In this document: one piece after another, positions 1-64,000 of the stretch
Layout: every line of letters starts with the position of its first letter
Numbering within the stretch: the stretch's first letter is position 1
NCBI GenBank assembly: GCA_002897715.1
Contig: BDUA01000039.1
Location: 244-64,243, forward strand
Reading direction: 5' to 3'
DNA length: 64,000 nt
Origin: a bacterium BMS3Abin01
GTDB lineage: Bacteria; Actinomycetota; Thermoleophilia; BMS3ABIN01
Notes under the pieces: generated by a model
What the model was told of the DNA's origin: nothing
Seen by the model: the letters and a program-made list of their open reading frames with translations, nothing else
Database searches by the model: none
Translations under genes and position numbers: made by a program

Positions 1-68
1 ACGTAGAGCCGCTGCCGGCGGGCGGTTTGGAACCGGACGATCGGGGGACGATTCCCAGTAGATAATCC

Positions 69-512
69 TCAGACAGGCGCCGGATCCGAGAACCAGTGAG
101 GGTTGCTGCCTTCGTCGAGACAGCTGGCGTTGTTCACCGCTGTGAACCTGCTGACGCCCGGCGACACGTAATAGGTGAAGCTGTAGGCCAGGGAGCCGTC
201 AACGGTGAACTCACCCAGTGCCACCGGCAACGGCCCCAGGGGCAGGACTCCGTAGGTAGCCGAACCGCTGGTGACCTCTCCGGCCAGACACGAACCCGTA
301 CCCAGGTTCCTCACCCGGTAATCGACCATCAGCCGCCACTGCTGATAGGCGGCGAAGCTGGGCCAGTATGTTTTCGTGTTCGCCAGCGTCAACCGGGGCG
401 AGGTCACGGTGAACGACCATGTCTGCTCGGCAACCAGTCCGTCCAGGTCGGCGGCGACGATCTGTACCTGGTGCGTTCCGTCGTCAAGGCCGTGGTCCGT
501 TTCTGGCGCCAT
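69..512 (-). CDS. C-terminal continuation of the secreted beta-rich protein. Possible pseudogene or readthrough partner of 516..899
   Basis: Same reading frame as the upstream ORF. Composition is beta-strand rich (T/S/V/Y-rich, Ig-like). No independent ribosome-binding site was evaluated. Confidence 0.4.
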   Translation of the reverse strand: MAPETDHGLDDGTHQVQIVAADLDGLVAEQTWSFTVTSPRLTLANTKTYWPSFAAYQQWRLMVDYRVRNLGTGSCLAGEVTSGSATYGVLPLGPLPVALGEFTVDGSLAYSFTYYVSPGVSRFTAVNNASCLDEGSNPHWFSDPAPV

Positions 513-515
513 CCG

Positions 516-899
516 TTACTGGACCAGACCGCCGTTGATGTTGGCGCCGGCGGTGATATCCGCGCCGTCCAGGTAGACATGGACGGATGCCTGGTCTACA
601 CCCACCCCCTTATCAACGACCTCGGCGGATACCGGCGCCCAGGAGTTGTTCACCGTCGCCCCCGGTATCGGCTGCAGGTCGTCGATCGCAGGCGGATTAA
701 TATCGATACGGGCCTGATAGATATCCCAGTTGCCGGCGCGCTTGTCCACCCAGACCACGGTCCGGCGGCCGCTGATGGCGAAGTTGACCTGATCCAACGG
801 GTCTGACACCACCGGTGACTCGCCGTAAACGGCATATGCCGGGAGCACCAGGGCCAGGGCCAGAAACAGCCCGAGAACAAAAACCGTGTTTTTTCTCAA
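516..899 (-). CDS. Secreted protein, signal peptide plus one PD40/TolB-like beta-propeller repeat. An in-frame TAA at 516-518 separates it from ORF 69..512
   Basis: N-terminal hydrophobic signal sequence (VFVLGLFLALALVLPAYA). 'DKRAGNWDIYQARID' resembles a PD40 repeat. Same frame as 69..512, separated only by a TAA stop and one codon. Confidence 0.5.
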   Translation of the reverse strand: MRKNTVFVLGLFLALALVLPAYAVYGESPVVSDPLDQVNFAISGRRTVVWVDKRAGNWDIYQARIDINPPAIDDLQPIPGATVNNSWAPVSAEVVDKGVGVDQASVHVYLDGADITAGANINGGLVQ

Positions 900-1124
900 C
901 TAAGTCCCACCTCATCCCCGCCCTTGCCCTGGTCATCTCCGGTCGTCATGGCAGACCGCCGCAAGCAGAAAGCCCCGGGCAAGCCTTCGGCTATTAGGCT
1001 CGCTCCGGAGCATTCGTCCAAACCAGAATCCCACTTACACTTTCACATGTATTATTTAATTTTACACTCTATCGGCAGAATATCATGATGCAGTTTCTGT
1101 ACGTTCTGGTTAATAATAACCAAA

Positions 1125-2612
1125 TTATTCGCTGGAGACGGCGCCGCGAACCCCCCGCAGCAACCACCAGTCGATGGGTAGCCCCCAGTACTGCCGCCGG
1201 CACCTGGCGGAACTGAGCCCGGTGGCCGCCTTGACATAAGCGGCGCGCAGGCGGCTGCGCGCCGCCCGGCGGCGCACCCATTCGGAGGGATAGCCGTAAA
1301 CCAGGTAGAACTCCCGCTGCTTCATGCGGTTCTGGAAACTCTTGCTCATCCAGGGCAGGCCCCCCTTCACGGTGCTGAACGCTGCCCACTCCTCTAGCGA
1401 GCCGGGGCCTTCAAGCCCCAGTTCCAGGGCACGGTCATACAGAGCGTTGCCCGGCGTGGGCGCGTAGAAGTGCAGCTGCGAATTGTACTCGCCGACGATA
1501 CGCGACACCTGTTCCATCACCTGCCAGGTCTCCTCTATCTCCTGCTCCGACTCGCCCGGGAAACCGACGATGTAGCTGTAGGAGATCTTGACGCCATGCC
1601 GGGTGGCCACCCGCGCCGCCTCCAGGATGTCCCGGGGCTCTATGTCCTTCTGCATGGTATGCAGCTGCGTCTCCGAACCGCTCTCGGCTCCCACCAGGAA
1701 GGCCCAGAGCCCGCTCTGCTTGAGGACGTCGAAGGTGGCGTCCTCGAACTTCCCCAGCTGCGGCGCCCGGGCGTTAGCGGCCCAGCCGAACCGCATTCCC
1801 TTCTCCACCATCTTCTGGGAGATCTCCACCGCGCGGCGTTCGTTGACGAAATAGGTGGAATCGAAATACATTATGCCGTTTACGCCCAGGAAGCTCTCCA
1901 GGAACTCCAGGTCGGCAAGCACCCTGTCAGGGGTATAGGCCTTCCAGCGACGCCCGTAGACCAGAGGCTCGGCGCAGAACTGACAGCGGGACGGGCAGCC
2001 CTGGCTGGAAACATAGTTGATCACGCGCGAACCCACGTGCATGTTGTTCAGGTATCGCCGGGGCTGCTCCAGCTTCTCGTAGGGCAGGCGGGGGAACCGG
2101 TTGATATCCGCCACCTTGCGCCCCGGGTTGGACACGGTCTCGCCTTCACGGGTGAAGGTTATGCCCTCCAGGTCGGAGAAATCCTCGCCCTGGCTCAGCC
2201 GGCCGGCCAGCGCCAGCAACGTCAGCTCCCCCTGGCCCCGCACCACCGCGTCGACGAACCGGTTGCGGCTGGTCTGCTCCGGCAGGATGGAGGGATGGTA
2301 ACCACCCCAGATAATGGGCAGCTTCAAGCCCGCCTGCCTCACGGCTTTCGCCGCCTCCAGCCCGAAATGTATCTGAGGCCCGGTCATGCAGCTGATGCCC
2401 AGCATCAGCGAGCCGCGGCACTCTTCCACCAGGCGCTGGCGCCAGTGCGGTTCCAGGTTGGCGTCCAGCAGCACCACATCGTACCCTTCGGCGAACAGGG
2501 GCGCGGACACCGCCATTATGGGTAGCGGCGCCCAGGTCCAGGGGTGATAGACCTTGTCGAAATGGTTCCTGGGATAAAGCAGGGTGATTTTCTTTCTGTT
2601 ATTCCTGGTCAT
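1125..2612 (-). CDS. Cobalamin-binding (class B) radical SAM enzyme
   Basis: N-terminal B12-binding-like Rossmann region (ITLLYPRNHF...VVLLDAN...IIWGGYHPS). CxxxCxxC motif 'CPSRCQFC' preceded by 'SSQG'. Domain order is typical of B12-rSAM methyltransferases. Confidence 0.8.
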   Translation of the reverse strand: MTRNNRKKITLLYPRNHFDKVYHPWTWAPLPIMAVSAPLFAEGYDVVLLDANLEPHWRQRLVEECRGSLMLGISCMTGPQIHFGLEAAKAVRQAGLKLPIIWGGYHPSILPEQTSRNRFVDAVVRGQGELTLLALAGRLSQGEDFSDLEGITFTREGETVSNPGRKVADINRFPRLPYEKLEQPRRYLNNMHVGSRVINYVSSQGCPSRCQFCAEPLVYGRRWKAYTPDRVLADLEFLESFLGVNGIMYFDSTYFVNERRAVEISQKMVEKGMRFGWAANARAPQLGKFEDATFDVLKQSGLWAFLVGAESGSETQLHTMQKDIEPRDILEAARVATRHGVKISYSYIVGFPGESEQEIEETWQVMEQVSRIVGEYNSQLHFYAPTPGNALYDRALELGLEGPGSLEEWAAFSTVKGGLPWMSKSFQNRMKQREFYLVYGYPSEWVRRRAARSRLRAAYVKAATGLSSARCRRQYWGLPIDWWLLRGVRGAVSSE

Positions 2613-2653
2613 AACCTGCCGTTCTGCCTGGTTTGTTTATTGGCCACAACAGC

Positions 2654-4315
2654 TCACCCGGGGTCCGTCTGGTTCAGCCTGAAGATCATTAGCTCACGAT
2701 CGGTCCCTTTATAAAGAGTCTTGACCAGCACCCATTGCGGGTGTTCATCCGCAGACGACAGCAGCTCGAAAAGTTCCGGCCGCCAGTCAGCAAGCTCCCG
2801 CTTGCCGATCACCAGGTAGTCGACGTCTTTCTCGCGGGCGTAATCAGTGGTGCTTTGATAGTCGGCGTAAGGAAGGATGACCTCTATCCCGTCAGCGTAA
2901 AAAGCCGGAGAATAATACCTGCTGAGTATCCTTTCCCCCGGTCCCGCAGTCTCCTTGATCCACTCACCCGCTACCCGGTATTCAGTCGGATAGCTTTTCC
3001 TCAGCACCGTGGATAACGAGAACAGCAGCAGCGGCGCCAGGACGGCGATACCCACCAGCCAGGGGACCCTGGACCGCCAGGACGAATGGCGTTCCTCGCC
3101 GAAGGACAGGAGTAGTGTCTCATCGCCCCATTGCTCCAGCCGCTGCCAGCCCTGGGCCACCCATATGGCTATCAGGGGCAGGAACGGCAGGAAGAAACGG
3201 TCATGCACATAGAAGGCGATGATGAACAGAGCCGGCAGCATTAGCAGAAGAAAATAGCCGACGCCCGCCGCCCGCCGGCGGTCCCAGCCACTGGCGAACA
3301 GACCAAGGCCCAGCAGCGGCAGCAGCCACAGCGGCAGTATCTTCGGCAGCTCCTCCGTGACAAGGATGTAGCCCTGCCGGGCAAAGACCTTGGTCGCCAG
3401 CACCGGCTCCCTGACGATATTCTTCAAGGGGTCGTTGTATTTATCGAGGCGCAGGGCGACAATGTCCTGTCCGTCGTCGGTGAGCCCCTGAAGCTTCTTC
3501 TCCCAGGCCAGGGTGCCGTAGCTGAGATCATGGGTAGCGGTATAGTAGTTGCCGCCGGTGGTTTTCCCACTATAGGTCCACTCGCCCAGCTCCGCGTGGA
3601 GGAAAACGAAGTAGGGTACGGCGTAAACGGCGAAGCACAGCAGGAAGATCAGCATGGCCTTGATCATCTGGCGCCACAGGCCGAAGTAAATACTCCGCGC
3701 CGCCAGCAGGGCCAGGAAAAGAACAGGATAATAGATGGCCGCGGGATTGGCGAGATAGGCAAGCCCCAGCGAGGCTCCCGCCAGCGTGCTGCATAGCACC
3801 CGGCACCCTCTGATCATGTGGAACCCGAACACAAATGCCAACGTCAGGAAAAAAACGTAGACGCTCTCGTTGTAGATCCTGGATGAGTAGTCAACAACCA
3901 GCGGCAGCACCGCGACGATCGCCGCCGCCATCAGCCCCACCCTCTCGCTGACGAACTCTTTCCCCAGCAGATAGGTCGGCAGCAGGATCAGGCTGCCGAA
4001 GGCTATCACGATCACGTAGGCGGCTACGACATAATCCCTGACAATGGTGGATAAACCGGCTATCAACAAGGGCAGCAACGGTGAGAAGTGGGTAGCGGTC
4101 CTGCCTACCTCGGTGATATCCTTCATGCCGTTTCCGGATACAAGGTCCTGCGCCAGGCGCACATAGGCGGTTTCGTCCAGCATGATCATCTGCCGCGACA
4201 GTACCGCTACGACGCGCACTATCATCGCCAGCAGGATCAGCAGGAACAGGATCCTGCCCGAACTCAGCCGGGGCCTGGTGACTGCATCTCTTGTTGTTTT
4301 CATATTTTCATCCAT
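2654..4315 (-). CDS. GT-C fold membrane glycosyltransferase, ArnT/PMT (GT39/GT83)-like
   Basis: About 11 TM helices. Conserved first-loop 'LDETAY' (DE motif of ArnT/PMT). C-terminal extracytoplasmic soluble domain. Confidence 0.7.
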   Translation of the reverse strand: MDENMKTTRDAVTRPRLSSGRILFLLILLAMIVRVVAVLSRQMIMLDETAYVRLAQDLVSGNGMKDITEVGRTATHFSPLLPLLIAGLSTIVRDYVVAAYVIVIAFGSLILLPTYLLGKEFVSERVGLMAAAIVAVLPLVVDYSSRIYNESVYVFFLTLAFVFGFHMIRGCRVLCSTLAGASLGLAYLANPAAIYYPVLFLALLAARSIYFGLWRQMIKAMLIFLLCFAVYAVPYFVFLHAELGEWTYSGKTTGGNYYTATHDLSYGTLAWEKKLQGLTDDGQDIVALRLDKYNDPLKNIVREPVLATKVFARQGYILVTEELPKILPLWLLPLLGLGLFASGWDRRRAAGVGYFLLLMLPALFIIAFYVHDRFFLPFLPLIAIWVAQGWQRLEQWGDETLLLSFGEERHSSWRSRVPWLVGIAVLAPLLLFSLSTVLRKSYPTEYRVAGEWIKETAGPGERILSRYYSPAFYADGIEVILPYADYQSTTDYAREKDVDYLVIGKRELADWRPELFELLSSADEHPQWVLVKTLYKGTDRELMIFRLNQTDPG

Positions 4316-4327
4316 CAGGTTGGTCCT

Positions 4328-6187
4328 TCAGTCCACTCTTCTATAGACCTTTATGCCGTCCTCTTCGAATATCAGCCGGTAGGGGCTGCCCGGAGCGACC
4401 ACGAAGCTGAAGGACCCCTCGTCATTATAAAGCGGGTTCCCGAACGGCTTCAGGATCACATAATCGGCTCGCTCCAGCTGTTCCAGGCCCTGCGGCAGCC
4501 GGTCCGGTTCCTCCGGTACTGCCCAGATCAGCGGCTCATACAGGCCCCAGCGCGATGAGAGCCGCGGAAAGACCCGTCCGTCGTTGGAGGCCACAGGAGC
4601 GTCCGCGGGCACCATATCGATCGCCTTGTCCAGGGCTGCTGCCGCCGCCGGCTTCCCCAGCGGCAGGTTATAGGTCCACAGGTGCGCGGCTGAACCGATC
4701 AGGGTAATGAATATCACCGAGAATATTATAGCTGTTCTGCGTCGATCCGCTGCCGGAACCCTTTGCTGCGCCCTGTTGATGAAACTGACGATACCCAGCC
4801 AGAGTGCTGATACTATCAAAACCGAGTAATGGGCGATCCCCCCCGCCGCCAGGGAAACATCATTGCTGCGCGCTAAGAATGTCGCCAGGTTCGGCAGTGC
4901 GAAGATACTCACCAGGCTGGTCCAGGGCAGGACCAGACCCATGGGCATGAGCAGATTGTAAACATAGCTTTTCTGCAAACGCCAGGTCTCCTCCAGGGCA
5001 TAAAGGGGGTGGCCTGCTATCGTTTTAACCATTTGCGCCGGCGAGTCGCCGAAATGCCCGTAATAAAAATTAAACACCCAGTGTTCGGTCGTGGCCGCGA
5101 ATATCAGTACCACCACCGACTGCCAGACGATCCAGGCCGCGAACGGCGCCACAACCCATTTCCAGGGCATGCGCTTCAATAACGAATAGAAGGAGAAGAC
5201 CAGGGCCACCGGGATAAAGTCTTCCCGAACCGTCAACACCATCAACAGAAAAAACATGAACAGGCCGAACCGCTTCTCCATGAAGAAATAAAAAGCCGCG
5301 AAGAAGAACACAGCGACGAAAACCACTTCATAACCTGAGGTAAAGTGCTGTGAGACTATCTCCGGATGGAACAGGAACGCCGCCGACAGCAACAGCCCGG
5401 CAATCCCGCTGCCGGTGAGCCGGCGGACACAATAAAACAGCGGGACCGCGGCCAGGGCCAGCGCCAGGCTCCTCAGCACCAGGATCGTTATCGGCGACTG
5501 GTACAGGGCATAAACCGGAAGGATCATCAACAGGAACGGCGATACGTGGGTGCTCAGGTAGCTACCGGAGGTCTCCTCCAGGGATGAATAAAAAAAATCG
5601 CCCCGAAGCGTCGCCCACAGGGTCTGATTGTACTGGGCCAGGTCACTGTGATAGCGGAACTGGCTGTAAGCCAGCAGGGCGAGCCCGGCGAACACCACAA
5701 AATACAGGGCCGTCCCCCCCCAGAGTATGCGTACTGAGTTTTTCTCCAGGGCGGCGGTCACCCTGTCTGAGCGCCGCCAGAATAACAGCAGCTTTATGCA
5801 GATGCTGCCGGCCACCGAGAGTCCCAGCAGCCATAGACAGAGCGCGGCCAGCCGGGTGGGCGATGGGTTCCCTTTCAGAAAGGAACTGAACACCCTGTGG
5901 CTGAGGTACGGCGAGGATAACGGGAAAACAATGAAAGGCACAAGGGAGACGGCGACCTTGCACGATGCATCCTGCAGGGGGAGGCCCGTCAACCTGGAAA
6001 CAATCCCGGATTCCGCCAGCCACACCGCCATCAGTCCCAGAGCCGCCGCCAGGACCGCCGCCAGCCGTGCCCCGGGCGCCCAGCCCAGCGCGCCCGTCAG
6101 CGCCCAGGCGAAGACCCCGCAACCCGCCGACAGCGCCGGCGGCAGCCAGGCCGTCAGGCGTTTTCTCAGGAGGACGGCTGCAGACAA
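4328..6187 (-). CDS. Large polytopic membrane protein with C-terminal extracytoplasmic domain (DUF2079-like / possible GT-C transferase)
   Basis: More than 12 predicted TM segments followed by a ~150-aa soluble C-terminus. No catalytic motif recognised. Confidence 0.5.
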   Translation of the reverse strand: MSAAVLLRKRLTAWLPPALSAGCGVFAWALTGALGWAPGARLAAVLAAALGLMAVWLAESGIVSRLTGLPLQDASCKVAVSLVPFIVFPLSSPYLSHRVFSSFLKGNPSPTRLAALCLWLLGLSVAGSICIKLLLFWRRSDRVTAALEKNSVRILWGGTALYFVVFAGLALLAYSQFRYHSDLAQYNQTLWATLRGDFFYSSLEETSGSYLSTHVSPFLLMILPVYALYQSPITILVLRSLALALAAVPLFYCVRRLTGSGIAGLLLSAAFLFHPEIVSQHFTSGYEVVFVAVFFFAAFYFFMEKRFGLFMFFLLMVLTVREDFIPVALVFSFYSLLKRMPWKWVVAPFAAWIVWQSVVVLIFAATTEHWVFNFYYGHFGDSPAQMVKTIAGHPLYALEETWRLQKSYVYNLLMPMGLVLPWTSLVSIFALPNLATFLARSNDVSLAAGGIAHYSVLIVSALWLGIVSFINRAQQRVPAADRRRTAIIFSVIFITLIGSAAHLWTYNLPLGKPAAAAALDKAIDMVPADAPVASNDGRVFPRLSSRWGLYEPLIWAVPEEPDRLPQGLEQLERADYVILKPFGNPLYNDEGSFSFVVAPGSPYRLIFEEDGIKVYRRVD

Positions 6188-7296
6188 TCCTGGTGCTCCT
6201 GTAGGAAGGCCAGAATGGTATCGATCACCTGGCCGAGCTGTGCCTGGTCGATCTCAGGGAAAACGGGCAGCGAAAGGATCTCCTTCACTATCCGTTCAGT
6301 GACCGGCAGGACCATACCCCCCGTCTCATCTGCATAAGCCGGCTGCTTATGCACCGGGACCGGATAGTGGACCAGGGTCCGCACCCCCCTGGTTGACAGG
6401 TACGACTGCAGTTCATCCCGCCTGGCTGTGCGGATAACGAACAGATGATAAACATGGCGACCCCATTCCCGCTCCACCGGCAGTATCAATCCCGAGCCGG
6501 ACAGCCCCCGGCGATAAACAGACGCCGCCCGCCGGCGCCTGTTCGAATATTCATCCAGCCTCTTCAGCTTTACCCGTAGTATTGCCGCCTGTATCTCGTC
6601 CAGCCGGCTGACGTCGCCCTTGTAGATGTTCAGGTATCGCTGCTGGCCCTGGCCGCAGTTGGCCAGGGAGCGGATCTTGGCCGCCAGGCCGCTGTCGGCG
6701 GTAACCACGGCGCCGCCATCGCCGCAAGCCCCCAGGTTCTTTGTGGGATAAAAACTGAAACAGCCCACGGTACCGATGGTCCCGGCGGCGCGCCCCTTGT
6801 ACGCGGCGCCATGGGCCTGGGCACAATCCTCTATCACGGCCAGTCCGTGTTCCCCGGCAAAAGCCATAATGGGGTCCATGTCCGCCGGATGTCCATAAAG
6901 ATGCACCGGCATGACCGCCCTGGTCCGGTCGGTCCTCACCCTTTCCAGCCCCTCCGTATTCATGCAGTATGTATCCTCATCCACATCCAGGAGAACCGGC
7001 CTGGCCCCGGTCTTGGAGATGGCCAGGGCCGTGTTCACCGCAGTATGGGAAACGGTGACCACCTCGTCACCGGCACCGATGTCCAGCGCCTTGAGCGCCA
7101 GGTACAAGGCATCGGTTCCGGAATTCACTGTGGCGACCTCCACCCCTCCCAGCCAGCGTCCGAATTCTTCCTCAAAGGCTTCTACGTTTTCACCCAGCAC
7201 GAAACAGCCGCCGGCAAGTACCCGGGAGACAGCCGCGTCTATCTCGTCTTTAAGGTCTTCATAACCGGCCTTCAGATCGATATAAGGAACATCCAT
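6166..7296 (-). CDS. DegT/DnrJ/EryC1/StrS (ArnB-like) PLP-dependent sugar aminotransferase
   Basis: Fold-type I aminotransferase signature: 'VLGENVEAFEEEFGRWLG', 'VNSGTDALYLAL', 'VTVSHTAV', 'FSFYPTKNLGACGDGG' (lysine region). Confidence 0.85.
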   Translation of the reverse strand: MDVPYIDLKAGYEDLKDEIDAAVSRVLAGGCFVLGENVEAFEEEFGRWLGGVEVATVNSGTDALYLALKALDIGAGDEVVTVSHTAVNTALAISKTGARPVLLDVDEDTYCMNTEGLERVRTDRTRAVMPVHLYGHPADMDPIMAFAGEHGLAVIEDCAQAHGAAYKGRAAGTIGTVGCFSFYPTKNLGACGDGGAVVTADSGLAAKIRSLANCGQGQQRYLNIYKGDVSRLDEIQAAILRVKLKRLDEYSNRRRRAASVYRRGLSGSGLILPVEREWGRHVYHLFVIRTARRDELQSYLSTRGVRTLVHYPVPVHKQPAYADETGGMVLPVTERIVKEILSLPVFPEIDQAQLGQVIDTILAFLQEHQDCLQPSS

Positions 7297-7298
7297 GA

Positions 7299-8390
7299 CT
7301 AGATGAATTCCAGGTGTTTCCGGTTTTCAACTATCCAGTCGCGCGCCAGCACGGCCGCCTCGTGGAACGGACAGTCGAACACGGCGCATTCCCTGGGCCT
7401 GGTGGCGTGAAACGCATCGAGGTGACGCCGGCTGTACCAGATCTCCGGAAAGCTCTTGTTATAGACATTGCCGATGCGGTGTGTTTTCTTGCGATGATGG
7501 AAAAAGGCGCAGAGGTACATGGTGCCGGTGGCGTCGATCACCGGATGGATGGGGTTGAGAAAGCAGCGTCCGATGACTTTCGTCTTTTCCAGGCTGCCGA
7601 AAACCTGGAATGATTCATCCGAGAGCTCCATGGCCCGCTGCGCGACTTCGCCGGCACGCTCCAGCTCATCGCCTTCCAGGGTGAACTTGCTGGCGCGCAG
7701 TGCCTTGTATTGAAGGTAATCCAGCCCCATGTCCCTGGCAAGCTCCGCGGCGACAGCCAGCTCCGGCCAGTTCTTGCTGGAAACCAGGTATTTAGCGCCG
7801 ATGGTGGCGCTGCCGTATTTTAACCGCCGCGCCGCGCCTTCCCCTTCCCCGGTTGTCCTGGTTCTCCGGTCTGCCAGATCCTCAAGATTCCTGACAAGGG
7901 TTTCGAACTCATCCCGCCCATGGATCTTCCGGTAGGTTTCCCGGGTGCCCGCGTCAAAGGCCACCCGCAGGAACAGCAGATTCTGCACCAGGAACTCCGA
8001 CAGCTCGTCGTTCAGCAGGGTGCCATTGGTGAACATCCCCACTTTCAGGCCCCGGCTGCGCATGAAGGCTATCGCCGGGACGATGCTGGGGTAAAGCAGC
8101 GGCTCCCCCCCTCCCGATATCTCCACTCCCTCCACCCCCAGCTCGGCTATGTCGGTCACGACCTCCTTGAAAATTTCGAAATCAAGAAAGCGCTCCTCGT
8201 CTTTGTGCATATACCGGGAATGGCAGCCGGCACAGGCGTGGTTGCAGGTATTGGACAGGAAGAACTCCATGGTGCGGGGAACGGGCATCTTGCCCTCCAG
8301 TATCTGCCGCACCTCGTGGTAGCAGGAAAGGATCTTCATCGCCCCGATGGGGATCTTGTCTACGCTAATCATGGTCAGCTTTCCGGTCAT
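7299..8390 (-). CDS. Radical SAM enzyme with C-terminal Cys-rich SPASM/twitch-like extension
   Basis: 'CNHACAGC' CxxxCxxC motif. Additional C-terminal cysteines (CFLNP...CAFF...CAVFDC). Translationally coupled to the downstream GT2. Confidence 0.75.
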   Translation of the reverse strand: MTGKLTMISVDKIPIGAMKILSCYHEVRQILEGKMPVPRTMEFFLSNTCNHACAGCHSRYMHKDEERFLDFEIFKEVVTDIAELGVEGVEISGGGEPLLYPSIVPAIAFMRSRGLKVGMFTNGTLLNDELSEFLVQNLLFLRVAFDAGTRETYRKIHGRDEFETLVRNLEDLADRRTRTTGEGEGAARRLKYGSATIGAKYLVSSKNWPELAVAAELARDMGLDYLQYKALRASKFTLEGDELERAGEVAQRAMELSDESFQVFGSLEKTKVIGRCFLNPIHPVIDATGTMYLCAFFHHRKKTHRIGNVYNKSFPEIWYSRRHLDAFHATRPRECAVFDCPFHEAAVLARDWIVENRKHLEFI

Positions 8391-9180
8391 AGGTCTTTGT
8401 CCGTTCGGCGGCCGTGGCCGGCAACCGTCCCTTCAGGAACCGGTTGAAACGACGCTTGACCCTGATCGTCCCCACCAGCATCTTCACGCTCTCTTTCCAG
8501 ACATCGGTCTCGCCGCTGGTAGTATCATGACGCCAGGGCAATCCCACCTCCACAACCCTGTACCCACATGCGTTTGCCTGGGCGACCAGCTCCGTCAACA
8601 GCTCGAAACCATCGGACCGCAGGTCGACATCCGCCAGAATCTTCCGGTAAAAGGCCATAAAACCTGTCTGGGTATCGGTAATGTCGAGGTGAAACAACAG
8701 GCGTGTCAGCAGAGTGTAGCCGCGGCTGAATATCCGGCGCTTCAACGGATAGTCGGCCCGGATACCGGCATACCTCGACCCCACGGCCATGTCGGCTCCC
8801 TCCAGTGATTCTAGCAGTTCCGGCAGAGTCCTCTCCGGCGGCATCGCCATGTCGGCGTCCATCTGAAAGATTATCTCTCCCGCGGCGATCCCGTACATCT
8901 GCCGGTATGTGAACCCCGCCCCCCGGTTGGGGTAGTGGCTGGCCACCTTTACCGCCGCATCCTCCCCGGCCAATCTCCTTAACGACTCCAGGGTGCCGTC
9001 GGTGCTGCCGTCATCGCCGAAAATGATCTCGTAGGTCACCGGCAGCGCCCGACAGGCCTCCTTGAGCTTCTCGTAACTGCTCCTGATGATCGTTGCTTCG
9101 TTAAAGCAGGGAACCAGCACGCTTATCCGTGGTCCCTCACCTGCTTCGGCCCGGGGATGATCCGGTTCGACGGCGTTCAC
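8365..9180 (-). CDS. GT2 glycosyltransferase, polyprenyl-phosphate sugar synthase (Dpm1/ArnC)-like
   Basis: 'ISVLVPCFNEA', 'DDGSTDGT' and a DxD region. ~270 aa soluble GT-A fold. GTG start overlaps the TGA stop of the upstream radical SAM gene (GTGA). Confidence 0.75.
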   Translation of the reverse strand: MNAVEPDHPRAEAGEGPRISVLVPCFNEATIIRSSYEKLKEACRALPVTYEIIFGDDGSTDGTLESLRRLAGEDAAVKVASHYPNRGAGFTYRQMYGIAAGEIIFQMDADMAMPPERTLPELLESLEGADMAVGSRYAGIRADYPLKRRIFSRGYTLLTRLLFHLDITDTQTGFMAFYRKILADVDLRSDGFELLTELVAQANACGYRVVEVGLPWRHDTTSGETDVWKESVKMLVGTIRVKRRFNRFLKGRLPATAAERTKTYDRKADHD

Positions 9181-10619
9181 AGAAGATCCTTCCGGTGATT
9201 ATCGCGGCGGGAGGCCACCACGTACCGCAGGAACTCCCTGGAAGCCCTGATGCTCTCACCGGGATGGCGGGTCAGACTCCCTATCTTCCTGGCGATATAG
9301 GCGGGGTTTAAATAATAGCGGCGGTAGAACTCCGCCTCCCGGCCGGTGCCGGCCTGATTCCTGAATTCACAGGTATAGGGCTTCAGGGAAAAGACGATGT
9401 TGTCCTTCTCCCGCTCGAACAGCTCCGTATTGGGGTAGGGAACCAGAGTGGAGACGGCGATGAATTCCAGTTTCAGCTTCTTTGCCAGGGCGATGCTCTG
9501 CTCGAAATCCGCCCGCTCCTCCACCGGGGACCCCACGATGAACCAGCCGACCATCTCCAGGCCGCTCTGCCGTACTTCCCTGAGGTTGTCCATTACCGCA
9601 TCCAGCCGGTAACCACGCTTGAGGTAATCGATCACTTTCTGTGAGCCGCTCTCGATGCCCACATAGATGCGGCGGCAGCCCGCATCCCGCAGTGCCGCGG
9701 CCACCTCCCCGTCAATGGTATTGGGACGGGTGAGACAGCTCCAGGTTATCTCGCTGGAGAGGTCACGCAGCCCGGCGCATATCTGCAGCGCTCTCTCCCG
9801 GGAGGCGGTAAAGGTATCGTCCATGAAACGGAAGTACCTGATGCCGGAGCCCTCCACCGCCGACCTCACCTCACTGACCACATGTTCTGCGGAAGCCTTG
9901 ACGAACTTGCGGCCGTAGGTCCTGACACAATACACGCAGGGGAACGGGCATCCCCTCGAAGACTGGAAGGTGGTATAGGGGTGGCCGAAAAACGGCTCGC
10001 CGTAGCGGGAATGGTCGATGGCGGCCTGGTCGGCGAACGGCAGTTCGTCCAGAGATTCGATCCGCTGATAATCGGCGGGGATGAACTGCCCGTCATCTTT
10101 CATGGCAGCCACACCGTCACCTTCCAGCGGTTGATTGTTCATCAGCCTCTGGAGAGCCTTGCGGAAGGAGTTGTCCGGCTCGCCGACCAGCACAAAATCG
10201 GTTTCCGTCGCCCTCAGGCATTCGTGGCTGAAACTGCTGGGAAGGTGGCCGAAGGTGCCCACCATCGCTCCCGGTAACTCCTTTTTCAGTCTTGCCATGA
10301 ATTCCACGTCATTATCGAAGAATTCGATCGCCATAATGGCGACGACCATATCGGGATCGTATCTTCCGGCCTGCTCCAGTGCTTCTTCCGCTGACAAGGC
10401 CTCGGCGATGCAGTCCATCAGACGCACCTGGCAACCACCCTCCGCCCTGGCCTGCGCCGACAGATACATCAGTTCCATGGGGGGGAACAGAAAGTTTGGC
10501 GCGTTGTATGAGCAGACATAACGCCGGATAATCTGGGACCGGTAAGGGGGATTGATAAGAAGTACTTTCAAATCACACCGTCCGGGTAAGTAAATATGCT
10601 GTGTATGGTAGTATAGCAA
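9177..10619 (-). CDS. Cobalamin-binding (class B) radical SAM enzyme
   Basis: 'LKVLLINPPY' B12-binding-like N-terminus. 'SSRGCPFPCVYC' radical SAM motif. Confidence 0.8.
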   Translation of the reverse strand: MLYYHTQHIYLPGRCDLKVLLINPPYRSQIIRRYVCSYNAPNFLFPPMELMYLSAQARAEGGCQVRLMDCIAEALSAEEALEQAGRYDPDMVVAIMAIEFFDNDVEFMARLKKELPGAMVGTFGHLPSSFSHECLRATETDFVLVGEPDNSFRKALQRLMNNQPLEGDGVAAMKDDGQFIPADYQRIESLDELPFADQAAIDHSRYGEPFFGHPYTTFQSSRGCPFPCVYCVRTYGRKFVKASAEHVVSEVRSAVEGSGIRYFRFMDDTFTASRERALQICAGLRDLSSEITWSCLTRPNTIDGEVAAALRDAGCRRIYVGIESGSQKVIDYLKRGYRLDAVMDNLREVRQSGLEMVGWFIVGSPVEERADFEQSIALAKKLKLEFIAVSTLVPYPNTELFEREKDNIVFSLKPYTCEFRNQAGTGREAEFYRRYYLNPAYIARKIGSLTRHPGESIRASREFLRYVVASRRDNHRKDLL

Positions 10620-10663
10620 GGCATGGAGGAATACATCGGCACATCCCCCCCTGGTTTTCAGTC

Positions 10664-11059
10664 ATGATCTTCATGATTATCGGCATTACTTTACTGGCGA
10701 GCACGGCCGATGTCATGCTGAAGGTCGGCGCCTCCCGGGCCGGCGGCGCCTTGACCGACCCGCTGGTCCTTATCCAGATCCCCTGGGTCTGGCTGGGCGC
10801 GATACTTGGACTCGCCGCCATGGCCCTGTGGATCTACGTTCTGAGCAAACATCACATCAGCCATGCCTATCCGATATTCGTAGGCATGACCTTCATTAAT
10901 ATTTCGCTGGCCGCCGGCATCTACCTCGACGAGAGGTACAGCGTCAGGCGGCTGTCCGGCACCGTGATGGTTCTGGCGGGTATTGTCGTTGTTCACATCT
11001 TTTCCCGGGATCTCGCCCCGGCCTCACCGCGGCGGCGGGAGCGGGGGAAACAGGATTGA
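10664..11059 (+). CDS. Small 4-TM EamA/SMR-like membrane protein, ArnE-like flippase subunit
   Basis: ~130 aa with four hydrophobic helices. Adjacent to, and coupled with, a second paralogous small 4-TM gene, as in arnE/arnF. Start chosen at the internal Met after the divergent promoter; the track ORF starts at 10601. Confidence 0.55.
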   Translation: MIFMIIGITLLASTADVMLKVGASRAGGALTDPLVLIQIPWVWLGAILGLAAMALWIYVLSKHHISHAYPIFVGMTFINISLAAGIYLDERYSVRRLSGTVMVLAGIVVVHIFSRDLAPASPRRRERGKQD

Positions 11060-11060
11060 C

Positions 11061-11426
11061 ATGGATGCCGCCTGGATCCCGCTGGTACTCTCCGTCTCGC
11101 TTTTCGCGGCCCTGGGCAACACGCTGTTAAAGCTGGGGGCGGACCGCGGGCCGGGTGAAGCGCCCATCACTATCGGCACCCTTCACCATACACTGCTGAA
11201 ACCGGTGATTATCGTCGGTGTCGCCGCCTATGCCGTCTCTCAGGTGTTGTGGATCACGGAGCTGAGGGTTACCGACCTCTCGCTTGCCTATCCTCTGCAG
11301 ATCGGCCTTAATTTCACCATGATCACCGGTATCGCCCGGCTCTACCTGAAGGAACCGATGTCCACCGGGAAGCTGATGGGCATAGCCCTGATCCTGGCGG
11401 GTATCGTCCTGGTGACCACCGGCTGA
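11061..11426 (+). CDS. Small 4-TM EamA/SMR-like membrane protein, ArnF-like flippase subunit
   Basis: ATG at 11061 lies 1 nt after the upstream TGA, with a 'GGGGGAAACAGGA' Shine-Dalgarno-like stretch upstream. Four TM helices. Confidence 0.55.
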   Translation: MDAAWIPLVLSVSLFAALGNTLLKLGADRGPGEAPITIGTLHHTLLKPVIIVGVAAYAVSQVLWITELRVTDLSLAYPLQIGLNFTMITGIARLYLKEPMSTGKLMGIALILAGIVLVTTG

Positions 11427-11450
11427 GGCAAAACCGGCATGGTTTGAACC

Positions 11451-12866
11451 TCAGGCCCAATGAAGGAAATCCTTCGCCATGCGCGCCAGGGCGCCGATGT
11501 CCCCGGTGGACTTTATCTTTCCCAGCGTTTTCATGACCACATGCGGCTGGCGATAGAAGCTCAGATAAGCCCGGTCCCTGGCGGCCATGACCTGTTCAGT
11601 GCTCAGTGAGGGCGTAGAAAGGATAGAGGTGTTCTGCTCGAAGTATTTCCAGTCCGTCTCACCGAGCCATCCGTTCTCGATGCTCTGTTCGTAAAGTTCG
11701 GAGCCGGGGAAGGCGACGGCGCAATAGAACTGCGCATAGTCCAGCCTGAGGAACCTGGCGAGATCTATCGTCATTTGCAGCGATTCCTCTGTTTCACCGG
11801 GCAGGCCCAGGATGCAGTGACCGGTTACTTCCAGCCCCACCTCATGGGCCATCCTCACGGCGGTGACCACATCGGTGATAGTGGTTTTCTTTTTTACCGC
11901 GTCCAGTATCTCCTGGCTGCCGCTCTCGATGCCGAACCCGATCATCCAGCAGCCGGCTTCCTTGATGGTCCTTAAAAACTCGGGGGATACCGTATCCACC
12001 CGGCTGTTACATACCCAGCTGACGTCCAGGTTGCGATCGATCATCTCCCGGGCGGTGGCTATCGCGTAATCCTGGTCATTGGTGAAGGACTCCGCCCAGA
12101 ACAGGAAATCCCGAATACCGAAGCTGTCCCTGATCCAGGATATCTCGTCCACGATCCTGGCGGGAGACCGTTTGCGTACCCTGGCCCCGTAATAAGCCTT
12201 GCTGGCGCAGAAGGTGCAGGCGTAGGGACAGCCGCGGGCGCTGGCGACCAGCAGGTACCGCTTGCCGGTGAAGGGCAGCCGGTAGCGGCCGGTGTCCACC
12301 AGGTCCCAGGCCGGGAACGGCAGCTCGTCCAGATCCTCGATGAACGGCCGCCTCTCATTATGGTGGACGATACCGTCCCGGCGATAGGAGAGCCCCGGGA
12401 TACCTTCCAGAGACCTGTCCTCGCTTATGGCCGCGGCCGCGTCCCGTATGGAGTATTCCGGTTCGCCGCGAACGATGATGTCCAGCCGGTCGTTGATGGC
12501 AAAACATTCATCCGGCAGGGTGCTGGGATGTATGCCCATGACCAGCGTCCGGCAGGCGGGAGCGGCGTCCTTTACCAGCGCCGCCACGGCGATATCCTGA
12601 TCGATGGAGGTGGTAGCCGTGTTTATCACCACCAGCGACGGCTGCCAGTCCCTGACCTCCCGGCTGACATCCTCGCCGCTGATATCCTCGACGCTGCCGT
12701 CGCGTATCCTGACTTCGAACCCCTCGTCCCTCAGCACGGCGGCGACGGTCGCCAGGGACACCGGCGACCATACGGTCGTCCAGGCGTCGGTCCTCTGCAT
12801 GCAACGCCCCTCCCTGATGACGTTCACCCCCTGCTCCGGCGGCGGGTTCAGTAACAGCACTCTCAT
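11451..12866 (-). CDS. Cobalamin-binding (class B) radical SAM enzyme
   Basis: 'MRVLLLNPPP' B12-binding-like N-terminus. 'SARGCPYACTFC' motif. Confidence 0.8.
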   Translation of the reverse strand: MRVLLLNPPPEQGVNVIREGRCMQRTDAWTTVWSPVSLATVAAVLRDEGFEVRIRDGSVEDISGEDVSREVRDWQPSLVVINTATTSIDQDIAVAALVKDAAPACRTLVMGIHPSTLPDECFAINDRLDIIVRGEPEYSIRDAAAAISEDRSLEGIPGLSYRRDGIVHHNERRPFIEDLDELPFPAWDLVDTGRYRLPFTGKRYLLVASARGCPYACTFCASKAYYGARVRKRSPARIVDEISWIRDSFGIRDFLFWAESFTNDQDYAIATAREMIDRNLDVSWVCNSRVDTVSPEFLRTIKEAGCWMIGFGIESGSQEILDAVKKKTTITDVVTAVRMAHEVGLEVTGHCILGLPGETEESLQMTIDLARFLRLDYAQFYCAVAFPGSELYEQSIENGWLGETDWKYFEQNTSILSTPSLSTEQVMAARDRAYLSFYRQPHVVMKTLGKIKSTGDIGALARMAKDFLHWA

Positions 12867-12901
12867 GTGATGATCATCATCCGGATCAACCTCTCAACCT
12901 C

Positions 12902-14281
12902 TCAATTGCTGTAGGAGATCAGGGCCTTCAGTATCTCTTTTACCTGGCCGGGCCGCGTATTGCGGAGCAGATGCCACATCTGATGGGGGCGTCCGTAGAA
13001 TCTCAGAACCGACCGGCGCTGCCAGCGATTCAGCTGCCTGGCATCAAGATCCCCCATCGGGAACGGCGTGAAATAGTTGAAAGCCCTGTAATCTATGCTT
13101 CCATCCCGGGAACGGTCCAGTACCTGCTCCTGAAAGATGGCCGATCCGGGCAGGGGAGCCAGCAGGCCGAAATTGGCCCGGTCGAAAGGAACCTTCAGGG
13201 CAAAGGATACGGTCTCCTTGATGGTATCCACCGTCTCTCCCGGCAGGCCGATGATGAAGAAGCCGTTGGTCTCGATGCCGTGACCTTTGACCATCTCCAC
13301 CTTGCCGGCCACTTTTTCCAGGTTCAGCCTCTTGTGGTTGATGTCCAGCACCTTCTGGCTGCCGGATTCGATGCCGAACCCCAGGGCGTAACAACCGGAG
13401 CGCCGCATCAGGTCCAGCAGTTCATCGTCCAGCGAATCGATGCGCACGCCGTTGGGTGTGCTCCAGACGATATCCAGCCCGCGCCGCAGCATCTCTTCAC
13501 AGATGGCGGCCGCATGGCTGCGCTTCAGGGTGAAATTATCATCCTCGAAATGTATCTCCTGCACCTGGTAATCCTTAACCAGCATCTCAATCTCATCCAC
13601 CACGTTCTCCGGCGACCGCGTCCGCCATCTCTTCCCCCAAAGGGTGGTAGAGGCGCAGAAAGTACAGTCAAAGGGGCAGCCGCGGCTGGTCATGACCGAA
13701 CCCACGGGAAACTTCCGGGAAAGCAGCTGGTGCGGCAGGTCCGGATATGTGCGGGGGTCCATCAGCTCCCATGCCGGAAAGGGCAGGGAATCCAGGTCTT
13801 CGATGAATGGCGAGCGCCGGCTGCAGCTGACCTCATCACCGACCAGCCGGCAGACACTCGCCAGCTCACCGTCAGGGCTGCGGCCGGCCGCCAGCGCATC
13901 GACTACCCGGGGGAACACCAGCTCCGCCTCGCCGATGATCCCCAGCGGCACCCCCAGGTTCTTCAGAGCGTCATCGGGGACCGCCGTGACATGGGGACCG
14001 CCGATCACCAGCGGTACGGACGGCAATTTCTGCTTGATGGCGGCAATCAGCTCCTGGGCGGGAAGATAGGCGGTGCTGAGGATGCTGATACCTATGAGGT
14101 CGGGCTTCAGCAGGGCAAGCTCCCTGACCCCGCTCTCGGCGCCCAGCCGCCGCCTGGCGAGATCCAGCAGCGCCACCTCGTGGCCTCTTTGCTGGACACA
14201 GGCCGCCAGATAACCCAGCCCCAGGGGTGGGGTTACAGTGTGGGCGCTTGAGTTGGGAGCAACCAGGACTACTTTCATCAC
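12902..14281 (-). CDS. Cobalamin-binding (class B) radical SAM enzyme
   Basis: 'MKVVLVAPNSS...IGGPHVT' B12-binding-like N-terminus. 'TSRGCPFDCTFC' motif. Confidence 0.8.
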   Translation of the reverse strand: MMKVVLVAPNSSAHTVTPPLGLGYLAACVQQRGHEVALLDLARRRLGAESGVRELALLKPDLIGISILSTAYLPAQELIAAIKQKLPSVPLVIGGPHVTAVPDDALKNLGVPLGIIGEAELVFPRVVDALAAGRSPDGELASVCRLVGDEVSCSRRSPFIEDLDSLPFPAWELMDPRTYPDLPHQLLSRKFPVGSVMTSRGCPFDCTFCASTTLWGKRWRTRSPENVVDEIEMLVKDYQVQEIHFEDDNFTLKRSHAAAICEEMLRRGLDIVWSTPNGVRIDSLDDELLDLMRRSGCYALGFGIESGSQKVLDINHKRLNLEKVAGKVEMVKGHGIETNGFFIIGLPGETVDTIKETVSFALKVPFDRANFGLLAPLPGSAIFQEQVLDRSRDGSIDYRAFNYFTPFPMGDLDARQLNRWQRRSVLRFYGRPHQMWHLLRNTRPGQVKEILKALISYSN

Positions 14282-14306
14282 AAGGGGCGGCGATATCCGG
14301 ACTGTC

Positions 14307-14993
14307 TTATTTGATAAGGTTCTTGATCAGGCACCAGACATACCTGTAGGCGACCTTCCACACCACGATCTGGGATTCACCTGCACGTCGCTGATATTCA
14401 TGAGTGGGAACTTCGGAGATACGGAAGCCCCGCCTCAGGCACTTCATTATCATTTCCTGCTCGATGGTGAAAATATCTTCTGTCATCATGATGGTCCGCG
14501 CCGCCTCGGTGGAAATGGCCCGGAAACCGTTCTGGCTATCGGTCAGCTTGACATGCCAGCGGTAATTGATCGACAGGGTGATTATGGAACTGCCGGTGCT
14601 GCGGATAAATTTGCCCATGTCACCGAAAAGCTCGTCGCTGCCGCCCTTCCAGCGTGAGCCGACCACCAGATCGGACCTCCCTTCGGCAATGGGGGCCACC
14701 AGCGCCGGGATATCATCCGGGTCGTGTGACAGGTCGGCGTCGATGAAGACCAGGATATCCCCCCGGGCGACCTCGATAGCCTTCCTGATGCCATCGCCCT
14801 TGCCATGGCCATCATCCAGGACTACGGTGGCGCCCAGCGATTCTGCTATCTGCCGCGTACGGTCCTGGGAGTGACCATCCACCACCAGGGTCTCATCAGC
14901 GTGCGGCATCACACCGGTTACCGCTTCTTCGATAGTGGCCTGTTCATTGCGCGTCATGATGGCCACTGTCACTTTTTTATCGTTACCTGCCAA
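14307..14993 (-). CDS. GT2 glycosyltransferase, polyprenyl-phosphate sugar synthase (Dpm1/ArnC)-like
   Basis: 'KVTVAIMTRNE', 'VVDGHSQDRT' and 'FIDADLSHDP' (DxD). Start refined to TTG at 14991-14993, preceded by AAGGAG at 7-nt spacing. The track ORF extends to 15116 and would overlap the upstream gene by 34 nt. Confidence 0.7.
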   Translation of the reverse strand: MAGNDKKVTVAIMTRNEQATIEEAVTGVMPHADETLVVDGHSQDRTRQIAESLGATVVLDDGHGKGDGIRKAIEVARGDILVFIDADLSHDPDDIPALVAPIAEGRSDLVVGSRWKGGSDELFGDMGKFIRSTGSSIITLSINYRWHVKLTDSQNGFRAISTEAARTIMMTEDIFTIEQEMIMKCLRRGFRISEVPTHEYQRRAGESQIVVWKVAYRYVWCLIKNLIK

Positions 14994-15082
14994 ACGATTG
15001 CTCCTTGGAATTAGAGGGTAGCATACGCCCCTGACTATCGCTACGCAGCCGTCTCGCGGCCCTTTCTCCCGGCTATGCCGGT

Positions 15083-15910
15083 TCAGGCCATGAAGGGGGA
15101 CCCGATGAAGGCACACAGTCCGTTGACGAATTTATCTCTTTCCCTGCCGCGAATCACATCGGAGGTCTCGTTCCTCACCGGACTGTCGGTCACCAGCAGC
15201 GCCATGGCGGTCTTCAGGCCCATATAGTTTGCCAGAGCGAACTGGCTGGACGCTTCCAGCTCTACCGCCAGCAGACCGTCCCGGTTCCAGGATGAGATTA
15301 GCTCCTCCGTCTCCCGGAAGACGGCGCCGGTGGTAACAATGGGCCCCTGTCTGACCGGTAACCCCCGCCCGTCGAGAAAACCGGCAAGAGCGGCGGTAAG
15401 CTCGGGGTCCGCCGGAACCAAGTCACCGTACTCATAGCCGTAATGGAGCGACAGGCAGTCGCCCGCCCGGGAGGACTCGGCCACGATGATGTCACCGCAG
15501 TCGATATCCTCCTGCAGGGCGCCGCAGGTGCCCAGGCCGATGACCGTATCGACGCGGGTGAACTTCAGGCTGCGCATGATGCCCTCCAGGATGACCGTCC
15601 CCGGCGGCACCCGCATATAGCCCACCAGCCGGCCACCGATATAGCCCGTGTACAGGGCGCCGAAATGCTTATGGCTACCCAGCAGGGGGCTGAGGAAATC
15701 CTCGCCCAGGGCCAGCAACATTACCCTGGGGGTAAAATCATGGGGGTCGCTTCCCTGGAAGACCCAGCGCTCAGAGGCGAAACGGATGAATTTTTCTTCC
15801 CAGTTGGTCATCATGTCTCCATTTACAATTTCATTATCCTTAAGCCACTCCCGTTCGTGTCCCGCCGCCCCCGGTGCCTGTATCATATCCCCCATCCGGA
15901 AACCGGACAA
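15083..15910 (-). CDS. MTA/SAH (5'-deoxyadenosine) nucleosidase family protein (Pfs/MtnN-like) with N-terminal extension
   Basis: Aligns by eye to E. coli MTAN: 'VIGLGTCGAL' vs 'SGIGKVAAAL', 'GDIIVAE...GYEYGDL' vs 'GDIVVSD...GYEYGQL', 'AVELEASS' vs 'AVEMEATA'. Confidence 0.75.
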   Translation of the reverse strand: MSGFRMGDMIQAPGAAGHEREWLKDNEIVNGDMMTNWEEKFIRFASERWVFQGSDPHDFTPRVMLLALGEDFLSPLLGSHKHFGALYTGYIGGRLVGYMRVPPGTVILEGIMRSLKFTRVDTVIGLGTCGALQEDIDCGDIIVAESSRAGDCLSLHYGYEYGDLVPADPELTAALAGFLDGRGLPVRQGPIVTTGAVFRETEELISSWNRDGLLAVELEASSQFALANYMGLKTAMALLVTDSPVRNETSDVIRGRERDKFVNGLCAFIGSPFMA

Positions 15911-16012
15911 CGCCGGCCGTAGCCGCTGGACTTCCGCCAGGGACTTCCATGTTCCATAACATGGTCGCGGGACGCAAGGACAGTCCCGCCGGCTGGACAG
16001 CGGGCGCCGCCG

Positions 16013-18562
16013 CTACACAGTGTAATCGCCGTGGATGAATCGCCGCGCATATTCGTCAGCGACCGCATCGCTGATCAACGGCGCATCCAGCTGGCGGGTA
16101 TAGGCCATGAGCCTGCCGACCTGATCCAGGACGCGCAGGGCTTCCGCCTCGTTCACGTTGGTGACCACGCCCGTGATCAAGTCTCCCTTTATCTCGGTCA
16201 CAAAACCAAAATGCCGGAGTATGGTTTCCAGCATGTGGACCCGCCGCACCCGTTTGGAGACGGCCGCCGCCCCGCCCAGAAAGCGGAAATAGACGTGATT
16301 ATTGACGGATTTGGTATCGACGAAAGCGTCGACTATGGTGAAATGGTAACCGAAACGTACGGCCAGGTTCAGGTAGCGCCGCGATATCACGGCCAGGTTT
16401 ATATGGACGCTGTCCTGGATATCCCCGGTGCGCATGCTGGCGGTCATCAGGTCCGACAGGCTGACGTTGCCTACGCTCTGGCGCCAGGCGCCCGGATGGG
16501 TCATCCCTTCAAGAACGGCCCGCAACGGCGCCGAATTCACCTGCTCCATGGAAACCTTTTTTTCCGTATCCGGCTTCAACCCGTCGCCGATGTCGATAAC
16601 ATGTATGTCTTCCATCAGGGAGATATCCAGCTGTTTGAGCGAAGCCCGCCGGTCGGCATACCGCGAGGAGTCGATCAGCTTCTGCATCGATTTTTCGTGC
16701 ATGAACCTGAGGATATCGTGGACGGTGCGGCAGCGTTCCGGCAGGAAATCATCGGTAAAGGGATTTACCAGGTTCAGCGGCGCGATGAACTTCATGATGT
16801 ATTTTTTCCGGCGGAACTCGAACAGCTCTTCCAGCTTGATGAAACTGTCGTGATGCCCGCCGATGATTCCAGTGGCCACCCCCCGGTACACCACCATGCC
16901 GCCATCCTCGCCGGCCTTCAGGGTGATCTCCTCGCCGGACTTTATCAGGTCGGTGGCGTTGCCGGCATTGACCACAGTAGGAACCCTGAACTCGCGGCTG
17001 ACTGAAGCCATATGGCTGGTGGCGTTGCCCGAATCGGTGATAATGGCCGCGGCGTAGGGCATGACGCGGACGAACTGGGGTGAATCGTTGCGCGCGACCA
17101 GTATGGCCCCCCAGGGAAAATCATCAAGGGTCGACGTTTCATCAACCATAAACGCCCTGCCGCCCACAACCCCCGGATAAACCACTATGCCCTGGTCGTG
17201 CATAAGCACCGGGTGCTCTCCGGCCGGTTGTGCGTCCACTGTTTTCGTGGTCTCCCCGCCGGCGGGCTCCTGTATCCTGAGGAGCCGTGACTGCAGGATA
17301 ACCACCCGTCCGTTCCGATCCAGCGCCCATTCGATATCCTGGGGCTCATGGTAAAAGTTCTCGATCTTCATCGCCTGCCGGGACAGCTCAGCCAGCTGTT
17401 CCTCATTGAGCGAGGGGGCGCGCTGCCGGTCGGCGGACACCTCACGCTCCTCCAGCCCGCCCGCCGCGGCCATAACGGCCATGGTGTCCTTCTTCCCCAG
17501 CCTGATCTCTTCCGGCTGGAAGGGGGGTGTCTTTTTTACCCGGAACGTATCCGCTTCGGTGAGATTGTCCACCACGGAGGTTCCCAGCCCCCAGGCGGAG
17601 TTGATCAGCATCGACTGCCGGTCTTTACCCATGGGGTTGACTGTATAAGCCACACCACTGGCGACGGCGTCCACCATGGCTATGACCCCCACTGCCATCC
17701 TCATGGCGGCGGGGCTGTAGTTGAGGTTCAGCTGATAGGCGATAGCATCTTCGGAGAACAGGCTGGCGACGACCCGGCGGTAAGCGTCCAGAACGGCGTC
17801 CACGTCAGGGGATACGTTCAATACGGTCTCGAACTGGCCGGCGAAAGAGAAGACCTCATCTTCCTCTTCACCGCTGCTGCGCACCGCCAGGCTGCAGGCG
17901 CCTTCACATTCCTGCCGCAGCCTTCCCAGCGCCTCCTCCACTTCCCTCTTCAGGGAGTCCGGGAACCCGCCCGCCATTACGCGGGCGCGCAGCTCCGCCA
18001 GCATGCCGGGCTCGTACTCATGTTCTTCCAGCTCGGCGAGGTCCTGGTCCAGATGGTTATGCCTGATGAAGTCATCGTAAGCGTGAACGGTGAGGACGAA
18101 CCCATCGGGGACCGCCAGCCCCACGGCGTTCTTTACCTGGGAAAGGTGGTAATTCTTGCCCCCCACCGCTTTCGCCGCCTCCGGCAGGATATCATCGAAG
18201 GATATCAGCCGCCGCTGAGCCCTCTTTGCCTGAGGGTTGAGCAGCTCCCGGATATGCAGGTCGATGCTGTTGAAAACCGGTTCAAGCTGCGGATACTGGC
18301 CATCAGTAAGCCGGTTGAAATCCGCCAGGGAAACCCGCATGGCCGTAGCCAGCTCGCTGTAGGCCTCCCGCATATAGGCGATGTCGAACAGGTACCCCCC
18401 GCTCATCTTTTCGCTCATGTCATTAATGATCTTCAGAGCGCGGTCGTTATCATCGAGGATCTTCTTGTAACCCTGGAATACGGACTGGATATTGACATGC
18501 CTGACTTGCAACTGACTTCCGTATCGCCCCAGCAGGGACCGCATTTTCTTCAGTATGGCCAT
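16013..18562 (-). CDS. PEP synthase / pyruvate phosphate dikinase family phosphotransferase (PPDK_N ATP-grasp + phosphohistidine swivel domain + divergent C-terminal domain)
   Basis: 'GGKNYHLSQVKNAVGLAVPDGFVLT' PPDK_N signature. Mobile-domain 'DSGNATSHMASVSREFRVPTVV' (TSHAAI-like phospho-His). The ~330-aa C-terminus does not resemble the canonical PEP-utilising TIM barrel. Confidence 0.7.
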   Translation of the reverse strand: MAILKKMRSLLGRYGSQLQVRHVNIQSVFQGYKKILDDNDRALKIINDMSEKMSGGYLFDIAYMREAYSELATAMRVSLADFNRLTDGQYPQLEPVFNSIDLHIRELLNPQAKRAQRRLISFDDILPEAAKAVGGKNYHLSQVKNAVGLAVPDGFVLTVHAYDDFIRHNHLDQDLAELEEHEYEPGMLAELRARVMAGGFPDSLKREVEEALGRLRQECEGACSLAVRSSGEEEDEVFSFAGQFETVLNVSPDVDAVLDAYRRVVASLFSEDAIAYQLNLNYSPAAMRMAVGVIAMVDAVASGVAYTVNPMGKDRQSMLINSAWGLGTSVVDNLTEADTFRVKKTPPFQPEEIRLGKKDTMAVMAAAGGLEEREVSADRQRAPSLNEEQLAELSRQAMKIENFYHEPQDIEWALDRNGRVVILQSRLLRIQEPAGGETTKTVDAQPAGEHPVLMHDQGIVVYPGVVGGRAFMVDETSTLDDFPWGAILVARNDSPQFVRVMPYAAAIITDSGNATSHMASVSREFRVPTVVNAGNATDLIKSGEEITLKAGEDGGMVVYRGVATGIIGGHHDSFIKLEELFEFRRKKYIMKFIAPLNLVNPFTDDFLPERCRTVHDILRFMHEKSMQKLIDSSRYADRRASLKQLDISLMEDIHVIDIGDGLKPDTEKKVSMEQVNSAPLRAVLEGMTHPGAWRQSVGNVSLSDLMTASMRTGDIQDSVHINLAVISRRYLNLAVRFGYHFTIVDAFVDTKSVNNHVYFRFLGGAAAVSKRVRRVHMLETILRHFGFVTEIKGDLITGVVTNVNEAEALRVLDQVGRLMAYTRQLDAPLISDAVADEYARRFIHGDYTV

Positions 18563-18568
18563 TACGGT

Positions 18569-18943
18569 TTAGGGCTTATCATCCGGGATCAACGCTTTCC
18601 GGATCGACTCCTTCAGTTCCTTGATCCTGACCGGCTTGGGAAAGAAGTCGAATACGTCCTCCTTGATGGCTTCGATGGCCACGTCCAGGTTGGCAAAAGC
18701 GGTTATCATGATGACCTTGGTATTGGGATACAGCTTCTTCACCGTCCTTAGAACCTCCAGGCCGTCGATATTCTTCATTTTCAGGTCGGTTACCACTACA
18801 TCGAAGGGCTGCTCCTCCAGCTTCTTCAGAGCCGGGCCGGCGTTTAGGAAAGTCTCCACCTCGTAGCCCTCTTCCTCCAGTGATATCTTGGCCATGTCTC
18901 CAACTATTTTCTCATCATCTATGATCATGATCCTGTGACTCAT
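18569..18943 (-). CDS. Stand-alone response regulator receiver domain (CheY-like)
   Basis: 'IMIIDDE...VVTDLKM...IMITA' with conserved Asp/Lys positions. No output domain. Confidence 0.85.
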   Translation of the reverse strand: MSHRIMIIDDEKIVGDMAKISLEEEGYEVETFLNAGPALKKLEEQPFDVVVTDLKMKNIDGLEVLRTVKKLYPNTKVIMITAFANLDVAIEAIKEDVFDFFPKPVRIKELKESIRKALIPDDKP

Positions 18944-20349
18944 GCGCTCCCTTTCTCCTGGTCGTTGACAGGTAGCTGAATAGTGAATGTAGTGCCCAAC
19001 CCCATGCGGCTGTCAACCTTGATATTACCGCCATGGGATTTGATGATACTGTAGCTCACCGACAGGCCCAGGCCGGTCCCTCCCTCCTCCTTGGTGCTGA
19101 AGAACGGATCGAATATATGGGGGATGTATTCGGAAGGTATCCCCTTGCCGGTGTCAGTAATCCTTATCTCCACCATGCCGTTTTCCGAATCAAGGCTGGT
19201 TCTTACGGTAAGCCGGCCCTCCGGCCGCATGGCCTGGGCGGCGTTGACAAACAGGTTTACCAGGACCTGCTGCATCTGGTTTTCATCCAGTAACAGCCGC
19301 GGCAACCCTTCGGCCAGCTCCACGCGGCTTTTGATATTGGCCACATTCAGGCTGTTCTGTACCAGCAGCAGCGCCTTCCTCAACAGCTCGTTGATGTCCA
19401 CTTCGCTGAGCCTGGGCTCCCTGGGTTTGGCAAAATCCAGAAGGTTATCGACTATCTGCTTGATCCGCTCCGACTCCTGGTCCACTTTCTCCATGAACTC
19501 CCGCCTCTGGGACGGGCTCAACTTGTCGTACATCTCTTCATATGTCTGGGCGATCATGGAGATATTGTTGACCGGGTTGTTGAGTTCATGCGCCACTCCG
19601 GCAACCAGTACGCCCATGGAGGCCAGCTTCTTGGACTGGATCAGTTCTTCTTCCCGCTGCTCCAGCTCCTCCGACATGGTGTTGATCGCCTCGATGACCA
19701 CCCCGAACTCGTCCCGGCGTATAGACGACTCGATCTTGCTGTAATCACCGGCGGCGATCGATCTGGCCTGGAGCTCTATGTACTTTATGGGCTTCAGAAC
19801 CATCCGGGAAACCACCCGGCTGACAATCAGCGCCGTCACTATCACGGCGAAGAAGGATGAGAACAGCAGCAGCTTGGACCGGTTGATGATGTTGCTGATA
19901 TGCTCCCGCTCCAGCTTGGTGATGCGGGAGGAGGTCTCCTCCAGATCATGTCCCTTCGCCCTGATATTGTCCGCGATCTGCTGGTTCCAGGAGTCATTAT
20001 CGATCGCCTCCGTTACCGCCACGTTATAATCGTAGAGTCCCTTTTCAAGCTGGTTATAACCTGACTCACCGATAACGGGGATAATGTCATCCTTCACCTC
20101 ATCCAGTACATCGTTAGCCTTGGAGATGTTGGTCTTGATCTCGTACAGGGCGGTGATGTTGTTAAACAGGAAATAGTTCTTTTCCGAGAGCCTCATCTCC
20201 AGAAAGGAAGTATTGAGGTCGTCGGCTATCTCCAGGAACCTTTGCTTGGAGCTGACGCTGTTCAGTGACTGGATGGCGGAACCACCGATGATCACGATGA
20301 GCACCAGGTAGATCGCGTTCAGGAGGATGATTTTTCGTTCGATCTTCAT
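18940..20349 (-). CDS. Sensor histidine kinase with extracytoplasmic sensor domain
   Basis: Two TM segments flank a ~150-aa sensor domain. H-box 'HELNNPVNNI'. HATPase_c 'DTGKGIP...GGTGLGLSVS'. Confidence 0.85.
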   Translation of the reverse strand: MKIERKIILLNAIYLVLIVIIGGSAIQSLNSVSSKQRFLEIADDLNTSFLEMRLSEKNYFLFNNITALYEIKTNISKANDVLDEVKDDIIPVIGESGYNQLEKGLYDYNVAVTEAIDNDSWNQQIADNIRAKGHDLEETSSRITKLEREHISNIINRSKLLLFSSFFAVIVTALIVSRVVSRMVLKPIKYIELQARSIAAGDYSKIESSIRRDEFGVVIEAINTMSEELEQREEELIQSKKLASMGVLVAGVAHELNNPVNNISMIAQTYEEMYDKLSPSQRREFMEKVDQESERIKQIVDNLLDFAKPREPRLSEVDINELLRKALLLVQNSLNVANIKSRVELAEGLPRLLLDENQMQQVLVNLFVNAAQAMRPEGRLTVRTSLDSENGMVEIRITDTGKGIPSEYIPHIFDPFFSTKEEGGTGLGLSVSYSIIKSHGGNIKVDSRMGLGTTFTIQLPVNDQEKGSA

Positions 20350-20352
20350 TAT

Positions 20353-21444
20353 TTATCGCACCGGGTCGGACAGCAGCCGTTCCAGCTTCGGTTCTTCCTT
20401 TCGGGTTGGCAGATACCATTGCAGCCCGTCGATGATCATCGTCCCGCCGGCCAGTATCAATATCAGACCCCACAAGGACACCATGTCCACCTGGAAATAA
20501 CGAACCAGGCCCAGGCCGATACCCAGAAAGACGATCCCGGTCCTGATGAAAGCCAGGCCGGTCCGCGCCCGGGCATACAGGGTCCTGTAGCAGGCGGCCA
20601 ATGTTCGTTGGGCGGCCAGTATATCGCGTTCACGGGCCAGGTGCGTCCGTTCACGGCTTTCCGGTTCCGGCCGCAACAGGGAACAGTAGCTGGGCAGAAA
20701 ATCTGTCAGCCGCGACAGCATGGTTGCCTTTGTTCTGGGCCTGGGCGCGTAATCAACCTGGTAGTCTTCCACGAAGCGCAGCGCCGCCCCCGTCACCTCA
20801 ACCAGGGTCTGCGGGCCCGGGGACCTCATCATCAAACGGCGCAGCTTCAGGTAAAGATAAAGCCCCACGCCGGTAATGGCTATTCCCGATACCAGCAGGA
20901 CCCAGTAAACAAGCTGGGTGAAGGTGAAGCTCCACCCCAGCACGGCGGAGGCGCTGGCCAGGGTGACGAAACCCAGCCCCCACCTGAGGACCGACAGCGA
21001 CACCCTGATCTTGGCGAGATCGGTGCGGTAGCAGGCCAGCCTGGTCCTCCAGGTAGCCATGGTGTTGCGCCAGTATGCCAGTCCGGTGCGTTCGGTGCCG
21101 ATGATCTCACCGGGCGGCGCGTTCAGATAGTCATCGATCATCCACCTGATATGCGATTCCGGAGCCACGCGCAACTCGTAGGGAGCGCCCCGGACCACCT
21201 TCCTCACCACTTCCATGTCAACATTTTCGGGGTCGGCGACCGCGACCACGATCCGGTCGCCATCCTTGATCACCGGGAACACCAGCGCCCGCGCCAGCAG
21301 ATCCGGATCCATGCCCTCCAGCAGTTCCGGCGGCACCGGCAGCCGTTCATCGTACTGGATGGACTCAATCCCGTATCTTCGCGACAGCTCCTTCAGAGCC
21401 TCCCCGCAGTCAGCCCAGTCCTGCTCCTGATCATAGGTCGTCAT
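20353..21444 (-). CDS. Membrane protein with N-terminal GspE/PilB N-terminal-like (T2SSE_N, second half) domain and tandem DUF202 (YidH-like) repeats
   Basis: 'ELLEGMDPDLLARALVFPVIKDGDRIVVAVADPENVDMEVVRKVVRGAPYELRVAPESHIRW' resembles the T2SSE_N fold. Repeated 'ERTxLAxxRTxLA' DUF202 units, each followed by TM helix pairs. Start moved to the Met at 21442-21444 to avoid a 125-nt overlap; the track start is 21555. Confidence 0.55.
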   Translation of the reverse strand: MTTYDQEQDWADCGEALKELSRRYGIESIQYDERLPVPPELLEGMDPDLLARALVFPVIKDGDRIVVAVADPENVDMEVVRKVVRGAPYELRVAPESHIRWMIDDYLNAPPGEIIGTERTGLAYWRNTMATWRTRLACYRTDLAKIRVSLSVLRWGLGFVTLASASAVLGWSFTFTQLVYWVLLVSGIAITGVGLYLYLKLRRLMMRSPGPQTLVEVTGAALRFVEDYQVDYAPRPRTKATMLSRLTDFLPSYCSLLRPEPESRERTHLARERDILAAQRTLAACYRTLYARARTGLAFIRTGIVFLGIGLGLVRYFQVDMVSLWGLILILAGGTMIIDGLQWYLPTRKEEPKLERLLSDPVR

Positions 21445-22747
21445 GGCTGAACACCACCTTACTCCAGCGACTTGCGGGTACGCCATAATTGGGCATGCCG
21501 ATCTCAAGGTCGCCGTAACAATAGGGGAACTGCTCCCTGACCTTCTCGGAAACACGGAACCAGCGCAATCCGTCCAGGATGAGCGTCATTCCCAGCATTA
21601 CCATGATAACCTCTATAATCACCCACATCAGACCGCCCGGCAGGAAGGTGATCAGACCCGCCCCAACCGCTGATATGCTGGTGCCGGTGCGGATAAAGGC
21701 AAGCCCGGTCCTGGAATGGGCCATCACCACCCTTAATCGCGACATCAGGTTCCGGCGCTCCGCCAGAACGGTCCGCTCCAGCGCCAGCCCGGTTGTACCC
21801 CATACACCGGGGGCGTGAGACGCTTTAACCGGCGGATAGGTATCCCGGAAACGATTGAGCGGCGGAAATTCAATATCCCAGATATTCTTTTCCTTGAGGG
21901 ACTTCCTGAATATCCTCATGGCTTTACTGCCGGCGCGATAGCCGGGTACGTACCAGTAAAACCCCTCCAGAGCCATGGCCGAGCCCACCACTATCAGGAA
22001 GATGTCGAAATAGGTCCAGACGCTGGCCGGAAAGCTCCTGATGAGGGCCAGCCCCAGTCCGGCAAAAGCCACGCCGGAGCGGGTAAAAGCCAGGCCGATG
22101 CGCGTTTTGGCCATGATCGTCCTCAGCGAAGCATAGGCGGTGCGGTCCTCTGCCATGTCGGTGCGGTCGTTGGCCAGGAACCTCCGGCGCTCCACCGGCG
22201 CCAGTTCGTTCCAGCCGGCGCGGAGCTGCTCCGCGCCCCTGACCGCGTCGCTACGGAAATAACGGGGGTCCGTGAGCTCGTCCGCTACGCCCAGCACAGT
22301 TACTCCCGGCTCCCTGGGAGTACTCTCGTAACCCAGATTACGGGCAGCGTCCTTGCGCACCGGTAAATACCATCTGAGGCCGTCAAGGATCATCACCACC
22401 CCCGCCGCCAACAGCGCCAGGTCGAGCGTCAGGATGACGGCTCCGGTGCCGAAAAACCGCGTAAAGGAAACGGCGATGGTTACCATGGCGATGCCGGTAC
22501 GGAAGAACGCCAGGCCGGTCCTGCCCTTTGCCAGAGCGGTCCGCTGTGAAGACAGCGCCGACCGGCGGCCGGACAGATGGGTCCGTACCTTCGCCAGAGG
22601 TGTCCTGCCGGCGAAAGGAGGGAACCCCGGGTTCAGGTCCTGCCGGACCCCGGTGGTCTGGGTTTCCCCGGTAGATTCGCCGGAAGAATATGCCCCCCCG
22701 GTCATCAAGCCTGATTCCGCTTCATCGGAGTGATTACTCTGTCGCAA
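21431..22747 (-). CDS. Membrane protein with three or four tandem DUF202 (YidH-like) repeats
   Basis: Repeated 'NDRTxxAxxRTxxAxxRTGLAFxRTG' units, each followed by two TM helices. Paralogous to the adjacent gene. Confidence 0.6.
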   Translation of the reverse strand: MRQSNHSDEAESGLMTGGAYSSGESTGETQTTGVRQDLNPGFPPFAGRTPLAKVRTHLSGRRSALSSQRTALAKGRTGLAFFRTGIAMVTIAVSFTRFFGTGAVILTLDLALLAAGVVMILDGLRWYLPVRKDAARNLGYESTPREPGVTVLGVADELTDPRYFRSDAVRGAEQLRAGWNELAPVERRRFLANDRTDMAEDRTAYASLRTIMAKTRIGLAFTRSGVAFAGLGLALIRSFPASVWTYFDIFLIVVGSAMALEGFYWYVPGYRAGSKAMRIFRKSLKEKNIWDIEFPPLNRFRDTYPPVKASHAPGVWGTTGLALERTVLAERRNLMSRLRVVMAHSRTGLAFIRTGTSISAVGAGLITFLPGGLMWVIIEVIMVMLGMTLILDGLRWFRVSEKVREQFPYCYGDLEIGMPNYGVPASRWSKVVFSHDDL

Positions 22748-22886
22748 ATGATCAAATCTGTGATACAGATAACTTCATAAACTATAATTATATAACGTTT
22801 AGCTGCGACATTTATATATGGAGGCACCCCCGGGAATCCGGCGAAGATATGTATGCCGGTAAAAACCGCTTTCCACAGGTAACTCA

Positions 22887-24332
22887 TTGGCTGACAGAAG
22901 CAGAGTACCACTTAACGCTGTCCTGCTGAGCACATCCCAGTTCCTCCGGGCGGTCATCGGTTTCCTTTTTTTCCTGTTTCTGGCCCGCCGCCTGGGACCG
23001 GTCGATTACGGCAGGTATATGTTCGCCTTCGCCCTGGCGGAGATCTTCTCCATCATGGGCGACTTCGGCCTCCACGAATACTCCATCCGGGAATTCGCCC
23101 GCCGACCTGAGCTGCTTGCCCGGCGGTTGCCCGGCATCCTGGGACTTAAAACGGTACTGTCCTGCCTCTCCGCCGCAGTCATGATCGCCCTGGTGCCGCT
23201 GCTGGGCCGGGACCCCGCCACCTCGCTGGCGGTGACCGCCTTCGCCCTGGCCCAGATAGGCTATTCCTGGTACTACGCGGCCACCATCGCCTACTCGGTA
23301 AAGCAGGACCTGCATATCCAGGCGTTGCTCTGGCTGCTGCAGAAGTTCTTCTTCGTCGCCGCCGGCGTGGCCGTGATACTGGCCGGACGCGGCTTCGTCG
23401 CCGTGGCCTTCAGCAACACCCTGGTACAGTTCGCCGGCGGCCTGGTGGCGGTGGCCATCGTCCTGAAGAAATACGGGCCCTTCGTCCGCTCCCTTGACCA
23501 CCAGCGATGGCTGGGCTACCTGAAGGCCGCCCTGCCCTTCGGCCTCATCGTCGCCTTCTACCTGGTCTATTTCCGGGTGGACAGCGTGATGATCTCCTTC
23601 TTCCGCGGTGATGCCGAAGTGGGCCAGTACAACGCCGCCTACAGCCTGGCGTCGGCGATGATGTTCGCCCCCGCCGGCCTGGTCGCCGCCCTGTTCCCCC
23701 GGCTGGCCGGTACCTACCGCTCTCCCGGAGACAACCTGGACGCGCCGTTCCAGCGGGCCGCCCGCTGGTTGCTGGTGATGTCACTGCCCCTGGCGGTGGG
23801 GGGCTGGCTGCTGGCGGACCAGCTCATGGTCTGGCTGCTGGGCGCCACCTACCTCCCGGCGGCCTCGGCGCTGAAGATACTGGCGTGGACCCTGCCCGTC
23901 TGGTTCATCACCTTCCTGCAGGGCAACCTGCTCACCATCATCGAACGGCAGAAGGCGGTGGCGGTGGTGGGCTTCGTCAACATGACGGCCAACGTGGTGC
24001 TGAACCTGATAATCATCCCCCGCTACGGTTTCGCCGGCGCCGCCGCCACCACCCTGGCTACGGAGGTCATCGGTATGGCCCAGATGTTCTACCTGCTCCG
24101 GCGCAACATCACCCTGACACGGACCGCCCTCACCGCCGCTTCCATCGGCGCCCTGTCCGCGCTGACCGGGGCACTCATCTGGCAGCTGCGTGACAATCTG
24201 CATGTCCTGGGGGTTATCCTCATCGCCACTGTGTTTTATGGAACGGCGGTGATGGGGCTGAAGATCATACGCCCGTCCGAGCTGAAGGCGCTGCTGGGCC
24301 GCGGACGCCCCGGTGGCGGCGGTGAAGGCTAG
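22887..24332 (+). CDS. Wzx-type oligosaccharide/polysaccharide flippase (MOP superfamily)
   Basis: ~480 aa with 12-14 TM helices. Composition typical of a 'polysaccharide biosynthesis protein'. Located in a GT/Wzy context. Confidence 0.7.
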   Translation: MADRSRVPLNAVLLSTSQFLRAVIGFLFFLFLARRLGPVDYGRYMFAFALAEIFSIMGDFGLHEYSIREFARRPELLARRLPGILGLKTVLSCLSAAVMIALVPLLGRDPATSLAVTAFALAQIGYSWYYAATIAYSVKQDLHIQALLWLLQKFFFVAAGVAVILAGRGFVAVAFSNTLVQFAGGLVAVAIVLKKYGPFVRSLDHQRWLGYLKAALPFGLIVAFYLVYFRVDSVMISFFRGDAEVGQYNAAYSLASAMMFAPAGLVAALFPRLAGTYRSPGDNLDAPFQRAARWLLVMSLPLAVGGWLLADQLMVWLLGATYLPAASALKILAWTLPVWFITFLQGNLLTIIERQKAVAVVGFVNMTANVVLNLIIIPRYGFAGAAATTLATEVIGMAQMFYLLRRNITLTRTALTAASIGALSALTGALIWQLRDNLHVLGVILIATVFYGTAVMGLKIIRPSELKALLGRGRPGGGGEG

Positions 24333-25453
24333 GCCTTCTTTTCGGACCTGCCGCCAGGGCCGGCGGCGGCCTCGTCCAGCCGCGCCGCCACGAAATCGGC
24401 TATCTCCCGCCTGAATCGTTCTTTGGAGAATGAAGCAGCGTGCCGCGACAGCTTTGCCGCATCGAAATCCCCGGGGGCGAAGCGTGATACCCCCTCGATC
24501 AGGGAGGCGACCGTGGGCTCGGGGAACAGTACGCCGGTCTCGCCGTCGATCACCGTCTCCAGCAGCCCGCCGCGGCCCAGCCCGATCACCGGCTTGCCGG
24601 CGGCCATGGCCTCCACCGGAACGATGCCGAAGTCCTCTTCGCCCGGGAACACCAGCGCCACGCACCCGTCTATCAGCTCCGGCACCTGCTCGTCGAAGGC
24701 GTAGCCGCTGAACCGGACATTCGCCGCCGCCATGCGTTCCAGCCGCTTCCGCTCCGGACCGTCGCCCACTACCTTGAGCGGCAGACCCAGGCGGGAGAAG
24801 GCCTCCACCGCCAGTTCCACGCGCTTGTAGGCCACCAGTCGCGACAGCACCAGGAAGTAGCTTCCCTGTTTCCCGCGGGGCGGGAATCGTTCCACGTCCA
24901 CCGGGGGGTTGATTACCGTCGCCTGGCGACGGTAATACTTGGCTATCTTGGCGGCGATGTTCCGCGAGTTGGCGATGAAGTGATCCACCCGGTCCGCCGC
25001 CAGCCGGTCCCACAGGCGCAGGTAGTGGAGCACCAGGTTGCTGCCGGCTCTGGCCACCGGGTTGGCGAACCGGAGGCGCGCGTCCAGATGCGGCTCCCAG
25101 GCGTAGCGCAGGGGCGTGTGGCAATAACAGACATGCAGCGTCCCGGGCCCGGTGAGGATACCCTTGGCGCAGGCCGAGCTGGAGGAGAGAACCAGGTCGT
25201 AAGCGGAGAAATCAAAGGATTCAAAAGCCAGGGGGAAAAGGGGTATGTACCTCTGCGCCACCTGGTGCAGAAAGGGCAGCTTCTGCACGAACGAAGTACG
25301 CACGTCCCAGGACATAACCGAATCCGGCAGGTTACGGCTGGAAAGAAAGCTGGTATAGACCGGGGCGTCCGGGTAAACCTCCAGGAACGCCTCCACCACC
25401 CGCTCGGACCCGCCCAGCGTCGTCAGCCATTCATGTGAGATCGCGACCTTCAA
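24329..25453 (-). CDS. GT4 (GT-B fold) glycosyltransferase
   Basis: 'EDFGIVPVEAMAAGKPVI' EX7E-like C-terminal motif. N-terminal 'KVAISHEWLTTLGGSERV'. Confidence 0.8.
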   Translation of the reverse strand: MKVAISHEWLTTLGGSERVVEAFLEVYPDAPVYTSFLSSRNLPDSVMSWDVRTSFVQKLPFLHQVAQRYIPLFPLAFESFDFSAYDLVLSSSSACAKGILTGPGTLHVCYCHTPLRYAWEPHLDARLRFANPVARAGSNLVLHYLRLWDRLAADRVDHFIANSRNIAAKIAKYYRRQATVINPPVDVERFPPRGKQGSYFLVLSRLVAYKRVELAVEAFSRLGLPLKVVGDGPERKRLERMAAANVRFSGYAFDEQVPELIDGCVALVFPGEEDFGIVPVEAMAAGKPVIGLGRGGLLETVIDGETGVLFPEPTVASLIEGVSRFAPGDFDAAKLSRHAASFSKERFRREIADFVAARLDEAAAGPGGRSEKKA

Positions 25454-25638
25454 GTAGACCCCCTGTCAATGCCATCTGTCTATCTGTCGGCGCCGGCGGG
25501 GAAAAATTCAGCCCCGGCGCCCGGCCGTCCCGGCCGTCTTCATTTGAGAATAGCCGCCAGAAAGCATATACTTTTTGTAGGAATTATTCAGTAACGGATG
25601 ATATTGTGTGTTGTTCAGCGAATACCTTGAAGCGGTAC

Positions 25639-26589
25639 ATGGCCCCAGCAAAGTCTCAGAAAAGCATGGACGAAGCTATCATCAAAGCGCTCTGTTACGC
25701 TGATATCTTCAACTTCCCCTTGACCCTCGAAGAGATCGTCCGTTTCGTCCCCGGGACCGAGCTCAGCATCGATGAAGCCGCCAGCCGGATCAGCAACAGC
25801 AAACCGCTGGGCAGGGTCGTGAAGAAGAACACCCACATGTTCTACCTTGAAGGCAGGGAGGCCAACTGCCGGGTGCGGCAGGACCGTGAGCCCGTCTCCA
25901 AACAGAAGCTGGAGATAGCCCTCCGGCGCCTCATCCCCCTGCAGGGCATACCCTTCCTGCGGACAGCTCTGATAACCGGCGCCCTGGCGGCTTTCAACTC
26001 CCCCGAGGGCGACGATGTGGATCTGCTTATCATCAGCGCCCCACGGCGTGTATGGACCACTTATTTCTTCCTGCGCGTCTGGCGCCTGTTCGGACACAAC
26101 CCGGACATCTGCTTCAACATGTTCCTCAGCGAGGGAAACCTGGAGCTGGAAGGCGGCAATCAGAATTTCTTCTACGCCCGCGAGATACTGGGCGGCATAA
26201 AGGTATTCAACGAGACCGGCACCTTCGACCGCTTCCTGGACAGGAATCCCTGGGTCTACGATTTCTTCCCCTCCTACATCGCCGACGGCGAGCGCCTGGG
26301 CTTCCGCATCTGCCGCAGCCCGCGCTGGCGACGGCGCCAGGCGAAGCTGGAGCGCCTGCTGAGCGGCTTTCCGGGGGACCTGCTGGAATACGCGGTGCGG
26401 AAGGCGCAGTACCGGCAGATGGTGAAATCCACCCCGGGCGCCGCCGAACGCATGGACTCCAGGCGCATCAAGCTTCACAAGAGCGACAACCGCCCGCCCA
26501 TCCTCAACAGGTACGAACAGAACGTGCGGCACTGGCTGGACCGGTACAACCGTCCGTCCCGGGGAAAAAGGAAGAAGGAGCGGGCCTGA
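25639..26589 (+). CDS. Hypothetical protein, possible nucleotidyltransferase-fold (Pol-beta/LicD-like) enzyme
   Basis: 'GALAAFNSPEGDDVDLLIISAP' fits the G[SA]x9-13DxD NTase motif. Start set at the ATG at 25639; the track ORF starts earlier in a low-complexity region. Confidence 0.4.
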   Translation: MAPAKSQKSMDEAIIKALCYADIFNFPLTLEEIVRFVPGTELSIDEAASRISNSKPLGRVVKKNTHMFYLEGREANCRVRQDREPVSKQKLEIALRRLIPLQGIPFLRTALITGALAAFNSPEGDDVDLLIISAPRRVWTTYFFLRVWRLFGHNPDICFNMFLSEGNLELEGGNQNFFYAREILGGIKVFNETGTFDRFLDRNPWVYDFFPSYIADGERLGFRICRSPRWRRRQAKLERLLSGFPGDLLEYAVRKAQYRQMVKSTPGAAERMDSRRIKLHKSDNRPPILNRYEQNVRHWLDRYNRPSRGKRKKERA

Positions 26590-26602
26590 GCCCGGGCAGT
26601 CC

Positions 26603-28009
26603 TCAGGCGTCCCGCTTCACGAAAGCGATCAGCGTCTTCAGCATTATCTTGACGTCAAACCAGGGGCTCCAGTTCTCGATATAGTAGATGTCGTATTCAG
26701 CCCGCTCACTGATGTCCGTATCACCCCTGAGACCGTTTATCTGGGCCCAGCCCGTCAGGCCCGGCCGGACCCGGTGGCGGCTGGAGTAGGAAGGGATCCT
26801 TCGGGAGAACTTCCTGGCGTGATCCGGCTGCTCCGGCCGCGGCCCGACCAGGCTCATGTCCCCCTGGATGACGTTTATCAGCTGCGGCAGTTCATCGATG
26901 GCGAGAGGCCGGATCACCCTTCCCACCCTGGTGCGCCTGGCGTCACCGGCGGTGGTCCATCCTTGCGCCTCCCGGTCTGAACCTTTCCTCATGGAGCGGA
27001 ACTTGAGCATCTCAAAAGGCTTCTCGTTCTTGCCCAGCCGCGTCTGCCGGTAGAGCAGGGGGCCCCGCGAATCTATCTTGATAGCCAGCGCCGTCAGCAG
27101 CAGCACCGGGGACAACAGCACCAGCAGCAGTAGCGATATGACTATATCCATGCCGCGCTTGACGAAGCCCTGCAACCCGCTGATGTTGCTGCGCTGGAGC
27201 CCCACTACGGGAAGGCCGCGGATATGCTCCACGCCCACCCGGTCGCTGAACAGTTCATAGAGCCGCGGTACGATGGTGAAATCGACCCCGTAGGGGAAGC
27301 ACCGCTCCATGAGCTCCACCGTCTTGTCGTGCCGGTCGCGGGAGAAGGCCACCACCATGTGCTGGATGCCCTGCTCTTCCAGTACCTCCTCCAGTTTGCT
27401 GTAATCTTGGTACACCGGGTAGGAGCCCAGCTCCCGGGCCTGCCCGGACGGCTTCTCGTCGAGGAAGCCGACGAAGTTCAGACCCAGTTCGGGGTTGCGG
27501 ATGAGCTTGCGCGCGCAGGATACACCCACGGTCCCGGCGCCCAGCACCAGGGTGTTCTTGGCATAGCGTCCATGCCGCCGCCCCGATTTCTGCAGCATGT
27601 AGATCAACAGGCGCAACAGGGAGACGGAGAAGATGACACAGACCCATGAAATGACGATGACGTTACGCGAGTAATGGGTCGGGGGGAAGATGAATATGGT
27701 GAGCGCCAGCAGCATCAGTGATGCCTCGGTGATGGCCGAGAATATCTGCGGCAGTACCTCCAGCAGGCTGAGGTTGAGCCGGAAACGGTAGAGTCCGTGC
27801 AGTTTGAACAACAGCCAGTACAGCGGCAGGATCACCAACGCTATCGCCATGTAAAACTCAAATGACGGGGCGGCCTCTCCCACATCCTCATACCTGATGC
27901 CGAACTGGAAATATATCGCCCAGGCAAGGCGGTAGCCGGCCAGCACGCCAAGGAAATCGCCGACAACCAGCGAGATCTGAGTGAAACGGTGTGAAGTCAA
28001 TATATTCAT
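26603..28009 (-). CDS. Polyprenyl-phosphate glycosyl-1-phosphate transferase (WbaP/WcaJ-like bacterial sugar transferase), pathway-initiating enzyme
   Basis: Four N-terminal TM helices plus a central NAD-binding-like region. C-terminal 'bacterial sugar transferase' signature: 'KRGMDIVISLLLL...DSRGPLLYRQTRLGKNEKPFEMLKFRSM...DELPQLINVIQGDMSLVGPRP'. Confidence 0.85.
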   Translation of the reverse strand: MNILTSHRFTQISLVVGDFLGVLAGYRLAWAIYFQFGIRYEDVGEAAPSFEFYMAIALVILPLYWLLFKLHGLYRFRLNLSLLEVLPQIFSAITEASLMLLALTIFIFPPTHYSRNVIVISWVCVIFSVSLLRLLIYMLQKSGRRHGRYAKNTLVLGAGTVGVSCARKLIRNPELGLNFVGFLDEKPSGQARELGSYPVYQDYSKLEEVLEEQGIQHMVVAFSRDRHDKTVELMERCFPYGVDFTIVPRLYELFSDRVGVEHIRGLPVVGLQRSNISGLQGFVKRGMDIVISLLLLVLLSPVLLLTALAIKIDSRGPLLYRQTRLGKNEKPFEMLKFRSMRKGSDREAQGWTTAGDARRTRVGRVIRPLAIDELPQLINVIQGDMSLVGPRPEQPDHARKFSRRIPSYSSRHRVRPGLTGWAQINGLRGDTDISERAEYDIYYIENWSPWFDVKIMLKTLIAFVKRDA

Positions 28010-28145
28010 TACCCACTAAACCGGTCGATGCTCAGGATTATGCCGATGCCACATTCTAGGGCTTTTAACGGACTTCCCCAAACAGGGCCAAGTCCTCCGC
28101 TGTGATTCCTGTCGGTTTTCACAAGGTAGTGCTAAAATCGGGGGC

Positions 28146-29273
28146 ATGCTGAGCATAGGGATCAACGGTCGCTCCATATTCCGTCAACTCACCGGCGTCC
28201 AGCACTACGCGATAGAGATCTCGCAGGCGCTTTGCGCCCTCCAGCCGGAGGATACCCGCTTTACGGTATTCGCCGGACGCGAAGGCCGCTCTCTTCCGGA
28301 GACCGGCATGCCCGTCTCATCAGGCTTCTTCCCGGCCGACGGGCCGGTGCGGGGGATCCTGTGGGAACAGGCGCTCCTCCGCAGGATGGTCCGCAAGGCC
28401 GGGGTCGATGTACTTTTCAATCCCGGCAATGTCGCCCCCCTGTTCCCGGGGGTCACCAGCGTAGTCACCATCCATGACCTTGCTTTTCTCCTGTTCCCCG
28501 GGTTCTTCTCCCGGAGCTTCGCCCGCTACTACCGCGAGGCGATCCCCAGGATAGCCGCCCGCGCCGGCGCCATAATCACTGATTCAAACAGTACCAGGGA
28601 TGACCTGCTGAACCACTATGCCCTTCAACCCGGTAAGATCTCGGTAGTGCCGCTGGGGGTGTCTCCCAGGTTCCGCGTCAGGCCGTCCGAGGAGAAACTG
28701 CGGGAGATACGGAAGCGGTATGGCCTCCCAGCCAGGTTCTTTCTTTCCATCTCCAGTTTTGAGCCGCGAAAGAATCTGCGGGCCCTGGTCAAGGCCTTCC
28801 GGCTCCTGTCGGCGGATGTCCTCAACGAATATGGTCTGGTGCTGACCGGCGCCGGTGGACATGTGTTCGCCGACGACGGCACCGCGGCGGAGATTTCAAA
28901 GCTGGAGAGCGGCAATGTGATAACTACCGGCTACGTGCCCGCGGATGACCTGATAGCCATATACCATCTCGCCGCCGCACTGGTATATCCCTCACTGTAC
29001 GAGGGATTCGGCCTGCCGGTCCTGGAAGCGATGGCATCGTCCACTCCCGTTATCACCTCCGACCGCTCGGCACTGCCCGAGGTCGCCGGTCACGCCGCCA
29101 TACTGATAGACCCGGAAGATACCGAGCAGCTGACCGCGGCCATGGAACTCATCGCCACTGATTCCGGCACCAGGAATCTCCTGGTGGAGCGCGGCAGGAA
29201 GAGGTCCGCCCTGTATACCTGGGAGGATTCTGCCGAGAAGACACTGGCCGTCATCCGGTCCGTGGCCGATTGA
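28146..29273 (+). CDS. GT4 (GT-B fold) glycosyltransferase
   Basis: 'EGFGLPVLEAMASSTPVITSD' motif. Confidence 0.8.
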   Translation: MLSIGINGRSIFRQLTGVQHYAIEISQALCALQPEDTRFTVFAGREGRSLPETGMPVSSGFFPADGPVRGILWEQALLRRMVRKAGVDVLFNPGNVAPLFPGVTSVVTIHDLAFLLFPGFFSRSFARYYREAIPRIAARAGAIITDSNSTRDDLLNHYALQPGKISVVPLGVSPRFRVRPSEEKLREIRKRYGLPARFFLSISSFEPRKNLRALVKAFRLLSADVLNEYGLVLTGAGGHVFADDGTAAEISKLESGNVITTGYVPADDLIAIYHLAAALVYPSLYEGFGLPVLEAMASSTPVITSDRSALPEVAGHAAILIDPEDTEQLTAAMELIATDSGTRNLLVERGRKRSALYTWEDSAEKTLAVIRSVAD

Positions 29274-29277
29274 GCCA

Positions 29278-31023
29278 TCATGGCTGACGCCCGCCGGTCT
29301 TCCCGGCCGACAGCGACACCAGGCCCAGCAGGATGAACCACATCAGCATCACACCCGTCTGCCATAACGGATACTCGAACATCCCGTGGCCGATATAGGC
29401 GATCATGGACACCAGGAGTCCCAGGGATAACAACCTGACATCGCCGGCAGCCGACCGGTCGCGGGCCGTCTTCACCAGCAACCAGACCGCGGAGGCCAGC
29501 AGGTACACCAAAGCGGCAAGACCGGTTATTCCAGTATTGGCCATGGCATTCAGGAAGATGTTGTGGGCTCCCAGCCTGGGGTCCAGCTCGACGCCCGGCA
29601 GGAACTCCACATATCGTTTTCTGAACTGATCCGGACCCAGACCCAGTATCGGGTTCGCCTTCCAGGCACTGACGGCAGCGCTCCATAGCTGTCTCCTGGG
29701 TATGGACATCGGCGCCGGGTTCCTGTCATAGAACGTGGACGGGGATTCAGGTATGACGAACAGGCTGCTTCCTGATTCCTCGAGATCGACCGGTACCACC
29801 AAGGGACTCACGCCGGTATGTGAGAACGGCGCGTCGATGAACAGTTCATAAACCAGAACATACCTTCCCGGCGTTGCCGGTGTCATGACATCCACATCGA
29901 TATCAACCTCATCCCCCGGATATACATCACGGGGGACATCGGCAACGATCAGCTCCACGTCCTGGTTGACCATCTGCGGATAACTCAACCACCGGTATAC
30001 CACCAGCGCCGGTTCATCTCCCGGACCCGCCCATTTTTCCGTCCCCCGGTTGCTTGCATGGATCCTGGTCGAGATCTTCTCACCCGGTCTGAATTCCGGG
30101 GTAATAGCGGTCAGGGTGTACTCGGCGTTGAAGCGCTGCTCCTGTTCGGCCAGGCCCAGCCTGAAAGCCATGGTATTGCTGAAGACGGCGGAGACACCCA
30201 CCAGAGACACGAAAAAGACCGCCGCCACCGCGAAAGACAGGTAGACGCGGCGCCCGTAGCCGCAGACAGCCGCCAGGACAGCGCCGCCAAGGAGGGTGGC
30301 CGGCGCCACCACATAGGCGCTCCGGGTGTAGGTGTAAGCAATGGCAGCCAGAGGGATGAAGGTGCAAACCAGCGTGAGGACCATCAGCAGCCTTCTCTGT
30401 TTCAGTTCTTTCGCGGTCCCCGCCAGCCACAGGCCGAAAGCAAGCAGCACCGGTATCAACATCTCCAGGTAGAAAGCGAATATCGTCGGGAAGGGAAGCG
30501 TGGATGAGATCCTTACGTTGTAATAGGCGCCGAAGGTGATGATCCTCTCTTTAAAAGGTGAGAGTAGCGCCTTCATGCAGGTCAGGCTGAAGTTCTCCAG
30601 CACCCCCACCAGGGATACCAGCACGACCGTGGCCGCGATGGCGCCGGCGACGACCAGATGCGGCCGGTACCGTCGCGGCAGCCTGGTTATGCCAAAATAT
30701 ACCAGCGTGCCGTAAGTCAGCCTCAGGGAGAACTTGAACGCACTCGGCCGGTCTTCCGATAATGCTGATGAGAGATAGTTGCTGGCCAGGAACAGGATAA
30801 CGGCCAGGTCGAGGGACTTGAGCCTGAATATCCTCCTGCCCGCCTGGAGACCCCAGACTACCGATGTGGCGATAAAGAATCCGACCGCGATCTCGGAGGT
30901 GGTGAATCCTACCGGCCCCAGGGAGAAGACCGGCGTCAGCACCTCCAGCGTAGTCGCGACTATCGCGACCACCGCACCGAACATCACCAGCCTTGCTGGA
31001 AACCGGTCACTATCTGTTCTCAT
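29278..31023 (-). CDS. Wzy/O-antigen ligase family membrane protein with inserted extracytoplasmic beta-rich domain
   Basis: Ten or more TM helices. Wzy_C-like 'GAHNIFLNAMANTGITGL'. A ~130-aa hydrophilic insert sits between TM blocks. Confidence 0.65.
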   Translation of the reverse strand: MRTDSDRFPARLVMFGAVVAIVATTLEVLTPVFSLGPVGFTTSEIAVGFFIATSVVWGLQAGRRIFRLKSLDLAVILFLASNYLSSALSEDRPSAFKFSLRLTYGTLVYFGITRLPRRYRPHLVVAGAIAATVVLVSLVGVLENFSLTCMKALLSPFKERIITFGAYYNVRISSTLPFPTIFAFYLEMLIPVLLAFGLWLAGTAKELKQRRLLMVLTLVCTFIPLAAIAYTYTRSAYVVAPATLLGGAVLAAVCGYGRRVYLSFAVAAVFFVSLVGVSAVFSNTMAFRLGLAEQEQRFNAEYTLTAITPEFRPGEKISTRIHASNRGTEKWAGPGDEPALVVYRWLSYPQMVNQDVELIVADVPRDVYPGDEVDIDVDVMTPATPGRYVLVYELFIDAPFSHTGVSPLVVPVDLEESGSSLFVIPESPSTFYDRNPAPMSIPRRQLWSAAVSAWKANPILGLGPDQFRKRYVEFLPGVELDPRLGAHNIFLNAMANTGITGLAALVYLLASAVWLLVKTARDRSAAGDVRLLSLGLLVSMIAYIGHGMFEYPLWQTGVMLMWFILLGLVSLSAGKTGGRQP

Positions 31024-32149
31024 TTGCGACTTCCCTGAGGAGCGCGAGGGTCTTCCCGGCTACATTCTCCCACTTGAACTGCCGGGCGCGCGCCAGGCCT
31101 TTGTCCCTCAGGCTCTGCGCCAGGCCGGCGTCGCCCAGTATGCGCTCTATGGCCTCGGCCACATCATCCACGCTGAGGGCATTGATATACAGGCCGGCGT
31201 CGCCCACCACCTCGGGCAGCGACGAGTTGCGGGAGACTACTACCGGGGTGCCGGAGGCCATGGCCTCCAACGGCGGCAGGCCGAACCCTTCATACAGCGA
31301 AGGATAGACCAGCGCCTCGGCCTGCCGGTACAGGGGCGGCAGGAACTCATCGGGGACGTATCCGGTGATATGTACCCTCCCCAGCAGGTCACGCCGCTCC
31401 AGTTCGTCGAAGATGGCCTGCGCCATCCAGCCGCGCCTTCCGGCCAGCACCAGATGGATATCCGGCCGCGTGGCTGCCACCTTGTCGAAACCCTTGATCA
31501 GCAGGTTGATGTTCTTTCGAGGCTCCAGGGTCCCCACGAACAGCACATAGGGCCGGAGGATACCGAAATATTCCAGCACCTTGCCGTCATCGGGTCCGGG
31601 TTCGGGACTGAACTCCGGCGAGGCGCCCAGGTGGATGACCTCCACCTTGTCGTCGGGCACACCCATGACCCGGATCAGGTCCAGCTTGGTATTGTTGGAA
31701 TCGGCGATAAGGCGGACACTGCGGCGCGTCGACATCGGCACCAGGCTCCGCGCCCAGACCACATTGCGCAGGGAATGGGTCTTGGGGAACAGCCTGAAGG
31801 AAAGGTCGTGAATGGTGATCACGGTGGGACACGGGGATGCCAGCGCCGAGACGAAATTGGTGAAGAAGCAGACATCGATGCGGTACTTCCTGAGCATGGC
31901 CGGCAGGATGAACTGCCGCCAGGGCTCCTGGAAGCGGAAACCGCTCCTGACAACGGTGACATCCGGGCGCCGGCCTGCCTCCTCCTCGAACCCGGTCTCA
32001 CGATTGCTGAACAGGAAGAGCTCCTCGCCGTCGCCCAGCATGTTCATCATGTTGCGGATGACATGGTGGGTATACCAGTCGACGCCGCTCTTGATGGCCT
32101 GGATAGCCGACAGGTCGGCCCCGATGCGCAATGAATTATCTTCTACCAT
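31010..32149 (-). CDS. GT4 (GT-B fold) glycosyltransferase
   Basis: 'EGFGLPPLEAMASGTPVVVS' motif. Confidence 0.8.
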   Translation of the reverse strand: MVEDNSLRIGADLSAIQAIKSGVDWYTHHVIRNMMNMLGDGEELFLFSNRETGFEEEAGRRPDVTVVRSGFRFQEPWRQFILPAMLRKYRIDVCFFTNFVSALASPCPTVITIHDLSFRLFPKTHSLRNVVWARSLVPMSTRRSVRLIADSNNTKLDLIRVMGVPDDKVEVIHLGASPEFSPEPGPDDGKVLEYFGILRPYVLFVGTLEPRKNINLLIKGFDKVAATRPDIHLVLAGRRGWMAQAIFDELERRDLLGRVHITGYVPDEFLPPLYRQAEALVYPSLYEGFGLPPLEAMASGTPVVVSRNSSLPEVVGDAGLYINALSVDDVAEAIERILGDAGLAQSLRDKGLARARQFKWENVAGKTLALLREVANENR

Positions 32150-32209
32150 ATATCCGCATTTTATCTGCCAGTCGTTACTTATCCAAACACCGTTCTCCCA
32201 TCTCCCGTC

Positions 32210-33316
32210 TCAACCGCCCAGGAAGCGGCGGATGACGTCCCGGTTCGCCTCCTCATCCAGGACCACATAGGAGACGCCGCCGATATACCGGCCGTAGCCC
32301 ACCAGGGTGAAGTTGCGGCTGTTCCCGTCCGGCGTGCGATATTTGCTCCATGCCAGTCTGATCAGGTCGTTGGTGGACATATCAGTAGTCATGTCGCCGA
32401 TTATGGCCGGTCCCACCGCCGGCATCTTCAGCAGGTTGACGGGGCTGGTCAGCTTCTGCTGAAGCGCCTGCATGAACTGCTGCTGGCGCCCCATCCGCTG
32501 GAAGTCGTCATCCGAGTATCTGACGCGGACATAGACCAGCGCCCGTTCGCCGTCCATGTGCTGCAGCCCGGCGTCGAAGTGGACCTGGGTCCACTGCGTG
32601 CCCTCGGGGTACTGGGAATCTATGGCCTTGGGAACGTCGATATCGACGCCGCCCAGGCTGTCAACGATCCCGGGGAACCCGTCGAAGTCCAGTTCCACAT
32701 AATGATTCACCGGCAGGCCGGTGAGCTGTTCCACCGATTCAATCTGCAACGCCGGCCCGCCGTAGGCGTAGGCCGAGTTGATCTTGCCCTCACCGTATCC
32801 GGGGATATCCGCCAGCGTATCTCGCGGAATCGACAGCTGCGAGATAGTCTTGTTCCTGCCGTCGACCCGCATCAGCAGCAGGGTATCGGCCCGCGCCGAC
32901 TCTCCCGGCCGCTGGTCGCTGCCGATGAACAGGATATTCACCGGACTCGACAGCATCCCTCCCGCGGGGGCGTCCAGGGCCTGCCGAGCGTCGGCGGGCA
33001 CCCGCTGGTTGCTGGCGCGCACCGCCTGGTCCAGCCGCCAGTAAAAGATACCGCCTGCCGCCAGCATCATTATCAGCAGCAGCAACAGCGTCACACCGAT
33101 GCGTTTCCACCAGAAGCGGCGTCGGCGCGATGGCGCGGGCGGCGGCGGCTGTCCGGACCGCCCCGGTCCGTCCGTACCCCGCGGCGGCGGCCCTGCCGGC
33201 GGCTGCTCCGTCGGCTGCTGATCCAGCTTGACCGGCCGGCCGAACCGGGAGCGCAGGCGTGAGCTGCGGTAGCGGGTATAGGGCTTGGGTTCTCTGGGCT
33301 TGTTCCTGTCTTTCAA
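32210..33316 (-). CDS. LytR-CpsA-Psr (LCP) family glycopolymer phosphotransferase
   Basis: Basic/proline-rich cytoplasmic N-terminus plus one TM. LCP core 'ILFIGSDQR...RADTLLLMRVD...SIPRDT...INSAYAYGG'. Confidence 0.85.
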   Translation of the reverse strand: MKDRNKPREPKPYTRYRSSRLRSRFGRPVKLDQQPTEQPPAGPPPRGTDGPGRSGQPPPPAPSRRRRFWWKRIGVTLLLLLIMMLAAGGIFYWRLDQAVRASNQRVPADARQALDAPAGGMLSSPVNILFIGSDQRPGESARADTLLLMRVDGRNKTISQLSIPRDTLADIPGYGEGKINSAYAYGGPALQIESVEQLTGLPVNHYVELDFDGFPGIVDSLGGVDIDVPKAIDSQYPEGTQWTQVHFDAGLQHMDGERALVYVRVRYSDDDFQRMGRQQQFMQALQQKLTSPVNLLKMPAVGPAIIGDMTTDMSTNDLIRLAWSKYRTPDGNSRNFTLVGYGRYIGGVSYVVLDEEANRDVIRRFLGG

Positions 33317-33463
33317 TGCGTGATCCGTTCGAGGGGCGCCGGGTAAAGGAAACCTTCAGCGCGCGCTGTCACTGCCGGGTAGTCTTGCAGGTAAAGTGCA
33401 CGGGCGCAAGCGCCGTGCCCGGATAGCTACCGGCGCGCCGCCGGCCGCGGCGGGCGCACCCGG

Positions 33464-33976
33464 TTACAGGCTCAGCTGGAAAACCAGGTGATAAATTACC
33501 ACGGCGCCATAGCAACCTGTGAGCACAGCCATGCCGCGGGTTGCCAGAACAGCCTGGCGGAACCTCCACAGGATGTAGGCGCCGCCGGCGACCACGGCGA
33601 ACTTGCAGGCCATGCCCAGGGGAACACTGATCGCAAACAGGCCGGCCATAGCCGGATTGGCCTCGGTAAAACCCAGCGACAGGGCGCGGGCGGTGAGGAC
33701 GGCATCCAGGGCGTTGAAGGTCAACAGGAGGATGATCATCGCCCAGATAAAGGTGCCGGCGTTGCCGCGCGAAAACCTCTCCGACAGCAGGCCCTCTTCC
33801 AGCTGCAGTTCCGTGGGGATCCAGTTACTGGCGATCCGGCGCTCATTGAACGACCAGTGCCACCAGGGGGTTTTATCCCGACGCCGGTTTGTTATCAGGA
33901 ATCTGCAGTCCCCGCAATCACTATCGCAGGAAGACCGCCAGTTGATATCTGCCATACAGACGAGTTCAGCTGCCAC
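33464..33976 (-). CDS. Small membrane protein with N-terminal Cys cluster and DUF5658-like domain
   Basis: 'CDSDCGDC' Cys-rich head. 'LLLTFNALDAVLTARALSLGFTEANP' resembles DUF5658. Three TM helices. Confidence 0.4.
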   Translation of the reverse strand: MAAELVCMADINWRSSCDSDCGDCRFLITNRRRDKTPWWHWSFNERRIASNWIPTELQLEEGLLSERFSRGNAGTFIWAMIILLLTFNALDAVLTARALSLGFTEANPAMAGLFAISVPLGMACKFAVVAGGAYILWRFRQAVLATRGMAVLTGCYGAVVIYHLVFQLSL

Positions 33977-34170
33977 TTTCTCTTCACTTTCTCTCCCCCC
34001 TGCTTTCAGGCCTCCTCTCTTTTTAACATCCGGAGGCAGGATCCATCAATACCCCTTGGGGTATATTCGGGGAGGGGTTGTGTCCTGTTTGTCAACCCAT
34101 CCCCCGGCTCCACCAACCGCCACCCCTCCCTTGTCATTGACTCCCATGCAGGATAAGTTACACGCTGACA

Positions 34171-35166
34171 ATGGATATACAGGGAATGGAACGCGTAATC
34201 ATGACAGCTGACACGGACAAAATCGTTATCGGAGTCGATGTGGGCGGCACTACCACCACCGCAGGGCTCATCGACTCCGGCCTGAACGTGCTGGAGAGCA
34301 GCGAACGCCAGACGGACACCTCCAGTCAGCAGGCTCTGCTGTCCAGCCTTCAGGATACGGTCCGTGACCTGGCTGCCGCCCTGGACGGTCCGGTGGCTGC
34401 CGTGGGTTTCGGTATCCCCTCCATGATCGACCAGTCCCGCGGCAGGACCGTGATGTCGGTGAATGTCCCCCTTGCCGATTTGGATTTCGTCCAGTACATG
34501 CGGCGCCGTCTGGACATGCCGGTGTTCATCGACAATGACGCCAACGTCGCCGCCCTGGCGGAGGCCCGGGCCGGCGCTGCCCGGGGCGCCAGGCATATGG
34601 TCATGGTGACTCTCGGCACCGGCATCGGCGGCGGCATCATCATCGACGGCCGCGTCTACCGCGGCGCCACGGGCAGCGCCGCCGAGCTGGGACACATGGT
34701 GATAGACGCCAACGGTCCCCAGTGCCCCGGCGCCTGCCCCAACTACGGATGCTTTGAGGCCATGGCCTCCGGGCCGGCGCTGACCCGCTACGCTCGCGAG
34801 GCGGCGACGGCCAACCCCGGCTCACCCCTGGGGCAGGCCGCAGCCGCGGGCGAAAAGCTGGACGGGGCCCTGGTCCAACGGCTGGCGGACGGCGGCGACC
34901 GGGTGTCAGGTGACGTCTTCGACCGCCTGGGCTTCTACCTGGGAGTGGGTATGACCAGTCTGGTCAACATCTTCAACCCGGAATACTTCATTGTCGGCGG
35001 CGGCGTTATGCGCGCCGGCGGCCTGGTACTGGAACCCGCCCTCGAGGTACTGAGGACCCGCGGGCTGAAGCCCAACCGCGATATCGTCCAGGTGAAGGCC
35101 GCCCGGTTCGGCCCCGAGGCCGGCATGCTGGGCGCCGCCTGCCTGGCACTGGAAAGTATGGAGTGA
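34171..35166 (+). CDS. ROK family sugar kinase (glucokinase-like)
   Basis: 'IGVDVGGTTT' ATP-binding motif. ROK glycine-rich and Cys/His zinc motif region (CPGACPNYGC). Confidence 0.8.
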   Translation: MDIQGMERVIMTADTDKIVIGVDVGGTTTTAGLIDSGLNVLESSERQTDTSSQQALLSSLQDTVRDLAAALDGPVAAVGFGIPSMIDQSRGRTVMSVNVPLADLDFVQYMRRRLDMPVFIDNDANVAALAEARAGAARGARHMVMVTLGTGIGGGIIIDGRVYRGATGSAAELGHMVIDANGPQCPGACPNYGCFEAMASGPALTRYAREAATANPGSPLGQAAAAGEKLDGALVQRLADGGDRVSGDVFDRLGFYLGVGMTSLVNIFNPEYFIVGGGVMRAGGLVLEPALEVLRTRGLKPNRDIVQVKAARFGPEAGMLGAACLALESME

Positions 35167-36329
35167 CGACTTTGGGGAAAGTATATTTCGTATCAAGCCG
35201 CGCCGACAGCAAGGACCGCACCCTCACCAAATACCGGCGCCTGGTGAGCGCCCTGGGCCTGCGGCGCATCATAGCTGAAAACGACCTGGTAGCCATCAAG
35301 CTCAGCTTCGGTGAACCGGGGAACTTCACCTACCTGCGCCCCCAGTACGTACGCGTCATCGTCGACGAGGTCAAACGGTTGGGAGGACGGCCCTTCCTCA
35401 CCGATGCCAATACACTGTACGCCGGCGCCCGCCAGAACTCCCGTGACCATCTGATAACCGCCATGGAGAACGGCTTCGGCTACGACGTGACCGGGGCGCC
35501 GGCCGTTATCGCCGACGGGCTCCTGGGGCACGATTACCGGACGGTGTCCATCAGAGGCGAACACTTCGATGAGGTGAAGATCGCCTCCGCGGCCCTGGAC
35601 GCCGATGTCATCATCTCCCTGGCGCACTTCAAGGGTCACATGGTCAGCGGATTCGGCGGCACCCTGAAAAACCTCGGCATGGGGCTGGGCGCCAGGCCCG
35701 GCAAGCAGATGATGCATTCCGGCATCCATCCCCGGGTGACGGCCCGGGAGTGCGAAGGCTGTGCCCGCTGCCTCAAGTGGTGCCCCGAGGGCGCCATCAC
35801 CCTGGTCCCCCGACCTCGCAGCAGGAAGAAGGAAAAGGTGGCGCTCATCGACAGTGGGGCCTGCATCGGCTGCGGCGAGTGCGTAGCCTCCTGCTTTACC
35901 GGCGCCATCGCTATCAACTGGAAGACCGATCCGGCGGTTATGCAGCAGAAGATGGTGGAGTTCGCCCTGGGCGTTCTCCGGGACAAGAAGGGGAAGTTCG
36001 CGGCTATCAACTACATCCTGGATGTCACCCCCGACTGCGACTGCCTGGGCTGGAGCGACAACCCCATCGTCCCCAACATCGGTATCGCCGCCTCCCGCGA
36101 CCCGGTAGCCGTTGACGCCGCCGCACTGGACATGGTCGATCACGCCCGGGGTAGCGCCGACAGCGCCCTGCCGGCATCACGACTCAGCGGCGGAAACAAG
36201 TTCGGCGCCATACACCGGGGTATCGACCCCCGGGCGCAACTGGACCATGGGGAGCGGATCAGACTGGGCAGGAAGAACTATGAACTGGTCAAACTTGACA
36301 AATCCGGTCGCAAAGGGCATAAAGAATAA
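35163..36329 (+). CDS. DUF362 domain protein with 2x[4Fe-4S] ferredoxin-like insert
   Basis: 'CEGCARCLKWCPEGAI' and 'CIGCGECVASC' cluster motifs inside a DUF362-like scaffold. Confidence 0.65.
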   Translation: MTTLGKVYFVSSRADSKDRTLTKYRRLVSALGLRRIIAENDLVAIKLSFGEPGNFTYLRPQYVRVIVDEVKRLGGRPFLTDANTLYAGARQNSRDHLITAMENGFGYDVTGAPAVIADGLLGHDYRTVSIRGEHFDEVKIASAALDADVIISLAHFKGHMVSGFGGTLKNLGMGLGARPGKQMMHSGIHPRVTARECEGCARCLKWCPEGAITLVPRPRSRKKEKVALIDSGACIGCGECVASCFTGAIAINWKTDPAVMQQKMVEFALGVLRDKKGKFAAINYILDVTPDCDCLGWSDNPIVPNIGIAASRDPVAVDAAALDMVDHARGSADSALPASRLSGGNKFGAIHRGIDPRAQLDHGERIRLGRKNYELVKLDKSGRKGHKE

Positions 36330-36369
36330 TAACGTTATCACTTCGAGTTATTCACAGGAGGAAGAACGA

Positions 36370-36540
36370 TGCCCTTTGAGATCTCTGATGAATGTCTCAT
36401 CTGCGGGGTCTGCCTGGACGAATGCCCCGTGGAAGCCATCTCCGAAGGTGAAGACCAGTATTTTATCGATGTCGATGAGTGTACGGACTGCGGTTCCTGC
36501 TATGAGATCTGTCCCAACGATTCCATCAACGAGATGTAGC
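36370..36540 (+). CDS. Small 2x[4Fe-4S] ferredoxin (56 aa), not in the supplied ORF track
   Basis: Manual translation gives MPFEISDECLICGVCLDECPVEAISEGEDQYFIDVDECTDCGSCYEICPNDSINEM. Two CxxCxxCxxxCP motifs. GGAGGAAG sits 6-7 nt upstream of the ATG. Confidence 0.7.
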
Positions 36541-36573
36541 CCGATCCGGCCCCGTATCACCACCGCCAAAGAG

Positions 36574-36604
36574 GAGCGAGGACGCCGTCCTTGCTCTTTC
36601 CGCT
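36574..36604 (+). terminator. Candidate intrinsic terminator hairpin after the ferredoxin gene
   Basis: GAGCGAGGAC-GCCG-GTCCTTGCTC inverted repeat with one G:U, followed by CTTTCC. The U-tract is weak. Confidence 0.35.
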
Positions 36605-36616
36605 GAAGAGGACGGC

Positions 36617-37444
36617 ATGCTCTACGTCTGCCCCACACCCATCGGCAACCTGGGAGACATCACCCTCAGGGTGCTGGAGACGCTGCAGCGGGTGGACCTG
36701 GTTGCCGCCGAGGACACCCGCCGCACGGCACAGCTTCTCAGCCACTTCGATATAAGCAAGCCGCTGCTGAGCTTCTTTGAACATAACGAACTGCGCCGGT
36801 TGCCGGAACTGTTGGACCACCTCAGGGCCGGCAGGGATATCGCCCTGGTCTCGGACGCCGGCATGCCGGGTATCAGCGACCCGGGTTACACGCTCATCCA
36901 CTCCGCCCTGGACGAGGGCCTGGCGGTGGAGGTGCTGCCGGGACCGTCGTCCATCGAAACGGCGCTGGTGTCATCGGGGTTCCCTGCCGACAGCTTCCTG
37001 TTCCGGGGCTACCTGCCGAGGAAGAAGGGCGAACTGCGGCGGGCACTGGAGGAGATCGCCGCGTCCGGGCGCACCTGTGTCACCTTCGAGTCACCGCGGC
37101 GCCTGCGCCACACCCTGGTAGAGGCGGAGACTATCACCGGCATGGGCCATATCGCCGTCTGCCGCGAGCTGACCAAGAGATTCGCCGAAATCAAACGCGG
37201 CCCGGCGTCGGTGCTGCTGGAAAACCTGCCGGATAATATCAAGGGCGAGATAGTGCTGGTGTTCGCGCCGGCGGAGCAGACGGACCTCACCACTACCGAT
37301 CGCCGTCAGCTGGAGCGCGCCGTCAGAGAGCTGCAGGCGGAGGGGCTGTCCACCAGGCGGGTCGCCGAACTGGTTTCCTTCTTCACCGGCGCGCCCCGCA
37401 GAAAAGTCTACGACATGGCCCTGCGATTGAAGGAGGAGCACTAG
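36617..37444 (+). CDS. rsmI: 16S rRNA (cytidine1402-2'-O)-methyltransferase
   Basis: 'LYVCPTPIGNLGDITLRVLETLQRVDLVAAEDTRRT' is diagnostic of the RsmI/tetrapyrrole-methylase fold. Confidence 0.9.
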   Translation: MLYVCPTPIGNLGDITLRVLETLQRVDLVAAEDTRRTAQLLSHFDISKPLLSFFEHNELRRLPELLDHLRAGRDIALVSDAGMPGISDPGYTLIHSALDEGLAVEVLPGPSSIETALVSSGFPADSFLFRGYLPRKKGELRRALEEIAASGRTCVTFESPRRLRHTLVEAETITGMGHIAVCRELTKRFAEIKRGPASVLLENLPDNIKGEIVLVFAPAEQTDLTTTDRRQLERAVRELQAEGLSTRRVAELVSFFTGAPRRKVYDMALRLKEEH

Positions 37445-38097
37445 ACCGGTTCCGCCGTCAGAATCTCGAACAGTCCCCTGCCGGCCGCCTGACGCCGGAT
37501 TATGCGGAACCCCGATGACTCCATCTCCCGGGACAGGCCACGAGCCCACATGTCGGTCAGGGTCTCTGTCTCCGCCAGCTTGACCACCGCCATGCCCAGC
37601 CGCGTGAAGGTCGTGTCCGGCCGACGCAGGTCCGCCACCACCAGCCTGCCGCCGTCAGCCAGCACCCGGCGCATCTCCATCAGGGCGTTCTCCCGTCCCC
37701 GACGGTTCATCTCGTGAACGGCCAGCGAACTGGTGACTCGGTCGAAGGCGGTATCGCCAAAGGGGAGGTCCTCGGCGTTGGCATTGATGAATTCCAGACC
37801 AGCAGACCCTGCCTTGCGGCGGGCTACTTCCAGCATCCCGTCCGCCAGGTCCGTGCCCACCACCCGGCCTCCGGGCCCGGCACGGCCCGCCAGCAGCAGC
37901 GCCAGGGTGCCCGTGCCGCAATTGACATCGAGCACAGCGTGCCCCGGCTGGATATCAGCTGCTTCGGCTATGGCCTCCCGGAAGGTCCGCTCGCCGCCTA
38001 TCAGTCTGAAGGCGGCGCGCAGGCCGCCGTCATAGAAGCGGGCCAACCGGCCGAATTCGTCGCGGTAGTAACCGGAAGTCCTGTTGCCGCCGGCCAC
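37441..38097 (-). CDS. Class I SAM-dependent methyltransferase
   Basis: 'VLDVNCGTGTLALLLA' motif I. Confidence 0.8.
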   Translation of the reverse strand: MAGGNRTSGYYRDEFGRLARFYDGGLRAAFRLIGGERTFREAIAEAADIQPGHAVLDVNCGTGTLALLLAGRAGPGGRVVGTDLADGMLEVARRKAGSAGLEFINANAEDLPFGDTAFDRVTSSLAVHEMNRRGRENALMEMRRVLADGGRLVVADLRRPDTTFTRLGMAVVKLAETETLTDMWARGLSREMESSGFRIIRRQAAGRGLFEILTAEPV

Positions 38098-38104
38098 GAC
38101 CGCC

Positions 38105-39400
38105 TCAGTCCTGCTGGCTTACCTGGTACAGCTTGCGGTAGATAGTGCTGTTGCGGGTGAAGACATATGAGCGGTAGAAGCTCTTCATGTAAACCAACGA
38201 TCGTATGCCCCGCTTGACGATGGCCGGGATGGAGTAGACCTTCTCGCAGGCCCAGTTGTAGCCCTGCTGCAGCTCCGCGGCCGTCATCTTCTTGGGGATG
38301 AAAGTGACATTGCCCACGTCGTATTTCTCCCAGTGCGAATGGATGATCCTCCCCCGGGATTCCAGTTCGGACCGGATGGCCGTTCCCGGATAAGGTGTCA
38401 GCACGGTCAACTGCGGACAATCGATGTTGTTGCGCTTGATAAATTTCACCGTTTTCTTGAACACCGACTTGTCGTCGCCGTCGAAACCGAACACGAAGCA
38501 GCCGATAAGCCCGATCTTGTAGGAATGAAAGACCTTGATCTTGTCCTCATATTCGGCGACGCGGTTGGAGGCCTTCTTGCCCATGCCCTCGATGTTCTCG
38601 TCCGAAAGGGACTCAAAACCCACCAGCATGCCGGCGCAACCGCTCCTTTGCGCCAGATCCATCAGCTCCGGGTCGTCGGCCATATCGATAGACCCCTGGC
38701 TCAGCCAGTGGATACCCAGCGGCTCCAGCGCCCGGAACAGCCTTTTGGCGTACTTCTTGTTGGCGGTAATGTTGTTATCGGTGAAGAAGACAAAGCGGTG
38801 CTGGGCGTCACGCACCTCCTTCACTACTTCCTCCACCGGACGAAAGCGCATGCGCGGCCCGTAAAAGACAGTGGTGGAACAGAAGGAACAGCGGTAGGGG
38901 CACCCCCGCGATGTCTCCACCTTGGGGATGTTGAGGTAGGCATCCTCCTTCATCAGGTCGCGCCGGGGCATCGGCAGTCCCACCAGGTCCGGCTTGACCT
39001 CCGCCAGGTAACGCGATTGCATACCGCCGTCCTCCAGGTCGGCCAGCAGCTGCGGCCAGCTGTCCTCGGACTCGCCCACGACCACGGCATCGGCGTGCGC
39101 GGCGGCCTCCTCGGCCATCAGCGACGGATGCACGCCACCGAGCACCACCTTCTTGCCGCGGCGGCGGAACTCGTCGGCGATCTCGTAAGCCCGCGGCGCC
39201 GTCGGCGTCAGTGCCGTAATGGATATCAGATCCGCGTCCACGTTGAAGTCCAGAGGCTCCACATTCTCGTCGATCACGCTCACCTGGTGCTTCGACGGGG
39301 TCAGCGCCGCCATCAGCGGCAGCGTTAACTGACTCATATAGATACGTCCGCGGGTCTTAACATTGGACTTATGATAAGGTTGGATTATTAGGATTTTCAT
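38105..39400 (-). CDS. Cobalamin-binding (class B) radical SAM enzyme
   Basis: 'MKILIIQPYH' start at 39400, with GGGAG 6 nt upstream. 'TSRGCPYRCSFC' motif. Confidence 0.8.
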   Translation of the reverse strand: MKILIIQPYHKSNVKTRGRIYMSQLTLPLMAALTPSKHQVSVIDENVEPLDFNVDADLISITALTPTAPRAYEIADEFRRRGKKVVLGGVHPSLMAEEAAAHADAVVVGESEDSWPQLLADLEDGGMQSRYLAEVKPDLVGLPMPRRDLMKEDAYLNIPKVETSRGCPYRCSFCSTTVFYGPRMRFRPVEEVVKEVRDAQHRFVFFTDNNITANKKYAKRLFRALEPLGIHWLSQGSIDMADDPELMDLAQRSGCAGMLVGFESLSDENIEGMGKKASNRVAEYEDKIKVFHSYKIGLIGCFVFGFDGDDKSVFKKTVKFIKRNNIDCPQLTVLTPYPGTAIRSELESRGRIIHSHWEKYDVGNVTFIPKKMTAAELQQGYNWACEKVYSIPAIVKRGIRSLVYMKSFYRSYVFTRNSTIYRKLYQVSQQD

Positions 39401-39519
39401 GGCAGACTCCCGATATTGACCTCTATGAACTCTAGCAACAAGACGGAACGCAAACAAGGAGCGCCGCTACCTATGGTTCCAGCCCCCGGGGTGACCGGCC
39501 CCAAACCGATAAGACAGAG

Positions 39520-40872
39520 ATGCTTACACCTGAACGAGTGGTAAAATTGGCTGAAGTGATACCTTTCCGCGGCCTGCGGTATAACCGGGATGCGATAGCC
39601 GACCTCTCCCGGGTTGTATCCCCTCCCTACGATATCATCAGCCCTGAGCGTCAGAAGCACTTCCACGACAAGCACACCCGTAACGCCATCCATCTGGAAT
39701 ACGGGCTGGAGCTGCCCGATGATGACGGCGACAACAACCGCTACGCGCGCGCCGCGGCCAACCTCGACCGCTGGCTTCAGGACAGGATACTGGTTCCGGA
39801 GCCGTCCCCCGCTTTTTACTTCTGTCGCGAGGAATACAGTATCCCCGGCGGCGGCCGGGCTGTACGCGACGGTTTCATCGGCGCCGTACGCCTGGTGGAT
39901 TTTTCCCGGGGGATAGTCCTCCCCCATGAGCGCACCCACTCCGGCCCCAAGGAGGACCGCCTCAAACTGCTGGAAGCTACCGGCGCCAATCTCAGCCCCG
40001 TCTACAGCCTCTATCCCGACGCCGACCTGAAAGTCGACTCGCTGCTTAAGGAAGCCACCGCGTCCCGTGACCCCGACATCGATTTCACCGATGAGGCCGG
40101 GACGCGCCAGATGCTCTGGGTTATCGACGACCCGGCTATCACCTCGTCCCTGAGCGCGGCCCTGTCTGAACGCAACCTGTTCATCGCCGACGGCCACCAT
40201 CGCTACGAGACCGCCCTGGCTTACAGTCAGGCGCGCCACGCCGCCGGCGACGCCCAGGGCCTTCCCCATGATTACCTGATGATGTACCTGTCCAGCCTGG
40301 ACGATGAAAGTCAGCCCATCCTGCCGGTGCACCGCTTCGTCTTCGGGCTGGCAAGGGAGACGCTGGCGCAATGGAAAAGGAAGCTGGCGGGCGATTTCCA
40401 TATTACGGCCGTGCCCGGCAGCGGCGGCGATGGCGCCGCCTCCCTGATATCCAGCCTGGAAGCCGCCCCCGCGGACCGCAACGCCTTCGGCATATATATC
40501 GCCGCCGGCGACAGCTGCTATTTACTGACGGCCCGTCGCCCCCGGCCCCTGATAAGTCCGGATGACAGCGACCGTTCGCCCGCATGGCGCTCACTGGATG
40601 TGGCTGTCCTGGATCGCCTGGTGTTCGCGGAGACGCTCGGCATGACCCCGGGAGGGAACAACGCCGGCGCCGGGGTCCGTTACGTCGAGCGTACCGACCA
40701 GGCGCTGTCGGAGATCGACCGGGGCGGTTTCGATATCGCTTTCTTCGTCAGGCCGACGACCATGGCGGAGATCAGGAGCGTCGCCCAGGCGGGTGATAAG
40801 ATGCCGCAGAAGTCCACTTATTTCTTCCCCAAGCCCCTCACCGGACTGGTCTTCCGCAGCTTTGCCTACTAG
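39520..40872 (+). CDS. DUF1015 family protein
   Basis: N-terminal 'FRGLRYNRDAIADLSRVVSPPYDIISPE' is characteristic of DUF1015. Confidence 0.7.
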   Translation: MLTPERVVKLAEVIPFRGLRYNRDAIADLSRVVSPPYDIISPERQKHFHDKHTRNAIHLEYGLELPDDDGDNNRYARAAANLDRWLQDRILVPEPSPAFYFCREEYSIPGGGRAVRDGFIGAVRLVDFSRGIVLPHERTHSGPKEDRLKLLEATGANLSPVYSLYPDADLKVDSLLKEATASRDPDIDFTDEAGTRQMLWVIDDPAITSSLSAALSERNLFIADGHHRYETALAYSQARHAAGDAQGLPHDYLMMYLSSLDDESQPILPVHRFVFGLARETLAQWKRKLAGDFHITAVPGSGGDGAASLISSLEAAPADRNAFGIYIAAGDSCYLLTARRPRPLISPDDSDRSPAWRSLDVAVLDRLVFAETLGMTPGGNNAGAGVRYVERTDQALSEIDRGGFDIAFFVRPTTMAEIRSVAQAGDKMPQKSTYFFPKPLTGLVFRSFAY

Positions 40873-40873
40873 C

Positions 40874-41872
40874 ATGACCGGTTTTCTTCTGTTAATCAGC
40901 CTGATCGTCATCCTGGGCGGATGCGAGGGTTTCACCAACGGCGTCGAGTGGTTCGGCAAGAAGTACGGCCTGGGAGAAGGCGCTGTGGGCAGCGTCCTGG
41001 CCGCCGTGGGCACTGCCCTGCCGGAGACCCTTATCCCCTTCGTGGCCATCGTCTTCTCCACCGGAAAGCACTCCGAGGACATCGGCATCGGCGCCATCCT
41101 CGGCGCCCCCTTCATGCTGTCCACCCTGGCCATGTTCGTAACCGGCGCCGCCCTGGTAATCTTCCATTTCACCCGCGGGCGGGAGCTGGACCCCCGGGTC
41201 AACGCCAACATCATCGGCCGGGATCTGCTGTTCTTCATCCCGTTTTATGCCATCGCGGTGGCCGCCGGGGTGCTGCACAACTACGCGCTCAGATGGGTCA
41301 TCGCCGCCGGTCTGTTCATCGGTTACGGGATTTATGTCTATATCACCCTCAAATCTGAAGGCGACCTGGAGGGCCATACCCGGCCGCTGTATCTCGCCAG
41401 CTCCCATCCACCCAGCCTGCCGCGGCTGCGCTGGATCCTGCTGCAGGTATTCATCTCCCTGAGCGCCATCATCGGCGGCGCCTACCTCTTCGTCGGCGCC
41501 GTCAACGAACTGGCCGTATACCTGGGAGTGTCGGCGCTGGTGATATCGATGCTGATAACCCCCATCGCCACCGAGCTGCCGGAGAAATTCAACAGCGTCC
41601 TGTGGATACGCAGCCGCAAGGATACGCTGGCCCTGGGCAACATCACCGGCGCCATGGTCTTCCAGAGCACCTTCCCGGTCACCATCGGCCTGCTGCTGAC
41701 CGATTGGAAGTTGGGTAAAGTCTCCATCCTCAGCGCCGTGTTCGCCCTGGGTTCGGCATCGCTGATGCTGTTCTGGATCAGGTTGAGGAAGACCATCTCC
41801 TGGTGGATGCTGTTGCTGGGAGGGGTCTGGTATGTCGTGTTCGTAGCCCTGGTGCTCAGATACGCCATCTGA
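40874..41872 (+). CDS. Ca2+:cation antiporter (CaCA/YrbG-like) membrane protein
   Basis: Two internally repeated alpha-repeat halves: 'GVEWFGKKYGLGEGAVGSVLAAVGTALPE' and 'GNITGAMVFQSTFPVTIGLLL'. Start at 40874; the track start overlaps the upstream gene. Confidence 0.75.
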   Translation: MTGFLLLISLIVILGGCEGFTNGVEWFGKKYGLGEGAVGSVLAAVGTALPETLIPFVAIVFSTGKHSEDIGIGAILGAPFMLSTLAMFVTGAALVIFHFTRGRELDPRVNANIIGRDLLFFIPFYAIAVAAGVLHNYALRWVIAAGLFIGYGIYVYITLKSEGDLEGHTRPLYLASSHPPSLPRLRWILLQVFISLSAIIGGAYLFVGAVNELAVYLGVSALVISMLITPIATELPEKFNSVLWIRSRKDTLALGNITGAMVFQSTFPVTIGLLLTDWKLGKVSILSAVFALGSASLMLFWIRLRKTISWWMLLLGGVWYVVFVALVLRYAI

Positions 41873-42009
41873 CTGCGACCGTTCCGCCTTGCCGCTGTCG
41901 CCGGCTTCATCCCGCCGCGGCACTGTGCTACACTATTCCACCGGTCAGGCGTGCGGCCAACGGTCGGACCGGCCCGCGGTGAACCGTCCGGCCTGTATTC
42001 AACATAGAT

Positions 42010-42085
<76 letters not shown>

Positions 42086-42100
42086 GATACCTGCCTGTCC

Positions 42101-43420
42101 CTACTTAACTTTTCCCGTGAACATGGGGATGCCCACACGCTTGCGGGCGGTCTCTCCCCTGAACAGATCCCCCTTGCGCGCCGGCGCGTCGCCGCGCTCT
42201 CCCAGGTGCTGCCCGAACCTGTGGGCGGCGAAACTGGAGCCCAGGAAAAGCGTATGCTTGCCGTACTTGAGACGCACCCCATCCACCGCCGCGTAGACCC
42301 GCCCCACCTTCTCTATCTGCGCCGTCATCCCGAACAGGTCCGGCTGGAGGATGACATCATCCTCCAGCTTGAACAGCACCACCCCCGTGGAGCGGTAGAG
42401 CTTCCCCGGGTTGAACAGCCGCTCGAAGGCCGGCTCCAGGGCGGCCAGCACCTGGTGGGGAAAGGCGGTGGGACGCGAGAAGCGGACCTCGGCGCCCGCA
42501 CCGCGAAAGTCCCGGGTCTTCAGGAAACATACGGCCCGGCCCGCCGCCAGATGATAGCGCCGCGCCTTCATGGTGGCGTTCTCCACGTTCTTGGAAAGCT
42601 GGGCGAAGACGAACTCCCGGTCTCCCGACGGCGGCGTGAAGGTCTTCATCTTCCGGATGGAGCCGTAGGTCTCTTTTTCCTCCGTCTCCAGGCCGATGAC
42701 AGCCTCACCGTTGAGCTCCCGCCAGGTTTCCTGAAAGGGTTTGCTGAACCGTTCCTTCACCCACACCTCGTCCTTGAGGGCGAACTGCAGCGCCGTGCTT
42801 ACCCCCTGCTTGCCCAGGAAGGCGGTGGTCTGGGGTCCTATCCCCCATACCCTGTCCACCGGCAACCGCTCCAGGTAGCGGGCGATGTCCCGGCCGGGGA
42901 CCGCCGTCAGCCCCGACGGCTTCTTCCACTTGGAGGCTATCTTGGCGATGGTCTTGTTGGGGGCCAGCCCCACGGAGAAGGTGAAGCCGAAACAGCGTTC
43001 CAACTCCTCCTTCATGGCCCGGGCGATACCCGGATAGCCCATACGCAACGGCCGGCGCATGCCGGTGATGTCGGCGAAACACTCGTCGATGCCGTATTCC
43101 TCCACCTCCGGCGTGTACTTGCGCACGATGCTGAAAAAACGCCGGGAGAGCAGGCTGTAGGTCTCGTAGTCCGAGGGCAGGAACACCGCGTCGGGACACA
43201 GGCGCCTCACCTCGGAGAGGCGCATGGCACGCTCCACGCCGCGGGCCTTGGCCTCATAGCTCATGGACGCCACGATATTGCGCTCCTTGCCGGTAATGAC
43301 CGGCCGCCCCTTGAGTTCCGGGTTGCGCGACTGCTCCACGGCGGCGAAAAAGGCGTCAGCGTCGATATGGATGATGGCTCGCGGATAGGAGCCGATGGCG
43401 ATTACCCTGTCGTTTCCCAC
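42101..43420 (-). CDS. Y-family (DinB/UmuC-like) translesion DNA polymerase, second gene of the lexA operon
   Basis: 'AIIHIDADAFFAAVE' and 'YGIDECFADITG' catalytic D/D/E motifs. Extended C-terminus (~440 aa total). Start tentatively at GTG 43418-43420, because the track ATG at 43591 lies 135 nt inside lexA. Confidence 0.7.
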   Translation of the reverse strand: MGNDRVIAIGSYPRAIIHIDADAFFAAVEQSRNPELKGRPVITGKERNIVASMSYEAKARGVERAMRLSEVRRLCPDAVFLPSDYETYSLLSRRFFSIVRKYTPEVEEYGIDECFADITGMRRPLRMGYPGIARAMKEELERCFGFTFSVGLAPNKTIAKIASKWKKPSGLTAVPGRDIARYLERLPVDRVWGIGPQTTAFLGKQGVSTALQFALKDEVWVKERFSKPFQETWRELNGEAVIGLETEEKETYGSIRKMKTFTPPSGDREFVFAQLSKNVENATMKARRYHLAAGRAVCFLKTRDFRGAGAEVRFSRPTAFPHQVLAALEPAFERLFNPGKLYRSTGVVLFKLEDDVILQPDLFGMTAQIEKVGRVYAAVDGVRLKYGKHTLFLGSSFAAHRFGQHLGERGDAPARKGDLFRGETARKRVGIPMFTGKVK

Positions 43421-43455
43421 GATAAACCGGTTTCGTCGGGACCACCGGAGCGGTC

Positions 43456-44025
43456 TCAGTATTTCCGGATCACCGCCTTCACTACCGCCGCCGCCCTGAG
43501 CTCCTTCTCCGGGTAGATCGGCTTGTACCTGCGATTGGCGGCCTCCAGATACACCTTGCCGCCCCGCTGGCGAAAATACTTCATGGTCCACTCGCCGTCC
43601 ACCTCGGCGATGATGATGTCACCGTCCTTCTCCCGCACGCCCCGCTCCACCAGGACCATGTCCCCCGGCATGATGCCGGCATCGATCATGGAATCTCCCT
43701 GCACCTTGAGCATGAAGGTGGCCCCCGGTCGTTCCACCAGGAACTCGTCCAGGGTCATGGTGTCCAGCAGCTCCTCCTCCGCCGGTGAAGGCCAGCCGGC
43801 GCTCACCGCTCCCAGCAGGGTGACACTGTGGAAGCGCCTGCCCGGCAACAGCCGGCCGGTCTCGTCCCGCTCCACCAGCCCCAGCTCCACCAGGCGGTTC
43901 ACCAGCTTGTGAGTACTGCCCTTGGAACTGAGCCCCGCCGCCCTGGCTATCTCGCTATGGCTGGGCATGCGCCGGTGGGCACGGTAGAAATCCCTTATCT
44001 TGTCGAAATGTCTGGGCGTCTCCAT
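43456..44025 (-). CDS. lexA: LexA transcriptional repressor (SOS regulator)
   Basis: wHTH N-terminus 'MPSHSEIARAAGLSSKGSTHKLVNRLVELGL'. S24 peptidase 'VQGDSMIDAGIMPGDMVLVER' Ser/Lys dyad region. Start set at 'METPRHFDKIRDF' (ATG 44023-44025) rather than the track TTG at 44064. Confidence 0.85.
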   Translation of the reverse strand: METPRHFDKIRDFYRAHRRMPSHSEIARAAGLSSKGSTHKLVNRLVELGLVERDETGRLLPGRRFHSVTLLGAVSAGWPSPAEEELLDTMTLDEFLVERPGATFMLKVQGDSMIDAGIMPGDMVLVERGVREKDGDIIIAEVDGEWTMKYFRQRGGKVYLEAANRRYKPIYPEKELRAAAVVKAVIRKY

Positions 44026-44066
44026 GACAGGAACAGTATAGGCGTACGTTCGTACGCCTGTCAAGA
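44026..44066 (-). promoter_or_regulatory. lexA promoter with SOS-box-like 8-2-8 palindrome in the spacer
   Basis: Minus strand reads TTGACA-GGCGTACGAACGTACGCC-TATACT, with the ATG 9 nt downstream. Perfect inverted repeat GGCGTACG-AA-CGTACGCC between a consensus -35 and a near-consensus -10. Confidence 0.65.
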
Positions 44067-44106
44067 AGATGCCTCCGGGCGGAGGGAAACCGTGGACAGC
44101 GGCCTA

Positions 44107-45681
44107 TCAACCGCCGGGGTATGGAGCCGGGATCAGGTATGTCTCACCGCTGCCGGCCATGGCGGTGGCGAAGAGCGTGGAGCGGAACGAATCTACTCCC
44201 TGGGGAATCCTGTATTTGAGGGTGAAGGAGCTTCCCTGGCTGCCGGGGTCAACGATCCCCGTCGCCAGCGGCAGTGGCGTCGTCATAGCCGCGCCACCGC
44301 TCTCTATGGAGCCGACGATAGTGAGCTCCTGGATGAAAACTTCCTGGCTGGTGATCCTGTAATCAACCGACAACTCCCCCGACTGGTAATCCGCATAGGA
44401 TGACCAGTATATATTTGTTGCGGCGATACCAAAGTTATTGTCTATCACTACTCCGATCTCCGCAGTACCGGCATTGCCGGCGGCATCGTATGCAACCGCC
44501 CTCAGGACGTGGGGGCCGCTGGCAAAACCCCCGGTCGCCAGGTCAAAGTCATAAGGCGCGGCGGTTCTGACGCCCGCCAGGTTATCGCCGACATAGAGCT
44601 CCACCCTGGAGACCGCATCATTGTCCGAGGCGGCTGTGACAACGGTCACCGTATCCGACAGGCTGGCTCCCGGGAGCGGCGAGTCGATGGAAACGGTCGG
44701 CGCGGTGACATCCGGAGCCTTGGCGGCGTTACGGAAGGCCTCGAGGCTCCCCGGAGAGCTATTGACTCGCCAGTCAGTTTCCTTGTTGGTATCGAACCAG
44801 ACCAGGCTCTCGATCCTGGGGAACCTGACCGGAAGGCTGGCAAACGTGTCGGTTATCCAGCCGGGTTTGCTGCCACCCAGCTCGGCTGACGCGGTCTCGC
44901 ACACCATGACCGGTTTGCCGCTACGCGCGGTGAACTCATCGTAGCTGGGTCCGAAGATGGCAGCGAAATCCCGCCATACAGAGGTCCATTCCGGCGTGTT
45001 TTGCGTCGTGCCCCAGTTGTATCCGTCCAGGCCCAGATAATCGATATAGGCATCACCGGGATAATATGTGCTGAAGGTACCGGCGGCGCCCGCAGCGTCG
45101 CTATTGGCATTCGGTGACCAGACGAACTCCACGTTCGCGGCGCCCTCCTGGACGAAGATGTCGTGAATATGACGCCAGGCCGGGATGAAGTCCGAAGGCT
45201 GGTTGCCGTTGGCCGTGCCCGACCAGACGGTCCAGTCACCATTCATCTCGGGCATCGGCCGGAAACGGACCGGATAGCCGAAGTCTCTCAGTTGACGCGC
45301 CCAACGGTGGATGTCGCCGTCGAAGTTGCCGCTGGTTATATTCCGCAGCTGATAGTCGGGCTGGTTGATCAGGTCGGCGGCGCCGGGGTCCCATGGCTCC
45401 CAGGTCACCATTATGATCTTTCCCTGCTGGGAGATAGAACGTAAAGCGCCCGCGTTGAAGTCGTCACCAATAGCGTAGAAAGAATGAAAGATGTCGACGG
45501 CGCGACCGGTATCGTTCTCGAAGCTCCCCAGGTCTCCCGGATTCTCAAGGAATACCCCCAGCTTGAAGCCCGGAGCGGTAGCAGCATCAGCGCTGTCGTT
45601 ACTTACCATTAACACGCCCGCGAGAAGCAGCGGCAGAAAAGCGATTGTGATTAAAGATCGGAGCGAACTCATTGAAGTCAA
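44107..45681 (-). CDS. Secreted glycoside hydrolase family 26 (beta-mannanase-like) with C-terminal Ig-like domains
   Basis: Signal peptide. 'VRFRPMPEMNGDW' (GH26 acid/base region) and 'VMVCETAS' (nucleophile region). C-terminal beta-rich repeats. Confidence 0.7.
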   Translation of the reverse strand: MTSMSSLRSLITIAFLPLLLAGVLMVSNDSADAATAPGFKLGVFLENPGDLGSFENDTGRAVDIFHSFYAIGDDFNAGALRSISQQGKIIMVTWEPWDPGAADLINQPDYQLRNITSGNFDGDIHRWARQLRDFGYPVRFRPMPEMNGDWTVWSGTANGNQPSDFIPAWRHIHDIFVQEGAANVEFVWSPNANSDAAGAAGTFSTYYPGDAYIDYLGLDGYNWGTTQNTPEWTSVWRDFAAIFGPSYDEFTARSGKPVMVCETASAELGGSKPGWITDTFASLPVRFPRIESLVWFDTNKETDWRVNSSPGSLEAFRNAAKAPDVTAPTVSIDSPLPGASLSDTVTVVTAASDNDAVSRVELYVGDNLAGVRTAAPYDFDLATGGFASGPHVLRAVAYDAAGNAGTAEIGVVIDNNFGIAATNIYWSSYADYQSGELSVDYRITSQEVFIQELTIVGSIESGGAAMTTPLPLATGIVDPGSQGSSFTLKYRIPQGVDSFRSTLFATAMAGSGETYLIPAPYPGG

Positions 45682-46135
45682 GTCTCCTGGTCGGCAGCCA
45701 AGCTGTCATAGCCCCGGTGGACCTTAGACCTTTGGCTTTGCGCCGCCCCGTTTCCGGGGTTTTGCCTTTTTCACAGGGGCCCGGCTTCTCCCAATACCCA
45801 AACCCGTGTCTGTAAGCTATATCGGAAATGATCTTGAGAATATTAACCGCACAGACATCGACGGTTTGAGCGGTTATAGCCCCGTTTTTCGGAAACGGCG
45901 GCACGGTGGAAGCGGCATCCGGCCGGATAGGCGGCAATCAGGTGAGTTCCGTATTGAAATAATCGTACATTTATGAGACTATTACTTTGTTTTGGGGCAC
46001 TGTTGCACTTATTGAAGGCGGGAAAAGCGGGGGCATGGCTGGCCTGAGCGGAGCCTGGGCCGTAAGATGTTGGCCGGGATTAAGCAGGTTTATAGTCCCG
46101 CCGGAAATGTAGATCAGCTATAGAGAATTAAAAAA

Positions 46136-47266
46136 ATGTCTGATTGCCCCAGCAACAACAGAGATATTGCAGGCATGAATATCGTGGTTTTAGTGCCTGC
46201 CCATAACGAGGAAGAATCAGTCGAGGCCACCGTCTCGTCTTTATTGTCGCAAAGCCGGTTACCGGACCTGGTCGTCGTGATTTGCGATAACTGCACGGAC
46301 GATACGGAAGACGTGGCCAGCATCTTCACCTATCATCCGAATTTCCGTTTACTCCGAACCGTCGACAACACCCACCGGAAATCGGGCGCGCTCAACCTGG
46401 CCTACTCGAAATTCTGCGACGATGCCGATCTCATCATCACGGTCGATGCCGACACCATCCTCTCACCGACAGCAATCGAGAACTGGGAGCGGGAGTTTGA
46501 AGCCGATCCTGATCTGGGCGGTTCCGTGGCCAGATTCACCATACGCGGCACAGACATCCTCAGCAGGCTGCAGCGAAACGAGTATGCTCGCGGCATCGAC
46601 ATGGGATTGCGCCGGGGATGGACCTCCGTGCTGGGCGGCGCCGCCAGCGCCCTCAGAAAATCCGTTATGGATCGGGTGGCGGCGCTGCAGGACGGGCGTT
46701 CCGGCCCCTGGACCTACGCCTCGCTGGTGGAAGACTTCGAGCTGACTTACAAAATACACAGCTTCGGATGCCGCTGCTGCATCTCCCCCACCGTGCGTGC
46801 TTACACCGATTCGATGAAAACCATCCGGTCGCTGTGGGGCCAGCGCATGAAATGGCAGGTCGGCACCGTATCGGAGCTGTTCAAGGTAGGCATCAACAAG
46901 GTATCCCTGCTTCAATGGTACTCCCAGATCCAGGGAATGCTCGTCGTCGTTATCAGGATCCTTTGGTTGTATCTGATGGCTACCGCCATCGCTGCCGGAC
47001 ATCTCACTTTCAATCTGTGGTGGATCTGGATTCTCATACCGGTGATCATCACCGCCAATGAATTCAAGCACGCCCTTCGGATCCCCCATCGAGACCGGTG
47101 GGACCTGGTAATCGTTTTAACGGTCTTACCGGTCGAGCTCTTCTCGTGGCTACGCATGGGGTGGTTCGTTGCCGGCTGGTGGAAAGCCGTGATGGCCAAC
47201 ATCACCGGCCGTCAGAAAGACTGGTGGGCAATGCAATATCAAGCCGAGAGAGGGGGTGATAGATAA
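46136..47266 (+). CDS. GT2 glycosyltransferase with C-terminal TM helices, processive synthase-like (NodC/PgaC/cellulose-synthase-like)
   Basis: 'VLVPAHNEE', 'DNCTDDT' and 'TVDADT' (DxD). 'GQRMKWQ' resembles the Q(Q/R)xRW motif. Three to four C-terminal TM helices. Confidence 0.7.
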   Translation: MSDCPSNNRDIAGMNIVVLVPAHNEEESVEATVSSLLSQSRLPDLVVVICDNCTDDTEDVASIFTYHPNFRLLRTVDNTHRKSGALNLAYSKFCDDADLIITVDADTILSPTAIENWEREFEADPDLGGSVARFTIRGTDILSRLQRNEYARGIDMGLRRGWTSVLGGAASALRKSVMDRVAALQDGRSGPWTYASLVEDFELTYKIHSFGCRCCISPTVRAYTDSMKTIRSLWGQRMKWQVGTVSELFKVGINKVSLLQWYSQIQGMLVVVIRILWLYLMATAIAAGHLTFNLWWIWILIPVIITANEFKHALRIPHRDRWDLVIVLTVLPVELFSWLRMGWFVAGWWKAVMANITGRQKDWWAMQYQAERGGDR

Positions 47267-47427
47267 TGAATTACGGAACAGGATCTACATTGAGTACCGC
47301 CTCGCTGCCTGTAACAGGCCTTGCGTTCAACTATCCGCTATGGATCATAGTCACCGTGGCCACCGGGCTGTTTGTTGTTGGGGCGCTGGTATCCCTGATA
47401 AGGAAACCGGGGGAGAACCGGCCGTAA
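47266..47427 (+). CDS. 53-aa single-TM peptide resembling an isolated LPXTG sorting signal, translationally coupled to the GT2
   Basis: ATG overlaps the GT2 stop (TAATG). 'AGGGGGTGA' Shine-Dalgarno 6 nt upstream. Sequence MNYGTGSTLSTAS-LPVTG-[26 hydrophobic]-IRKPGENRP. Absent from the track (<60 aa). Confidence 0.5.
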   Translation: MNYGTGSTLSTASLPVTGLAFNYPLWIIVTVATGLFVVGALVSLIRKPGENRP

Positions 47428-47593
47428 TGACTGTAAACGTTCCGAGCCCGCGGGGTATATCCCGGCATACCCCTTGCAAGAGCCGTTTCCCGGTTCAGCA
47501 GGGTTCGCCTGCCGGGCCCGGCCGTTCTGAATAGAAAACATGCGGGGACACTGAGTACGAGGATGACAAACAATAAAGTGAAGCGGTAAGCAA

Positions 47594-49342
47594 ATGGACA
47601 GGCAACAGGAAACAGCCACCGGCCGGAAGCTGATGCGCTTGTTGACAGATATGGTGACAGAGAGGGGCTCCGGGTTTAAATACCGTCTTTTCTTTTCGAT
47701 TGCGGTATCTGTTTTTCTGTTTTCCGCCCATACGGCCTTCGCGGCCCAGACCTATGTCTCGCTAACCTTCGATGACGGCCGGGCCAGCCAGGTCAACGCC
47801 GGACCCATACTGGAGGCTTATGGCGTCCAGGGCACCTTCTACATCATCTCCGGCGACCTGGGCAGCGACCCGTATTACATGTCGCTGGACCAGGCCTACG
47901 GTCTGGCGGCGGCGGGGAATGAAATAGGCGGGCACACCCGCACGCACCCCGACCTGACGCAACTCCCGGAGAGCGCGGCGGCTGAAGATATCTGCGGCGA
48001 CCAGCAGCAGTTGCAAAGCTGGGGCTTCCCCGCGGTGTCGTTTGCTTACCCCTTCGGCGCCACCAACCCGGCTGTGGAAGCGATCGTAAGCAGCTGCAAG
48101 GAGCGCGGCTACAGCGTGTCGGCGGATTATTCCAGCGCCCGCATCGTCGGCGGCCTGCAATGTCCCGGCTGCGATGTTGCCGAGAGCCTGCCGCCACAGG
48201 ATGCTTTTTCCATACGCACCGCCGGTGACGGCCCCAAAAACTCGACGACCCTGGATGACCTCAAATCCATGGTCATCCAGGCGGAGGCAACTGGTGGCTG
48301 GCTGGTGATCCCCTTCCATTCAGTATGCTCCGCACCCGGCACGGCGCCCGTACCCGGTGACGCCAGCGACTGCGGCGGCTTGTACTCCACCTCTTACGAC
48401 GACCTCGATCAGTTCGTCCAGTGGTTGAGCGGACGTTCCGGTTCGGGTACGACGATCAAGACGGTCGGTGAGGTCATGCAGATGTCGTTCCCACCACCGC
48501 CGCCGCCCGTCCCCGCCGGGCCGAACCTGGTGTTGAACCCTTCCCTGGAACTGGATGCGAACGTCGATGACATACCTGACGGATTCCTTCTCAGCGGCTA
48601 TGGCGCCAATATATATAGCTATTCCCGCGTTAATTCCGGCGCCCATTCCGGCACTTACGCCGAGCGGCTGACCATTGCCTCCCTGAGCAGCGGCGACCGT
48701 AAGCTGATTACGACCCAGGACCTGAGCAGCTGGAACATTTTCGCCGTTCCGGGCGAGAGTTATGAGACCTCGGTCTGGTACCGGTCCGACGTGCCCATCC
48801 TGCTCATCGCTTTTTACCATGATGCCGGTGGCTGGCACTACTGGAGTGAAAGCCCCCAGGCGGCCGCTTCCGGCTCCTGGACGGAACTGAACTGGCGTAC
48901 CCCGCCGATGCCAGCGGGCGCAGATTACTGGAGTTTCGGGCCGGCGCTCCTCCAGGCCGGGACCATGACCATTGACGACTTCAGCGCCGCCATGGCCAAT
49001 GACGGCGGCAACGCCTGTGAGAACGCCAGGCCCGCGCTGTCATTGAGCAATACCTCCGTTTACTGGGCCAGCTTCACCGACTACCAGTCCAATGAACTGA
49101 GCGTGGATTTCGACATGACCAACACCGGTTCCACGACATCCTACAACGTACAGGTGGAAGACCTGCCGGCGACCAACGGCGTCATCTGCGTCACTTCGCC
49201 GCCCCTGCTGCTGGGCCATATCCCGCCGGGCGGCTTACGGTCATTCACGGTCAGATACAGCATTCCGCCGGGCGCCAACAGCTTCCGGGCGTCGGTTTCC
49301 GCTTCGGCCGAGGATGGCTGCGCCGCCAGCTACCGCTATTGA
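47594..49342 (+). CDS. Secreted polysaccharide deacetylase (CE4, NodB homology domain) with C-terminal beta-rich domains
   Basis: Signal peptide. 'VSLTFDDGRASQ' (motif 1, Asp-Asp), 'GHTRTHPDL' (His motif), 'FAYPFGATN'. ~300-aa C-terminal extension. Confidence 0.8.
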   Translation: MDRQQETATGRKLMRLLTDMVTERGSGFKYRLFFSIAVSVFLFSAHTAFAAQTYVSLTFDDGRASQVNAGPILEAYGVQGTFYIISGDLGSDPYYMSLDQAYGLAAAGNEIGGHTRTHPDLTQLPESAAAEDICGDQQQLQSWGFPAVSFAYPFGATNPAVEAIVSSCKERGYSVSADYSSARIVGGLQCPGCDVAESLPPQDAFSIRTAGDGPKNSTTLDDLKSMVIQAEATGGWLVIPFHSVCSAPGTAPVPGDASDCGGLYSTSYDDLDQFVQWLSGRSGSGTTIKTVGEVMQMSFPPPPPPVPAGPNLVLNPSLELDANVDDIPDGFLLSGYGANIYSYSRVNSGAHSGTYAERLTIASLSSGDRKLITTQDLSSWNIFAVPGESYETSVWYRSDVPILLIAFYHDAGGWHYWSESPQAAASGSWTELNWRTPPMPAGADYWSFGPALLQAGTMTIDDFSAAMANDGGNACENARPALSLSNTSVYWASFTDYQSNELSVDFDMTNTGSTTSYNVQVEDLPATNGVICVTSPPLLLGHIPPGGLRSFTVRYSIPPGANSFRASVSASAEDGCAASYRY

Positions 49343-49377
49343 AACCGGCGTGATCCTTCCGTCAGGTCTGCGGCTCA

Positions 49378-50949
49378 TCACCGGCCCGGATCCCCACCGG
49401 CTCTTTCCAGAGTGTAGATACCCCCGTCATCCAGCCAGACCGTCTGCTCGATATGGGCGGCTCGCCGCAGGTCGTCGACAGTAAATAAATAGTCGCCCTT
49501 TATCTTGTCGAACCAGACCAGGCATGCCTCGCCCTCTTCCGGCCATCTGCCCCTGAGCTGTGAAAGGTCGTTGAGCGCATCCGGGGAGTTGACGTTTGAT
49601 TTCAGCGGGGCCATCCTGGCGTGAAGACCGGCCAGGATGTAGGCGACATCCGGTCCGTTCGTGTAATAGGTACACCCGGACCCCGGACCCGGATGATCGA
49701 CAAGGTACTGAACAGTGTCGCTGCCTTTCCAGTATTTACCGTTATAACCCCATCCCCCTTCGCTGATATGTTTCTCCACCAGCGATAATGTCGCTGTCGC
49801 CGGATAGACCATGAAGATAATAATCACGGCTGCCAGGGAAAGATCGACCAGCCTCTGCGGAAAACGCCGGCCCAGTATAACCGAGGCCCGGCCCACCAGT
49901 AACAGCAGCAGCAGAAGTACGGGGACAGCAACCGGGGACAGCAACCGGTTGCCGATCTCATCGAAGCCGATAATCGATGAATATCCGGCCAGGAAACCGG
50001 TATAGCCGGCTACCAGCAGGAGAATCGGGCCTATATCCTGTAGCGTGGCTCTCATCTTCGACCTGTTGGCCCAAAGGGCTGCTCCGGCCAGGAAGCTGAC
50101 CGCCAGGCCTGCCAGCACCACCATGGCATCGTTCCCGGTGACCGTTTCCGGAACAAACCAGTGGAGAAGGGTTTTCAGGGTGAGCATCAGGTTCTGCGAT
50201 AACGAGTAGACCGATGAGGTCCGTGAGCCGAAGGTGACGCCGGCAACATGATAGTTCCTCATCGCCCAGATTCCCAGCGGCAGGATGGAGATAGGCAGAA
50301 ACAGGGCAAGGTGCCGGATCCTTGTCTTCATATCCTTGGGGCTGAACAGCAGGATGCTGACAACCCCTGCCGGAACGAGGACGGCGCCGATGTATCTTGT
50401 CATGCAGGCCAACGCCACCGACACCGACAGGAGCACTATGGAGCGGGTTTCACCTTCTTCCTGATATGACCGGAAGTTGATCAGATACAGGAGAATAAAA
50501 CAGATGAACAGAAGCTCCGACCATGCCATCAGGGAGACTTCGACCAGCGCTACCGAAACCAGCAAAAAGGCCGTGCCCAGGAACGCCAGGAACAGGGACG
50601 GCTTCAGGTATTCGAAGAGCAGCAACCCGGACATGTATATGACCAGCCCGAACAGGCAGGCGTTGATAATCGGGGCCGCTGTCAGTGGATCGATTCCCAG
50701 AAAGACATTGGTAACCGCCAACAGCAGGGGATAAAGCGGCGGCTGCACTACCAGCGGCAAACCATTATAACTCATCACCCCGGCGCCACTGGCGATATTC
50801 CTGGCGGTGCCTATGTACCCCACCGAATCCGGCGACAGCCCGGCGCCATACCAGTGCGTCGCCAGCATTATCAGGCTGAACCCCGCCAGCGCCAGCGCGC
50901 CCAGAAGCAGCTTCTTCTTCATTTTACTCATCACTGCATACTCTGTCAC
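49378..50949 (-). CDS. GT-C fold membrane glycosyltransferase (ArnT/PMT/GT39-like)
   Basis: 11-13 TM helices. N-terminal loop 'GLSPDSVGYIGTARNIASG' resembles the GT-C first-loop motif. C-terminal soluble domain. Confidence 0.6.
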   Translation of the reverse strand: MTEYAVMSKMKKKLLLGALALAGFSLIMLATHWYGAGLSPDSVGYIGTARNIASGAGVMSYNGLPLVVQPPLYPLLLAVTNVFLGIDPLTAAPIINACLFGLVIYMSGLLLFEYLKPSLFLAFLGTAFLLVSVALVEVSLMAWSELLFICFILLYLINFRSYQEEGETRSIVLLSVSVALACMTRYIGAVLVPAGVVSILLFSPKDMKTRIRHLALFLPISILPLGIWAMRNYHVAGVTFGSRTSSVYSLSQNLMLTLKTLLHWFVPETVTGNDAMVVLAGLAVSFLAGAALWANRSKMRATLQDIGPILLLVAGYTGFLAGYSSIIGFDEIGNRLLSPVAVPVLLLLLLLVGRASVILGRRFPQRLVDLSLAAVIIIFMVYPATATLSLVEKHISEGGWGYNGKYWKGSDTVQYLVDHPGPGSGCTYYTNGPDVAYILAGLHARMAPLKSNVNSPDALNDLSQLRGRWPEEGEACLVWFDKIKGDYLFTVDDLRRAAHIEQTVWLDDGGIYTLERAGGDPGR

Positions 50950-51235
50950 GACAAACCGGGGTTTTCCAGTAAACCCCTCCCAGTGCCGGACCGGTGGGAG
51001 AGTCGCAAGTTTAAATAACCCCCATCCGTGGGATAAAAAATAAGGATCCTTTTCCCCGGCGGCACATCACGGTACCTGTTTTCCCCATCATGGCCGATAA
51101 CAATTGGGATCGGTAATGTCTGCATGGGAAGCAGTCAAGGCTTGACTGTGCTAAAATAGCCGCTTGGCATTTTCCGGTAACGGGCAAAAAAAGGAAAAGG
51201 CAATACCGAATAGAAAGATAGAGCAAGTGACAACG

Positions 51236-52303
51236 ATGACTGAACTTCCTATTGAATTGACTCAAAACCTGATAACACAGGGGCACGAGAAAGGGTTTCT
51301 CACCCTGGACGACATCGCCGACGCTCTGCAGGAAGCAGATCTGTCTACAGAGCAGATAGAGGATGTCTACTCGCGCATCGCCGATGACGGCATCGATATC
51401 ATCGAAAGCCCTGACGGTGGCGATGCCGGCAAGGAGCCCGCGGAGGCGGTCAAGGAAACCCCGGCCGACCGGCCGACGGCCACTGATGACTCCCTGCGCA
51501 TGTATCTCAGGGACATCGGCCGTATCCCCCTTCTTTCGGCCGCCCAGGAAGTATCGCTGGCCAAACGTATGGAACGCGGCGACATGGAGGCTAAAAGCCG
51601 GCTGGTGGAAGCCAACCTGCGCCTCGTCGTCAGCATAGCCAAGCGCTATCTCGGGCGGGGGCTCTCATTCCTCGATCTGATTCAGGAAGGAAACCTCGGC
51701 CTCATCCGCGCTGTGGAGAAGTTCGATTACCGTCGTGGCTATAAATTCTCAACTTACGCCACCTGGTGGATACGCCAGGCGGTGACCCGCGCCATCGCCG
51801 ACCAGGCGCGCACCATCCGCATCCCGGTCCATATGGTGGAGAAGCTGAACCATCTGGTCAGGGCCAAGCGCCAGCTGATTCAGGACCTGGGACGGGAACC
51901 GACGCCCGAGGAGATCGCCAAGGTGATGGACACGTCACTGGACAAGGTCCAGCACCTGATCAAGATCTCCCAGAGCCCGGTGAGCCTGGAAAAGCCGGTC
52001 GGCGACGAAGAGGAGGCGGAACTGGGAGATTTCCTGGAGGACGAAGGCACCCCCAAGCCCATGGAAGCCGCTGTCTCGGAGATAAAGAAGGATGACCTCA
52101 ACAAGGTCCTGGAATCGCTGCCTCACCGCGAGCGCAAGATCCTGGAGCTTCGTTACGGGCTCAACGGCGAGCACCCCCGCACCCTGGAACAGATCGGGCG
52201 CAGGTTCGGTGTCACCCGTGAGCGGATCCGTCAGATAGAGGCCAACACCCTCTCGCGTCTGAAGGAACTGCAGGAGACGCAGCACCTGCGCGAGAGCGCC
52301 TGA
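51236..52303 (+). CDS. rpoD: Primary RNA polymerase sigma-70 factor
   Basis: Region 1.1 '[12 protein letters not shown]', region 2 '[59 protein letters not shown]', and regions 3 and 4. Start at ATG 51236; the track TTG at 51164 is probably artefactual. Confidence 0.9.
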
Positions 52304-52332
52304 TCCAACCACGACGCCCAGCGGGGATTGCG

Positions 52333-52956
52333 CTACGGCGCCTGCAGTACTCCCGAACCAGCCTGTTCCATGAACTGCTTGGATTCCTGGCCGATGGTCG
52401 AGTTGGGATCGAGGTCGTATGAATGCTGCCAGGCGGCTACCGCCTCATCGGTCTTCTCCAGACGGCTCAATACTACTCCGTACACATGCCAGCCCCGCTG
52501 GTTGGATGGTGAAGCGATGGTGACCGCCTTCAGTTCACGCTCCGCTACTTCGAACATCAGCAGGTTGTAATAGGTATAGCCGAGATCGATGCGGACATCC
52601 GCGTCATCCGGCTTCAGTTGCAAGTATCTCTGGTATGCGTCCGCCGCCGCCTTATAGCTGCGGAAGGAGCCGTTGACATCGCCGCCCTCCGACTGCAACA
52701 TGCCTAGTTCCAGGTAGGCATTGCCCAGGTTCTCCAATGCCAGCGCATCGCCGGCGTCGCTGTCGACCAGCGCTTGTGTCTGATCGATGACCTGCTGCTT
52801 GTCGGTTATCTCCAGCTGGATCGCCTGATTCTGTCCGCCGGTATCGTCCGTACTGCTGCTGTCGCCCTGGCTCAACCACCCGGTGATCAGGTAGCCGGCG
52901 ATGACCGCCCCGGCGATGACCGGTATCATCAGCAACCATTTCCAGTAATCCTTCAT
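52333..52956 (-). CDS. Membrane-anchored tetratricopeptide repeat protein
   Basis: N-terminal TM followed by TPR-like repeats (ALENLGNAYLELG, AADAYQRYLQL). Confidence 0.65.
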   Translation of the reverse strand: MKDYWKWLLMIPVIAGAVIAGYLITGWLSQGDSSSTDDTGGQNQAIQLEITDKQQVIDQTQALVDSDAGDALALENLGNAYLELGMLQSEGGDVNGSFRSYKAAADAYQRYLQLKPDDADVRIDLGYTYYNLLMFEVAERELKAVTIASPSNQRGWHVYGVVLSRLEKTDEAVAAWQHSYDLDPNSTIGQESKQFMEQAGSGVLQAP

Positions 52957-53540
52957 CAGTTATCCACCAGGTGCTGTATCAGCTGGAAATTGGATGGTCC
53001 CAGCTGGCCGACGACCCGCTCGACGATAACACCGTCCTTGTCGATAATGAAACTCTCGGGGAACTTGCTCGACTGGAAGAGGCCACCCACATTCTTGTCG
53101 GGATCCAGCAGGATCGGGAAGGTCAGCCCGTACTCCTTTACGAACGGCTCCACCTCGGTCTCACCCAGCCGGTCCTGGCTTACGGCCAGGATCTCGAACG
53201 GCTGGTCCTTGAGATTCTGGTACTGTCTCTCCATGTAGGGCATCTCCTCCCGGCAGGGGTTACACCATGTGGCCCATATATTCACCAGCACCACCTTGCC
53301 GCGCAGGTCGGAAAGTGATATCTGTCCGCCGTCCAGGGTCTGCAGGGTAAAGTCCGGGGCCATGTCGCCCTCCATCAGCGGCGGCGTCTTCTCAGCCTGG
53401 TAGATGAAGAAACCGCCCACCGCCACAGCGATAATGACGGCGAAAGCGATCAGGGCGATGATGATATCCCGTGCCTGCCACGCCTCTTCCGGCTCTACCG
53501 GCACTGCGTGACCTGCATTCTTGTCTTGTTCTTCGCTCAT
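52956..53540 (-). CDS. TlpA/ResA-like membrane-anchored thiol-disulfide oxidoreductase
   Basis: 'APDFTL...GKVVLVNIWATWCNPCREEMP' thioredoxin fold with a WCxxC active site. N-terminal TM anchor. Confidence 0.85.
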   Translation of the reverse strand: MSEEQDKNAGHAVPVEPEEAWQARDIIIALIAFAVIIAVAVGGFFIYQAEKTPPLMEGDMAPDFTLQTLDGGQISLSDLRGKVVLVNIWATWCNPCREEMPYMERQYQNLKDQPFEILAVSQDRLGETEVEPFVKEYGLTFPILLDPDKNVGGLFQSSKFPESFIIDKDGVIVERVVGQLGPSNFQLIQHLVDN

Positions 53541-53728
53541 TGTTTACACATCATTTACTCATGCGGTTTCAAAAGACGCCGCTTCAGACAGGGCTGTGTG
53601 TCCTGGCGTCGGCGACGCATTCAAGGTGGGCTCCATACAGAAAAAAGTGGTTCAAGGTAATAAGATATTAGCATCTGCGAGCCGCAATCGACAACACGCC
53701 GGCAAACGGAAAGCCCTGCGGCCGCACA

Positions 53729-54661
53729 TCATACATTGATAGCCGGCATCCACTTCTGTAGCCACTGGGTCATGATCTCCATCTCTCCGGTGGCGAGCAT
53801 CAATCCGAACAGTATGAGCAGTATGCCGGAGCCGATCTTGATGGCGCCGAAATGCCGCTTGATGGAATCGAAGGTACCGACCATCCTGGTGAACAGGAAT
53901 CCGGCGAGGACGAAGGGTGCGCCCATACCCAGGCCATAGACGAACATCAGGCTGGCGCCGGCGGCGGGGCTCTGTGTCCCTATGGCGAGCATGATCACCG
54001 AGCCCAGCAGGGGGCCGGTGCACGGTCCGATCCCCAGGGAGAATACCATCCCCGCCAGGATCACACCGACCAGGCTCGCAGGTTTCTTCAACAGCCGGAA
54101 GCGCCTTTCCTTTTCCAGGAAATCCAGGGGAAACAGGCCGACGGCGAATACCGCCAGGACGGTCAGGCCGACCAGCAGATAGACGATCGCATCCTGCGCG
54201 GTGTTGGTGCTGGTATCCCTGACGGCATAGGCGAATGCCAGGAAAAGAAACAGGCCGAGCAGCAGCAGTGACAGATACTTGGCCTTTCTCTCCCGGTACC
54301 TGAGAGCCTCTCCCACCATATAGGCGCCGAAGCCGGTCAACAGGGTCCCGGCAAGAACCTCCAGGAAATGCTTCCCCTCACCTGTGCTGCTGGTGAAGAA
54401 GTTGATAAAGTCGCCCAGCGCGCTGCCGGCCAGACCGGCGGCCGCCCCCTGCAGCGCGAAGAAGACGGTGAAACCGGCGACGAAAGCCAGGCTGGCAATG
54501 GCGACCTTCCTGGTCTTGGTGCCCAGTTCATCGATGCCCACTCCGGAAATGAATGACAGGTAGCCGGGAAGCAGGGGCAGGACGCAGGGAGACAGGAATG
54601 ACGCCAGACCGGCGATGAAGGCCCACACGAATGCGATTAATGATACCTCGGTTATCTGCAA
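53729..54661 (-). CDS. ccdA: Cytochrome c biogenesis / disulfide-reductant transporter CcdA (DsbD core) family
   Basis: 'FIAGLASFLSPCVLPLLPGYLSFISG' with the conserved Cys in TM1. Second Cys in a mid TM ('GIGPCTGPLLG'). Confidence 0.8.
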   Translation of the reverse strand: MQITEVSLIAFVWAFIAGLASFLSPCVLPLLPGYLSFISGVGIDELGTKTRKVAIASLAFVAGFTVFFALQGAAAGLAGSALGDFINFFTSSTGEGKHFLEVLAGTLLTGFGAYMVGEALRYRERKAKYLSLLLLGLFLFLAFAYAVRDTSTNTAQDAIVYLLVGLTVLAVFAVGLFPLDFLEKERRFRLLKKPASLVGVILAGMVFSLGIGPCTGPLLGSVIMLAIGTQSPAAGASLMFVYGLGMGAPFVLAGFLFTRMVGTFDSIKRHFGAIKIGSGILLILFGLMLATGEMEIMTQWLQKWMPAINV

Positions 54662-54825
54662 CTCGGGGTTCCCGCCTTTTGGTCAGGCCGGCCGGCCGGG
54701 AGATATGAGCGGGAGATAGATGACGGTCTGTCTCCCGGTACAGTGGAATAGTTCAAAATACAGAAACAAGTTTGTGAATCATTACCAGGGGGTTTGTTCA
54801 ATATAGCACACGCTTTCAGGGGTTA

Positions 54826-55593
54826 TCAACGTCGCTCTGGACGGGTGTGGATCCAGACCAGGGCAACAGCCGCCGCTATAGCCGTCGCCAGCGCCAGGAG
54901 CCGCTGCTGTGTCTGGCCGTCGCGCTGGAAACGCACGAACTCCACCAGGAACCGTTCCGTCCCCGCCATTACCAGATAAGCACAGAAAAGCTCCCAGTCC
55001 CGCTTTAGCCGGGGCCAGAGGAAGAGCAGTACGAAGAAGATGAGAATGGCGGCGCCCACCTCGTACAGCTGGGTCGGCTGCACCGTGATCCCCGGCGGCG
55101 TCGGTGGTGAGCCCCGGGGGAAACCCATCGCCCACGGTAGCGTCGAGGTTATGCCGTAATCGTCACCATTTAGAAAACAGCCCATGCGGCCGAAAGCGTA
55201 GCCCAGCGCTATGGCCGGCGCCGCCGCGTCCAGCACCTTGCCCCAGGGCAGCTTCAGGAAGGTCATGACCATGAGCGCCGTCACCAGGCCGCCCACCATG
55301 CCGCCGTACCATACCAGGCCGGCCCCGCTGAAGGCACTCCTGAGCGGGGTGTCTCCCAGCTCGCTCAGATTCAGCAACAGGTAGTGTATCTTGCTGCCCA
55401 GCACCCCTCCTACAGCTGTGGCGATAACCAGCCAGAAGAGGTTCTCCGTATCCAGCCCCTTGCGCCTGAAGCCGTAATAGGCGGCGATCCCGGCGGCCAG
55501 GAACCCGAGCGCCATCATCAGCCCGAAGGTATGAATGGTGAAAGGTCCTATGGAAAGAAGTTCTGGATACATCGTTATCAATGACTTTATCAT
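54826..55593 (-). CDS. lgt: Prolipoprotein diacylglyceryl transferase
   Basis: 'IGPFTIHTFGLMMALGFL', 'PTQLYE' and 'GDDYG' Lgt signatures. True start possibly at the 'MYPELL' Met (55572). Confidence 0.8.
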   Translation of the reverse strand: MIKSLITMYPELLSIGPFTIHTFGLMMALGFLAAGIAAYYGFRRKGLDTENLFWLVIATAVGGVLGSKIHYLLLNLSELGDTPLRSAFSGAGLVWYGGMVGGLVTALMVMTFLKLPWGKVLDAAAPAIALGYAFGRMGCFLNGDDYGITSTLPWAMGFPRGSPPTPPGITVQPTQLYEVGAAILIFFVLLFLWPRLKRDWELFCAYLVMAGTERFLVEFVRFQRDGQTQQRLLALATAIAAAVALVWIHTRPERR

Positions 55594-55669
55594 ATTACTC
55601 TAAAGGAACTAATAAGGCCCTAAAGGTTTTATTAGGTTCTGCCGATAGCGGGCTTGAAGAAAGTCGTAC

Positions 55670-55760
55670 CACACTCGACAAAGGCAAACCCGTCGTGAGG
55701 CGGGGACGCAAAGCCAGGGGTCTCCGGTTGGGAGACAGCCCAGCCGCCGAAGCTTTTTGA
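55670..55760 (+). ncRNA. Candidate cyclic-di-GMP-I (GEMM) riboswitch in the leader of the surface-protein cluster
   Basis: 'AAAGGCAAACC', then the GNRA hairpin CGUC-GUGA-GGCG, then 'GGGACGCAAAGCC' + AGGGG. Then hairpin GUCUCC-GGUUG-GGAGAC and 'CAGCCCAGCCGCC'. Matches the Vc2-type GEMM core '...GGCAAACC...GAAA...GGGACGCAAAGCC...GG' by eye. Confidence 0.55.
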
Positions 55761-55938
55761 ACGAAGCTCGCTGGACTGGGCTTTTCAGTATTGAGGCCCT
55801 GGTGGAGTGATACGCAAGTTCAATTGCTTTGGCATCGCCAGGCGATTGAACTTTTTTATTGCCGGCACCAGTGGGACAGGGGATGAATCTTGGTAATTCT
55901 TGGTTGTTAAAGCGCGAGACAGAAAGGGGTGCACATAG

Positions 55939-56538
55939 GTGAAACGTTCAACGAAAATTGCTCTTCTGGCAGCAGGCACTACTCTAATCCTGGTCATGGC
56001 CCTTACTTCAGCGGTATACGGGGCCTCGTCGGCATCAGACCCCGTAGCGGTTACCCTGACGGTGGATGACTATATCTCCCTCAGCAACCCGGGCGATGTA
56101 GCACTGGCGAACATCGCCGGTACCGGCGGCTCGGCGGAAAACAGCGCCACCTGGACCGTAGCCACCAATAACGACGCCGGCTACAAGCTGGAGGTCTCCG
56201 CCTCCGGGACGCCGGCCATGACCAAGGGCGGCGACTCCTTCGCCGACCTGGTCGACGGCGGCACTCCCATTCCCTGGTCGGTGGCGTCAGCCGACTCCGC
56301 ATTTGGTTTCAGCGCCGAGGGCACGGCCACGTCCTCCTCGCTGTGGGGAACCCCCAGCACCGGCTCCGGCAAGTACCGCGGCTTCAGCGGCGGAACCGCC
56401 ATCGAGGTCGCCAACGACAGCAATGAGACCAGCGGTGAGGACACCACCATCTACTTCAAGGCCGAAGTAGGCGCCAGCCACCTGCAGGCCAGCGGTTCCT
56501 ACGCCGCCAACCTGACAGTCACAGCCACTACGCTGTAA
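55939..56538 (+). CDS. Secreted 199-aa beta-rich protein, possible divergent WxL-like cell-surface domain
   Basis: GTG start with AAAGGGGTG Shine-Dalgarno. Signal peptide. 'SATWTVATN', 'IPWSVAS', and C-terminal 'SYAANLTVTATTL' reminiscent of WxL motifs (YSATLTWTL). Confidence 0.4.
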   Translation: MKRSTKIALLAAGTTLILVMALTSAVYGASSASDPVAVTLTVDDYISLSNPGDVALANIAGTGGSAENSATWTVATNNDAGYKLEVSASGTPAMTKGGDSFADLVDGGTPIPWSVASADSAFGFSAEGTATSSSLWGTPSTGSGKYRGFSGGTAIEVANDSNETSGEDTTIYFKAEVGASHLQASGSYAANLTVTATTL

Positions 56539-56674
56539 TTGCATATATAACTTAATAGCAACAGATCAACGCAACATGTTTCAGACAGAAGCTCCCCTTC
56601 CGGGAGCTTCTGTCTTTGGCAAAGTCTGTCTTGCAGGAAAGCCGTTTGATAAAGCGAAGTCTACACCCCAGTAA

Positions 56675-58069
56675 GTGGCAATAAAAAAACAACACGTGAA
56701 TTCGCAGACAACAAACCCGGTTAACGCTGCTTGCTGCCACGAGAGGGCATCGGGCGCGGGAAGGTTATGGCGAGGCCTGTTCTCCGGAGCCATAGCCTTG
56801 ATTGTGTTGCTGTTTATTACCGTCACCATACCCGCCGGCGCCCGGGCCTACACCGTGGAAAAACACGACGACCAGGTGACCGGCCAGATTGTCATCTCCC
56901 CCACCAAGATCGAACTCAACCTGGATCCGGGCGATACGGCCACCGCCGAGGTGGTATTGGTGAACCGCACCGGCGAGCCCGTCACTTTCCAGTTCTCCGC
57001 TGAGGACTTCGAGGGCTCCCATGATGCCTCACAGGCTACGGTCTTTCTGGGCGATGAGTTGAGCCCCAGAGGCGCCAGCCGGTGGCTCCACCCTGAAGTC
57101 AGCAGTATCGTGCTCGACAACGGCGAGACGCTCACCATGGCTGTCGAGGTATCCGTACCTCCCGGCGCCGAGCCCGGAGGCCACTATGCCGCCCTGTTCG
57201 CCTCGCGGACCACTGATCAATATGATAACGGCACCGCCATCAAGGTAACCGAGCGGCTGGGTACATTGTTCCTGATCAAGGTTACCGGCGCCATAGACGA
57301 AGCGGGAACATTGGATACGCCGGAGGTCAAGGGCTTCCTGGAGTACGGGCCGGTTTACATCGGCCTGGTGTTCAACAACCAAGGCAACATCCATCTTAAG
57401 CCGTCGGGGAAGGTGACCGTCCGCAACCTGCTGGGTCAGACAGTCGCAGAGATCCCCGTGGAAGAATGGATAGTCCTGCCTGACTCGTCGCGCCGCACCC
57501 TTGTAAAATGGGACCGTCACTACCTGCTGGGGCGCTACACGGCCACAGCCGAGATCACCTACGGCGACAGCGGCACCATCCTCATGTCCCAGAGTTCCTT
57601 CTGGGTGATCCCCTGGAAGATAATCCTCACACTTGTTCTCGGCCTGCTGCTTCTGGGCTTCATTATCAACAAACTGTACTGGCGGTCGGCGAAGCGTGAA
57701 CAGCCCGGCGACGGCACCGCGGATGAGCCGCCCCGGGTTGGCGCCCCGGCGGCACAACCGGACGAGCAGGCCCAGCCGCCCCATCAGGAGACCATGCCCC
57801 TGGAGCCCGTGGTACCCGATAGCTATATCGCCCTCAACGAGCTGTTCCCTTCCATGGGCGATGACCAGGTCATCAATCTGGATGACGCCGAGACCCACAG
57901 GCTGGTGCGGGAGATGATCAACAACAAACTGGATCTGGCGCGATCCTACCAGAAGCAGGGCATGACCGAAGCGGCGCGCTACGAACTGTATGAGGCTCGG
58001 GCCGCAGCCCAACGTATCGGGCTGCTGTCGGAGATCGGCATCATCGATGATCTGCTGATCTGGCTCTAG
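56675..58069 (+). CDS. Membrane-anchored cell-surface protein (signal peptide, ~280-aa beta domain, C-proximal TM after conserved 'WVIPWK', Pro-rich cytoplasmic tail), DUF916/DUF3324-like architecture
   Basis: Architecture matches the paralogue at 61843..62700: 'ISPTKIELNLDPGDTATAEVVLVNRTGEPV' vs 'VSPTVISPTIAAGDETRETVVLHNLSGRAL'. Conserved Trp-rich segment before the TM. Confidence 0.45.
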   Translation: MAIKKQHVNSQTTNPVNAACCHERASGAGRLWRGLFSGAIALIVLLFITVTIPAGARAYTVEKHDDQVTGQIVISPTKIELNLDPGDTATAEVVLVNRTGEPVTFQFSAEDFEGSHDASQATVFLGDELSPRGASRWLHPEVSSIVLDNGETLTMAVEVSVPPGAEPGGHYAALFASRTTDQYDNGTAIKVTERLGTLFLIKVTGAIDEAGTLDTPEVKGFLEYGPVYIGLVFNNQGNIHLKPSGKVTVRNLLGQTVAEIPVEEWIVLPDSSRRTLVKWDRHYLLGRYTATAEITYGDSGTILMSQSSFWVIPWKIILTLVLGLLLLGFIINKLYWRSAKREQPGDGTADEPPRVGAPAAQPDEQAQPPHQETMPLEPVVPDSYIALNELFPSMGDDQVINLDDAETHRLVREMINNKLDLARSYQKQGMTEAARYELYEARAAAQRIGLLSEIGIIDDLLIWL

Positions 58070-58440
58070 GGCCGGCGGCGCTTCGCTGATTGACATCCTG
58101 TAGCTAAAATGATAGCGTCATTGTTGCCGGTTCAAGCGTTTTACGGAGGCAGTGGCGATCATCCCCGGGCGTTGGTATCTCTTTCCTATGGTAGCTGTGA
58201 CGATGTTGGCAGCTTCTGCGGTCCTGCTGTTTTTCACCGTGGCCCCACCTTCCCTGGCCGCGTCTCGCTCCCGGCCCGCCATGGAGGCGGGACATACCCG
58301 GGTGACCGTCCGGGTGACCAGTTCCCTGGCTGTATCCACTGATGGCAGTGCCGAAGCCTCGGGGCCGGTGATCCGTATCAGGGGCCCTCAACCCGCAACC
58401 GTCTCCTTCCTGGTGATGGACGGCTGAGCGTTCCGGTCTT

Positions 58441-61400
58441 TTATTCCGGATAGGCGGTATAGACCACGTTAGCGGTGTAACTGCCGGAGACAGACGGCGC
58501 CGGCACGACCAGACGGTAGTCGAACAGAAACGAGGCGCCGGCGGTCGCGGGCAGTCCGTCGGCTACGATCGTGCTCGCCGGGGTCTTCACAAACGGCTGA
58601 TAGGCCGATGGCGCCTGAGCGTTCTGCTTCCAGCCCAGGTTCACGATATCGATGAAATTGGCCGGATTGGACTGCAACAGATCCCCGTCAGACGCGACTT
58701 TCAGCCCCCAGGTGACATTGGACTTGACCGTGAGCCTGGCGGCATAAGCCGGAGACGAAGCATCCCCTACGTAATAGGTCGTACCCTCACTGACATTGCC
58801 GAAACCCACCGAGCTGGTACCCGGGGTGCCGTCACGGTTCCAGGTATCGTCGATGGTCACGGTTATGGAGCCCGGCGCCGGCACGTACTCGATCACCAGC
58901 TTGGGCCTGAGGGACGGATCGGCGCTGAAGTCGGATGAATAGAACAGTTTAACGTCAGACTCCGCCGGGTTCTCCACATCCTTCTTGATGATCATCCCCC
59001 TGTTGGTTACCGTGCCGTTCACCCATGACTGGGTCAACGCCGCAAGGTCCCAATCGACCCAGACCGCGGTCGCCGCCGGTGCCACGGCGCTGGCGCTGAC
59101 GGTGGCGTTGAAGTCCCCGCCGGGGCTGGCCCAGCTGCTGCTGCCGTCGTAGGTATTCCAGGTGGCCCCGTCACCGCTCTGGGTCCAGTAGCCGGTGCCC
59201 TCCGTCCAGTCGCGGGTAAGATAGTGCACGTCCATGGTCGGGGTGCTGGTATCCCCCTGACCCGCCTGGTAGAGCGACAGCGTTGCCGAGTTGATCGTCG
59301 ACCCGGTGGGTATGGCTGACAGGTCAAAACGAAGGTTGCAGCGTATGTTCCCCCAGAAGGAAGTGGGATAATCCCCCGCCAGCAGCCATGTCGTCGCGCC
59401 CGAGTTCAGGTCCGGCCGGTAGCTCTGCAGGGTATCGTCCACACCGTCGGCCGGCCCGGGCTGGATCACCATCTGGATGGCGGCCTGGAAGACATAGTCA
59501 CCGGAAACGGTCTCGTTGCCGGATGGGTCGATGGTTCTGACCCGGTAATGGTAGACGGTGCCCGCGGTCAGACCGGACAGGGACACCACGTGCTGGTTGC
59601 TGATGGCCGTGTCCAGAGTAGTGGTCGAACCATAACTGGTGGTGGTGCCGTATTCCACCTGGGATGTTCCCCCTTCGCAACTGGACCATTTTATGTCGGC
59701 TGTGGTGGTAGTGATGTTCTCAGCCCGGACCTCGCCCAGGTTGGGGGGCGTGACATCGTCGCCCAGCCATTCGATGGTCAGCTTGGGTCTTAACGTACGG
59801 TCCACCACGTATTCGGAGGAGTAGAATTCCTTGGCGTCACTGCCGGTGGGGCTCTCCGGATCCTGTTTGATGAGGACACCGAAATTGTCAACAGTGCCGT
59901 CTATCCAGTCCCGGGTGAGCGCAGCCAGATCCCAGTCCACCCAGACACCGGTGACCCCGGGCGCCACGGCGCTGGCGCCGGCGGTGGCGTTGAAATCCCC
60001 GCCGGGGCTGGTCCAGCTGTTGCTGCCGTCGTAGGTGTCCCAGGTGGCCCCGTCGCCGGTTACCGATCCGCTGCCGGTCCCTTCACTCCAGTCGCCGGTC
60101 AGATAGTGGGCATCCAGGTCAGGGGTACTGCTGTCCCCCTGACCCATCTGGTACAGTGACATGGTAGCGCTGTTGATGGTGGCGCCGGCCGGTATGAAAC
60201 CCAGGTCGAAATCCAGCAGGGACCGCATGGTCCCCCAGTCGGCGCCCGGCAGGTCGCCGACCTGGAGGCTGGTCTCGGCGCCCCGGTTCCATGCAGGCCG
60301 TGAGCTGCCGATATACGTGTCCCTGGCCATGGCGGGAAAGGGCTGCAGAACGGTGATGTTGGCGGTCCTGAAGCTGTTCTCCGCCGAGTAGGAGATGTTA
60401 CCGGCCCGGTCCGCCGAACGCACACGGTAATAATAGGTAGTCGATTCCTGCAAGCCGGAGATGGGTTGGCTGTGGCCGGTCAGCATGGTGCTGTCCAGCG
60501 GCGTCGACCAGGTATATACGCCGGAACTGGTGCCATATTCCACCTGGGAGTCGGCGGCCTCGTCCGTGGTCCAGGTGATGATGACGTTGCTGCTGGCTAT
60601 ATTGCCCGCCTGCACTGCGGAGATCACCGGAAAGGTATTGTCAACATTAACCTGGATGGAAGACACCGCCGTGTTGTAAGCACGGTCCGTCGCCGTCAGG
60701 CGCAGGGTATAGAGGCCGTCGCTGACGGCGGCCGTGTCCCAGGTGCCCAGCAGGCCCGCCAGCACCGGGCTGGCGCCGATGGTAATCTGCGTCCACGAGA
60801 CCGGCGCCGCACCGGCGCCGTACTCCAGCAGGTAGTTATAGAAGCTGTAAGCGTCGTCTACCGTGCCCCGTACCGGCAGCGAACCAGAGACCCAGTCGCC
60901 GTCTGACGGGTCGGAGATGATGGCGGTGGGCGCGGAGGCGTCTATCTGGAGCATGCGTGACTGCCTCTGGATATCGTCGCCGGTGGCAGACAGCAGCCGC
61001 GTTCTCAGCCAGTACCAGTCACCGTCGGTAAGACCACCGGCCGGCAGGGTAAGCTGGAAATCATACCAGTTGCCGTTCCGGGTCACGGCAGGCGCCGCCC
61101 ACGACTTCACGCTGCTGTTGGTAAATCTCCGCAGCCGCTGCTGGCCGCTGCCGGTTAATATCTGGTCGTAGTCCGCCCCCGTGCCCCAGGCGCGGATGTA
61201 TACGGTGGCGCCGGGGGCAAAGGTGTAGGATTCATCTGTTCGCGCCGCATCGCTGTAAATTCTGGCGTACTGGTTTAGGCCGTACAGCGATATCTGCTGC
61301 TCGAACTGAACACGGGGGCCGCTGCCGCCGTTTCTCACCCTTCCCCATATTTTCATATAGTCTGACTGGCCGGCGGGGATGGTCACCTGGGACGTATAGA

Positions 61401-61788
61401 TATATGGCGCGGTGAAAGTGACCTGGGTCCAGTTGGCAACCCGGATATTGGTGTTCTGGTAGCGGCGTAACCGCATCCTGTTTCTCTTGCCGGAAACAGC
61501 GCCGACGCGGTCGGTCGTCACCCGCACATAGACCGTATCGCCCGGGTTGAACTCGGTGGTGTGAACCATACAGGCGGCATCGGCGCAGATCTCGATAATA
61601 TCGCCGTTGGCTTCGGTGTAGGGAGCATCCGGCCCCAGGACCGCCTGGGAGCGGTAGGCCGTCAGGAAAAAAACGGCCGCAGCCGCGGCCAGCACCAGCA
61701 GGACGCCGGCAAACGCCCTCCCTGGCTCCACCTGGTTATGATAATCATGCCGGCGGTCTTGCGCACCGGTTTCGGGCCCGTCTGCCAA
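58441..61788 (-). CDS. Giant (1115 aa) secreted/anchored protein with fibronectin type III domains and two tandem ~215-aa repeats
   Basis: N-terminal signal anchor. FN3-like 'VEYGTSSGVYTW...YYYRVRSADRAGN' and 'VEYGTTTSYGSTT...YHYRVRTIDPSGN'. Two repeats about 70% identical, 'SLLDFDLGFIPAGATINSATMSLYQMGQGDSSTPDLDAHYLTGDWSEGTG...RPKLTIEW' and 'RFDLSAIPTGSTINSATLSLYQAGQGDTSTPTMDVHYLTRDWTEGTG...RPKLVIEY'. Confidence 0.7.
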   Translation of the reverse strand: MADGPETGAQDRRHDYHNQVEPGRAFAGVLLVLAAAAAVFFLTAYRSQAVLGPDAPYTEANGDIIEICADAACMVHTTEFNPGDTVYVRVTTDRVGAVSGKRNRMRLRRYQNTNIRVANWTQVTFTAPYIYTSQVTIPAGQSDYMKIWGRVRNGGSGPRVQFEQQISLYGLNQYARIYSDAARTDESYTFAPGATVYIRAWGTGADYDQILTGSGQQRLRRFTNSSVKSWAAPAVTRNGNWYDFQLTLPAGGLTDGDWYWLRTRLLSATGDDIQRQSRMLQIDASAPTAIISDPSDGDWVSGSLPVRGTVDDAYSFYNYLLEYGAGAAPVSWTQITIGASPVLAGLLGTWDTAAVSDGLYTLRLTATDRAYNTAVSSIQVNVDNTFPVISAVQAGNIASSNVIITWTTDEAADSQVEYGTSSGVYTWSTPLDSTMLTGHSQPISGLQESTTYYYRVRSADRAGNISYSAENSFRTANITVLQPFPAMARDTYIGSSRPAWNRGAETSLQVGDLPGADWGTMRSLLDFDLGFIPAGATINSATMSLYQMGQGDSSTPDLDAHYLTGDWSEGTGSGSVTGDGATWDTYDGSNSWTSPGGDFNATAGASAVAPGVTGVWVDWDLAALTRDWIDGTVDNFGVLIKQDPESPTGSDAKEFYSSEYVVDRTLRPKLTIEWLGDDVTPPNLGEVRAENITTTTADIKWSSCEGGTSQVEYGTTTSYGSTTTLDTAISNQHVVSLSGLTAGTVYHYRVRTIDPSGNETVSGDYVFQAAIQMVIQPGPADGVDDTLQSYRPDLNSGATTWLLAGDYPTSFWGNIRCNLRFDLSAIPTGSTINSATLSLYQAGQGDTSTPTMDVHYLTRDWTEGTGYWTQSGDGATWNTYDGSSSWASPGGDFNATVSASAVAPAATAVWVDWDLAALTQSWVNGTVTNRGMIIKKDVENPAESDVKLFYSSDFSADPSLRPKLVIEYVPAPGSITVTIDDTWNRDGTPGTSSVGFGNVSEGTTYYVGDASSPAYAARLTVKSNVTWGLKVASDGDLLQSNPANFIDIVNLGWKQNAQAPSAYQPFVKTPASTIVADGLPATAGASFLFDYRLVVPAPSVSGSYTANVVYTAYPE

Positions 61789-61842
61789 ATCTTCTACCTC
61801 CCAGGGAATCCCCCACAGAACGAGTTACCGCAGGGGGATTTT

Positions 61843-62700
61843 CTACTGCCCTTTTCGCCAGTTTGGAGGTAAAACATTAGCCACACCGGCAGAGGCGAAC
61901 ATGCCCGCCGCCGCCGCCAGTGATACCGCCGCCAGCGCCAGGAGAAAACGCCAGGGGGCGATGATGAGCCACGCCTTGTGTTCAACGGGAGCACCCACAC
62001 CCGTATCGATGAAAAGGGTTACCCGGCCGAGGGAGAATGCCGGCGTATCGGCCCACACCAAACGCATGCTGGTGCTCTCGCCCACAGCCAGTTCCCCGCT
62101 GCCGGCGGACAGTTTCCTGTCCCGCGCCAGCAAGCCGGAATATTCCATGCCACCGGCCATCCTGGTGGGAAACCTGCCGTTGTTACGGCCGGCCACGGTG
62201 AACAGTATGGGGCTGCCGGCGTCGACCAGGTGAGGAGTGTGAAAAATGGTCTGATCCACCGGGACGATCACCTCGATCTCCAGGTTGACCCCCACCTGCC
62301 CGGCGATGGAGACGTCCTGCTCCCTGGCCGGGGCCGCCAGAAACAGGATGGTGCCATCCACCCTGCCCGCCACTGCCTCCCGGCCGGCGGCCACCCTCAC
62401 TGACACCGGGACGGATTCTCCAGCCGCTATGGTCATCTCGGCCGGCTCCACCCCGGCGGTGACGCCACCCCCTTCAACCCCGCTCAACTCCACCTTGGCC
62501 CGGATCCCGAGCGCCCTGCCCGACAGGTTGTGCAACACCACCGTTTCCCTGGTCTCATCGCCGGCGGCGATGGTGGGGCTGATGACCGTCGGGCTCACCT
62601 GCAGACCCACTTCTTCCCGGGCAAGCGACCCGCCGGTATTGAACAGGGTCAGGAAGACACCGATGCTGACCGCTGTTAGTGTAGCCAAGAACCTGGACAT
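61843..62700 (-). CDS. Membrane-anchored cell-surface protein, paralogue of 56675..58069 (DUF916/DUF3324-like architecture)
   Basis: Signal peptide, beta-rich domain, 'AWLIIAPWRF' + TM near the C-terminus. Confidence 0.45.
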   Translation of the reverse strand: MSRFLATLTAVSIGVFLTLFNTGGSLAREEVGLQVSPTVISPTIAAGDETRETVVLHNLSGRALGIRAKVELSGVEGGGVTAGVEPAEMTIAAGESVPVSVRVAAGREAVAGRVDGTILFLAAPAREQDVSIAGQVGVNLEIEVIVPVDQTIFHTPHLVDAGSPILFTVAGRNNGRFPTRMAGGMEYSGLLARDRKLSAGSGELAVGESTSMRLVWADTPAFSLGRVTLFIDTGVGAPVEHKAWLIIAPWRFLLALAAVSLAAAAGMFASAGVANVLPPNWRKGQ

Positions 62701-62743
62701 GCAGGCCTACTTCTGCATGAAGGGATATTTCACCTGCAAAAAG

Positions 62744-64000
62744 TCACTTTTTCCTCGAAAGGAGCAGAGGCTTGAGCGCCTTGCCGGTGTATGATTTTCG
62801 CACCCGGATGATCTCTTCCGGCGTTCCCGCCGCCACCACATCACCACCGGCGTCGCCACCCTCCGGACCCAGGTCGATGATGAAGTCGGCGCATTTGATC
62901 ACATCGAGGTTGTGCTCGATCACCACCACCGTGTTACCGGCGTCCACCAGGCGCTGCAGAACCTCCAGCAGCTTCTCGATATCGGCGAAGTGCAGCCCCG
63001 TGGTCGGTTCATCAAGGATATACAGGGTACGGCCGGTGGCTATCTTGTTGAGCTCGGATGATAGCTTGATTCGCTGAGCCTCGCCGCCGGAGAGGGTGGT
63101 GGCCGGCTGACCCAGGCGGATATAGCCTAGCCCCACATCCACCATCGTCTGCAGGCGCCTGACTATCACGGGGATGGCGGCGAAGAATTCCAGCGCCTGG
63201 GCTACGCTCATGTCCAGCACATCGGCGATGTTCTTCCCCTTGAACCTCACTTCCAGGGTCTCACGGTCGTAGCGTCTGCCCCTGCAGACCTCACAAGGCA
63301 CATAGATGTCGGGCAGGAAGTGCATCTCGATCTTGATGGTGCCGTCGCCGCGGCAGGCCTCGCAGCGCCCTCCCTTAACGTTGAAACTGAACCTTCCCGG
63401 TTTGTAGCCGCGCACCTTGGCCTCCGGCGTCACGGCGTACAGCCGGCGTATATGGTCGAAAACACCGGTATAGGTGGCAGGGTTGGAACGGGGCGTACGA
63501 CCGATGGGAGACTGGTCGATGTTGATTACCTTGTCCAGCTGTTCCTTGCCGTCGATGCCGTCGTGTTTGCCGGGAGCCACCTGGGAACGGTATACATCCT
63601 GTGCCAGGGAACGGTACAGTACATCGTTTACCAGGGTGGATTTTCCCGAACCGGATACGCCGGTGACACAGACGAAGCGACCCAGGGGGATCACCACATC
63701 GATGGACTTGAGGTTGTGTTCACTGGCGCCCCTGATGGTCACCTGTCCGTCGCCGGCGGGACGGCGCTCCGGCACCTCGATGGCGCGCCTGCCGGTGAGA
63801 TAGGCGGCGGTGAGACTCTGGCGACACTTAAGGATGCTGGCCATGGTCCCCTGGGCCACCAGCTCTCCCCCGCGCTCCCCGGCTCCCGGCCCCATGTCGA
63901 CGACATGGTCGGCGGCGCGCATGGTCTCCTCGTCGTGCTCTACCACCAGCACCGTATTGCCCAGGTCGCGCAGGCGGTGCAGGGTATCGATGAGCTTCCG
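62744..64000 (-). CDS. uvrA: Excinuclease ABC subunit A (C-terminal part; gene continues beyond the window end)
   Basis: '[33 protein letters not shown]', '[13 protein letters not shown]' (second Walker A), '[15 protein letters not shown]' (ABC signature), zinc-finger CxxC pairs. Open frame runs to position 64000. Confidence 0.9.

What the first reader, a model, noticed from the sequence alone, without database searches (positions are those of the whole stretch)
44020..44070. lexA promoter with a perfect 8-2-8 palindrome exactly filling the -35/-10 spacer; near-leaderless lexA followed by a Y-family polymerase
On the coding strand the sequence reads TTGACA | GGCGTACG AA CGTACGCC | TATACT, then 9 nt, then ATG. 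That is a textbook operator-within-promoter arrangement. The half-site (GTAC-N4-GTAC core) is unlike the E. coli CTGT-N8-ACAG box. It is closer to the cyanobacterial and some Gram-positive 'GTAC/GAAC' types, which gives a direct handle on this organism's SOS box. The operon continues into a DinB/UmuC-like polymerase with intact catalytic D/D/E and an unusually long C-terminus. The polymerase's annotated ATG overlaps lexA by 135 nt, so the real start is probably a downstream GTG.
Basis: seen in the sequence. Interest (0 to 1): 0.6.

Follow-up and report, generated by a model that had tools for sequence, protein, structure and literature searches.

The report
Self-repressed lexA–polymerase operon, GTAC-type operator
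The palindrome is very probably the binding site through which the LexA repressor shuts off its own two-gene operon (lexA plus an error-prone DNA polymerase); this is a well-known kind of DNA-damage switch, here with a one-base variant of the usual site.

Summary
On the minus strand: TTGACA (44064-44059), GGCGTACG-AA-CGTACGCC (44058-44041), TATACT (40040-series: 44040-44035), 9 nt, then ATG (44025). Alone, neither palindrome nor promoter match beats chance. The case rests on comparison. In ten relatives (76-90% LexA identity) only the -35, the operator arms and the -10 are invariant. The same operator-in-spacer layout recurs in 83 of 123 family loci from many phyla, mostly as GAAC-N4-GTTC. Start codons lie within 10 nt of the -10 in 63 of those 83. 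The half-site variant tracks LexA residue 36, which aligns with the base-contacting Asn41 of E. coli LexA. The polymerase starts at GTG 43420 (439 aa). Its long C-terminus is a conserved UmuC-style extension. GTAC-type LexA boxes, leaderless lexA and lexA-polymerase operons all have published precedents, so this is a new member of a known kind. Whether the site is the organism's genome-wide SOS box could not be tested, because the window holds no canonical SOS genes and no second copy. One point merits follow-up: the LexA protease domain resembles UmuD more than LexA, so the cleaved repressor might also serve the polymerase.

The parts
44072..44085 (-). Terminator-like hairpin (CCTCCGCCCGGAGG) after the upstream GH26 gene, just 5' of the -35. 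It probably insulates the lexA promoter from read-through.
   Evidence: terminator scan; the hairpin appears in the MFE fold. Relatives also have hairpins plus T-runs at this place. The T-run here is weak.
44059..44064 (-). -35 hexamer TTGACA
   Evidence: Invariant TTGAC in 10 relatives. TTGnnn found in 83 family promoters.
44041..44058 (.). 18-bp perfect palindrome GGCGTACG-AA-CGTACGCC, the inferred LexA operator. Its core is CGTAC-N4-GTACG, and it fills the 18-nt spacer.
   Evidence: The arms are invariant and the central dinucleotide varies (AA, AG, CT, GT, TT) in relatives at 76-90% identity. The half-site type covaries with LexA residue 36.
44035..44040 (-). -10 hexamer TATACT
   Evidence: TATA.T is invariant in relatives.
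44026..44034 (-). 9 nt between the -10 and the ATG, with no Shine-Dalgarno sequence. The transcription start is inferred about 6-8 nt after the -10 (around 44029-44027), which gives a 5' UTR of about 1-4 nt.
   Evidence: The closest relatives have 9-10 nt, and the family mode is 6 nt. The transcription start itself is inferred, not mapped.
43456..44025 (-). lexA, 189 aa: a winged-helix DNA-binding domain plus an S24 self-cleaving protease domain.
   Evidence: TIGR00498 scores 122.6 bits against a cutoff of 110.95. Peptidase_S24 scores 97 bits. Full-length LexA structures are the top fold matches. Homologue lengths and N-termini agree.
43891..43926 (-). Codons for residues 34-45 (SKGSTHKLVNRL), the recognition helix. 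Gly36 occupies the position of E. coli LexA Asn41.
   Evidence: Ungapped alignment to E. coli LexA with an offset of +5. Helix 35-47 in the model. DNA-contacting residues of E. coli LexA as listed in PMC3091678. Covariation with the half-site.
43795..43800 (-). Codons for Ala76-Gly77, the predicted self-cleavage site. It is followed by WPSPAEEE, a UmuD-type motif.
   Evidence: Invariant in the family. Aligns with E. coli LexA Ala84-Gly85 and with the first residue of UmuD'. Ser112 and Lys149 align with Ser119 and Lys156.
43421..43455 (-). 35-nt lexA-pol intergenic spacer
   Evidence: A homologous 35-nt spacer is present in L161. Other relatives have 1-104 nt.
42101..43420 (-). Y-family DNA polymerase, 439 aa from GTG 43420. 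The core is DinB-like, with catalytic D20/D22 and D112-E113.
   Evidence: IMS and IMS_C domains. All NCBIfam Pol IV and UmuC models fall below their cutoffs. Start codon. Catalytic residues aligned to Dpo4. Nearest solved structure is 7yll Pol IV.
42233..42298 (-). Polymerase residues 375-396 (VYAAVDGVRLKYGKHTLFLGSS), a RecA-N-terminus-like motif corresponding to the N-terminal part of DUF4113.
   Evidence: DUF4113 is the only Pfam hit in 7 of 8 family tails, always at this position, but below the gathering score (13.9 bits in the window, best 23.8). Motif definition from PMC6511836.
42104..42208 (-). Polymerase residues 405-439, a family-specific conserved C-terminal tail (H.GERGD.P.R...L..GET.R.RL.IPMF...).
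   Evidence: Alignment of 44 family polymerases. In UmuC, the equivalent extreme C-terminus is the main UmuD'-binding site (PMC6511836). A function for the tail here is inferred only.

Best explanation
The 18-bp palindrome is the operator for the LexA dimer encoded immediately downstream. It fills the spacer of a sigma-70-type promoter, so bound LexA blocks RNA polymerase and keeps a two-gene operon (lexA plus a Y-family translesion polymerase) at a low level. After DNA damage, RecA filaments stimulate LexA to cut itself between Ala76 and Gly77 using the Ser112/Lys149 dyad. The DNA-binding domain then falls off, and a nearly leaderless lexA-pol mRNA is made. New LexA resets the switch.

Shown here: the sequence anatomy; conservation of the architecture; covariation between the half-site and the recognition helix; the identity of both proteins; and the polymerase start.

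Inferred: actual LexA binding, the transcription start, co-transcription, and RecA dependence. Whether the same box also controls recA, uvrA and other SOS genes elsewhere in the genome is unknown.
For: (1) Anatomy.
(2) Footprint. In 10 relatives at 76-90% LexA identity, the invariant columns are confined to TTGAC, the two CGTAC(G) arms and TATA.T. Sequence 5' of the -35 is unrelated, and the operator's central dinucleotide varies.
(3) Family-wide architecture. 106 of 123 loci have an operator-like site. 83 of them are flanked by TTGnnn and TAnnnT with a 17-18 nt spacer.
(4) Protein-DNA covariation. All 8 GTAC/GTAC operators go with a non-Asn residue at position 36 (Gly in the window clade, Phe in L131, Tyr in L142). 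None of the 74 Asn36 proteins has one. GGAC half-sites go with Ser36. Position 36 aligns with E. coli Asn41, at the start of the recognition helix.
(5) LexA identity. TIGR00498 is above its cutoff. The Ala-Gly site and the Ser/Lys dyad are invariant. Full-length LexA structures, including the LexA-DNA complex 3jso, are the best fold matches.
(6) The polymerase follows within 260 nt in 55 of 89 loci with enough sequence. LexA and polymerase divergence correlate, r = 0.76 over the 70 loci where the polymerase lies within 260 nt.
(7) A group-1 sigma factor is encoded in the window.
(8) Precedents. B. subtilis uses CGAAC-N4-GTTCG and cyanobacteria use RGTACNNNDGTWCB, for example CGTACGTCTGTACT before recA (PMC3091678). 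M. tuberculosis lexA is leaderless (PMC2897130). Geobacter has a damage-induced lexA-imuB-C-polY operon (PMC6511836).
Against: There is no experimental binding or transcript data.

The palindrome and the promoter match are each within chance expectation for this window.

The covariation rests on only 3-4 independent lineages, and non-Asn residues also occur with GAAC. The Fisher p of 3.5e-5 is not corrected for phylogeny.

The N-terminal domain matches LexA models only weakly by sequence: Pfam LexA_DNA_bind scores 18.8 against a gathering score of 23.7, and TIGR00498 on the N-terminal domain alone scores 18 bits.

Leader length is not fixed in the clade: 19 nt in L081-L085 and 56 nt in L001.

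No second operator copy was found in the 64-kb window or in 767 kb of family loci, where 2 hits compare with 3.4 expected. A wider regulon therefore has no support so far.
Confidence: 0.85

Rival explanations
1. Same operator, but the protein is more than a repressor. The cassette would be a self-contained Pol V-like module. RecA-stimulated cleavage would both derepress the operon and release a UmuD'-like C-terminal fragment starting at Gly77-WPSPA. That fragment would bind the conserved C-terminal tail of the co-transcribed polymerase and activate or manage it. On this view LexA may be a local regulator rather than the global SOS repressor.
For: The C-terminal domain alone matches UmuD'/UmuD best (73 bits, against 53-64 for all LexA C-terminal domains), and the alignment starts exactly at the post-cleavage Gly. 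The UmuD model NF007621 scores 107 bits against 100.8 for the lexA model on that domain. The model superposes on UmuD/UmuD' at 1.7-1.8 A. The G[FW]PSPA motif is kept in nearly all members at 50% identity or more, whereas canonical LexAs have AG[ST]P[IL]LAEE. UmuD-UmuC-like pairs are the next-closest hits, at 43-47%. The polymerase has a RecA-NT-like motif plus a conserved tail, the arrangement in which UmuC binds UmuD' (PMC6511836). No other accessory gene is conserved in the cassette. No extra operators occur nearby. [quoted passage not shown] Acinetobacter UmuDAb is a precedent for a UmuD-type protein acting as a repressor (PMC11332147).
Against: The UmuD preference is modest: 73 against 64 bits for M. 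tuberculosis LexA, and it is below the UmuD cutoff of 110. The conserved region after the cleavage site may simply serve the cleavage reaction. The polymerase core is DinB-like, not UmuC-like: the Pol IV model scores 205 bits and the UmuC model 150, both below their cutoffs. The DUF4113 hits are sub-threshold. The tail could instead bind the beta clamp or RecA. There is no interaction evidence of any kind.
Confidence: 0.2
2. The palindrome acts as a nucleic-acid hairpin, for example a terminator or attenuator of the upstream GH26 transcript, and not as a protein operator.
For: It lies 49 nt after the GH26 stop on the same strand and can form a 7-8 bp stem in the RNA fold.
Against: No U-tract follows it. 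A separate terminator-like hairpin sits just upstream. The fold z-score is -1.87, unremarkable. Across the wider family the palindrome always travels with the -35 and -10 hexamers and with lexA. The arms show no compensatory changes and are simply invariant within clades. The half-site changes track a protein residue.
Confidence: 0.03
3. The site is bound by some other regulator, or is a chance palindrome inside a constitutive promoter.
For: Palindromes of this size are frequent in the window, and binding has not been measured.
Against: The arms are conserved against a diverged background. The same layout recurs in 83 loci across phyla, always in front of this LexA family. It covaries with the LexA recognition helix. 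The core matches the known GAAC/GTAC-N4 class of LexA boxes.
Confidence: 0.04

Closest known systems
Gram-positive / actinobacterial LexA box (Cheo box, CGAAC-N4-GTTCG) with lexA autoregulation
   Same: A palindrome of two 4-5 nt half-sites separated by 4 nt, located in the lexA promoter, giving repression by occlusion. Most relatives of this LexA use exactly GAAC-N4-GTTC (motif from PMC3091678).
   Different: The window and its clade have T instead of A at the second half-site position (GTAC-N4-GTAC). The LexA is short (189 aa), its recognition helix reads SKGSTHKL, and its protease domain is UmuD-like. Canonical actinobacterial LexAs are only 32-39% identical.
Cyanobacterial LexA box RGTACNNNDGTWCB / AGTACWNWTGTACT (Mazon 2004; Li 2010, PMC3091678)
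   Same: GTAC-N4-GT(A/T)C core. Listed sites such as CGTACGTCTGTACT (before recA) differ from the window's CGTACGAACGTACG at few positions.
   Different: The window site violates the R at position 1 and the D at position 9, and it is a perfect 18-bp palindrome. The protein is not a cyanobacterial LexA. This is resemblance by motif only.
Leaderless lexA of Mycobacterium tuberculosis (Smollett 2009, PMC2897130)
   Same: Translation starts at, or next to, the transcription start, with no Shine-Dalgarno sequence.
   Different: It was shown experimentally there and is only inferred from spacing here. In the window the gap is 9 nt rather than the family's typical 6, so a 1-4 nt leader is likely.
Geobacter sulfurreducens lexA-imuB-C-polY operons (Jara 2003; Timinskas and Venclovas 2019, PMC6511836); LexA-DinB neighbourhoods (Aravind 2013, PMC3765255)
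   Same: An autoregulated lexA is co-transcribed with an active Y-family polymerase that carries a C-terminal extension.
   Different: There is no imuB-C gene between lexA and pol here. Where relatives have a gap, the inserts are unrelated genes. I recall the Geobacter box as different, but that is from memory and was not checked.
E. coli umuDC (Pol V) and Acinetobacter UmuDAb
   Same: An S24 self-cleaving protein with the G-F/W-PSPA neo-N-terminus is encoded directly upstream of a Y-family polymerase that has a RecA-NT-like motif and a conserved tail. UmuDAb shows that a UmuD-type protein can be a repressor.
   Different: This protein has a LexA-type winged helix and passes the LexA equivalog model. 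UmuD has no DNA-binding domain. The polymerase core is closer to Pol IV models than to UmuC. No sequence comparison with UmuDAb was possible.

Membership tests
LexA repressor (TIGR00498) | The full-length curated equivalog model scores above its cutoff | tested here: met
   122.6 bits against 110.95. About 100 of those bits come from the C-terminal domain.
LexA repressor (TIGR00498) | N-terminal winged helix-turn-helix of the LexA type | tested here: met
   Sequence similarity is weak: Pfam LexA_DNA_bind scores 18.8 against a gathering score of 23.7. The predicted fold is alpha1-alpha2-alpha3-beta-beta with pLDDT 82-88. Full-length LexA structures 3k2z and 3jso are the top matches over about 195 columns.
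LexA repressor (TIGR00498) | S24 protease with a Ser/Lys dyad and an Ala-Gly cleavage site | tested here: met
   Ala76-Gly77, Ser112 and Lys149 are invariant in the family. They align with E. coli Ala84-Gly85, Ser119 and Lys156.
LexA repressor (TIGR00498) | Binds a palindromic box in its own promoter (autoregulation) | tested here: met
   Met by comparative evidence only: footprint, family architecture and covariation. Physical binding was not tested.
LexA repressor (TIGR00498) | RecA-stimulated self-cleavage after DNA damage | not testable with these tools
   Needs a biochemical assay.
LexA repressor (TIGR00498) | Controls a regulon of DNA-repair genes (recA, uvrA, ruvAB and others) | not testable with these tools
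   The window has no such genes and no second box. The rest of the genome is not available here.
GAAC-N4-GTTC (Cheo-type) LexA box | Inverted 4-nt half-sites separated by 4 nt | tested here: met
   GTAC-GAAC-GTAC inside an 8-2-8 palindrome.
GAAC-N4-GTTC (Cheo-type) LexA box | Half-site sequence GAAC / GTTC | tested here: not met
   The window and 10 close relatives have GTAC on both sides. Across the family, 72 operators are GAAC/GAAC.
Cyanobacterial LexA box RGTACNNNDGTWCB | Match to the 14-nt consensus | tested here: not met
   CGTACGAACGTACG matches GTAC, GTWC and B, but has C at R (position 1) and C at D (position 9). Consensus from PMC3091678. The core is the same, but strictly it is not a member.
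UmuD (Pol V autoproteolytic subunit, NF007621) | Curated model score above its cutoff | tested here: not met
   105-107 bits against 110.
UmuD (Pol V autoproteolytic subunit, NF007621) | Small protein (about 140 aa) without a DNA-binding domain | tested here: not met
   It has a 69-residue winged-helix domain.
UmuD (Pol V autoproteolytic subunit, NF007621) | G-F/W-PSPA motif at the cleavage site, and a Y-family polymerase gene immediately downstream | tested here: met
DNA polymerase IV (DinB) | IMS palm/fingers plus little-finger domains with catalytic Asp/Asp/Glu | tested here: met
   IMS 157 bits and IMS_C 39 bits. D20, D22, D112 and E113 align with Dpo4.
DNA polymerase IV (DinB) | An NCBIfam Pol IV equivalog model above its cutoff | tested here: not met
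   The best is 205.6 bits against 371. All ten models fall below their cutoffs.
UmuC (Pol V catalytic subunit) | Curated UmuC model above its cutoff | tested here: not met
   NF002955 scores 150 bits against 431.
UmuC (Pol V catalytic subunit) | C-terminal extension with a RecA-NT-like motif (DUF4113) followed by a conserved tail | tested here: inconclusive
   DUF4113 hits the same 22 residues in 7 of 8 family tails, but always below the gathering score of 24 (13.9 in the window, best 23.8). The tail is conserved.
Leaderless mRNA | The start codon is at or within a few nt of the transcription start, with no Shine-Dalgarno sequence | tested here: inconclusive
   The spacing (9 nt from the -10), the absence of a Shine-Dalgarno sequence and the family mode of 6 nt all fit. 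The 5' end is not mapped.

The most novel reading that the evidence does not exclude
This widespread LexA family would be a LexA/UmuD hybrid. One RecA-triggered cut both derepresses the lexA-pol operon and produces a UmuD'-like fragment (starting GWPSPA...) that docks on the conserved C-terminal tail of the co-transcribed DinB-like polymerase. The result is a portable, two-gene, self-regulating Pol V analogue. It could also be a living intermediate between lexA and umuDC.
Probability: 0.2. Interest if true: 0.7.

Novelty: new member of a known kind. Interest (0 to 1): 0.3.

Why it matters
For this uncultured bacterium (bacterium BMS3Abin01; nearest named relatives are Thermoleophilia and Actinomycetota MAGs), the site is the first concrete candidate for its LexA box. 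It also corrects two gene starts.

More broadly, the family offers a natural series of operator variants (GAAC, GTAC, GGAC). These are paired with changes at the residue that aligns with E. coli LexA Asn41. That makes a ready-made test bed for how LexA specificity shifts.

The UmuD-like protease domain sits next to a polymerase with a UmuC-style tail. This raises a testable question about whether repressor cleavage also activates the polymerase.

None of this overturns current understanding of the SOS response.

Tried and rejected
- **Extra operator copies.** Scans of the window with 1-3 mismatches found only intragenic weak hits. These include a perfect CGAAC-N4-GTTCG at 10034, inside a radical-SAM ORF. 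Scans of 767 kb of family loci, each with its own operator, gave 2 hits against 3.4 expected.
- **SOS genes in the window.** Pfam on about 36 ORFs found polysaccharide-synthesis genes, B12-radical-SAM enzymes and a sigma factor, but no SOS genes.
- **Integrated island at the tRNA-Lys next to the polymerase.** There is no repeat of the tRNA 3' end, and the closest relatives share the same chromosomal neighbours. Rejected for the immediate clade.
- **An imuB-C gene between lexA and pol, as in Geobacter.** The inserts in relatives are unrelated genes.
- **Terminator or hairpin role.** Rejected.
- **Papers.** Three key papers were not held, so their content is cited only by title or from memory: Sanchez-Alberola 2015, Erill 2016 and Sanchez-Osuna 2017. 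It therefore remains possible that this LexA family has already been described in Patescibacteria.
- **Both large-collection scans went to LexA loci.** No motif-based scan for recA or uvrA promoters was possible.
Full report
**The observation.** On the minus strand the window reads cTTGACA-GGCGTACGAACGTACGCC-TATACT-GTTCCTGTC-ATG. The hexamers are at 44064-44059 and 44040-44035, the perfect 8-2-8 palindrome is at 44058-44041, and the ATG is at 44025. A consensus scan scores the promoter 11 of 12 with an 18-nt spacer.

Taken alone this is not statistically remarkable. The palindrome pattern with up to 3 mismatches occurs once, and 37 of 100 shuffles also give at least one match. Perfect palindromes with 8-nt arms are frequent in this GC-rich window: 21 hits against 7.3 +/- 3.2 simulated. 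One promoter-like site per 5 kb is what shuffles give. The finding has to stand on what surrounds it and on comparison with relatives.

**The genes.** The ORF from ATG 44025 to 43456 encodes a 189-aa protein. It passes NCBI's LexA equivalog model (122.6 bits against 110.95) and has a strong Peptidase_S24 domain. Its N-terminal domain matches LexA models only weakly by sequence. However, an AlphaFold model built on 26 homologues gives the alpha1-alpha2-alpha3-wing topology at pLDDT 82-88. Full-length LexA structures, including the E. coli LexA-DNA complex, are the best fold matches over both domains. Ala76-Gly77, Ser112 and Lys149 are invariant in the family and align with the E. coli cleavage site and catalytic dyad.

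The identical protein is deposited as 'lexA repressor [bacterium BMS3Abin01]' with 202 residues. That annotation starts at the TTG of the -35 hexamer. Homologues of 187-190 aa show that ATG 44025 is the start.

Downstream lies a Y-family polymerase (IMS plus IMS_C). Its longest ORF starts at GTG 43591, not ATG, and overlaps lexA by 136 nt. Relatives start 12-17 residues before the HIDADAFF motif, 1-35 nt after the lexA stop. Independent gene calls in two close relatives give 439 aa. The window's GTG 43420 lines up with their ATG, so the polymerase is 42101-43420. The catalytic Asp/Asp/Glu and the steric-gate Phe align with Dpo4.

**Comparative evidence for an operator.** I collected 165 loci encoding relatives of this LexA from genomes and metagenomes.

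In the five closest (86-90% identity) the gene order is the same as in the window: GH26/Big_7, lexA, polymerase, Na/Ca exchanger. The block TTGAC(A/T)-GGCGTACGA(A/G)CGTACGCC-TATA(C/A)T is kept and is followed by 9-10 nt and the ATG. Sequence 5' of the -35 is unrelated.

Adding the 76-80% clade, the only invariant columns are TTGAC, the two arms and TATA.T. The central dinucleotide takes five different values. This is the signature of a dimeric protein site, not of a hairpin.

Across the whole family, 106 of 123 analysable loci have an operator-like palindrome upstream of lexA. In 83 of them it sits between TTGnnn and TAnnnT hexamers 17-18 nt apart. Most are GAAC-N4-GTTC, the classical Gram-positive box. 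Smaller groups have GTAC (the window clade, L131, L142 and L023) or GGAC (Syntrophales MAGs).

**Protein-DNA covariation.** The second base of the half-site tracks LexA residue 36. Asn36 goes with GAAC (141 of 148 half-sites). All eight GTAC/GTAC operators have Gly, Phe or Tyr there, and none of the 74 Asn36 proteins has such an operator. GGAC goes with Ser36.

Residue 36 aligns without gaps to E. coli LexA Asn41. Asn41 is one of the helix-III residues listed as DNA-contacting in PMC3091678. In the model, residue 36 sits at the start of helix 35-47.

The association (Fisher p = 3.5e-5) is not corrected for shared ancestry and rests on three or four independent lineages. Non-Asn residues also occur with GAAC. 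So this is supporting evidence, not a recognition code. Together with the footprint, it makes LexA by far the most likely ligand.

**Leaderless arrangement.** In 63 of the 83 promoters the first in-frame start codon lies within 10 nt of the -10, with a mode of 6 nt. That puts the usual start site on or next to the A of the ATG. The window has 9 nt and no Shine-Dalgarno sequence, so a 5' UTR of roughly 1-4 nt is expected. The feature is labile: sister clades have 19 nt and 56 nt. M. tuberculosis lexA was shown experimentally to be leaderless (PMC2897130).

**The polymerase and the operon.** A polymerase 40-79% identical to the window's follows lexA within 260 nt in 55 of 89 loci with enough sequence. 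LexA and polymerase identities correlate (r = 0.76, n = 70). Larger gaps hold unrelated inserted genes rather than an imuB-C as in Geobacter.

The 'long C-terminus' is conserved across 44 family members. Its first part is the only region to hit Pfam DUF4113. It does so in 7 of 8 tails, at the same 22 residues, just under the gathering score. According to PMC6511836, that part of DUF4113 is a RecA-N-terminus-like motif found in many Y-family extensions. In UmuC, the conserved extreme C-terminus that follows it is the main UmuD'-binding site.

By sequence the core is closer to Pol IV than to UmuC, but no curated model reaches its cutoff.

**An unexpected feature.** The protease domain of this LexA is more UmuD-like than LexA-like. 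Searched alone, it hits UmuD'/UmuD first (73 bits, against 53-64 for every LexA C-terminal domain). The alignment begins exactly at the post-cleavage glycine, GWPSPAEEE against GFPSPAADY. The UmuD model scores 107 bits and the lexA model 101 on this domain. The G[FW]PSPA motif is kept through nearly the whole family. UmuD-UmuC-like pairs are the next-closest relatives at 43-47%, while canonical LexAs with AG[ST]P[IL]LAEE reach only 32-39%.

This does not change the main reading. It does keep open a second role for the cleaved fragment as a UmuD'-like partner of the polymerase. I rate that at about 0.2.

**What could not be shown.** The window holds no canonical SOS genes. It has no second box outside coding sequence. 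The flanks of all family loci show no excess of extra sites. The title of Jara et al. [quoted passage not shown] A cassette-local role is therefore a live possibility.

**Rivals.** A terminator or hairpin role is unlikely. No U-tract follows, another terminator-like hairpin lies just upstream, and the fold is unremarkable (z = -1.87). Across the wider family the element also travels with the promoter and lexA. A different regulator, or chance, is hard to reconcile with the covariation.

**Comparison with what is known.** All of the following are published: autoregulated lexA with a box in its promoter; GAAC-N4-GTTC boxes; cyanobacterial GTAC-type boxes, for example CGTACGTCTGTACT before recA (PMC3091678); a leaderless lexA (PMC2897130); and lexA-Y-polymerase operons (PMC6511836, PMC3765255). 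The window's site fails the strict Cheo and cyanobacterial consensus at one and two positions respectively. It works like both but is a variant of the same class. I could not read three papers that might already describe this family, in Patescibacteria, Betaproteobacteria and Verrucomicrobia.

**Verdict.** This is a clean example of a known kind of switch in an undescribed lineage. Interest is 0.3. The UmuD-like repressor next to a polymerase with a UmuC-style tail is the one lead worth an experiment.

Noticed in passing
window 45690-45776 (-), upstream of 44107-45681 (-): A c-di-GMP-I riboswitch (Rfam RF01051, 83 bits) sits directly 5' of the GH26 plus Big_7 gene that precedes lexA. That glycoside hydrolase is probably under c-di-GMP control. 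The GH26-lexA adjacency is kept in the closest relatives (L161-L164).
   Followed up: partly
window 42010-42085 (+): A tRNA-Lys(CTT) converges on the polymerase gene. Its 3' end is 15 nt from the polymerase stop codon. No repeat of the tRNA 3' end was found elsewhere in the window, so there is no sign of an integrated element.
   Followed up: yes
window 44026-44064 (-); also L165 824-900: The deposited LexA annotations (P0001 at 202 aa, P0002 at 211 aa) start at TTG codons inside or upstream of the promoter. The -35, operator and -10 are therefore 'translated' as MTGVRTYAYTVPV. Both are start-codon misannotations.
   Followed up: yes
window 1125-2612, 9177-10619, 11451-12866, 12902-14281, 38105-39457 (all -): Five paralogous B12-binding radical-SAM genes lie among glycosyltransferases, a Wzy-like ligase, a flippase, a sugar transferase and LytR. 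This looks like a large cell-envelope polysaccharide locus with unusual methylation or modification chemistry.
   Followed up: no
window 10034-10047: A perfect canonical Cheo-box core, CGAACGGCAGTTCG, lies inside a radical-SAM ORF (9177-10619). It is most likely chance, but a canonical actinobacterial LexA would recognise this sequence if the genome has one.
   Followed up: partly
L023 upstream of lexA (about 1600-1645): This operator has GTAC half-sites separated by 5 rather than 4 nt (GAGTACGA-A-TCGTACTC), in a LexA with Gly36. It is the only spacing variant seen in the family.
   Followed up: no
L119/L120, L129, L023, L004 between lexA and pol: In some relatives unrelated genes are inserted between lexA and the polymerase. 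By eye they look like an antirepressor-like protein, a transposase-like protein and small toxin-like ORFs, but none was run against a family library. The two-gene unit tolerates insertions.
   Followed up: partly
window 43421-43455 (-) and L161 10571-10605: The 35-nt lexA-pol spacer is conserved between the window and L161 and contains an imperfect inverted repeat (GACCGC-TCCG-GTGGTC). No clear Shine-Dalgarno sequence precedes the polymerase GTG. Other relatives have spacers of only 1-18 nt, which suggests translational coupling.
   Followed up: no
window 51164-52303 (+): A group-1 sigma-70 factor with regions 1.1-4. Its orthologue lies in the same neighbourhood in L161. It is relevant as the likely reader of the TTGACA/TATACT promoter.
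   Followed up: partly
whole window: There is an excess of perfect short palindromes (8-nt arms, gap 0-4): 21 against about 7 expected from a first-order Markov model. Most are GC-rich and lie inside genes.
   Followed up: no

Follow-up and report, generated by a model that had tools for sequence, protein, structure and literature searches.

In the PEP-CTERM/exosortase systems studied by Haft and colleagues, exopolysaccharide loci are associated in the genome with C-terminal sorting signals and the enzyme that processes them, and the substrates include very short proteins. In Actinomyces oris, an LCP enzyme glycosylates the LPXTG protein GspA, which the housekeeping sortase subsequently anchors. 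In vitro, sortase A is able to ligate peptides to amino-sugars. The small partners of synthase-dependent exopolysaccharide systems, such as PgaD and IcaD, are poorly understood and lineage-specific. PgaD and IcaD are small membrane partners of PNAG synthases, which require them for full activity (PMC7112194), and in Actinobacteria the signal of class E sortases is LAXTG (PMC5148588). In the literature on LAXTG small proteins, on sortases together with exopolysaccharide (EPS) synthases and on PgaD/IcaD together with LPXTG, we found no account of the pairing with a synthase that we report here.

We analysed a window of 64 kb of DNA from bacterium BMS3Abin01. A small ORF (sORF) with an ATG start, on the plus strand at 47266-47427, encodes a mini-protein of 53 aa (MNYGTGSTLSTASLPVTGLAFNYPLWIIVTVATGLFVVGALVSLIRKPGENRP). 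The protein consists of 13 polar uncharged residues (MNYGTGSTLSTAS), the pentapeptide LPVTG, 26 hydrophobic residues and the sequence IRKPGENRP, i.e. the LPXTG-type tripartite layout without a passenger that the first-pass annotation had read from it. Its N-terminus is M(N)YG and its basic C-terminal tail ends in RP. A purine-rich, Shine-Dalgarno-like site (GAGGGGGTGA, 47250-47259, plus strand) is located 6 nt before the ATG, and the stop codon TAA of the upstream GT2 gene (47264-47266) overlaps the ATG (47266-47268) in the sequence TAATG (47264-47268). Both elements had been noted before and were found again at the same place; the closest relative (L001) retains them (GAGGAGGTGAT...TGATG) at 80% nucleotide identity. 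The mini-protein is predicted to be translationally coupled to the upstream GT2. The sORF had been regarded as unannotated. GenBank does carry it, as the 45-aa 'hypothetical protein' GBE57907.1, which begins at an internal TTG of the frame and is too short, so that the claim is right in part; the gene calls of ENA, Logan and JGI give the 53-aa form. The conservation of the N-terminal M(x)YG across the family identifies the ATG at 47266 as the true start. Compared with L001, the codons of the mini-protein show 22 synonymous and 6 non-synonymous changes, a pattern that points to purifying selection.

The LPVTG codons (residues 14-18; 47305-47319, plus strand) specify a pentapeptide of sortase type that borders the transmembrane (TM) helix on its outer side. 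This pentapeptide is invariant in the four close variants, although the codons of V16 and G18 have changed synonymously. The hydrophobic segment (residues 19-44; 47320-47397, plus strand) is predicted to form a single TM helix by AlphaFold2 and by hydropathy (maximum over 19 residues of 2.6). In the AlphaFold2 model the helix extends over residues 17-45, with a core pLDDT of 79-95 and disordered tails, and neither the sequence nor the model of the mini-protein contains a second hydrophobic segment. Just 13 uncharged residues precede the motif, with no N-terminal Sec signal peptide or passenger domain in the mini-protein. The basic C-terminal tail IRKPGENRP (47398-47424, plus strand), whose terminal RP is conserved in the family, is predicted to be cytoplasmic. 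The predicted topology is N-out/C-in, with export of the N-tail suggested by a single feature, the positive-inside charge bias; across the family, lysines and arginines average 3.75 in the 9.6 residues of the C-tail and 0.25 in the N-tail.

The GT2 gene (46136-47266, plus strand) encodes a membrane-embedded synthase of 376 aa (Pfam PF00535/PF13641/PF13632), composed of a GT-A domain followed by C-terminal TM and interface helices, with no N-terminal TM helix. It contains the invariant motifs QRMKW and (V)EDFELTY (VED). Its AlphaFold2 model, with a pLDDT of 88.6, starts directly with the GT-A domain, and the top Foldseek matches were Chlorella virus HAS (CvHAS; E = 2.4e-16, TM 0.64), XlHAS1, BcsA and Chs1. 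The model thus assigns the protein to the hyaluronan/cellulose-synthase (HAS/BcsA) fold, and processivity is predicted. Against the PgaC_IcaA model TIGR03937 the GT2 scored 91.7 bits for a cut-off of 422.3, which is below equivalog level. A sequence search of the PDB with the GT2 gave the GT domain of chondroitin synthase as sole match.

The surrounding genes suggest an exopolysaccharide locus. Downstream of the mini-protein gene, a CE4 polysaccharide deacetylase of 582 aa, secreted or anchored, is encoded at 47594-49342 (plus strand; PF01522, 62.9 bits); it has a C-terminal Ig-like or CBM-like region and weak matches of HfsH, PdaB and NodB type. CE4 or PgaB-like genes are found downstream of the sORF in about 50 related loci. 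Divergent from GT2, a GH26-like glycoside hydrolase with a Big_7 domain (PF02156, 59.9 bits; PF17957, 59.1 bits) is encoded at 44107-45681 on the minus strand, and directly upstream of it lies a c-di-GMP-I riboswitch aptamer (45690-45776, minus strand), matched over its full length (1-87) by Rfam RF01051 with 83.1 bits for a gathering score of 35. Homologues of the GH26-like gene adjoin the GT2 and sORF pair in 38 of the first 81 loci plus the window, and in 14 of 80 metagenome loci. The GH26-like enzyme is likely the hydrolase of the EPS system.

Homologues of the mini-protein were recovered via synteny with GT2, while a word-indexed search with the peptide alone returned near-identical sequences only. 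About 126 of 153 loci of Actinomycetota and Saccharibacteria have a small single-pass ORF beside the GT2 orthologue, which confirms the conservation that the first-pass annotation had proposed to look for. The distance between the GT2 stop and the sORF is mostly -4 to +6 nt, and the sORF is sometimes upstream of GT2; one clade has the inverted order (sORF then GT2) and retains the coupling, the two genes overlapping by 4 nt or being 6 nt apart. Of the 27 remaining loci, 11 were inspected, and in 9 of these GT2 is followed by a divergent small TM ORF. A profile search of 1.84 billion representative proteins gave 41 cluster matches, all but one being proteins of 40-74 aa, matched over their full length. 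Because of the 22:6 ratio of synonymous to non-synonymous changes, the conserved synteny and this family-specific profile, the mini-protein ORF is judged to be a real gene and not a chance ORF; coincidence of composition, one of the options entertained at first, is excluded on the same grounds.

As its signature, the family has an uncharged N-tail that starts with M(x)YG, a single TM helix and a basic tail with RP at its end; about 60-70% of the members also have L[PA]xTG. Conservation is highest at the N-terminal YG and at the terminal RP, neither of which is a sorting-signal feature, and 52 of 60 distinct sORFs end in RP or KP. The strict L[PA]xTG is present in 38 of 60 distinct sORFs, compared with 0.93 expected from shuffles (maximum of 6 in 2000 shuffles), in 70 of the 114 sORFs of a larger set, and in about 25 of 36 independent representative clusters, mostly as LAxTG. 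Members without a usable motif make up about 30-40% of the family and include those of Actinoplanes (IPIAG), the Solirubrobacterales and most Saccharibacteria. The motif-less Solirubrobacterales belong to the same class as BMS3Abin01. No natural GT2-sORF fusion was found, the longer GT2 homologues having N-terminal non-TM extensions or TM-less C-terminal tails. A search of PDB sequences with the peptide profile gave nothing meaningful, and a KdpF identity for the mini-protein, based on a single 12-bit match (E = 0.11), was rejected. As judged from these comparisons, the mini-proteins constitute a widespread and hitherto undescribed family of tiny membrane proteins beside a polysaccharide synthase. 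Annotation of their genes is uneven: they are missed, given wrong starts, named 'hypothetical' or labelled as generic LPXTG anchors.

A six-frame scan of the 64 kb for [LIVM][PA]x[TSA][GNSA] with a hydrophobic stretch and then a basic C-terminal tail behind it matched the mini-protein ORF only, which sets the feature above chance expectation, and neither a sortase gene nor a second LPXTG protein was found in the window. The window peptide was missed by TIGR01167, PF00746 and NF058583 even at E<=10, and the same three models did not detect P0145, a close relative of it. In the family, TIGR01167 (LPXTG_anchor) matches 11 of 33 members and its cut-off of 15.9 bits is exceeded by many homologues, for example P0165 (22.8 bits), P0147 (20.4 bits) and the sORF of L019 (19.8 bits). 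Three homologues bear the PGAP label 'LPXTG cell wall anchor domain-containing protein'. Some homologues are thus already automatically annotated as LPXTG anchors, and it is the link with the synthase that appears to be undescribed.

A sortase gene within 5 kb, in the same-strand gene array, was found in six of about 155 loci, representing at least four lineages. At L050 and L053 the array reads GT2-sORF-sortase-CE4-like, with a gap of 4 nt between sORF and sortase; L057 and L058, and L088 (GT2-sORF-CE4-like-sortase), also bear a sortase, and at L135 the order is GT2-sORF-sortase. The two sortases that were scanned, those of L050 and L057, both scored best as class E (140.7 and 151.5 bits, respectively). 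In the four loci scanned for sorting signals (L050, L053, L057 and L058), the sORF is the sole ORF with such a signal. The first-pass proposal of a sortase substrate or decoy gains real support from the L[PA]xTG consensus of the family, the homologues that pass TIGR01167 and the class-E-like sortases of the six arrays. The pentapeptide, TM helix and basic tail are best read as a genuine sorting signal without a passenger domain.

Taken together, the data are best explained, with a probability of roughly 0.5, by a small membrane protein that is at once the obligate partner of the synthase and a passenger-less sortase substrate. The mini-protein would be the dedicated single-pass partner of the HAS/cellulose-synthase-type GT2 in a c-di-GMP-linked exopolysaccharide locus made of GT2, mini-protein, CE4 deacetylase and GH26-like hydrolase. 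An uncharged N-tail of 13-25 residues, beginning with the invariant M(x)YG, would be exposed outside, and the short basic tail ending in RP would lie on the cytoplasmic side. Between them, the TM helix would pack against the GT2, which is devoid of the N-terminal TM helices of HAS, NodC and PgaC. In the lineages that keep the motif, the LPVTG version included, a class-E-type sortase would most likely cut the bond that joins T to G and pass the short N-terminal peptide on to lipid II or peptidoglycan; in this way the cell wall may be coupled, physically or by regulation, to the synthase and perhaps also to the polymer. The physical association of mini-protein and GT2 is suggested by their synteny, and both the cleavage by sortase and its consequence are inferred. 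The partner half of this explanation is strongly supported, because the adjacency survives permuted gene order and the GT2 has no N-terminal TM helices. The earlier suggestion of a PgaD/IcaD-like partner is accordingly supported as regards the partner role, with the HAS/BcsA fold in its favour, and not as regards homology: the window peptide and 33 homologues gave no Pfam or NCBIfam match to PgaD or IcaD at E<=10, and identity as a PgaD/IcaD homologue was rejected.

We considered whether the mini-protein could be a synthase subunit only, i.e. a non-homologous TM helper like PgaD or IcaD that completes or stabilises the channel of a minimal GT2, with L[PA]xTG acting as a helix cap or hinge, or persisting as a relic, and not being processed by a sortase here. 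The small TM ORF is universal, even with the motif absent or degenerate, and since about 30-40% of the family is without a usable motif, the core function cannot depend on sortase. The peak of conservation at YG and RP and not at the pentapeptide, the adjacency to GT2 under permuted order and the missing N-terminal TM helices of the GT2 agree with a subunit, as does the window itself, with no sortase in its 64 kb and a peptide that fails the LPXTG HMMs. Non-homologous small membrane proteins needed for full GT function are, moreover, what pgaD and icaD encode (PMC7112194). Nevertheless, a pure subunit leaves unexplained the position-by-position match to the sortase consensus, including the actinobacterial switch from P to A and the free x, as well as the recurrence of class-E-like sortases in arrays that contain no other substrate. 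We regard this explanation as possible but tentative.

It is unlikely that the mini-protein is a covalent anchor or primer that links the polymer to peptidoglycan and not a structural subunit of the synthase. As such an adaptor of a peptide-anchored exopolysaccharide, it would carry the glycan on the invariant Tyr or on Ser/Thr of its N-tail, with the synthase glycosylating or priming this tail, which would be threaded outward along with the growing chain. Alternatively, a sortase would join the peptide to an amine on the polymer deacetylated by CE4. A class E sortase would then fix the glycan-peptide conjugate to the peptidoglycan through the sorting signal. The invariant N-terminal Tyr-Gly, the uncharged tail rich in G, A, S and T, the constant co-occurrence of the deacetylase and the sortase in the operon of six loci are consistent with this scheme, for which GspA anchoring in Actinomyces oris and the ligation of peptides to amino-sugars by sortase A are precedents. 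To our knowledge, however, processive GT2 synthases of the HAS/BcsA fold require no protein primer. Moreover, the motif-less members of the family are left unexplained, and a 1:1 complex is suggested by how tightly translation is coupled and by the RP tail conserved on the cytoplasmic side. If this scheme were true, it would mean a sortase-dependent attachment to the wall of a synthase-made polysaccharide, through a substrate with neither signal peptide nor passenger. Finally, a spurious or non-functional ORF, such as a decayed remnant of an LPXTG surface protein or a chance frame in GC-rich DNA, has a vanishingly small probability and is refuted by the comparative data, since, very short, without Pfam match and merely a 'hypothetical protein' in GenBank as it is, the ORF shows the 22:6 codon ratio and a conserved ATG and SD site, has more than 110 distinct homologues at the same position in two phyla, and yields a profile that recovers small proteins only, matched full-length.

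The mini-proteins define a new and widespread family of likely synthase partners in Actinomycetota and Saccharibacteria, with a clear sequence signature and with hosts that can be cultured, among them Pseudarthrobacter, Arthrobacter and Actinoplanes. Should the motif be in use, the mini-protein would be a sortase substrate made of its sorting signal only, sortase and lipid II chemistry would be joined to a processive polysaccharide synthase, and the surface retention of synthase-made polymers in Gram-positive bacteria would become directly testable. The resemblance of the mini-proteins to bare sortase tags, next to a polysaccharide synthase, hints that slime synthesis and anchoring to the wall may be connected.

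Compared with the known sortase sorting signals (LPXTG, or LAXTG for class E; TIGR01167, PF00746), the mini-protein shows the same succession of a pentapeptide, about 20-26 hydrophobic residues and a basic extreme C-terminal tail, and the family consensus L[PA]xTG, in which Ala predominates, is that of actinobacterial class E substrates. Unlike the usual substrates, it has neither signal peptide nor passenger, being reduced to the signal and a tail of 13-25 residues, and its family has an invariant YG and RP and a fixed GT2 partner gene. The NCBIfam family NF058583 'LAXTG_small_WW' (54 positions) similarly describes a protein of about 54 aa built around LAXTG, and 9 of 33 family members and most tested representatives align over nearly the whole model with 15-32 bits. 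As no tested member reaches its cut-off of 65 bits (best, 32.1) and the window peptide has no match, NF058583 is probably a narrower sister family or an analogous one.

The GspA-LcpA-SrtA system of Actinomyces oris gives a precedent for a sortase substrate that carries a wall-anchored glycopolymer. In contrast to the mini-protein, GspA has a signal peptide, as secreted LPXTG proteins normally do; its glycosylation depends on an LCP enzyme, and it is not paired with a processive GT2. In the same way, the PEP-CTERM/exosortase systems share with the mini-protein a sorting signal genomically tied to an exopolysaccharide locus and, for some substrates, a very short protein, whereas they are Gram-negative, use an unrelated motif and enzyme, and have substrates with signal peptides. 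The mini-protein differs from PgaD and IcaD by one TM helix instead of two, by a length of 53 aa instead of about 100-140 and by its sorting-signal motif, and its GT2 is not an equivalog of PgaC/IcaA (91.7 vs 422 bits). Nevertheless, like PgaD with PgaC and IcaD with IcaA, it is a small membrane protein whose gene adjoins that of a processive GT2 and shares an operon with a CE4 deacetylase gene, and c-di-GMP is involved in both cases, by binding to PgaCD in the one and through the riboswitch of the mini-protein locus in the other.

The sORF at positions 47266-47427 (+) begins with an ATG codon and encodes the mini-protein MNYGTGSTLSTASLPVTGLAFNYPLWIIVTVATGLFVVGALVSLIRKPGENRP. Translation of this interval agrees with the tripartite layout described in the first-pass annotation, in which 13 uncharged polar residues are followed by LPVTG, 26 hydrophobic residues and IRKPGENRP. 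A purine-rich Shine-Dalgarno-like sequence, GAGGGGGTGA, lies 6 nt 5' of the ATG, and the start is overlapped, in TAATG, by the stop codon of the membrane synthase gene GT2 (46136-47266, +), both as first reported. The ORF had been called unannotated, which is true only in part: GenBank GBE57907.1 (bacterium BMS3Abin01) has it as a 45-aa 'hypothetical protein' starting at an internal TTG, codon 9 (window 47266-47292), while other pipelines call the 53-aa form. At the sequence level, the family-invariant M(x)YG N-terminus together with the Shine-Dalgarno site show that the real start is the ATG at 47266 and not GenBank's TTG. BMS3Abin01 is, in GTDB usage, the name of an order of Thermoleophilia, Actinomycetota (PMC13503563).

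The closest diverged copy of the sORF, from a JGI metagenome (locus L001), is 80% identical in nucleotides over the sORF. The two differ in 28 codons, 22 synonymously and 6 non-synonymously, and the copy retains the Shine-Dalgarno site and the stop/start overlap, there TGATG. The order GT2, sORF and polysaccharide deacetylase gene CE4 (47594-49342, +) is the same in 6/6 metagenomic contigs bearing the sORF. On this comparative evidence, the sORF is a real gene.

Because a peptide-only word-indexed search returned near-identical sequences and nothing beyond, homologues were sought via the GT2. Over 3000 homologues of the GT2 exist, with an identity of about 50% in many Actinomycetota and Saccharibacteria; 75 genome and 80 metagenome loci were retrieved. 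With a stringent finder (an ORF of 40-75 aa with M(x)YG, a TM segment and a basic tail, adjoining GT2), a family sORF was found beside the synthase gene in 126/153 loci, 119 downstream and 7 upstream, with a gap mostly of -4 to +6 nt. The conservation beside orthologous GT2 genes that had been proposed as a check is thus present. About a dozen of the 27 finder-negative loci have too little flanking DNA, and in 9 of the 11 inspected a small single-TM ORF still lies 3' of GT2, with a divergent N-terminus and a C-terminal end that is usually ...RP or ...LP. Such ORFs occur in divergent GT2 clades (loci L072, L150, L152 (MSSHAGG...QKTRP), L087, L103/L104, L137/L138 and L145); in these the YG start and the pentapeptide are gone and the RP/LP C-terminus is usually retained. 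It appears from these sequences that the TM partner is older than the sorting-signal motif, or that the motif can be lost.

In one clade (L052, 1609-2010; L155, 4808-4980; L156, 711-863; also L149 and L151) the order is inverted, the sORF preceding GT2 and either overlapping it by 4 nt or ending 6 nt short of it. An adjacency that outlives permutation of gene order is a classic subunit signature, and it strongly supports the coupling and the small-synthase-partner option of the first-pass annotation. A profile HMMER search of 1.84 billion representatives (E ≤ 1e-3) gave 41 clusters, all but one of 40-74 aa and matched end-to-end, which indicates a specific small-protein family and not the tail that large LPXTG proteins generically carry. 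The mini-protein is covered by no Pfam family.

One alignment of the family (A2) has Y3 and G4 almost invariant and another (A4) fully so, the first Arg C-terminal to the TM segment is conserved in both, and 52 of 60 distinct sequences end in RP or KP. LxxTG is the majority consensus immediately N-terminal to the TM segment. The tails carry on average 3.75 K/R at the C-terminus versus 0.25 at the N-terminus, so that an N-out/C-in topology is predicted by the positive-inside rule. The AlphaFold2 model of the window peptide puts residues 17-45 in a helix, between a disordered 1-16 and a loose tail.

The synthase itself (376 aa) was modelled with a pLDDT of 88.6 and a pTM of 0.87, as a GT-A domain (16-225), an interface helix, three long hydrophobic helices and a C-terminal amphipathic helix. 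Foldseek matched it to the Chlorella virus and Xenopus hyaluronan synthases, BcsA and chitin synthases (E 1e-16 to 1e-10); its sequence relates it only distantly to PgaC/IcaA (91.7 bits, cut-off 422). In HAS, NodC and PgaC the GT domain is preceded by one or two TM helices, and the GT2 model has no helix there. The N-out/C-in helix of the mini-protein would, in trans, fill the place of this missing helix. There is firm support for the mini-protein as a true single-pass membrane protein, conserved and translationally coupled, and as the dedicated partner of the GT2 synthase family.

The surrounding locus is, as a whole, a synthase-dependent exopolysaccharide module. The CE4 gene follows the sORF in the window, its place being taken in other clades by a 350-aa protein with weak PgaB/IcaB similarity. 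Upstream of GT2, a divergent gene (44107-45681, -) encodes a GH26-like hydrolase with a Big_7 domain, whose homologues adjoin GT2 and sORF in 38 of the first 81 loci plus the window, and in 14/80 metagenome loci. Residues about 417-515 of the window's hydrolase share 36% identity with the C-terminal region of a CE4 deacetylase (locus L003), which suggests that the two polymer-modifying enzymes have a surface- or carbohydrate-binding module in common. A full-length c-di-GMP-I riboswitch (45690-45776, -; RF01051, 83 bits) lies immediately 5' of the hydrolase start at 45681, as the leader of this gene; it points away from the GT2-sORF-CE4 operon, and c-di-GMP seems to control the module's hydrolase directly. 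A second riboswitch, c-di-GMP-I-GGC (55674-55752, +; RF03167, 73.9 bits), is found about 190 nt 5' of a 199-aa ORF (55939-56538) with a weak Inhibitor_I66 match only. Convergent with CE4 is a GT-C/PMT_2-like membrane glycosyltransferase gene (49378-50949, -; weak PF13231, NF047440 45 bits), conserved in the window's own clade only (L001-L005). Adjoining the locus on the other side, tRNA-Lys(CTT) (42010-42085) is followed by a Y-family polymerase gene (IMS/IMS_C; 42101-43591, -) and a LexA-like S24 peptidase gene with an HTH domain (43456-44064, -), an SOS-type mutagenesis cassette.

All six frames of the window were scanned for the combination of a pentapeptide, a hydrophobic stretch and a basic tail at the C-terminus, and the sORF was the single match. 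The same scan found no sorting signal in a 1114-aa protein (58441-61788, -) with disaggregatase-related repeats, a purple-acid-phosphatase or PhoD N-terminal domain and fn3/Ig-like domains, which is likely to be a large surface protein. Strict L[PA]xTG is present in 38/60 distinct sORFs, compared with 0.93 expected and a maximum of 6 in 2000 composition-preserving shuffles, in 70/114 of a larger set, and in about 25 of 36 new 50%-identity representatives, which are nearer to independent samples. The variants (LAYTG, LAFTG, LAATG, LAVTG, LAMTG, LALTG, LPVTG, LPMTG, LPSTG, LPATG) leave position 3 free and fix 1, 2, 4 and 5, with Ala commonest at 2; class E sortases of Actinobacteria recognise LAXTG (PMC5148588). 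Arthrobacter/Pseudarthrobacter sORFs (L023-L049 and other Micrococcaceae loci), about 3 nt 3' of GT2, carry two tandem pentapeptide-like elements, [ILVM]PA[ST]G near the N-terminus and LAYTG N-terminal to the TM helix. The NCBIfam model TIGR01167 (LPXTG_anchor) matches 11/33 members, several above its 15.9-bit cut-off, and three homologues (Pseudarthrobacter enclensis, P. chlorophenolicus, Arthrobacter sulfonylureivorans) are publicly named 'LPXTG cell wall anchor domain-containing protein', others being 'hypothetical protein'.

Sortase genes, detected by a TLxTC scan and tblastn, lie on the same strand a short way 3' in six loci. In L050 (motif LPMTG) the order is GT2 5016-6077, sORF 6179-6328, sortase 6333-6953 and CE4-like 7004-8074, and L053 (LPVTG) is of the same clade and order. 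L057 (LAFTG) has GT2, sORF, CE4-like and sortase (7588-8292), as has L058 (LAFTG) of its clade. L088 (ILPVTG) has GT2 5007-6092, sORF 6099-6272, CE4-like 6293-7375 and sortase 7377-8042, and L135 (LAATG) has GT2 142-1305, the sORF to 1471 and sortase 1670-2374. With PF04203 the scores are 89 and 117 bits; for L050 and L057, the two sortases scanned, the best NCBIfam model is class E sortase (140.7 and 151.5 bits, under the 160 cut-off). In the four arrays scanned (L050, L053, L057, L058) the sORF is the sole ORF with a sorting-signal tail, and across 803 kb of related loci all strict L[PA]xTG sorting-signal tails are those of the sORF. With a few sortase genes per genome, we roughly estimate a chance below 1% of one per 10-kb window; since the arrays represent four independent lineages, all co-oriented and within about 1.3 kb, the association is unlikely to be accidental.

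The enrichment and the six arrays speak for the sortase-substrate option of the first-pass annotation, while the window peptide and a relative, P0145, match none of TIGR01167, NF058583 or the Pfam models scanned. It is moderately supported that, in the motif-keeping lineages, the pentapeptide, TM helix and basic tail together act as a functional class-E-type sorting signal, the mini-protein being a passenger-less sortase substrate. By cleavage, the N-terminal peptide could become tied to the wall, the synthase could be tethered or regulated, or the polymer could be attached. The chief rival reading takes the mini-protein as a synthase subunit whose pentapeptide is structural or vestigial. In its favour, some clades are without an intact motif, the degenerate forms being those of Actinoplanes (IPIAG), Solirubrobacterales (VPVSLGT), Pseudokineococcus and most Saccharibacteria; conservation is stronger at the YG and RP ends; and the 64-kb window has no sortase gene. 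Most homologous loci likewise have no sortase nearby. A bolder and less probable reading, suggested by genomic context, is that the peptide would be an adaptor or primer enabling sortase to fix the polysaccharide onto peptidoglycan.

We found no description in the literature of such a mini-protein paired with a synthase. Its family resembles NF058583, 'LAXTG motif-containing small protein', whose 54 positions align nearly end-to-end with many members at only 15-32 bits, below the 65-bit cut-off. The mini-protein has the look of a sortase sorting signal, but it has neither the signal peptide nor the passenger by which normal substrates are defined. PgaD and IcaD are small, non-homologous membrane partners that their GT2 needs (PMC7112194). 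The PgaD/IcaD-like partner proposed initially is retained as a role, by synteny, and not as a membership, the mini-protein belonging to neither family; by analogy, it probably serves its GT2 as a small membrane partner.

Follow-up and report, generated by a model that had tools for sequence, protein, structure and literature searches.

We propose that the operon at 55939-58427 of bacterium BMS3Abin01, an uncultured Actinomycetota-like organism, is controlled through its 5' leader by a type 2 c-di-GMP-I riboswitch that acts as an ON switch. Taken as a whole, we consider this model likely, and under it the operon is probably switched on at high c-di-GMP. The observations on which the model builds, made in the 64-kb stretch of DNA analyzed here (the window) and at related loci, are an aptamer match, the conservation of the aptamer, its association with the genes, and the conservation of both alternative hairpins that can form downstream of or across it.

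A cmscan search of the entire window against the 4227 families of Rfam 15 returned three matches above gathering thresholds. The match at 55674-55752 on the plus strand is to RF03167 (c-di-GMP-I-GGC, clan CL00126), with a score of 73.9 bits against a gathering score (GA) of 59 and an E-value of 1.2e-15, and it is complete, spanning model positions 1-80 of 80. A full-length match above the GA of a clan member places the element in CL00126 and lies far beyond chance, so that 55674-55752 is almost certainly an aptamer of the c-di-GMP-I clan. Restricting the search to 55600-55940 gave the same RF03167 match; one more CL00126 family, most probably RF01051 (GA 35), scores above its own gathering score at 55674-55752, and two others of the clan match at E <= 10 within 55600-55940. 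The c-di-GMP-II family (RF01786), which the earlier note had proposed to check over the same interval, gave no match there even at E <= 10, and we do not assign the element to that class.

The earlier note had placed a GEMM-I (c-di-GMP-I) riboswitch in the leader of the GTG start at 55939 and had named its hallmark elements in order. That assignment holds, given the RF03167 match and the upstream element kept in relatives, and all of the elements are present at 55683-55745 on the plus strand. Read from the sequence, these are the GGCAAACC motif (55683-55690), a first hairpin (55689-55704) closed by a GUGA loop, which is a GNRA loop, the GGGACGCAAAGCC motif (55703-55715), a second hairpin (55712-55745) and the CAGCC motif (55741-55745). 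The aptamer thus consists of a short outer P1, a P1a hairpin with the GUGA loop, an AAA linker and a receptor-less P2 hairpin that carries a conserved C.A mismatch and an AG bulge. Among the homologues, GUGA or GCGA loops, the AAA linker and the short receptor-less P2 all recur, as in the GEMM-I architecture, for which an AAA linker and the association of a GYRA loop with an absent receptor have been described (PMC1950547). We accordingly class the element as GEMM-I type 2. It lies on the same strand as GTG 55939, 187 nt 5' of it, and this cis-regulatory position, together with an expression platform that overlaps the aptamer, is as expected of a c-di-GMP-I riboswitch.

The element is widely retained 5' of the closer relatives of the first gene of the operon. 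The gene 1 protein matches a hypothetical protein of 'bacterium BMS3Abin01' at 100% identity, and its homologues occur in metagenome-assembled genomes (MAGs) labelled Thermoleophilia, Gaiellales or Actinomycetes. At nine of nine actinobacterial genome loci with a gene 1 homologue (49-83% identity), an RF03167 match of 64-74 bits, again above the GA of 59, is situated 170-270 nt upstream on the same strand. A covariance model purpose-built from the aptamers of these loci recovered the element in 18 loci, metagenome contigs included, which represent 15 distinct sequences and always show the same position and orientation; besides the window, these are 17 loci in Thermoleophilia/Gaiellales-like MAGs with the element 5' of a gene 1 orthologue. 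The aptamer was not found at loci whose homologue is <= 48% identical, including loci from CPR and Gammaproteobacteria.

Across the 15 distinct sequences the aptamers are 88% identical. Standard pairs occupy 90% of pair cells, compared with 34-45% when the partners are slid, so the P1/P2 pairing on which the earlier note had staked its claim is conserved. No compensatory double change occurs in the aptamer within this clade at 88% identity, and structural support therefore comes from the Rfam model and not from covariation in the clade. One subclade (L005, L006, L016, L018 and L019) carries joint changes at alignment columns 20 (U to C), 27 (G to A) and 33 (A to G), which are window positions 55693, 55700 and 55706. 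RNAalifold takes this triple change for covariation, but it may be a single event or may reflect pairing in the apo state. The alternative register that it offered for the first hairpin involves a change of U-A to C-G at columns 20/33, which we did not adopt since the changes come from a single subclade.

The aptamer sits in a 345-nt intergenic region between GTG 55939 and a divergent lgt gene (54826-55593, minus strand) that encodes a prolipoprotein diacylglyceryl transferase (Pfam LGT, E 6e-50). An ORF of about 250 aa is likewise divergent just 5' of the riboswitch in L001 (2906-3652, minus strand) and L008 (2888-3643, minus strand), and these ORFs are taken to be lgt by their size and position alone. 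About 27 nt 5' of the aptamer, a CCGATA motif (55642-55647, plus strand) falls in invariant or nearly invariant columns of a 10-locus leader alignment; it may belong to a promoter, and the sequence there offers no convincing sigma-70 consensus. The search for promoters yielded a single weak sigma-70-like site (55564-55593, with 9/12 matches where 0.5 such sites are expected by chance), and we assigned no promoter. At the other end of the leader, a Shine-Dalgarno sequence, AAAGGGG (55923-55929, plus strand), precedes GTG 55939 by 9 nt. Just upstream of it, 55879-55922 and the aligned region in L001-L009 hold a conserved GGGAUGA motif and a small hairpin, which in the L004-type loci reads AUCUUCC...GGAAG; this region may fold into another structure or may act as a promoter element or processing site. 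In one related locus (L014, 1-330), a rearrangement has replaced the aptamer and both terminators described below with unrelated sequence. The gene and, 5' of it, the final ~75 nt of the leader are still in place, and the proximal leader may have signals of its own.

Between the aptamer and the gene, the leader contains the parts of an expression platform, and as a whole it folds far better than shuffled controls (z = -4.95). The first part is an alternative hairpin, H (55737-55782), which with the UUUU that follows it forms a candidate terminator, T1 (55737-55786, plus strand), seen in minimum free energy (MFE) folds and conserved among the leaders. The 5' arm of H is made of the 3' strand of P2 (AGCCCAG, 55737-55743) and the 3' strand of P1, and its 3' arm ends in CUGGGCU (55776-55782). 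H forms in the MFE structure of 10 of 10 full leaders, where the 3' strands of P2 and P1 are left unpaired within the aptamer; when it is folded alone, all 16 of the 16 leaders yield it, with energies of -18 to -28 kcal/mol, and they all show the overlap with the P2 3' strand as well. Its interior has diverged between the subgroup of the window and that of the L004-type loci. The U-rich tail after H holds 5-7 U in 8 nt in the L004-type loci and 5 in 8 in the window (UUUUCAGU, a weak tract), and it is weak or absent in L002 and L003. In L017 (570-780), a natural leader variant that has no T2 keeps the aptamer and H/T1 with UUUUUU, so that H/T1 is its sole terminator.

H and the ligand-bound aptamer cannot coexist. 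Where P2 has its invariant C.A mismatch, H has an A-U pair, and the apo RNA would therefore be biased toward H. Folds in which the aptamer is enforced lie 5-13 kcal/mol above the MFE, a cost plausibly within the range of tight ligand binding. [quoted passage not shown] By analogy with these, a hairpin that overlaps P2 and is followed by a U-rich tract would represent the classical GEMM "ligand = ON" terminator design, and we lean modestly toward ON-switching through T1.

The second part of the platform is an intrinsic terminator, T2 (55816-55857, plus strand), with a stem of ~17 bp and a U6 tract, identified by a terminator scan, by folding and with RNAalifold. Of the 16 loci, 15 have T2, with folding energies of -17 to -26 kcal/mol, L017 being the exception, and RNAalifold shows compensatory changes in its stem, for example at columns 172-209, which are CG in 11 sequences and UA in 4. 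That L017, without T2, keeps the aptamer, T1 and the gene indicates that the aptamer with T1 alone is a viable design. Upstream of T2, segment S1 (GCCGAAGCUUUUUGAAC, 55746-55762, plus strand) is complementary to the 5' arm of T2 and is a candidate antiterminator strand. In transcripts that end before the 3' arm of T2, the S1:T2-5' pairing is the MFE structure in 11 of 15 leaders when the aptamer core is enforced and in 13 of 15 when the full aptamer is enforced. In equilibrium folds T2 always forms, even with the aptamer enforced, and the S1:T2 state is less stable by 2.5-19.5 kcal/mol; the values from this calculation for L005, L006, L016, L018 and L019 are invalid, the transcripts of these loci having been truncated. 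Given this preference for T2, we rejected equilibrium antitermination as a thermodynamic model; any antitermination at T2 would be kinetic. Complete S1:T2 pairing would also use C55747, a predicted ligand-contact nucleotide discussed below, and the 3' strand of P1, in conflict with ligand binding.

From these elements we infer the direction of switching, the bypass of T2 and the identity of the ligand, to which we return below. Without ligand, the 3' strands of P2 (AGCCCAG) and P1 would pair downstream to form H, which with the U-rich tract would act as T1, and H would at the same time sequester S1, otherwise able to pair with the 5' arm of T2. Binding of c-di-GMP would lock P1 and P2 and so block T1, and it may kinetically favor the S1:T2-5' pairing. 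With T1 blocked, transcription would proceed into the genes at high c-di-GMP, as expected of an ON switch.

The alternative that survives best concerns what happens at T2, and we consider it unlikely but deserving of real weight. It holds that c-di-GMP is bound with little or no ligand-dependent read-through, T2 being constitutive, or that T2 follows OFF logic, in which P1, once stabilized by the ligand, keeps the S1 strand from acting as an antiterminator. The switch would then chiefly decide between short (T1) and longer (T2) leader transcripts, and some other factor would drive or release the genes. The precedent for this is Bc1 of B. thuringiensis, the only characterized dual-terminator c-di-GMP-I riboswitch, which has two terminators, the first of which unfolds with c-di-GMP while the second remains intact and masks the response (PMC11218506). 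The strength of T2, its conservation in 15 of the 16 loci and its presence in all equilibrium folds point the same way, and so does the overlap of S1 with P1 and the C92 equivalent. Yet the leader of L017, which has the aptamer, T1 and the gene and no T2, suggests that a simple T1 ON switch is viable, and when transcripts end before the 3' arm of T2, 11-13 of 15 leaders already show S1 base-paired with the 5' arm, a pattern typical of kinetic antitermination. The gene kept in L014 without aptamer or T2 implies that expression without the switch is possible; against this, the tightly conserved linkage of aptamer and gene argues for cis regulation of the operon. We therefore continue to prefer an ON switch that works through T1.

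As to the ligand, the contacts made by the c-di-GMP-I riboswitch Vc2 provide the reference: G20 contacts one guanine of c-di-GMP via its Hoogsteen face, C92 forms a Watson-Crick pair with the other guanine, and the backbone of A47 contacts a 2'-OH of the ligand (PMC5888326). All three nucleotides have their equivalents here on the plus strand, namely G55683 for G20 (model position 10), A55710 for A47 (model position 37) and C55747 for C92 (model position 75). G55683 and C55747 are invariant in the 15 distinct sequences. The consensus of RF03167 at model position 37 is G, and the nucleotide is A in 15 of 15. Because the equivalents of G20, A47 and C92 are canonical, c-di-GMP is the predicted ligand, and we hold this to be quite likely. 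From its predicted pocket, which is canonical, we class the RNA as a c-di-GMP-I riboswitch despite its having RF03167 as its best family.

This preference for RF03167 raises the question of whether the RNA could be a functional member of the orphan c-di-GMP-I-GGC class that senses a signaling molecule other than c-di-GMP. RF03167 is the top Rfam family both here and at all 9 related genome loci (64-74 bits), and its model assigns positive scores to the C.A and A.C appositions at the P2 base, which implies a scaffold like that of RF03167 seed members. The cmscan consensus lines read GACGC-G-AAgCc for RF03167 and GACGC-A-AAgCc for RF01051, and they also show that RF03167 has a short P2 without the tetraloop-receptor extension (CUAAgg...cuAuG) of RF01051. 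The short receptor-less P2 and the outer P1 pairs explain why RF03167 outscores RF01051, whose consensus has the receptor extension, and the appositions at the P2 base add to this preference. The GGC variant is said to have been defined by Weinberg and colleagues in 2017, and we take the 'GGC' of the family name to denote the nucleotides at positions 20, 47 and 92, with G47 as the one that defines the variant. At that position the window has A55710, and A, not G, stands there in 15 of 15 distinct sequences, while the G20 and C92 equivalents are canonical. We thus regard a GGC-class sensor as improbable, and c-di-GMP remains the ligand that we predict. Automated annotation would label the element 'c-di-GMP-I-GGC' though the variant-defining nucleotide is absent, which calls for caution in the bookkeeping of variant classes.

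A more elaborate reading, which we think equally improbable, joins the features of the aptamer and of the platform: in evolution the clade would stand between the canonical c-di-GMP-I riboswitches and the GGC variant as an intermediate, and its two terminators would make it a two-checkpoint or band-pass device. The RNA combines the RF03167 scaffold, the C.A mismatch included, with a retained A47; in such a device, the ligand could open T1 while formation of P1 controls the antiterminator for T2. If the clade is such an intermediate, comparison of A55710 with relatives that have G47 would provide a direct handle on the ligand of the GGC class. The weakest candidate is a sensor of 3'3'-cGAMP (GEMM-Ib type) or of another cyclic dinucleotide: GEMM-Ib selectivity reportedly goes with an A at position 20, as Kellenberger and Nelson are said to have described in 2015, and since position 20 is G, not A, in all sequences (G55683 being invariant), we give this hardly any credence even though the retuning of GEMM-I scaffolds to c-AMP-GMP is known (PMC7266159).

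The regulated unit consists of three same-strand genes, at 55939-56538, 56675-58069 and 58152-58427. Gene 1 (55939-56538, plus strand) encodes a secreted 199-aa protein with a signal peptide and a predicted beta-sandwich fold. The choice of GTG 55939 as its start is supported by homologues of 197-202 aa and by the aligned start column, which is ATG or GTG in the homologues. The deposited protein, BMS3Abin01_00842, has 180 aa and begins at an internal Met20, which truncates the signal peptide. Gene 2 (56675-58069, plus strand), identified as an ORF by its translation and syntenic in L001 and L008, encodes a membrane-anchored protein of 464 aa, in which an N-terminal signal/TM segment is followed by a beta-rich ectodomain and, at the C-terminal end, by a TM segment and a cytoplasmic tail; its Pfam matches were all sub-threshold. 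Gene 3 (58152-58427, plus strand) encodes a conserved 91-aa protein with an N-terminal hydrophobic segment, and is 43% identical (E 2e-17) to an L001 ORF in the same position. Sequence searches of the PDB with genes 1 and 2 gave no match.

Two of the functional readings in the earlier note do not stand. Gene 1 had been described as WxL-like; we rejected WxL homology, since none of 30 homologues has a Pfam WxL match at E <= 1 and there is no NCBIfam match. Its predicted fold seems instead to resemble that of donor-strand fibre or pilin subunits, such as TasA-like proteins and archaic chaperone-usher pilins. Likewise, a giant FN3 protein had been placed downstream of the switch. The gene concerned (58441-61788) lies on the minus strand, convergent with the operon, and is therefore not controlled by the leader; its product is a secreted protein of 1115 aa that combines two DNRLRE domains (NCBIfam E 2e-50) with fn3 / purple-acid-phosphatase-N-like domains and with disaggregatase repeats. 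Induction by c-di-GMP of matrix or adhesion (fibre) genes would fit the predicted fold of gene 1 and would be biologically coherent. The earlier note had further remarked that the window holds no GGDEF/EAL gene, and a crude motif scan of the window agrees in finding none that is plausible. A GGEEF motif at 63176 (plus strand) was considered as a diguanylate cyclase and rejected, because the frame that holds it looks non-coding and runs antisense to a real gene.

Elsewhere in the window, a second, canonical c-di-GMP-I riboswitch occurs at 45690-45776 on the minus strand (RF01051, 83.1 bits), with a GAAA loop and a tetraloop receptor; one other family of the clan appears above its own GA at this locus. 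It stands directly 5' of a gene for a secreted GH26 + Big_7 protein (44107-45669, minus strand), with a GT2 glycosyltransferase gene (46136-47266, plus strand) divergent from it. An AGGAG Shine-Dalgarno sequence lies within ~10 nt 3' of its aptamer, which suggests translational control. A tRNA-Lys(CUU) gene (42010-42085, plus strand) adjoins genes at 42101-43591 and 43456-44064 (both minus strand) for a LexA-like repressor (Peptidase_S24 + HTH) and a Y-family polymerase (IMS/IMS_C), which together look like an SOS mutagenesis cassette.

Altogether, the element described here is a new member of an already known riboswitch class and does not overturn current understanding. To our knowledge, c-di-GMP effectors in this Actinomycetota lineage are essentially uncharacterized, and for this uncultured and poorly known group the study contributes a c-di-GMP riboswitch regulon that is well supported. 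The link between c-di-GMP and a conserved operon whose first product appears to resemble a fibre subunit suggests a candidate biofilm-matrix system. Of modest interest are this link, the risk of mislabelling, and the conservation of the dual-terminator platform.

Among known systems, the closest counterpart is the GEMM-I RF01051 type 2 design (Weinberg 2007, PMC1950547, the type of Fig. 2B). Shared with it are the two-hairpin aptamer with the GGCAAACC and GACGCAAAGCC cores and the AAA linker, the GYRA loop without a tetraloop receptor, the G20/A47/C92 nucleotides, the site in the 5'-UTR, and a candidate terminator that takes the 3' side of P2 as its 5' arm (ligand = ON). The RNA of the window differs from that design in its higher RF03167 score, its invariant P2 C.A mismatch, its very short outer P1, its second downstream terminator and its occurrence in an uncultured Actinomycetota lineage. 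RF03167 itself is the best match (73.9 bits). Like it, the RNA has a short P2, outer P1 pairs and non-canonical appositions at the P2 base, but the RNA lacks the defining G at the A47 position, with A in 15 of 15 sequences. Vc2 of Vibrio cholerae has the same ligand-contact nucleotides and junction architecture, but, being a type 1 aptamer, it carries a GAAA tetraloop and its receptor, and its expression platform is different. A further parallel is Bc1 of B. thuringiensis and the B. cereus group (PMC11218506), whose long platform likewise contains two intrinsic terminators: an aptamer-coupled one upstream and a strong one downstream. Beyond the aptamer family, however, the two have no sequence relationship, and the leader of the window is distinguished from Bc1 by a predicted T1 that directly uses the 3' strand of P2 and by a segment complementary to the 5' arm of T2.
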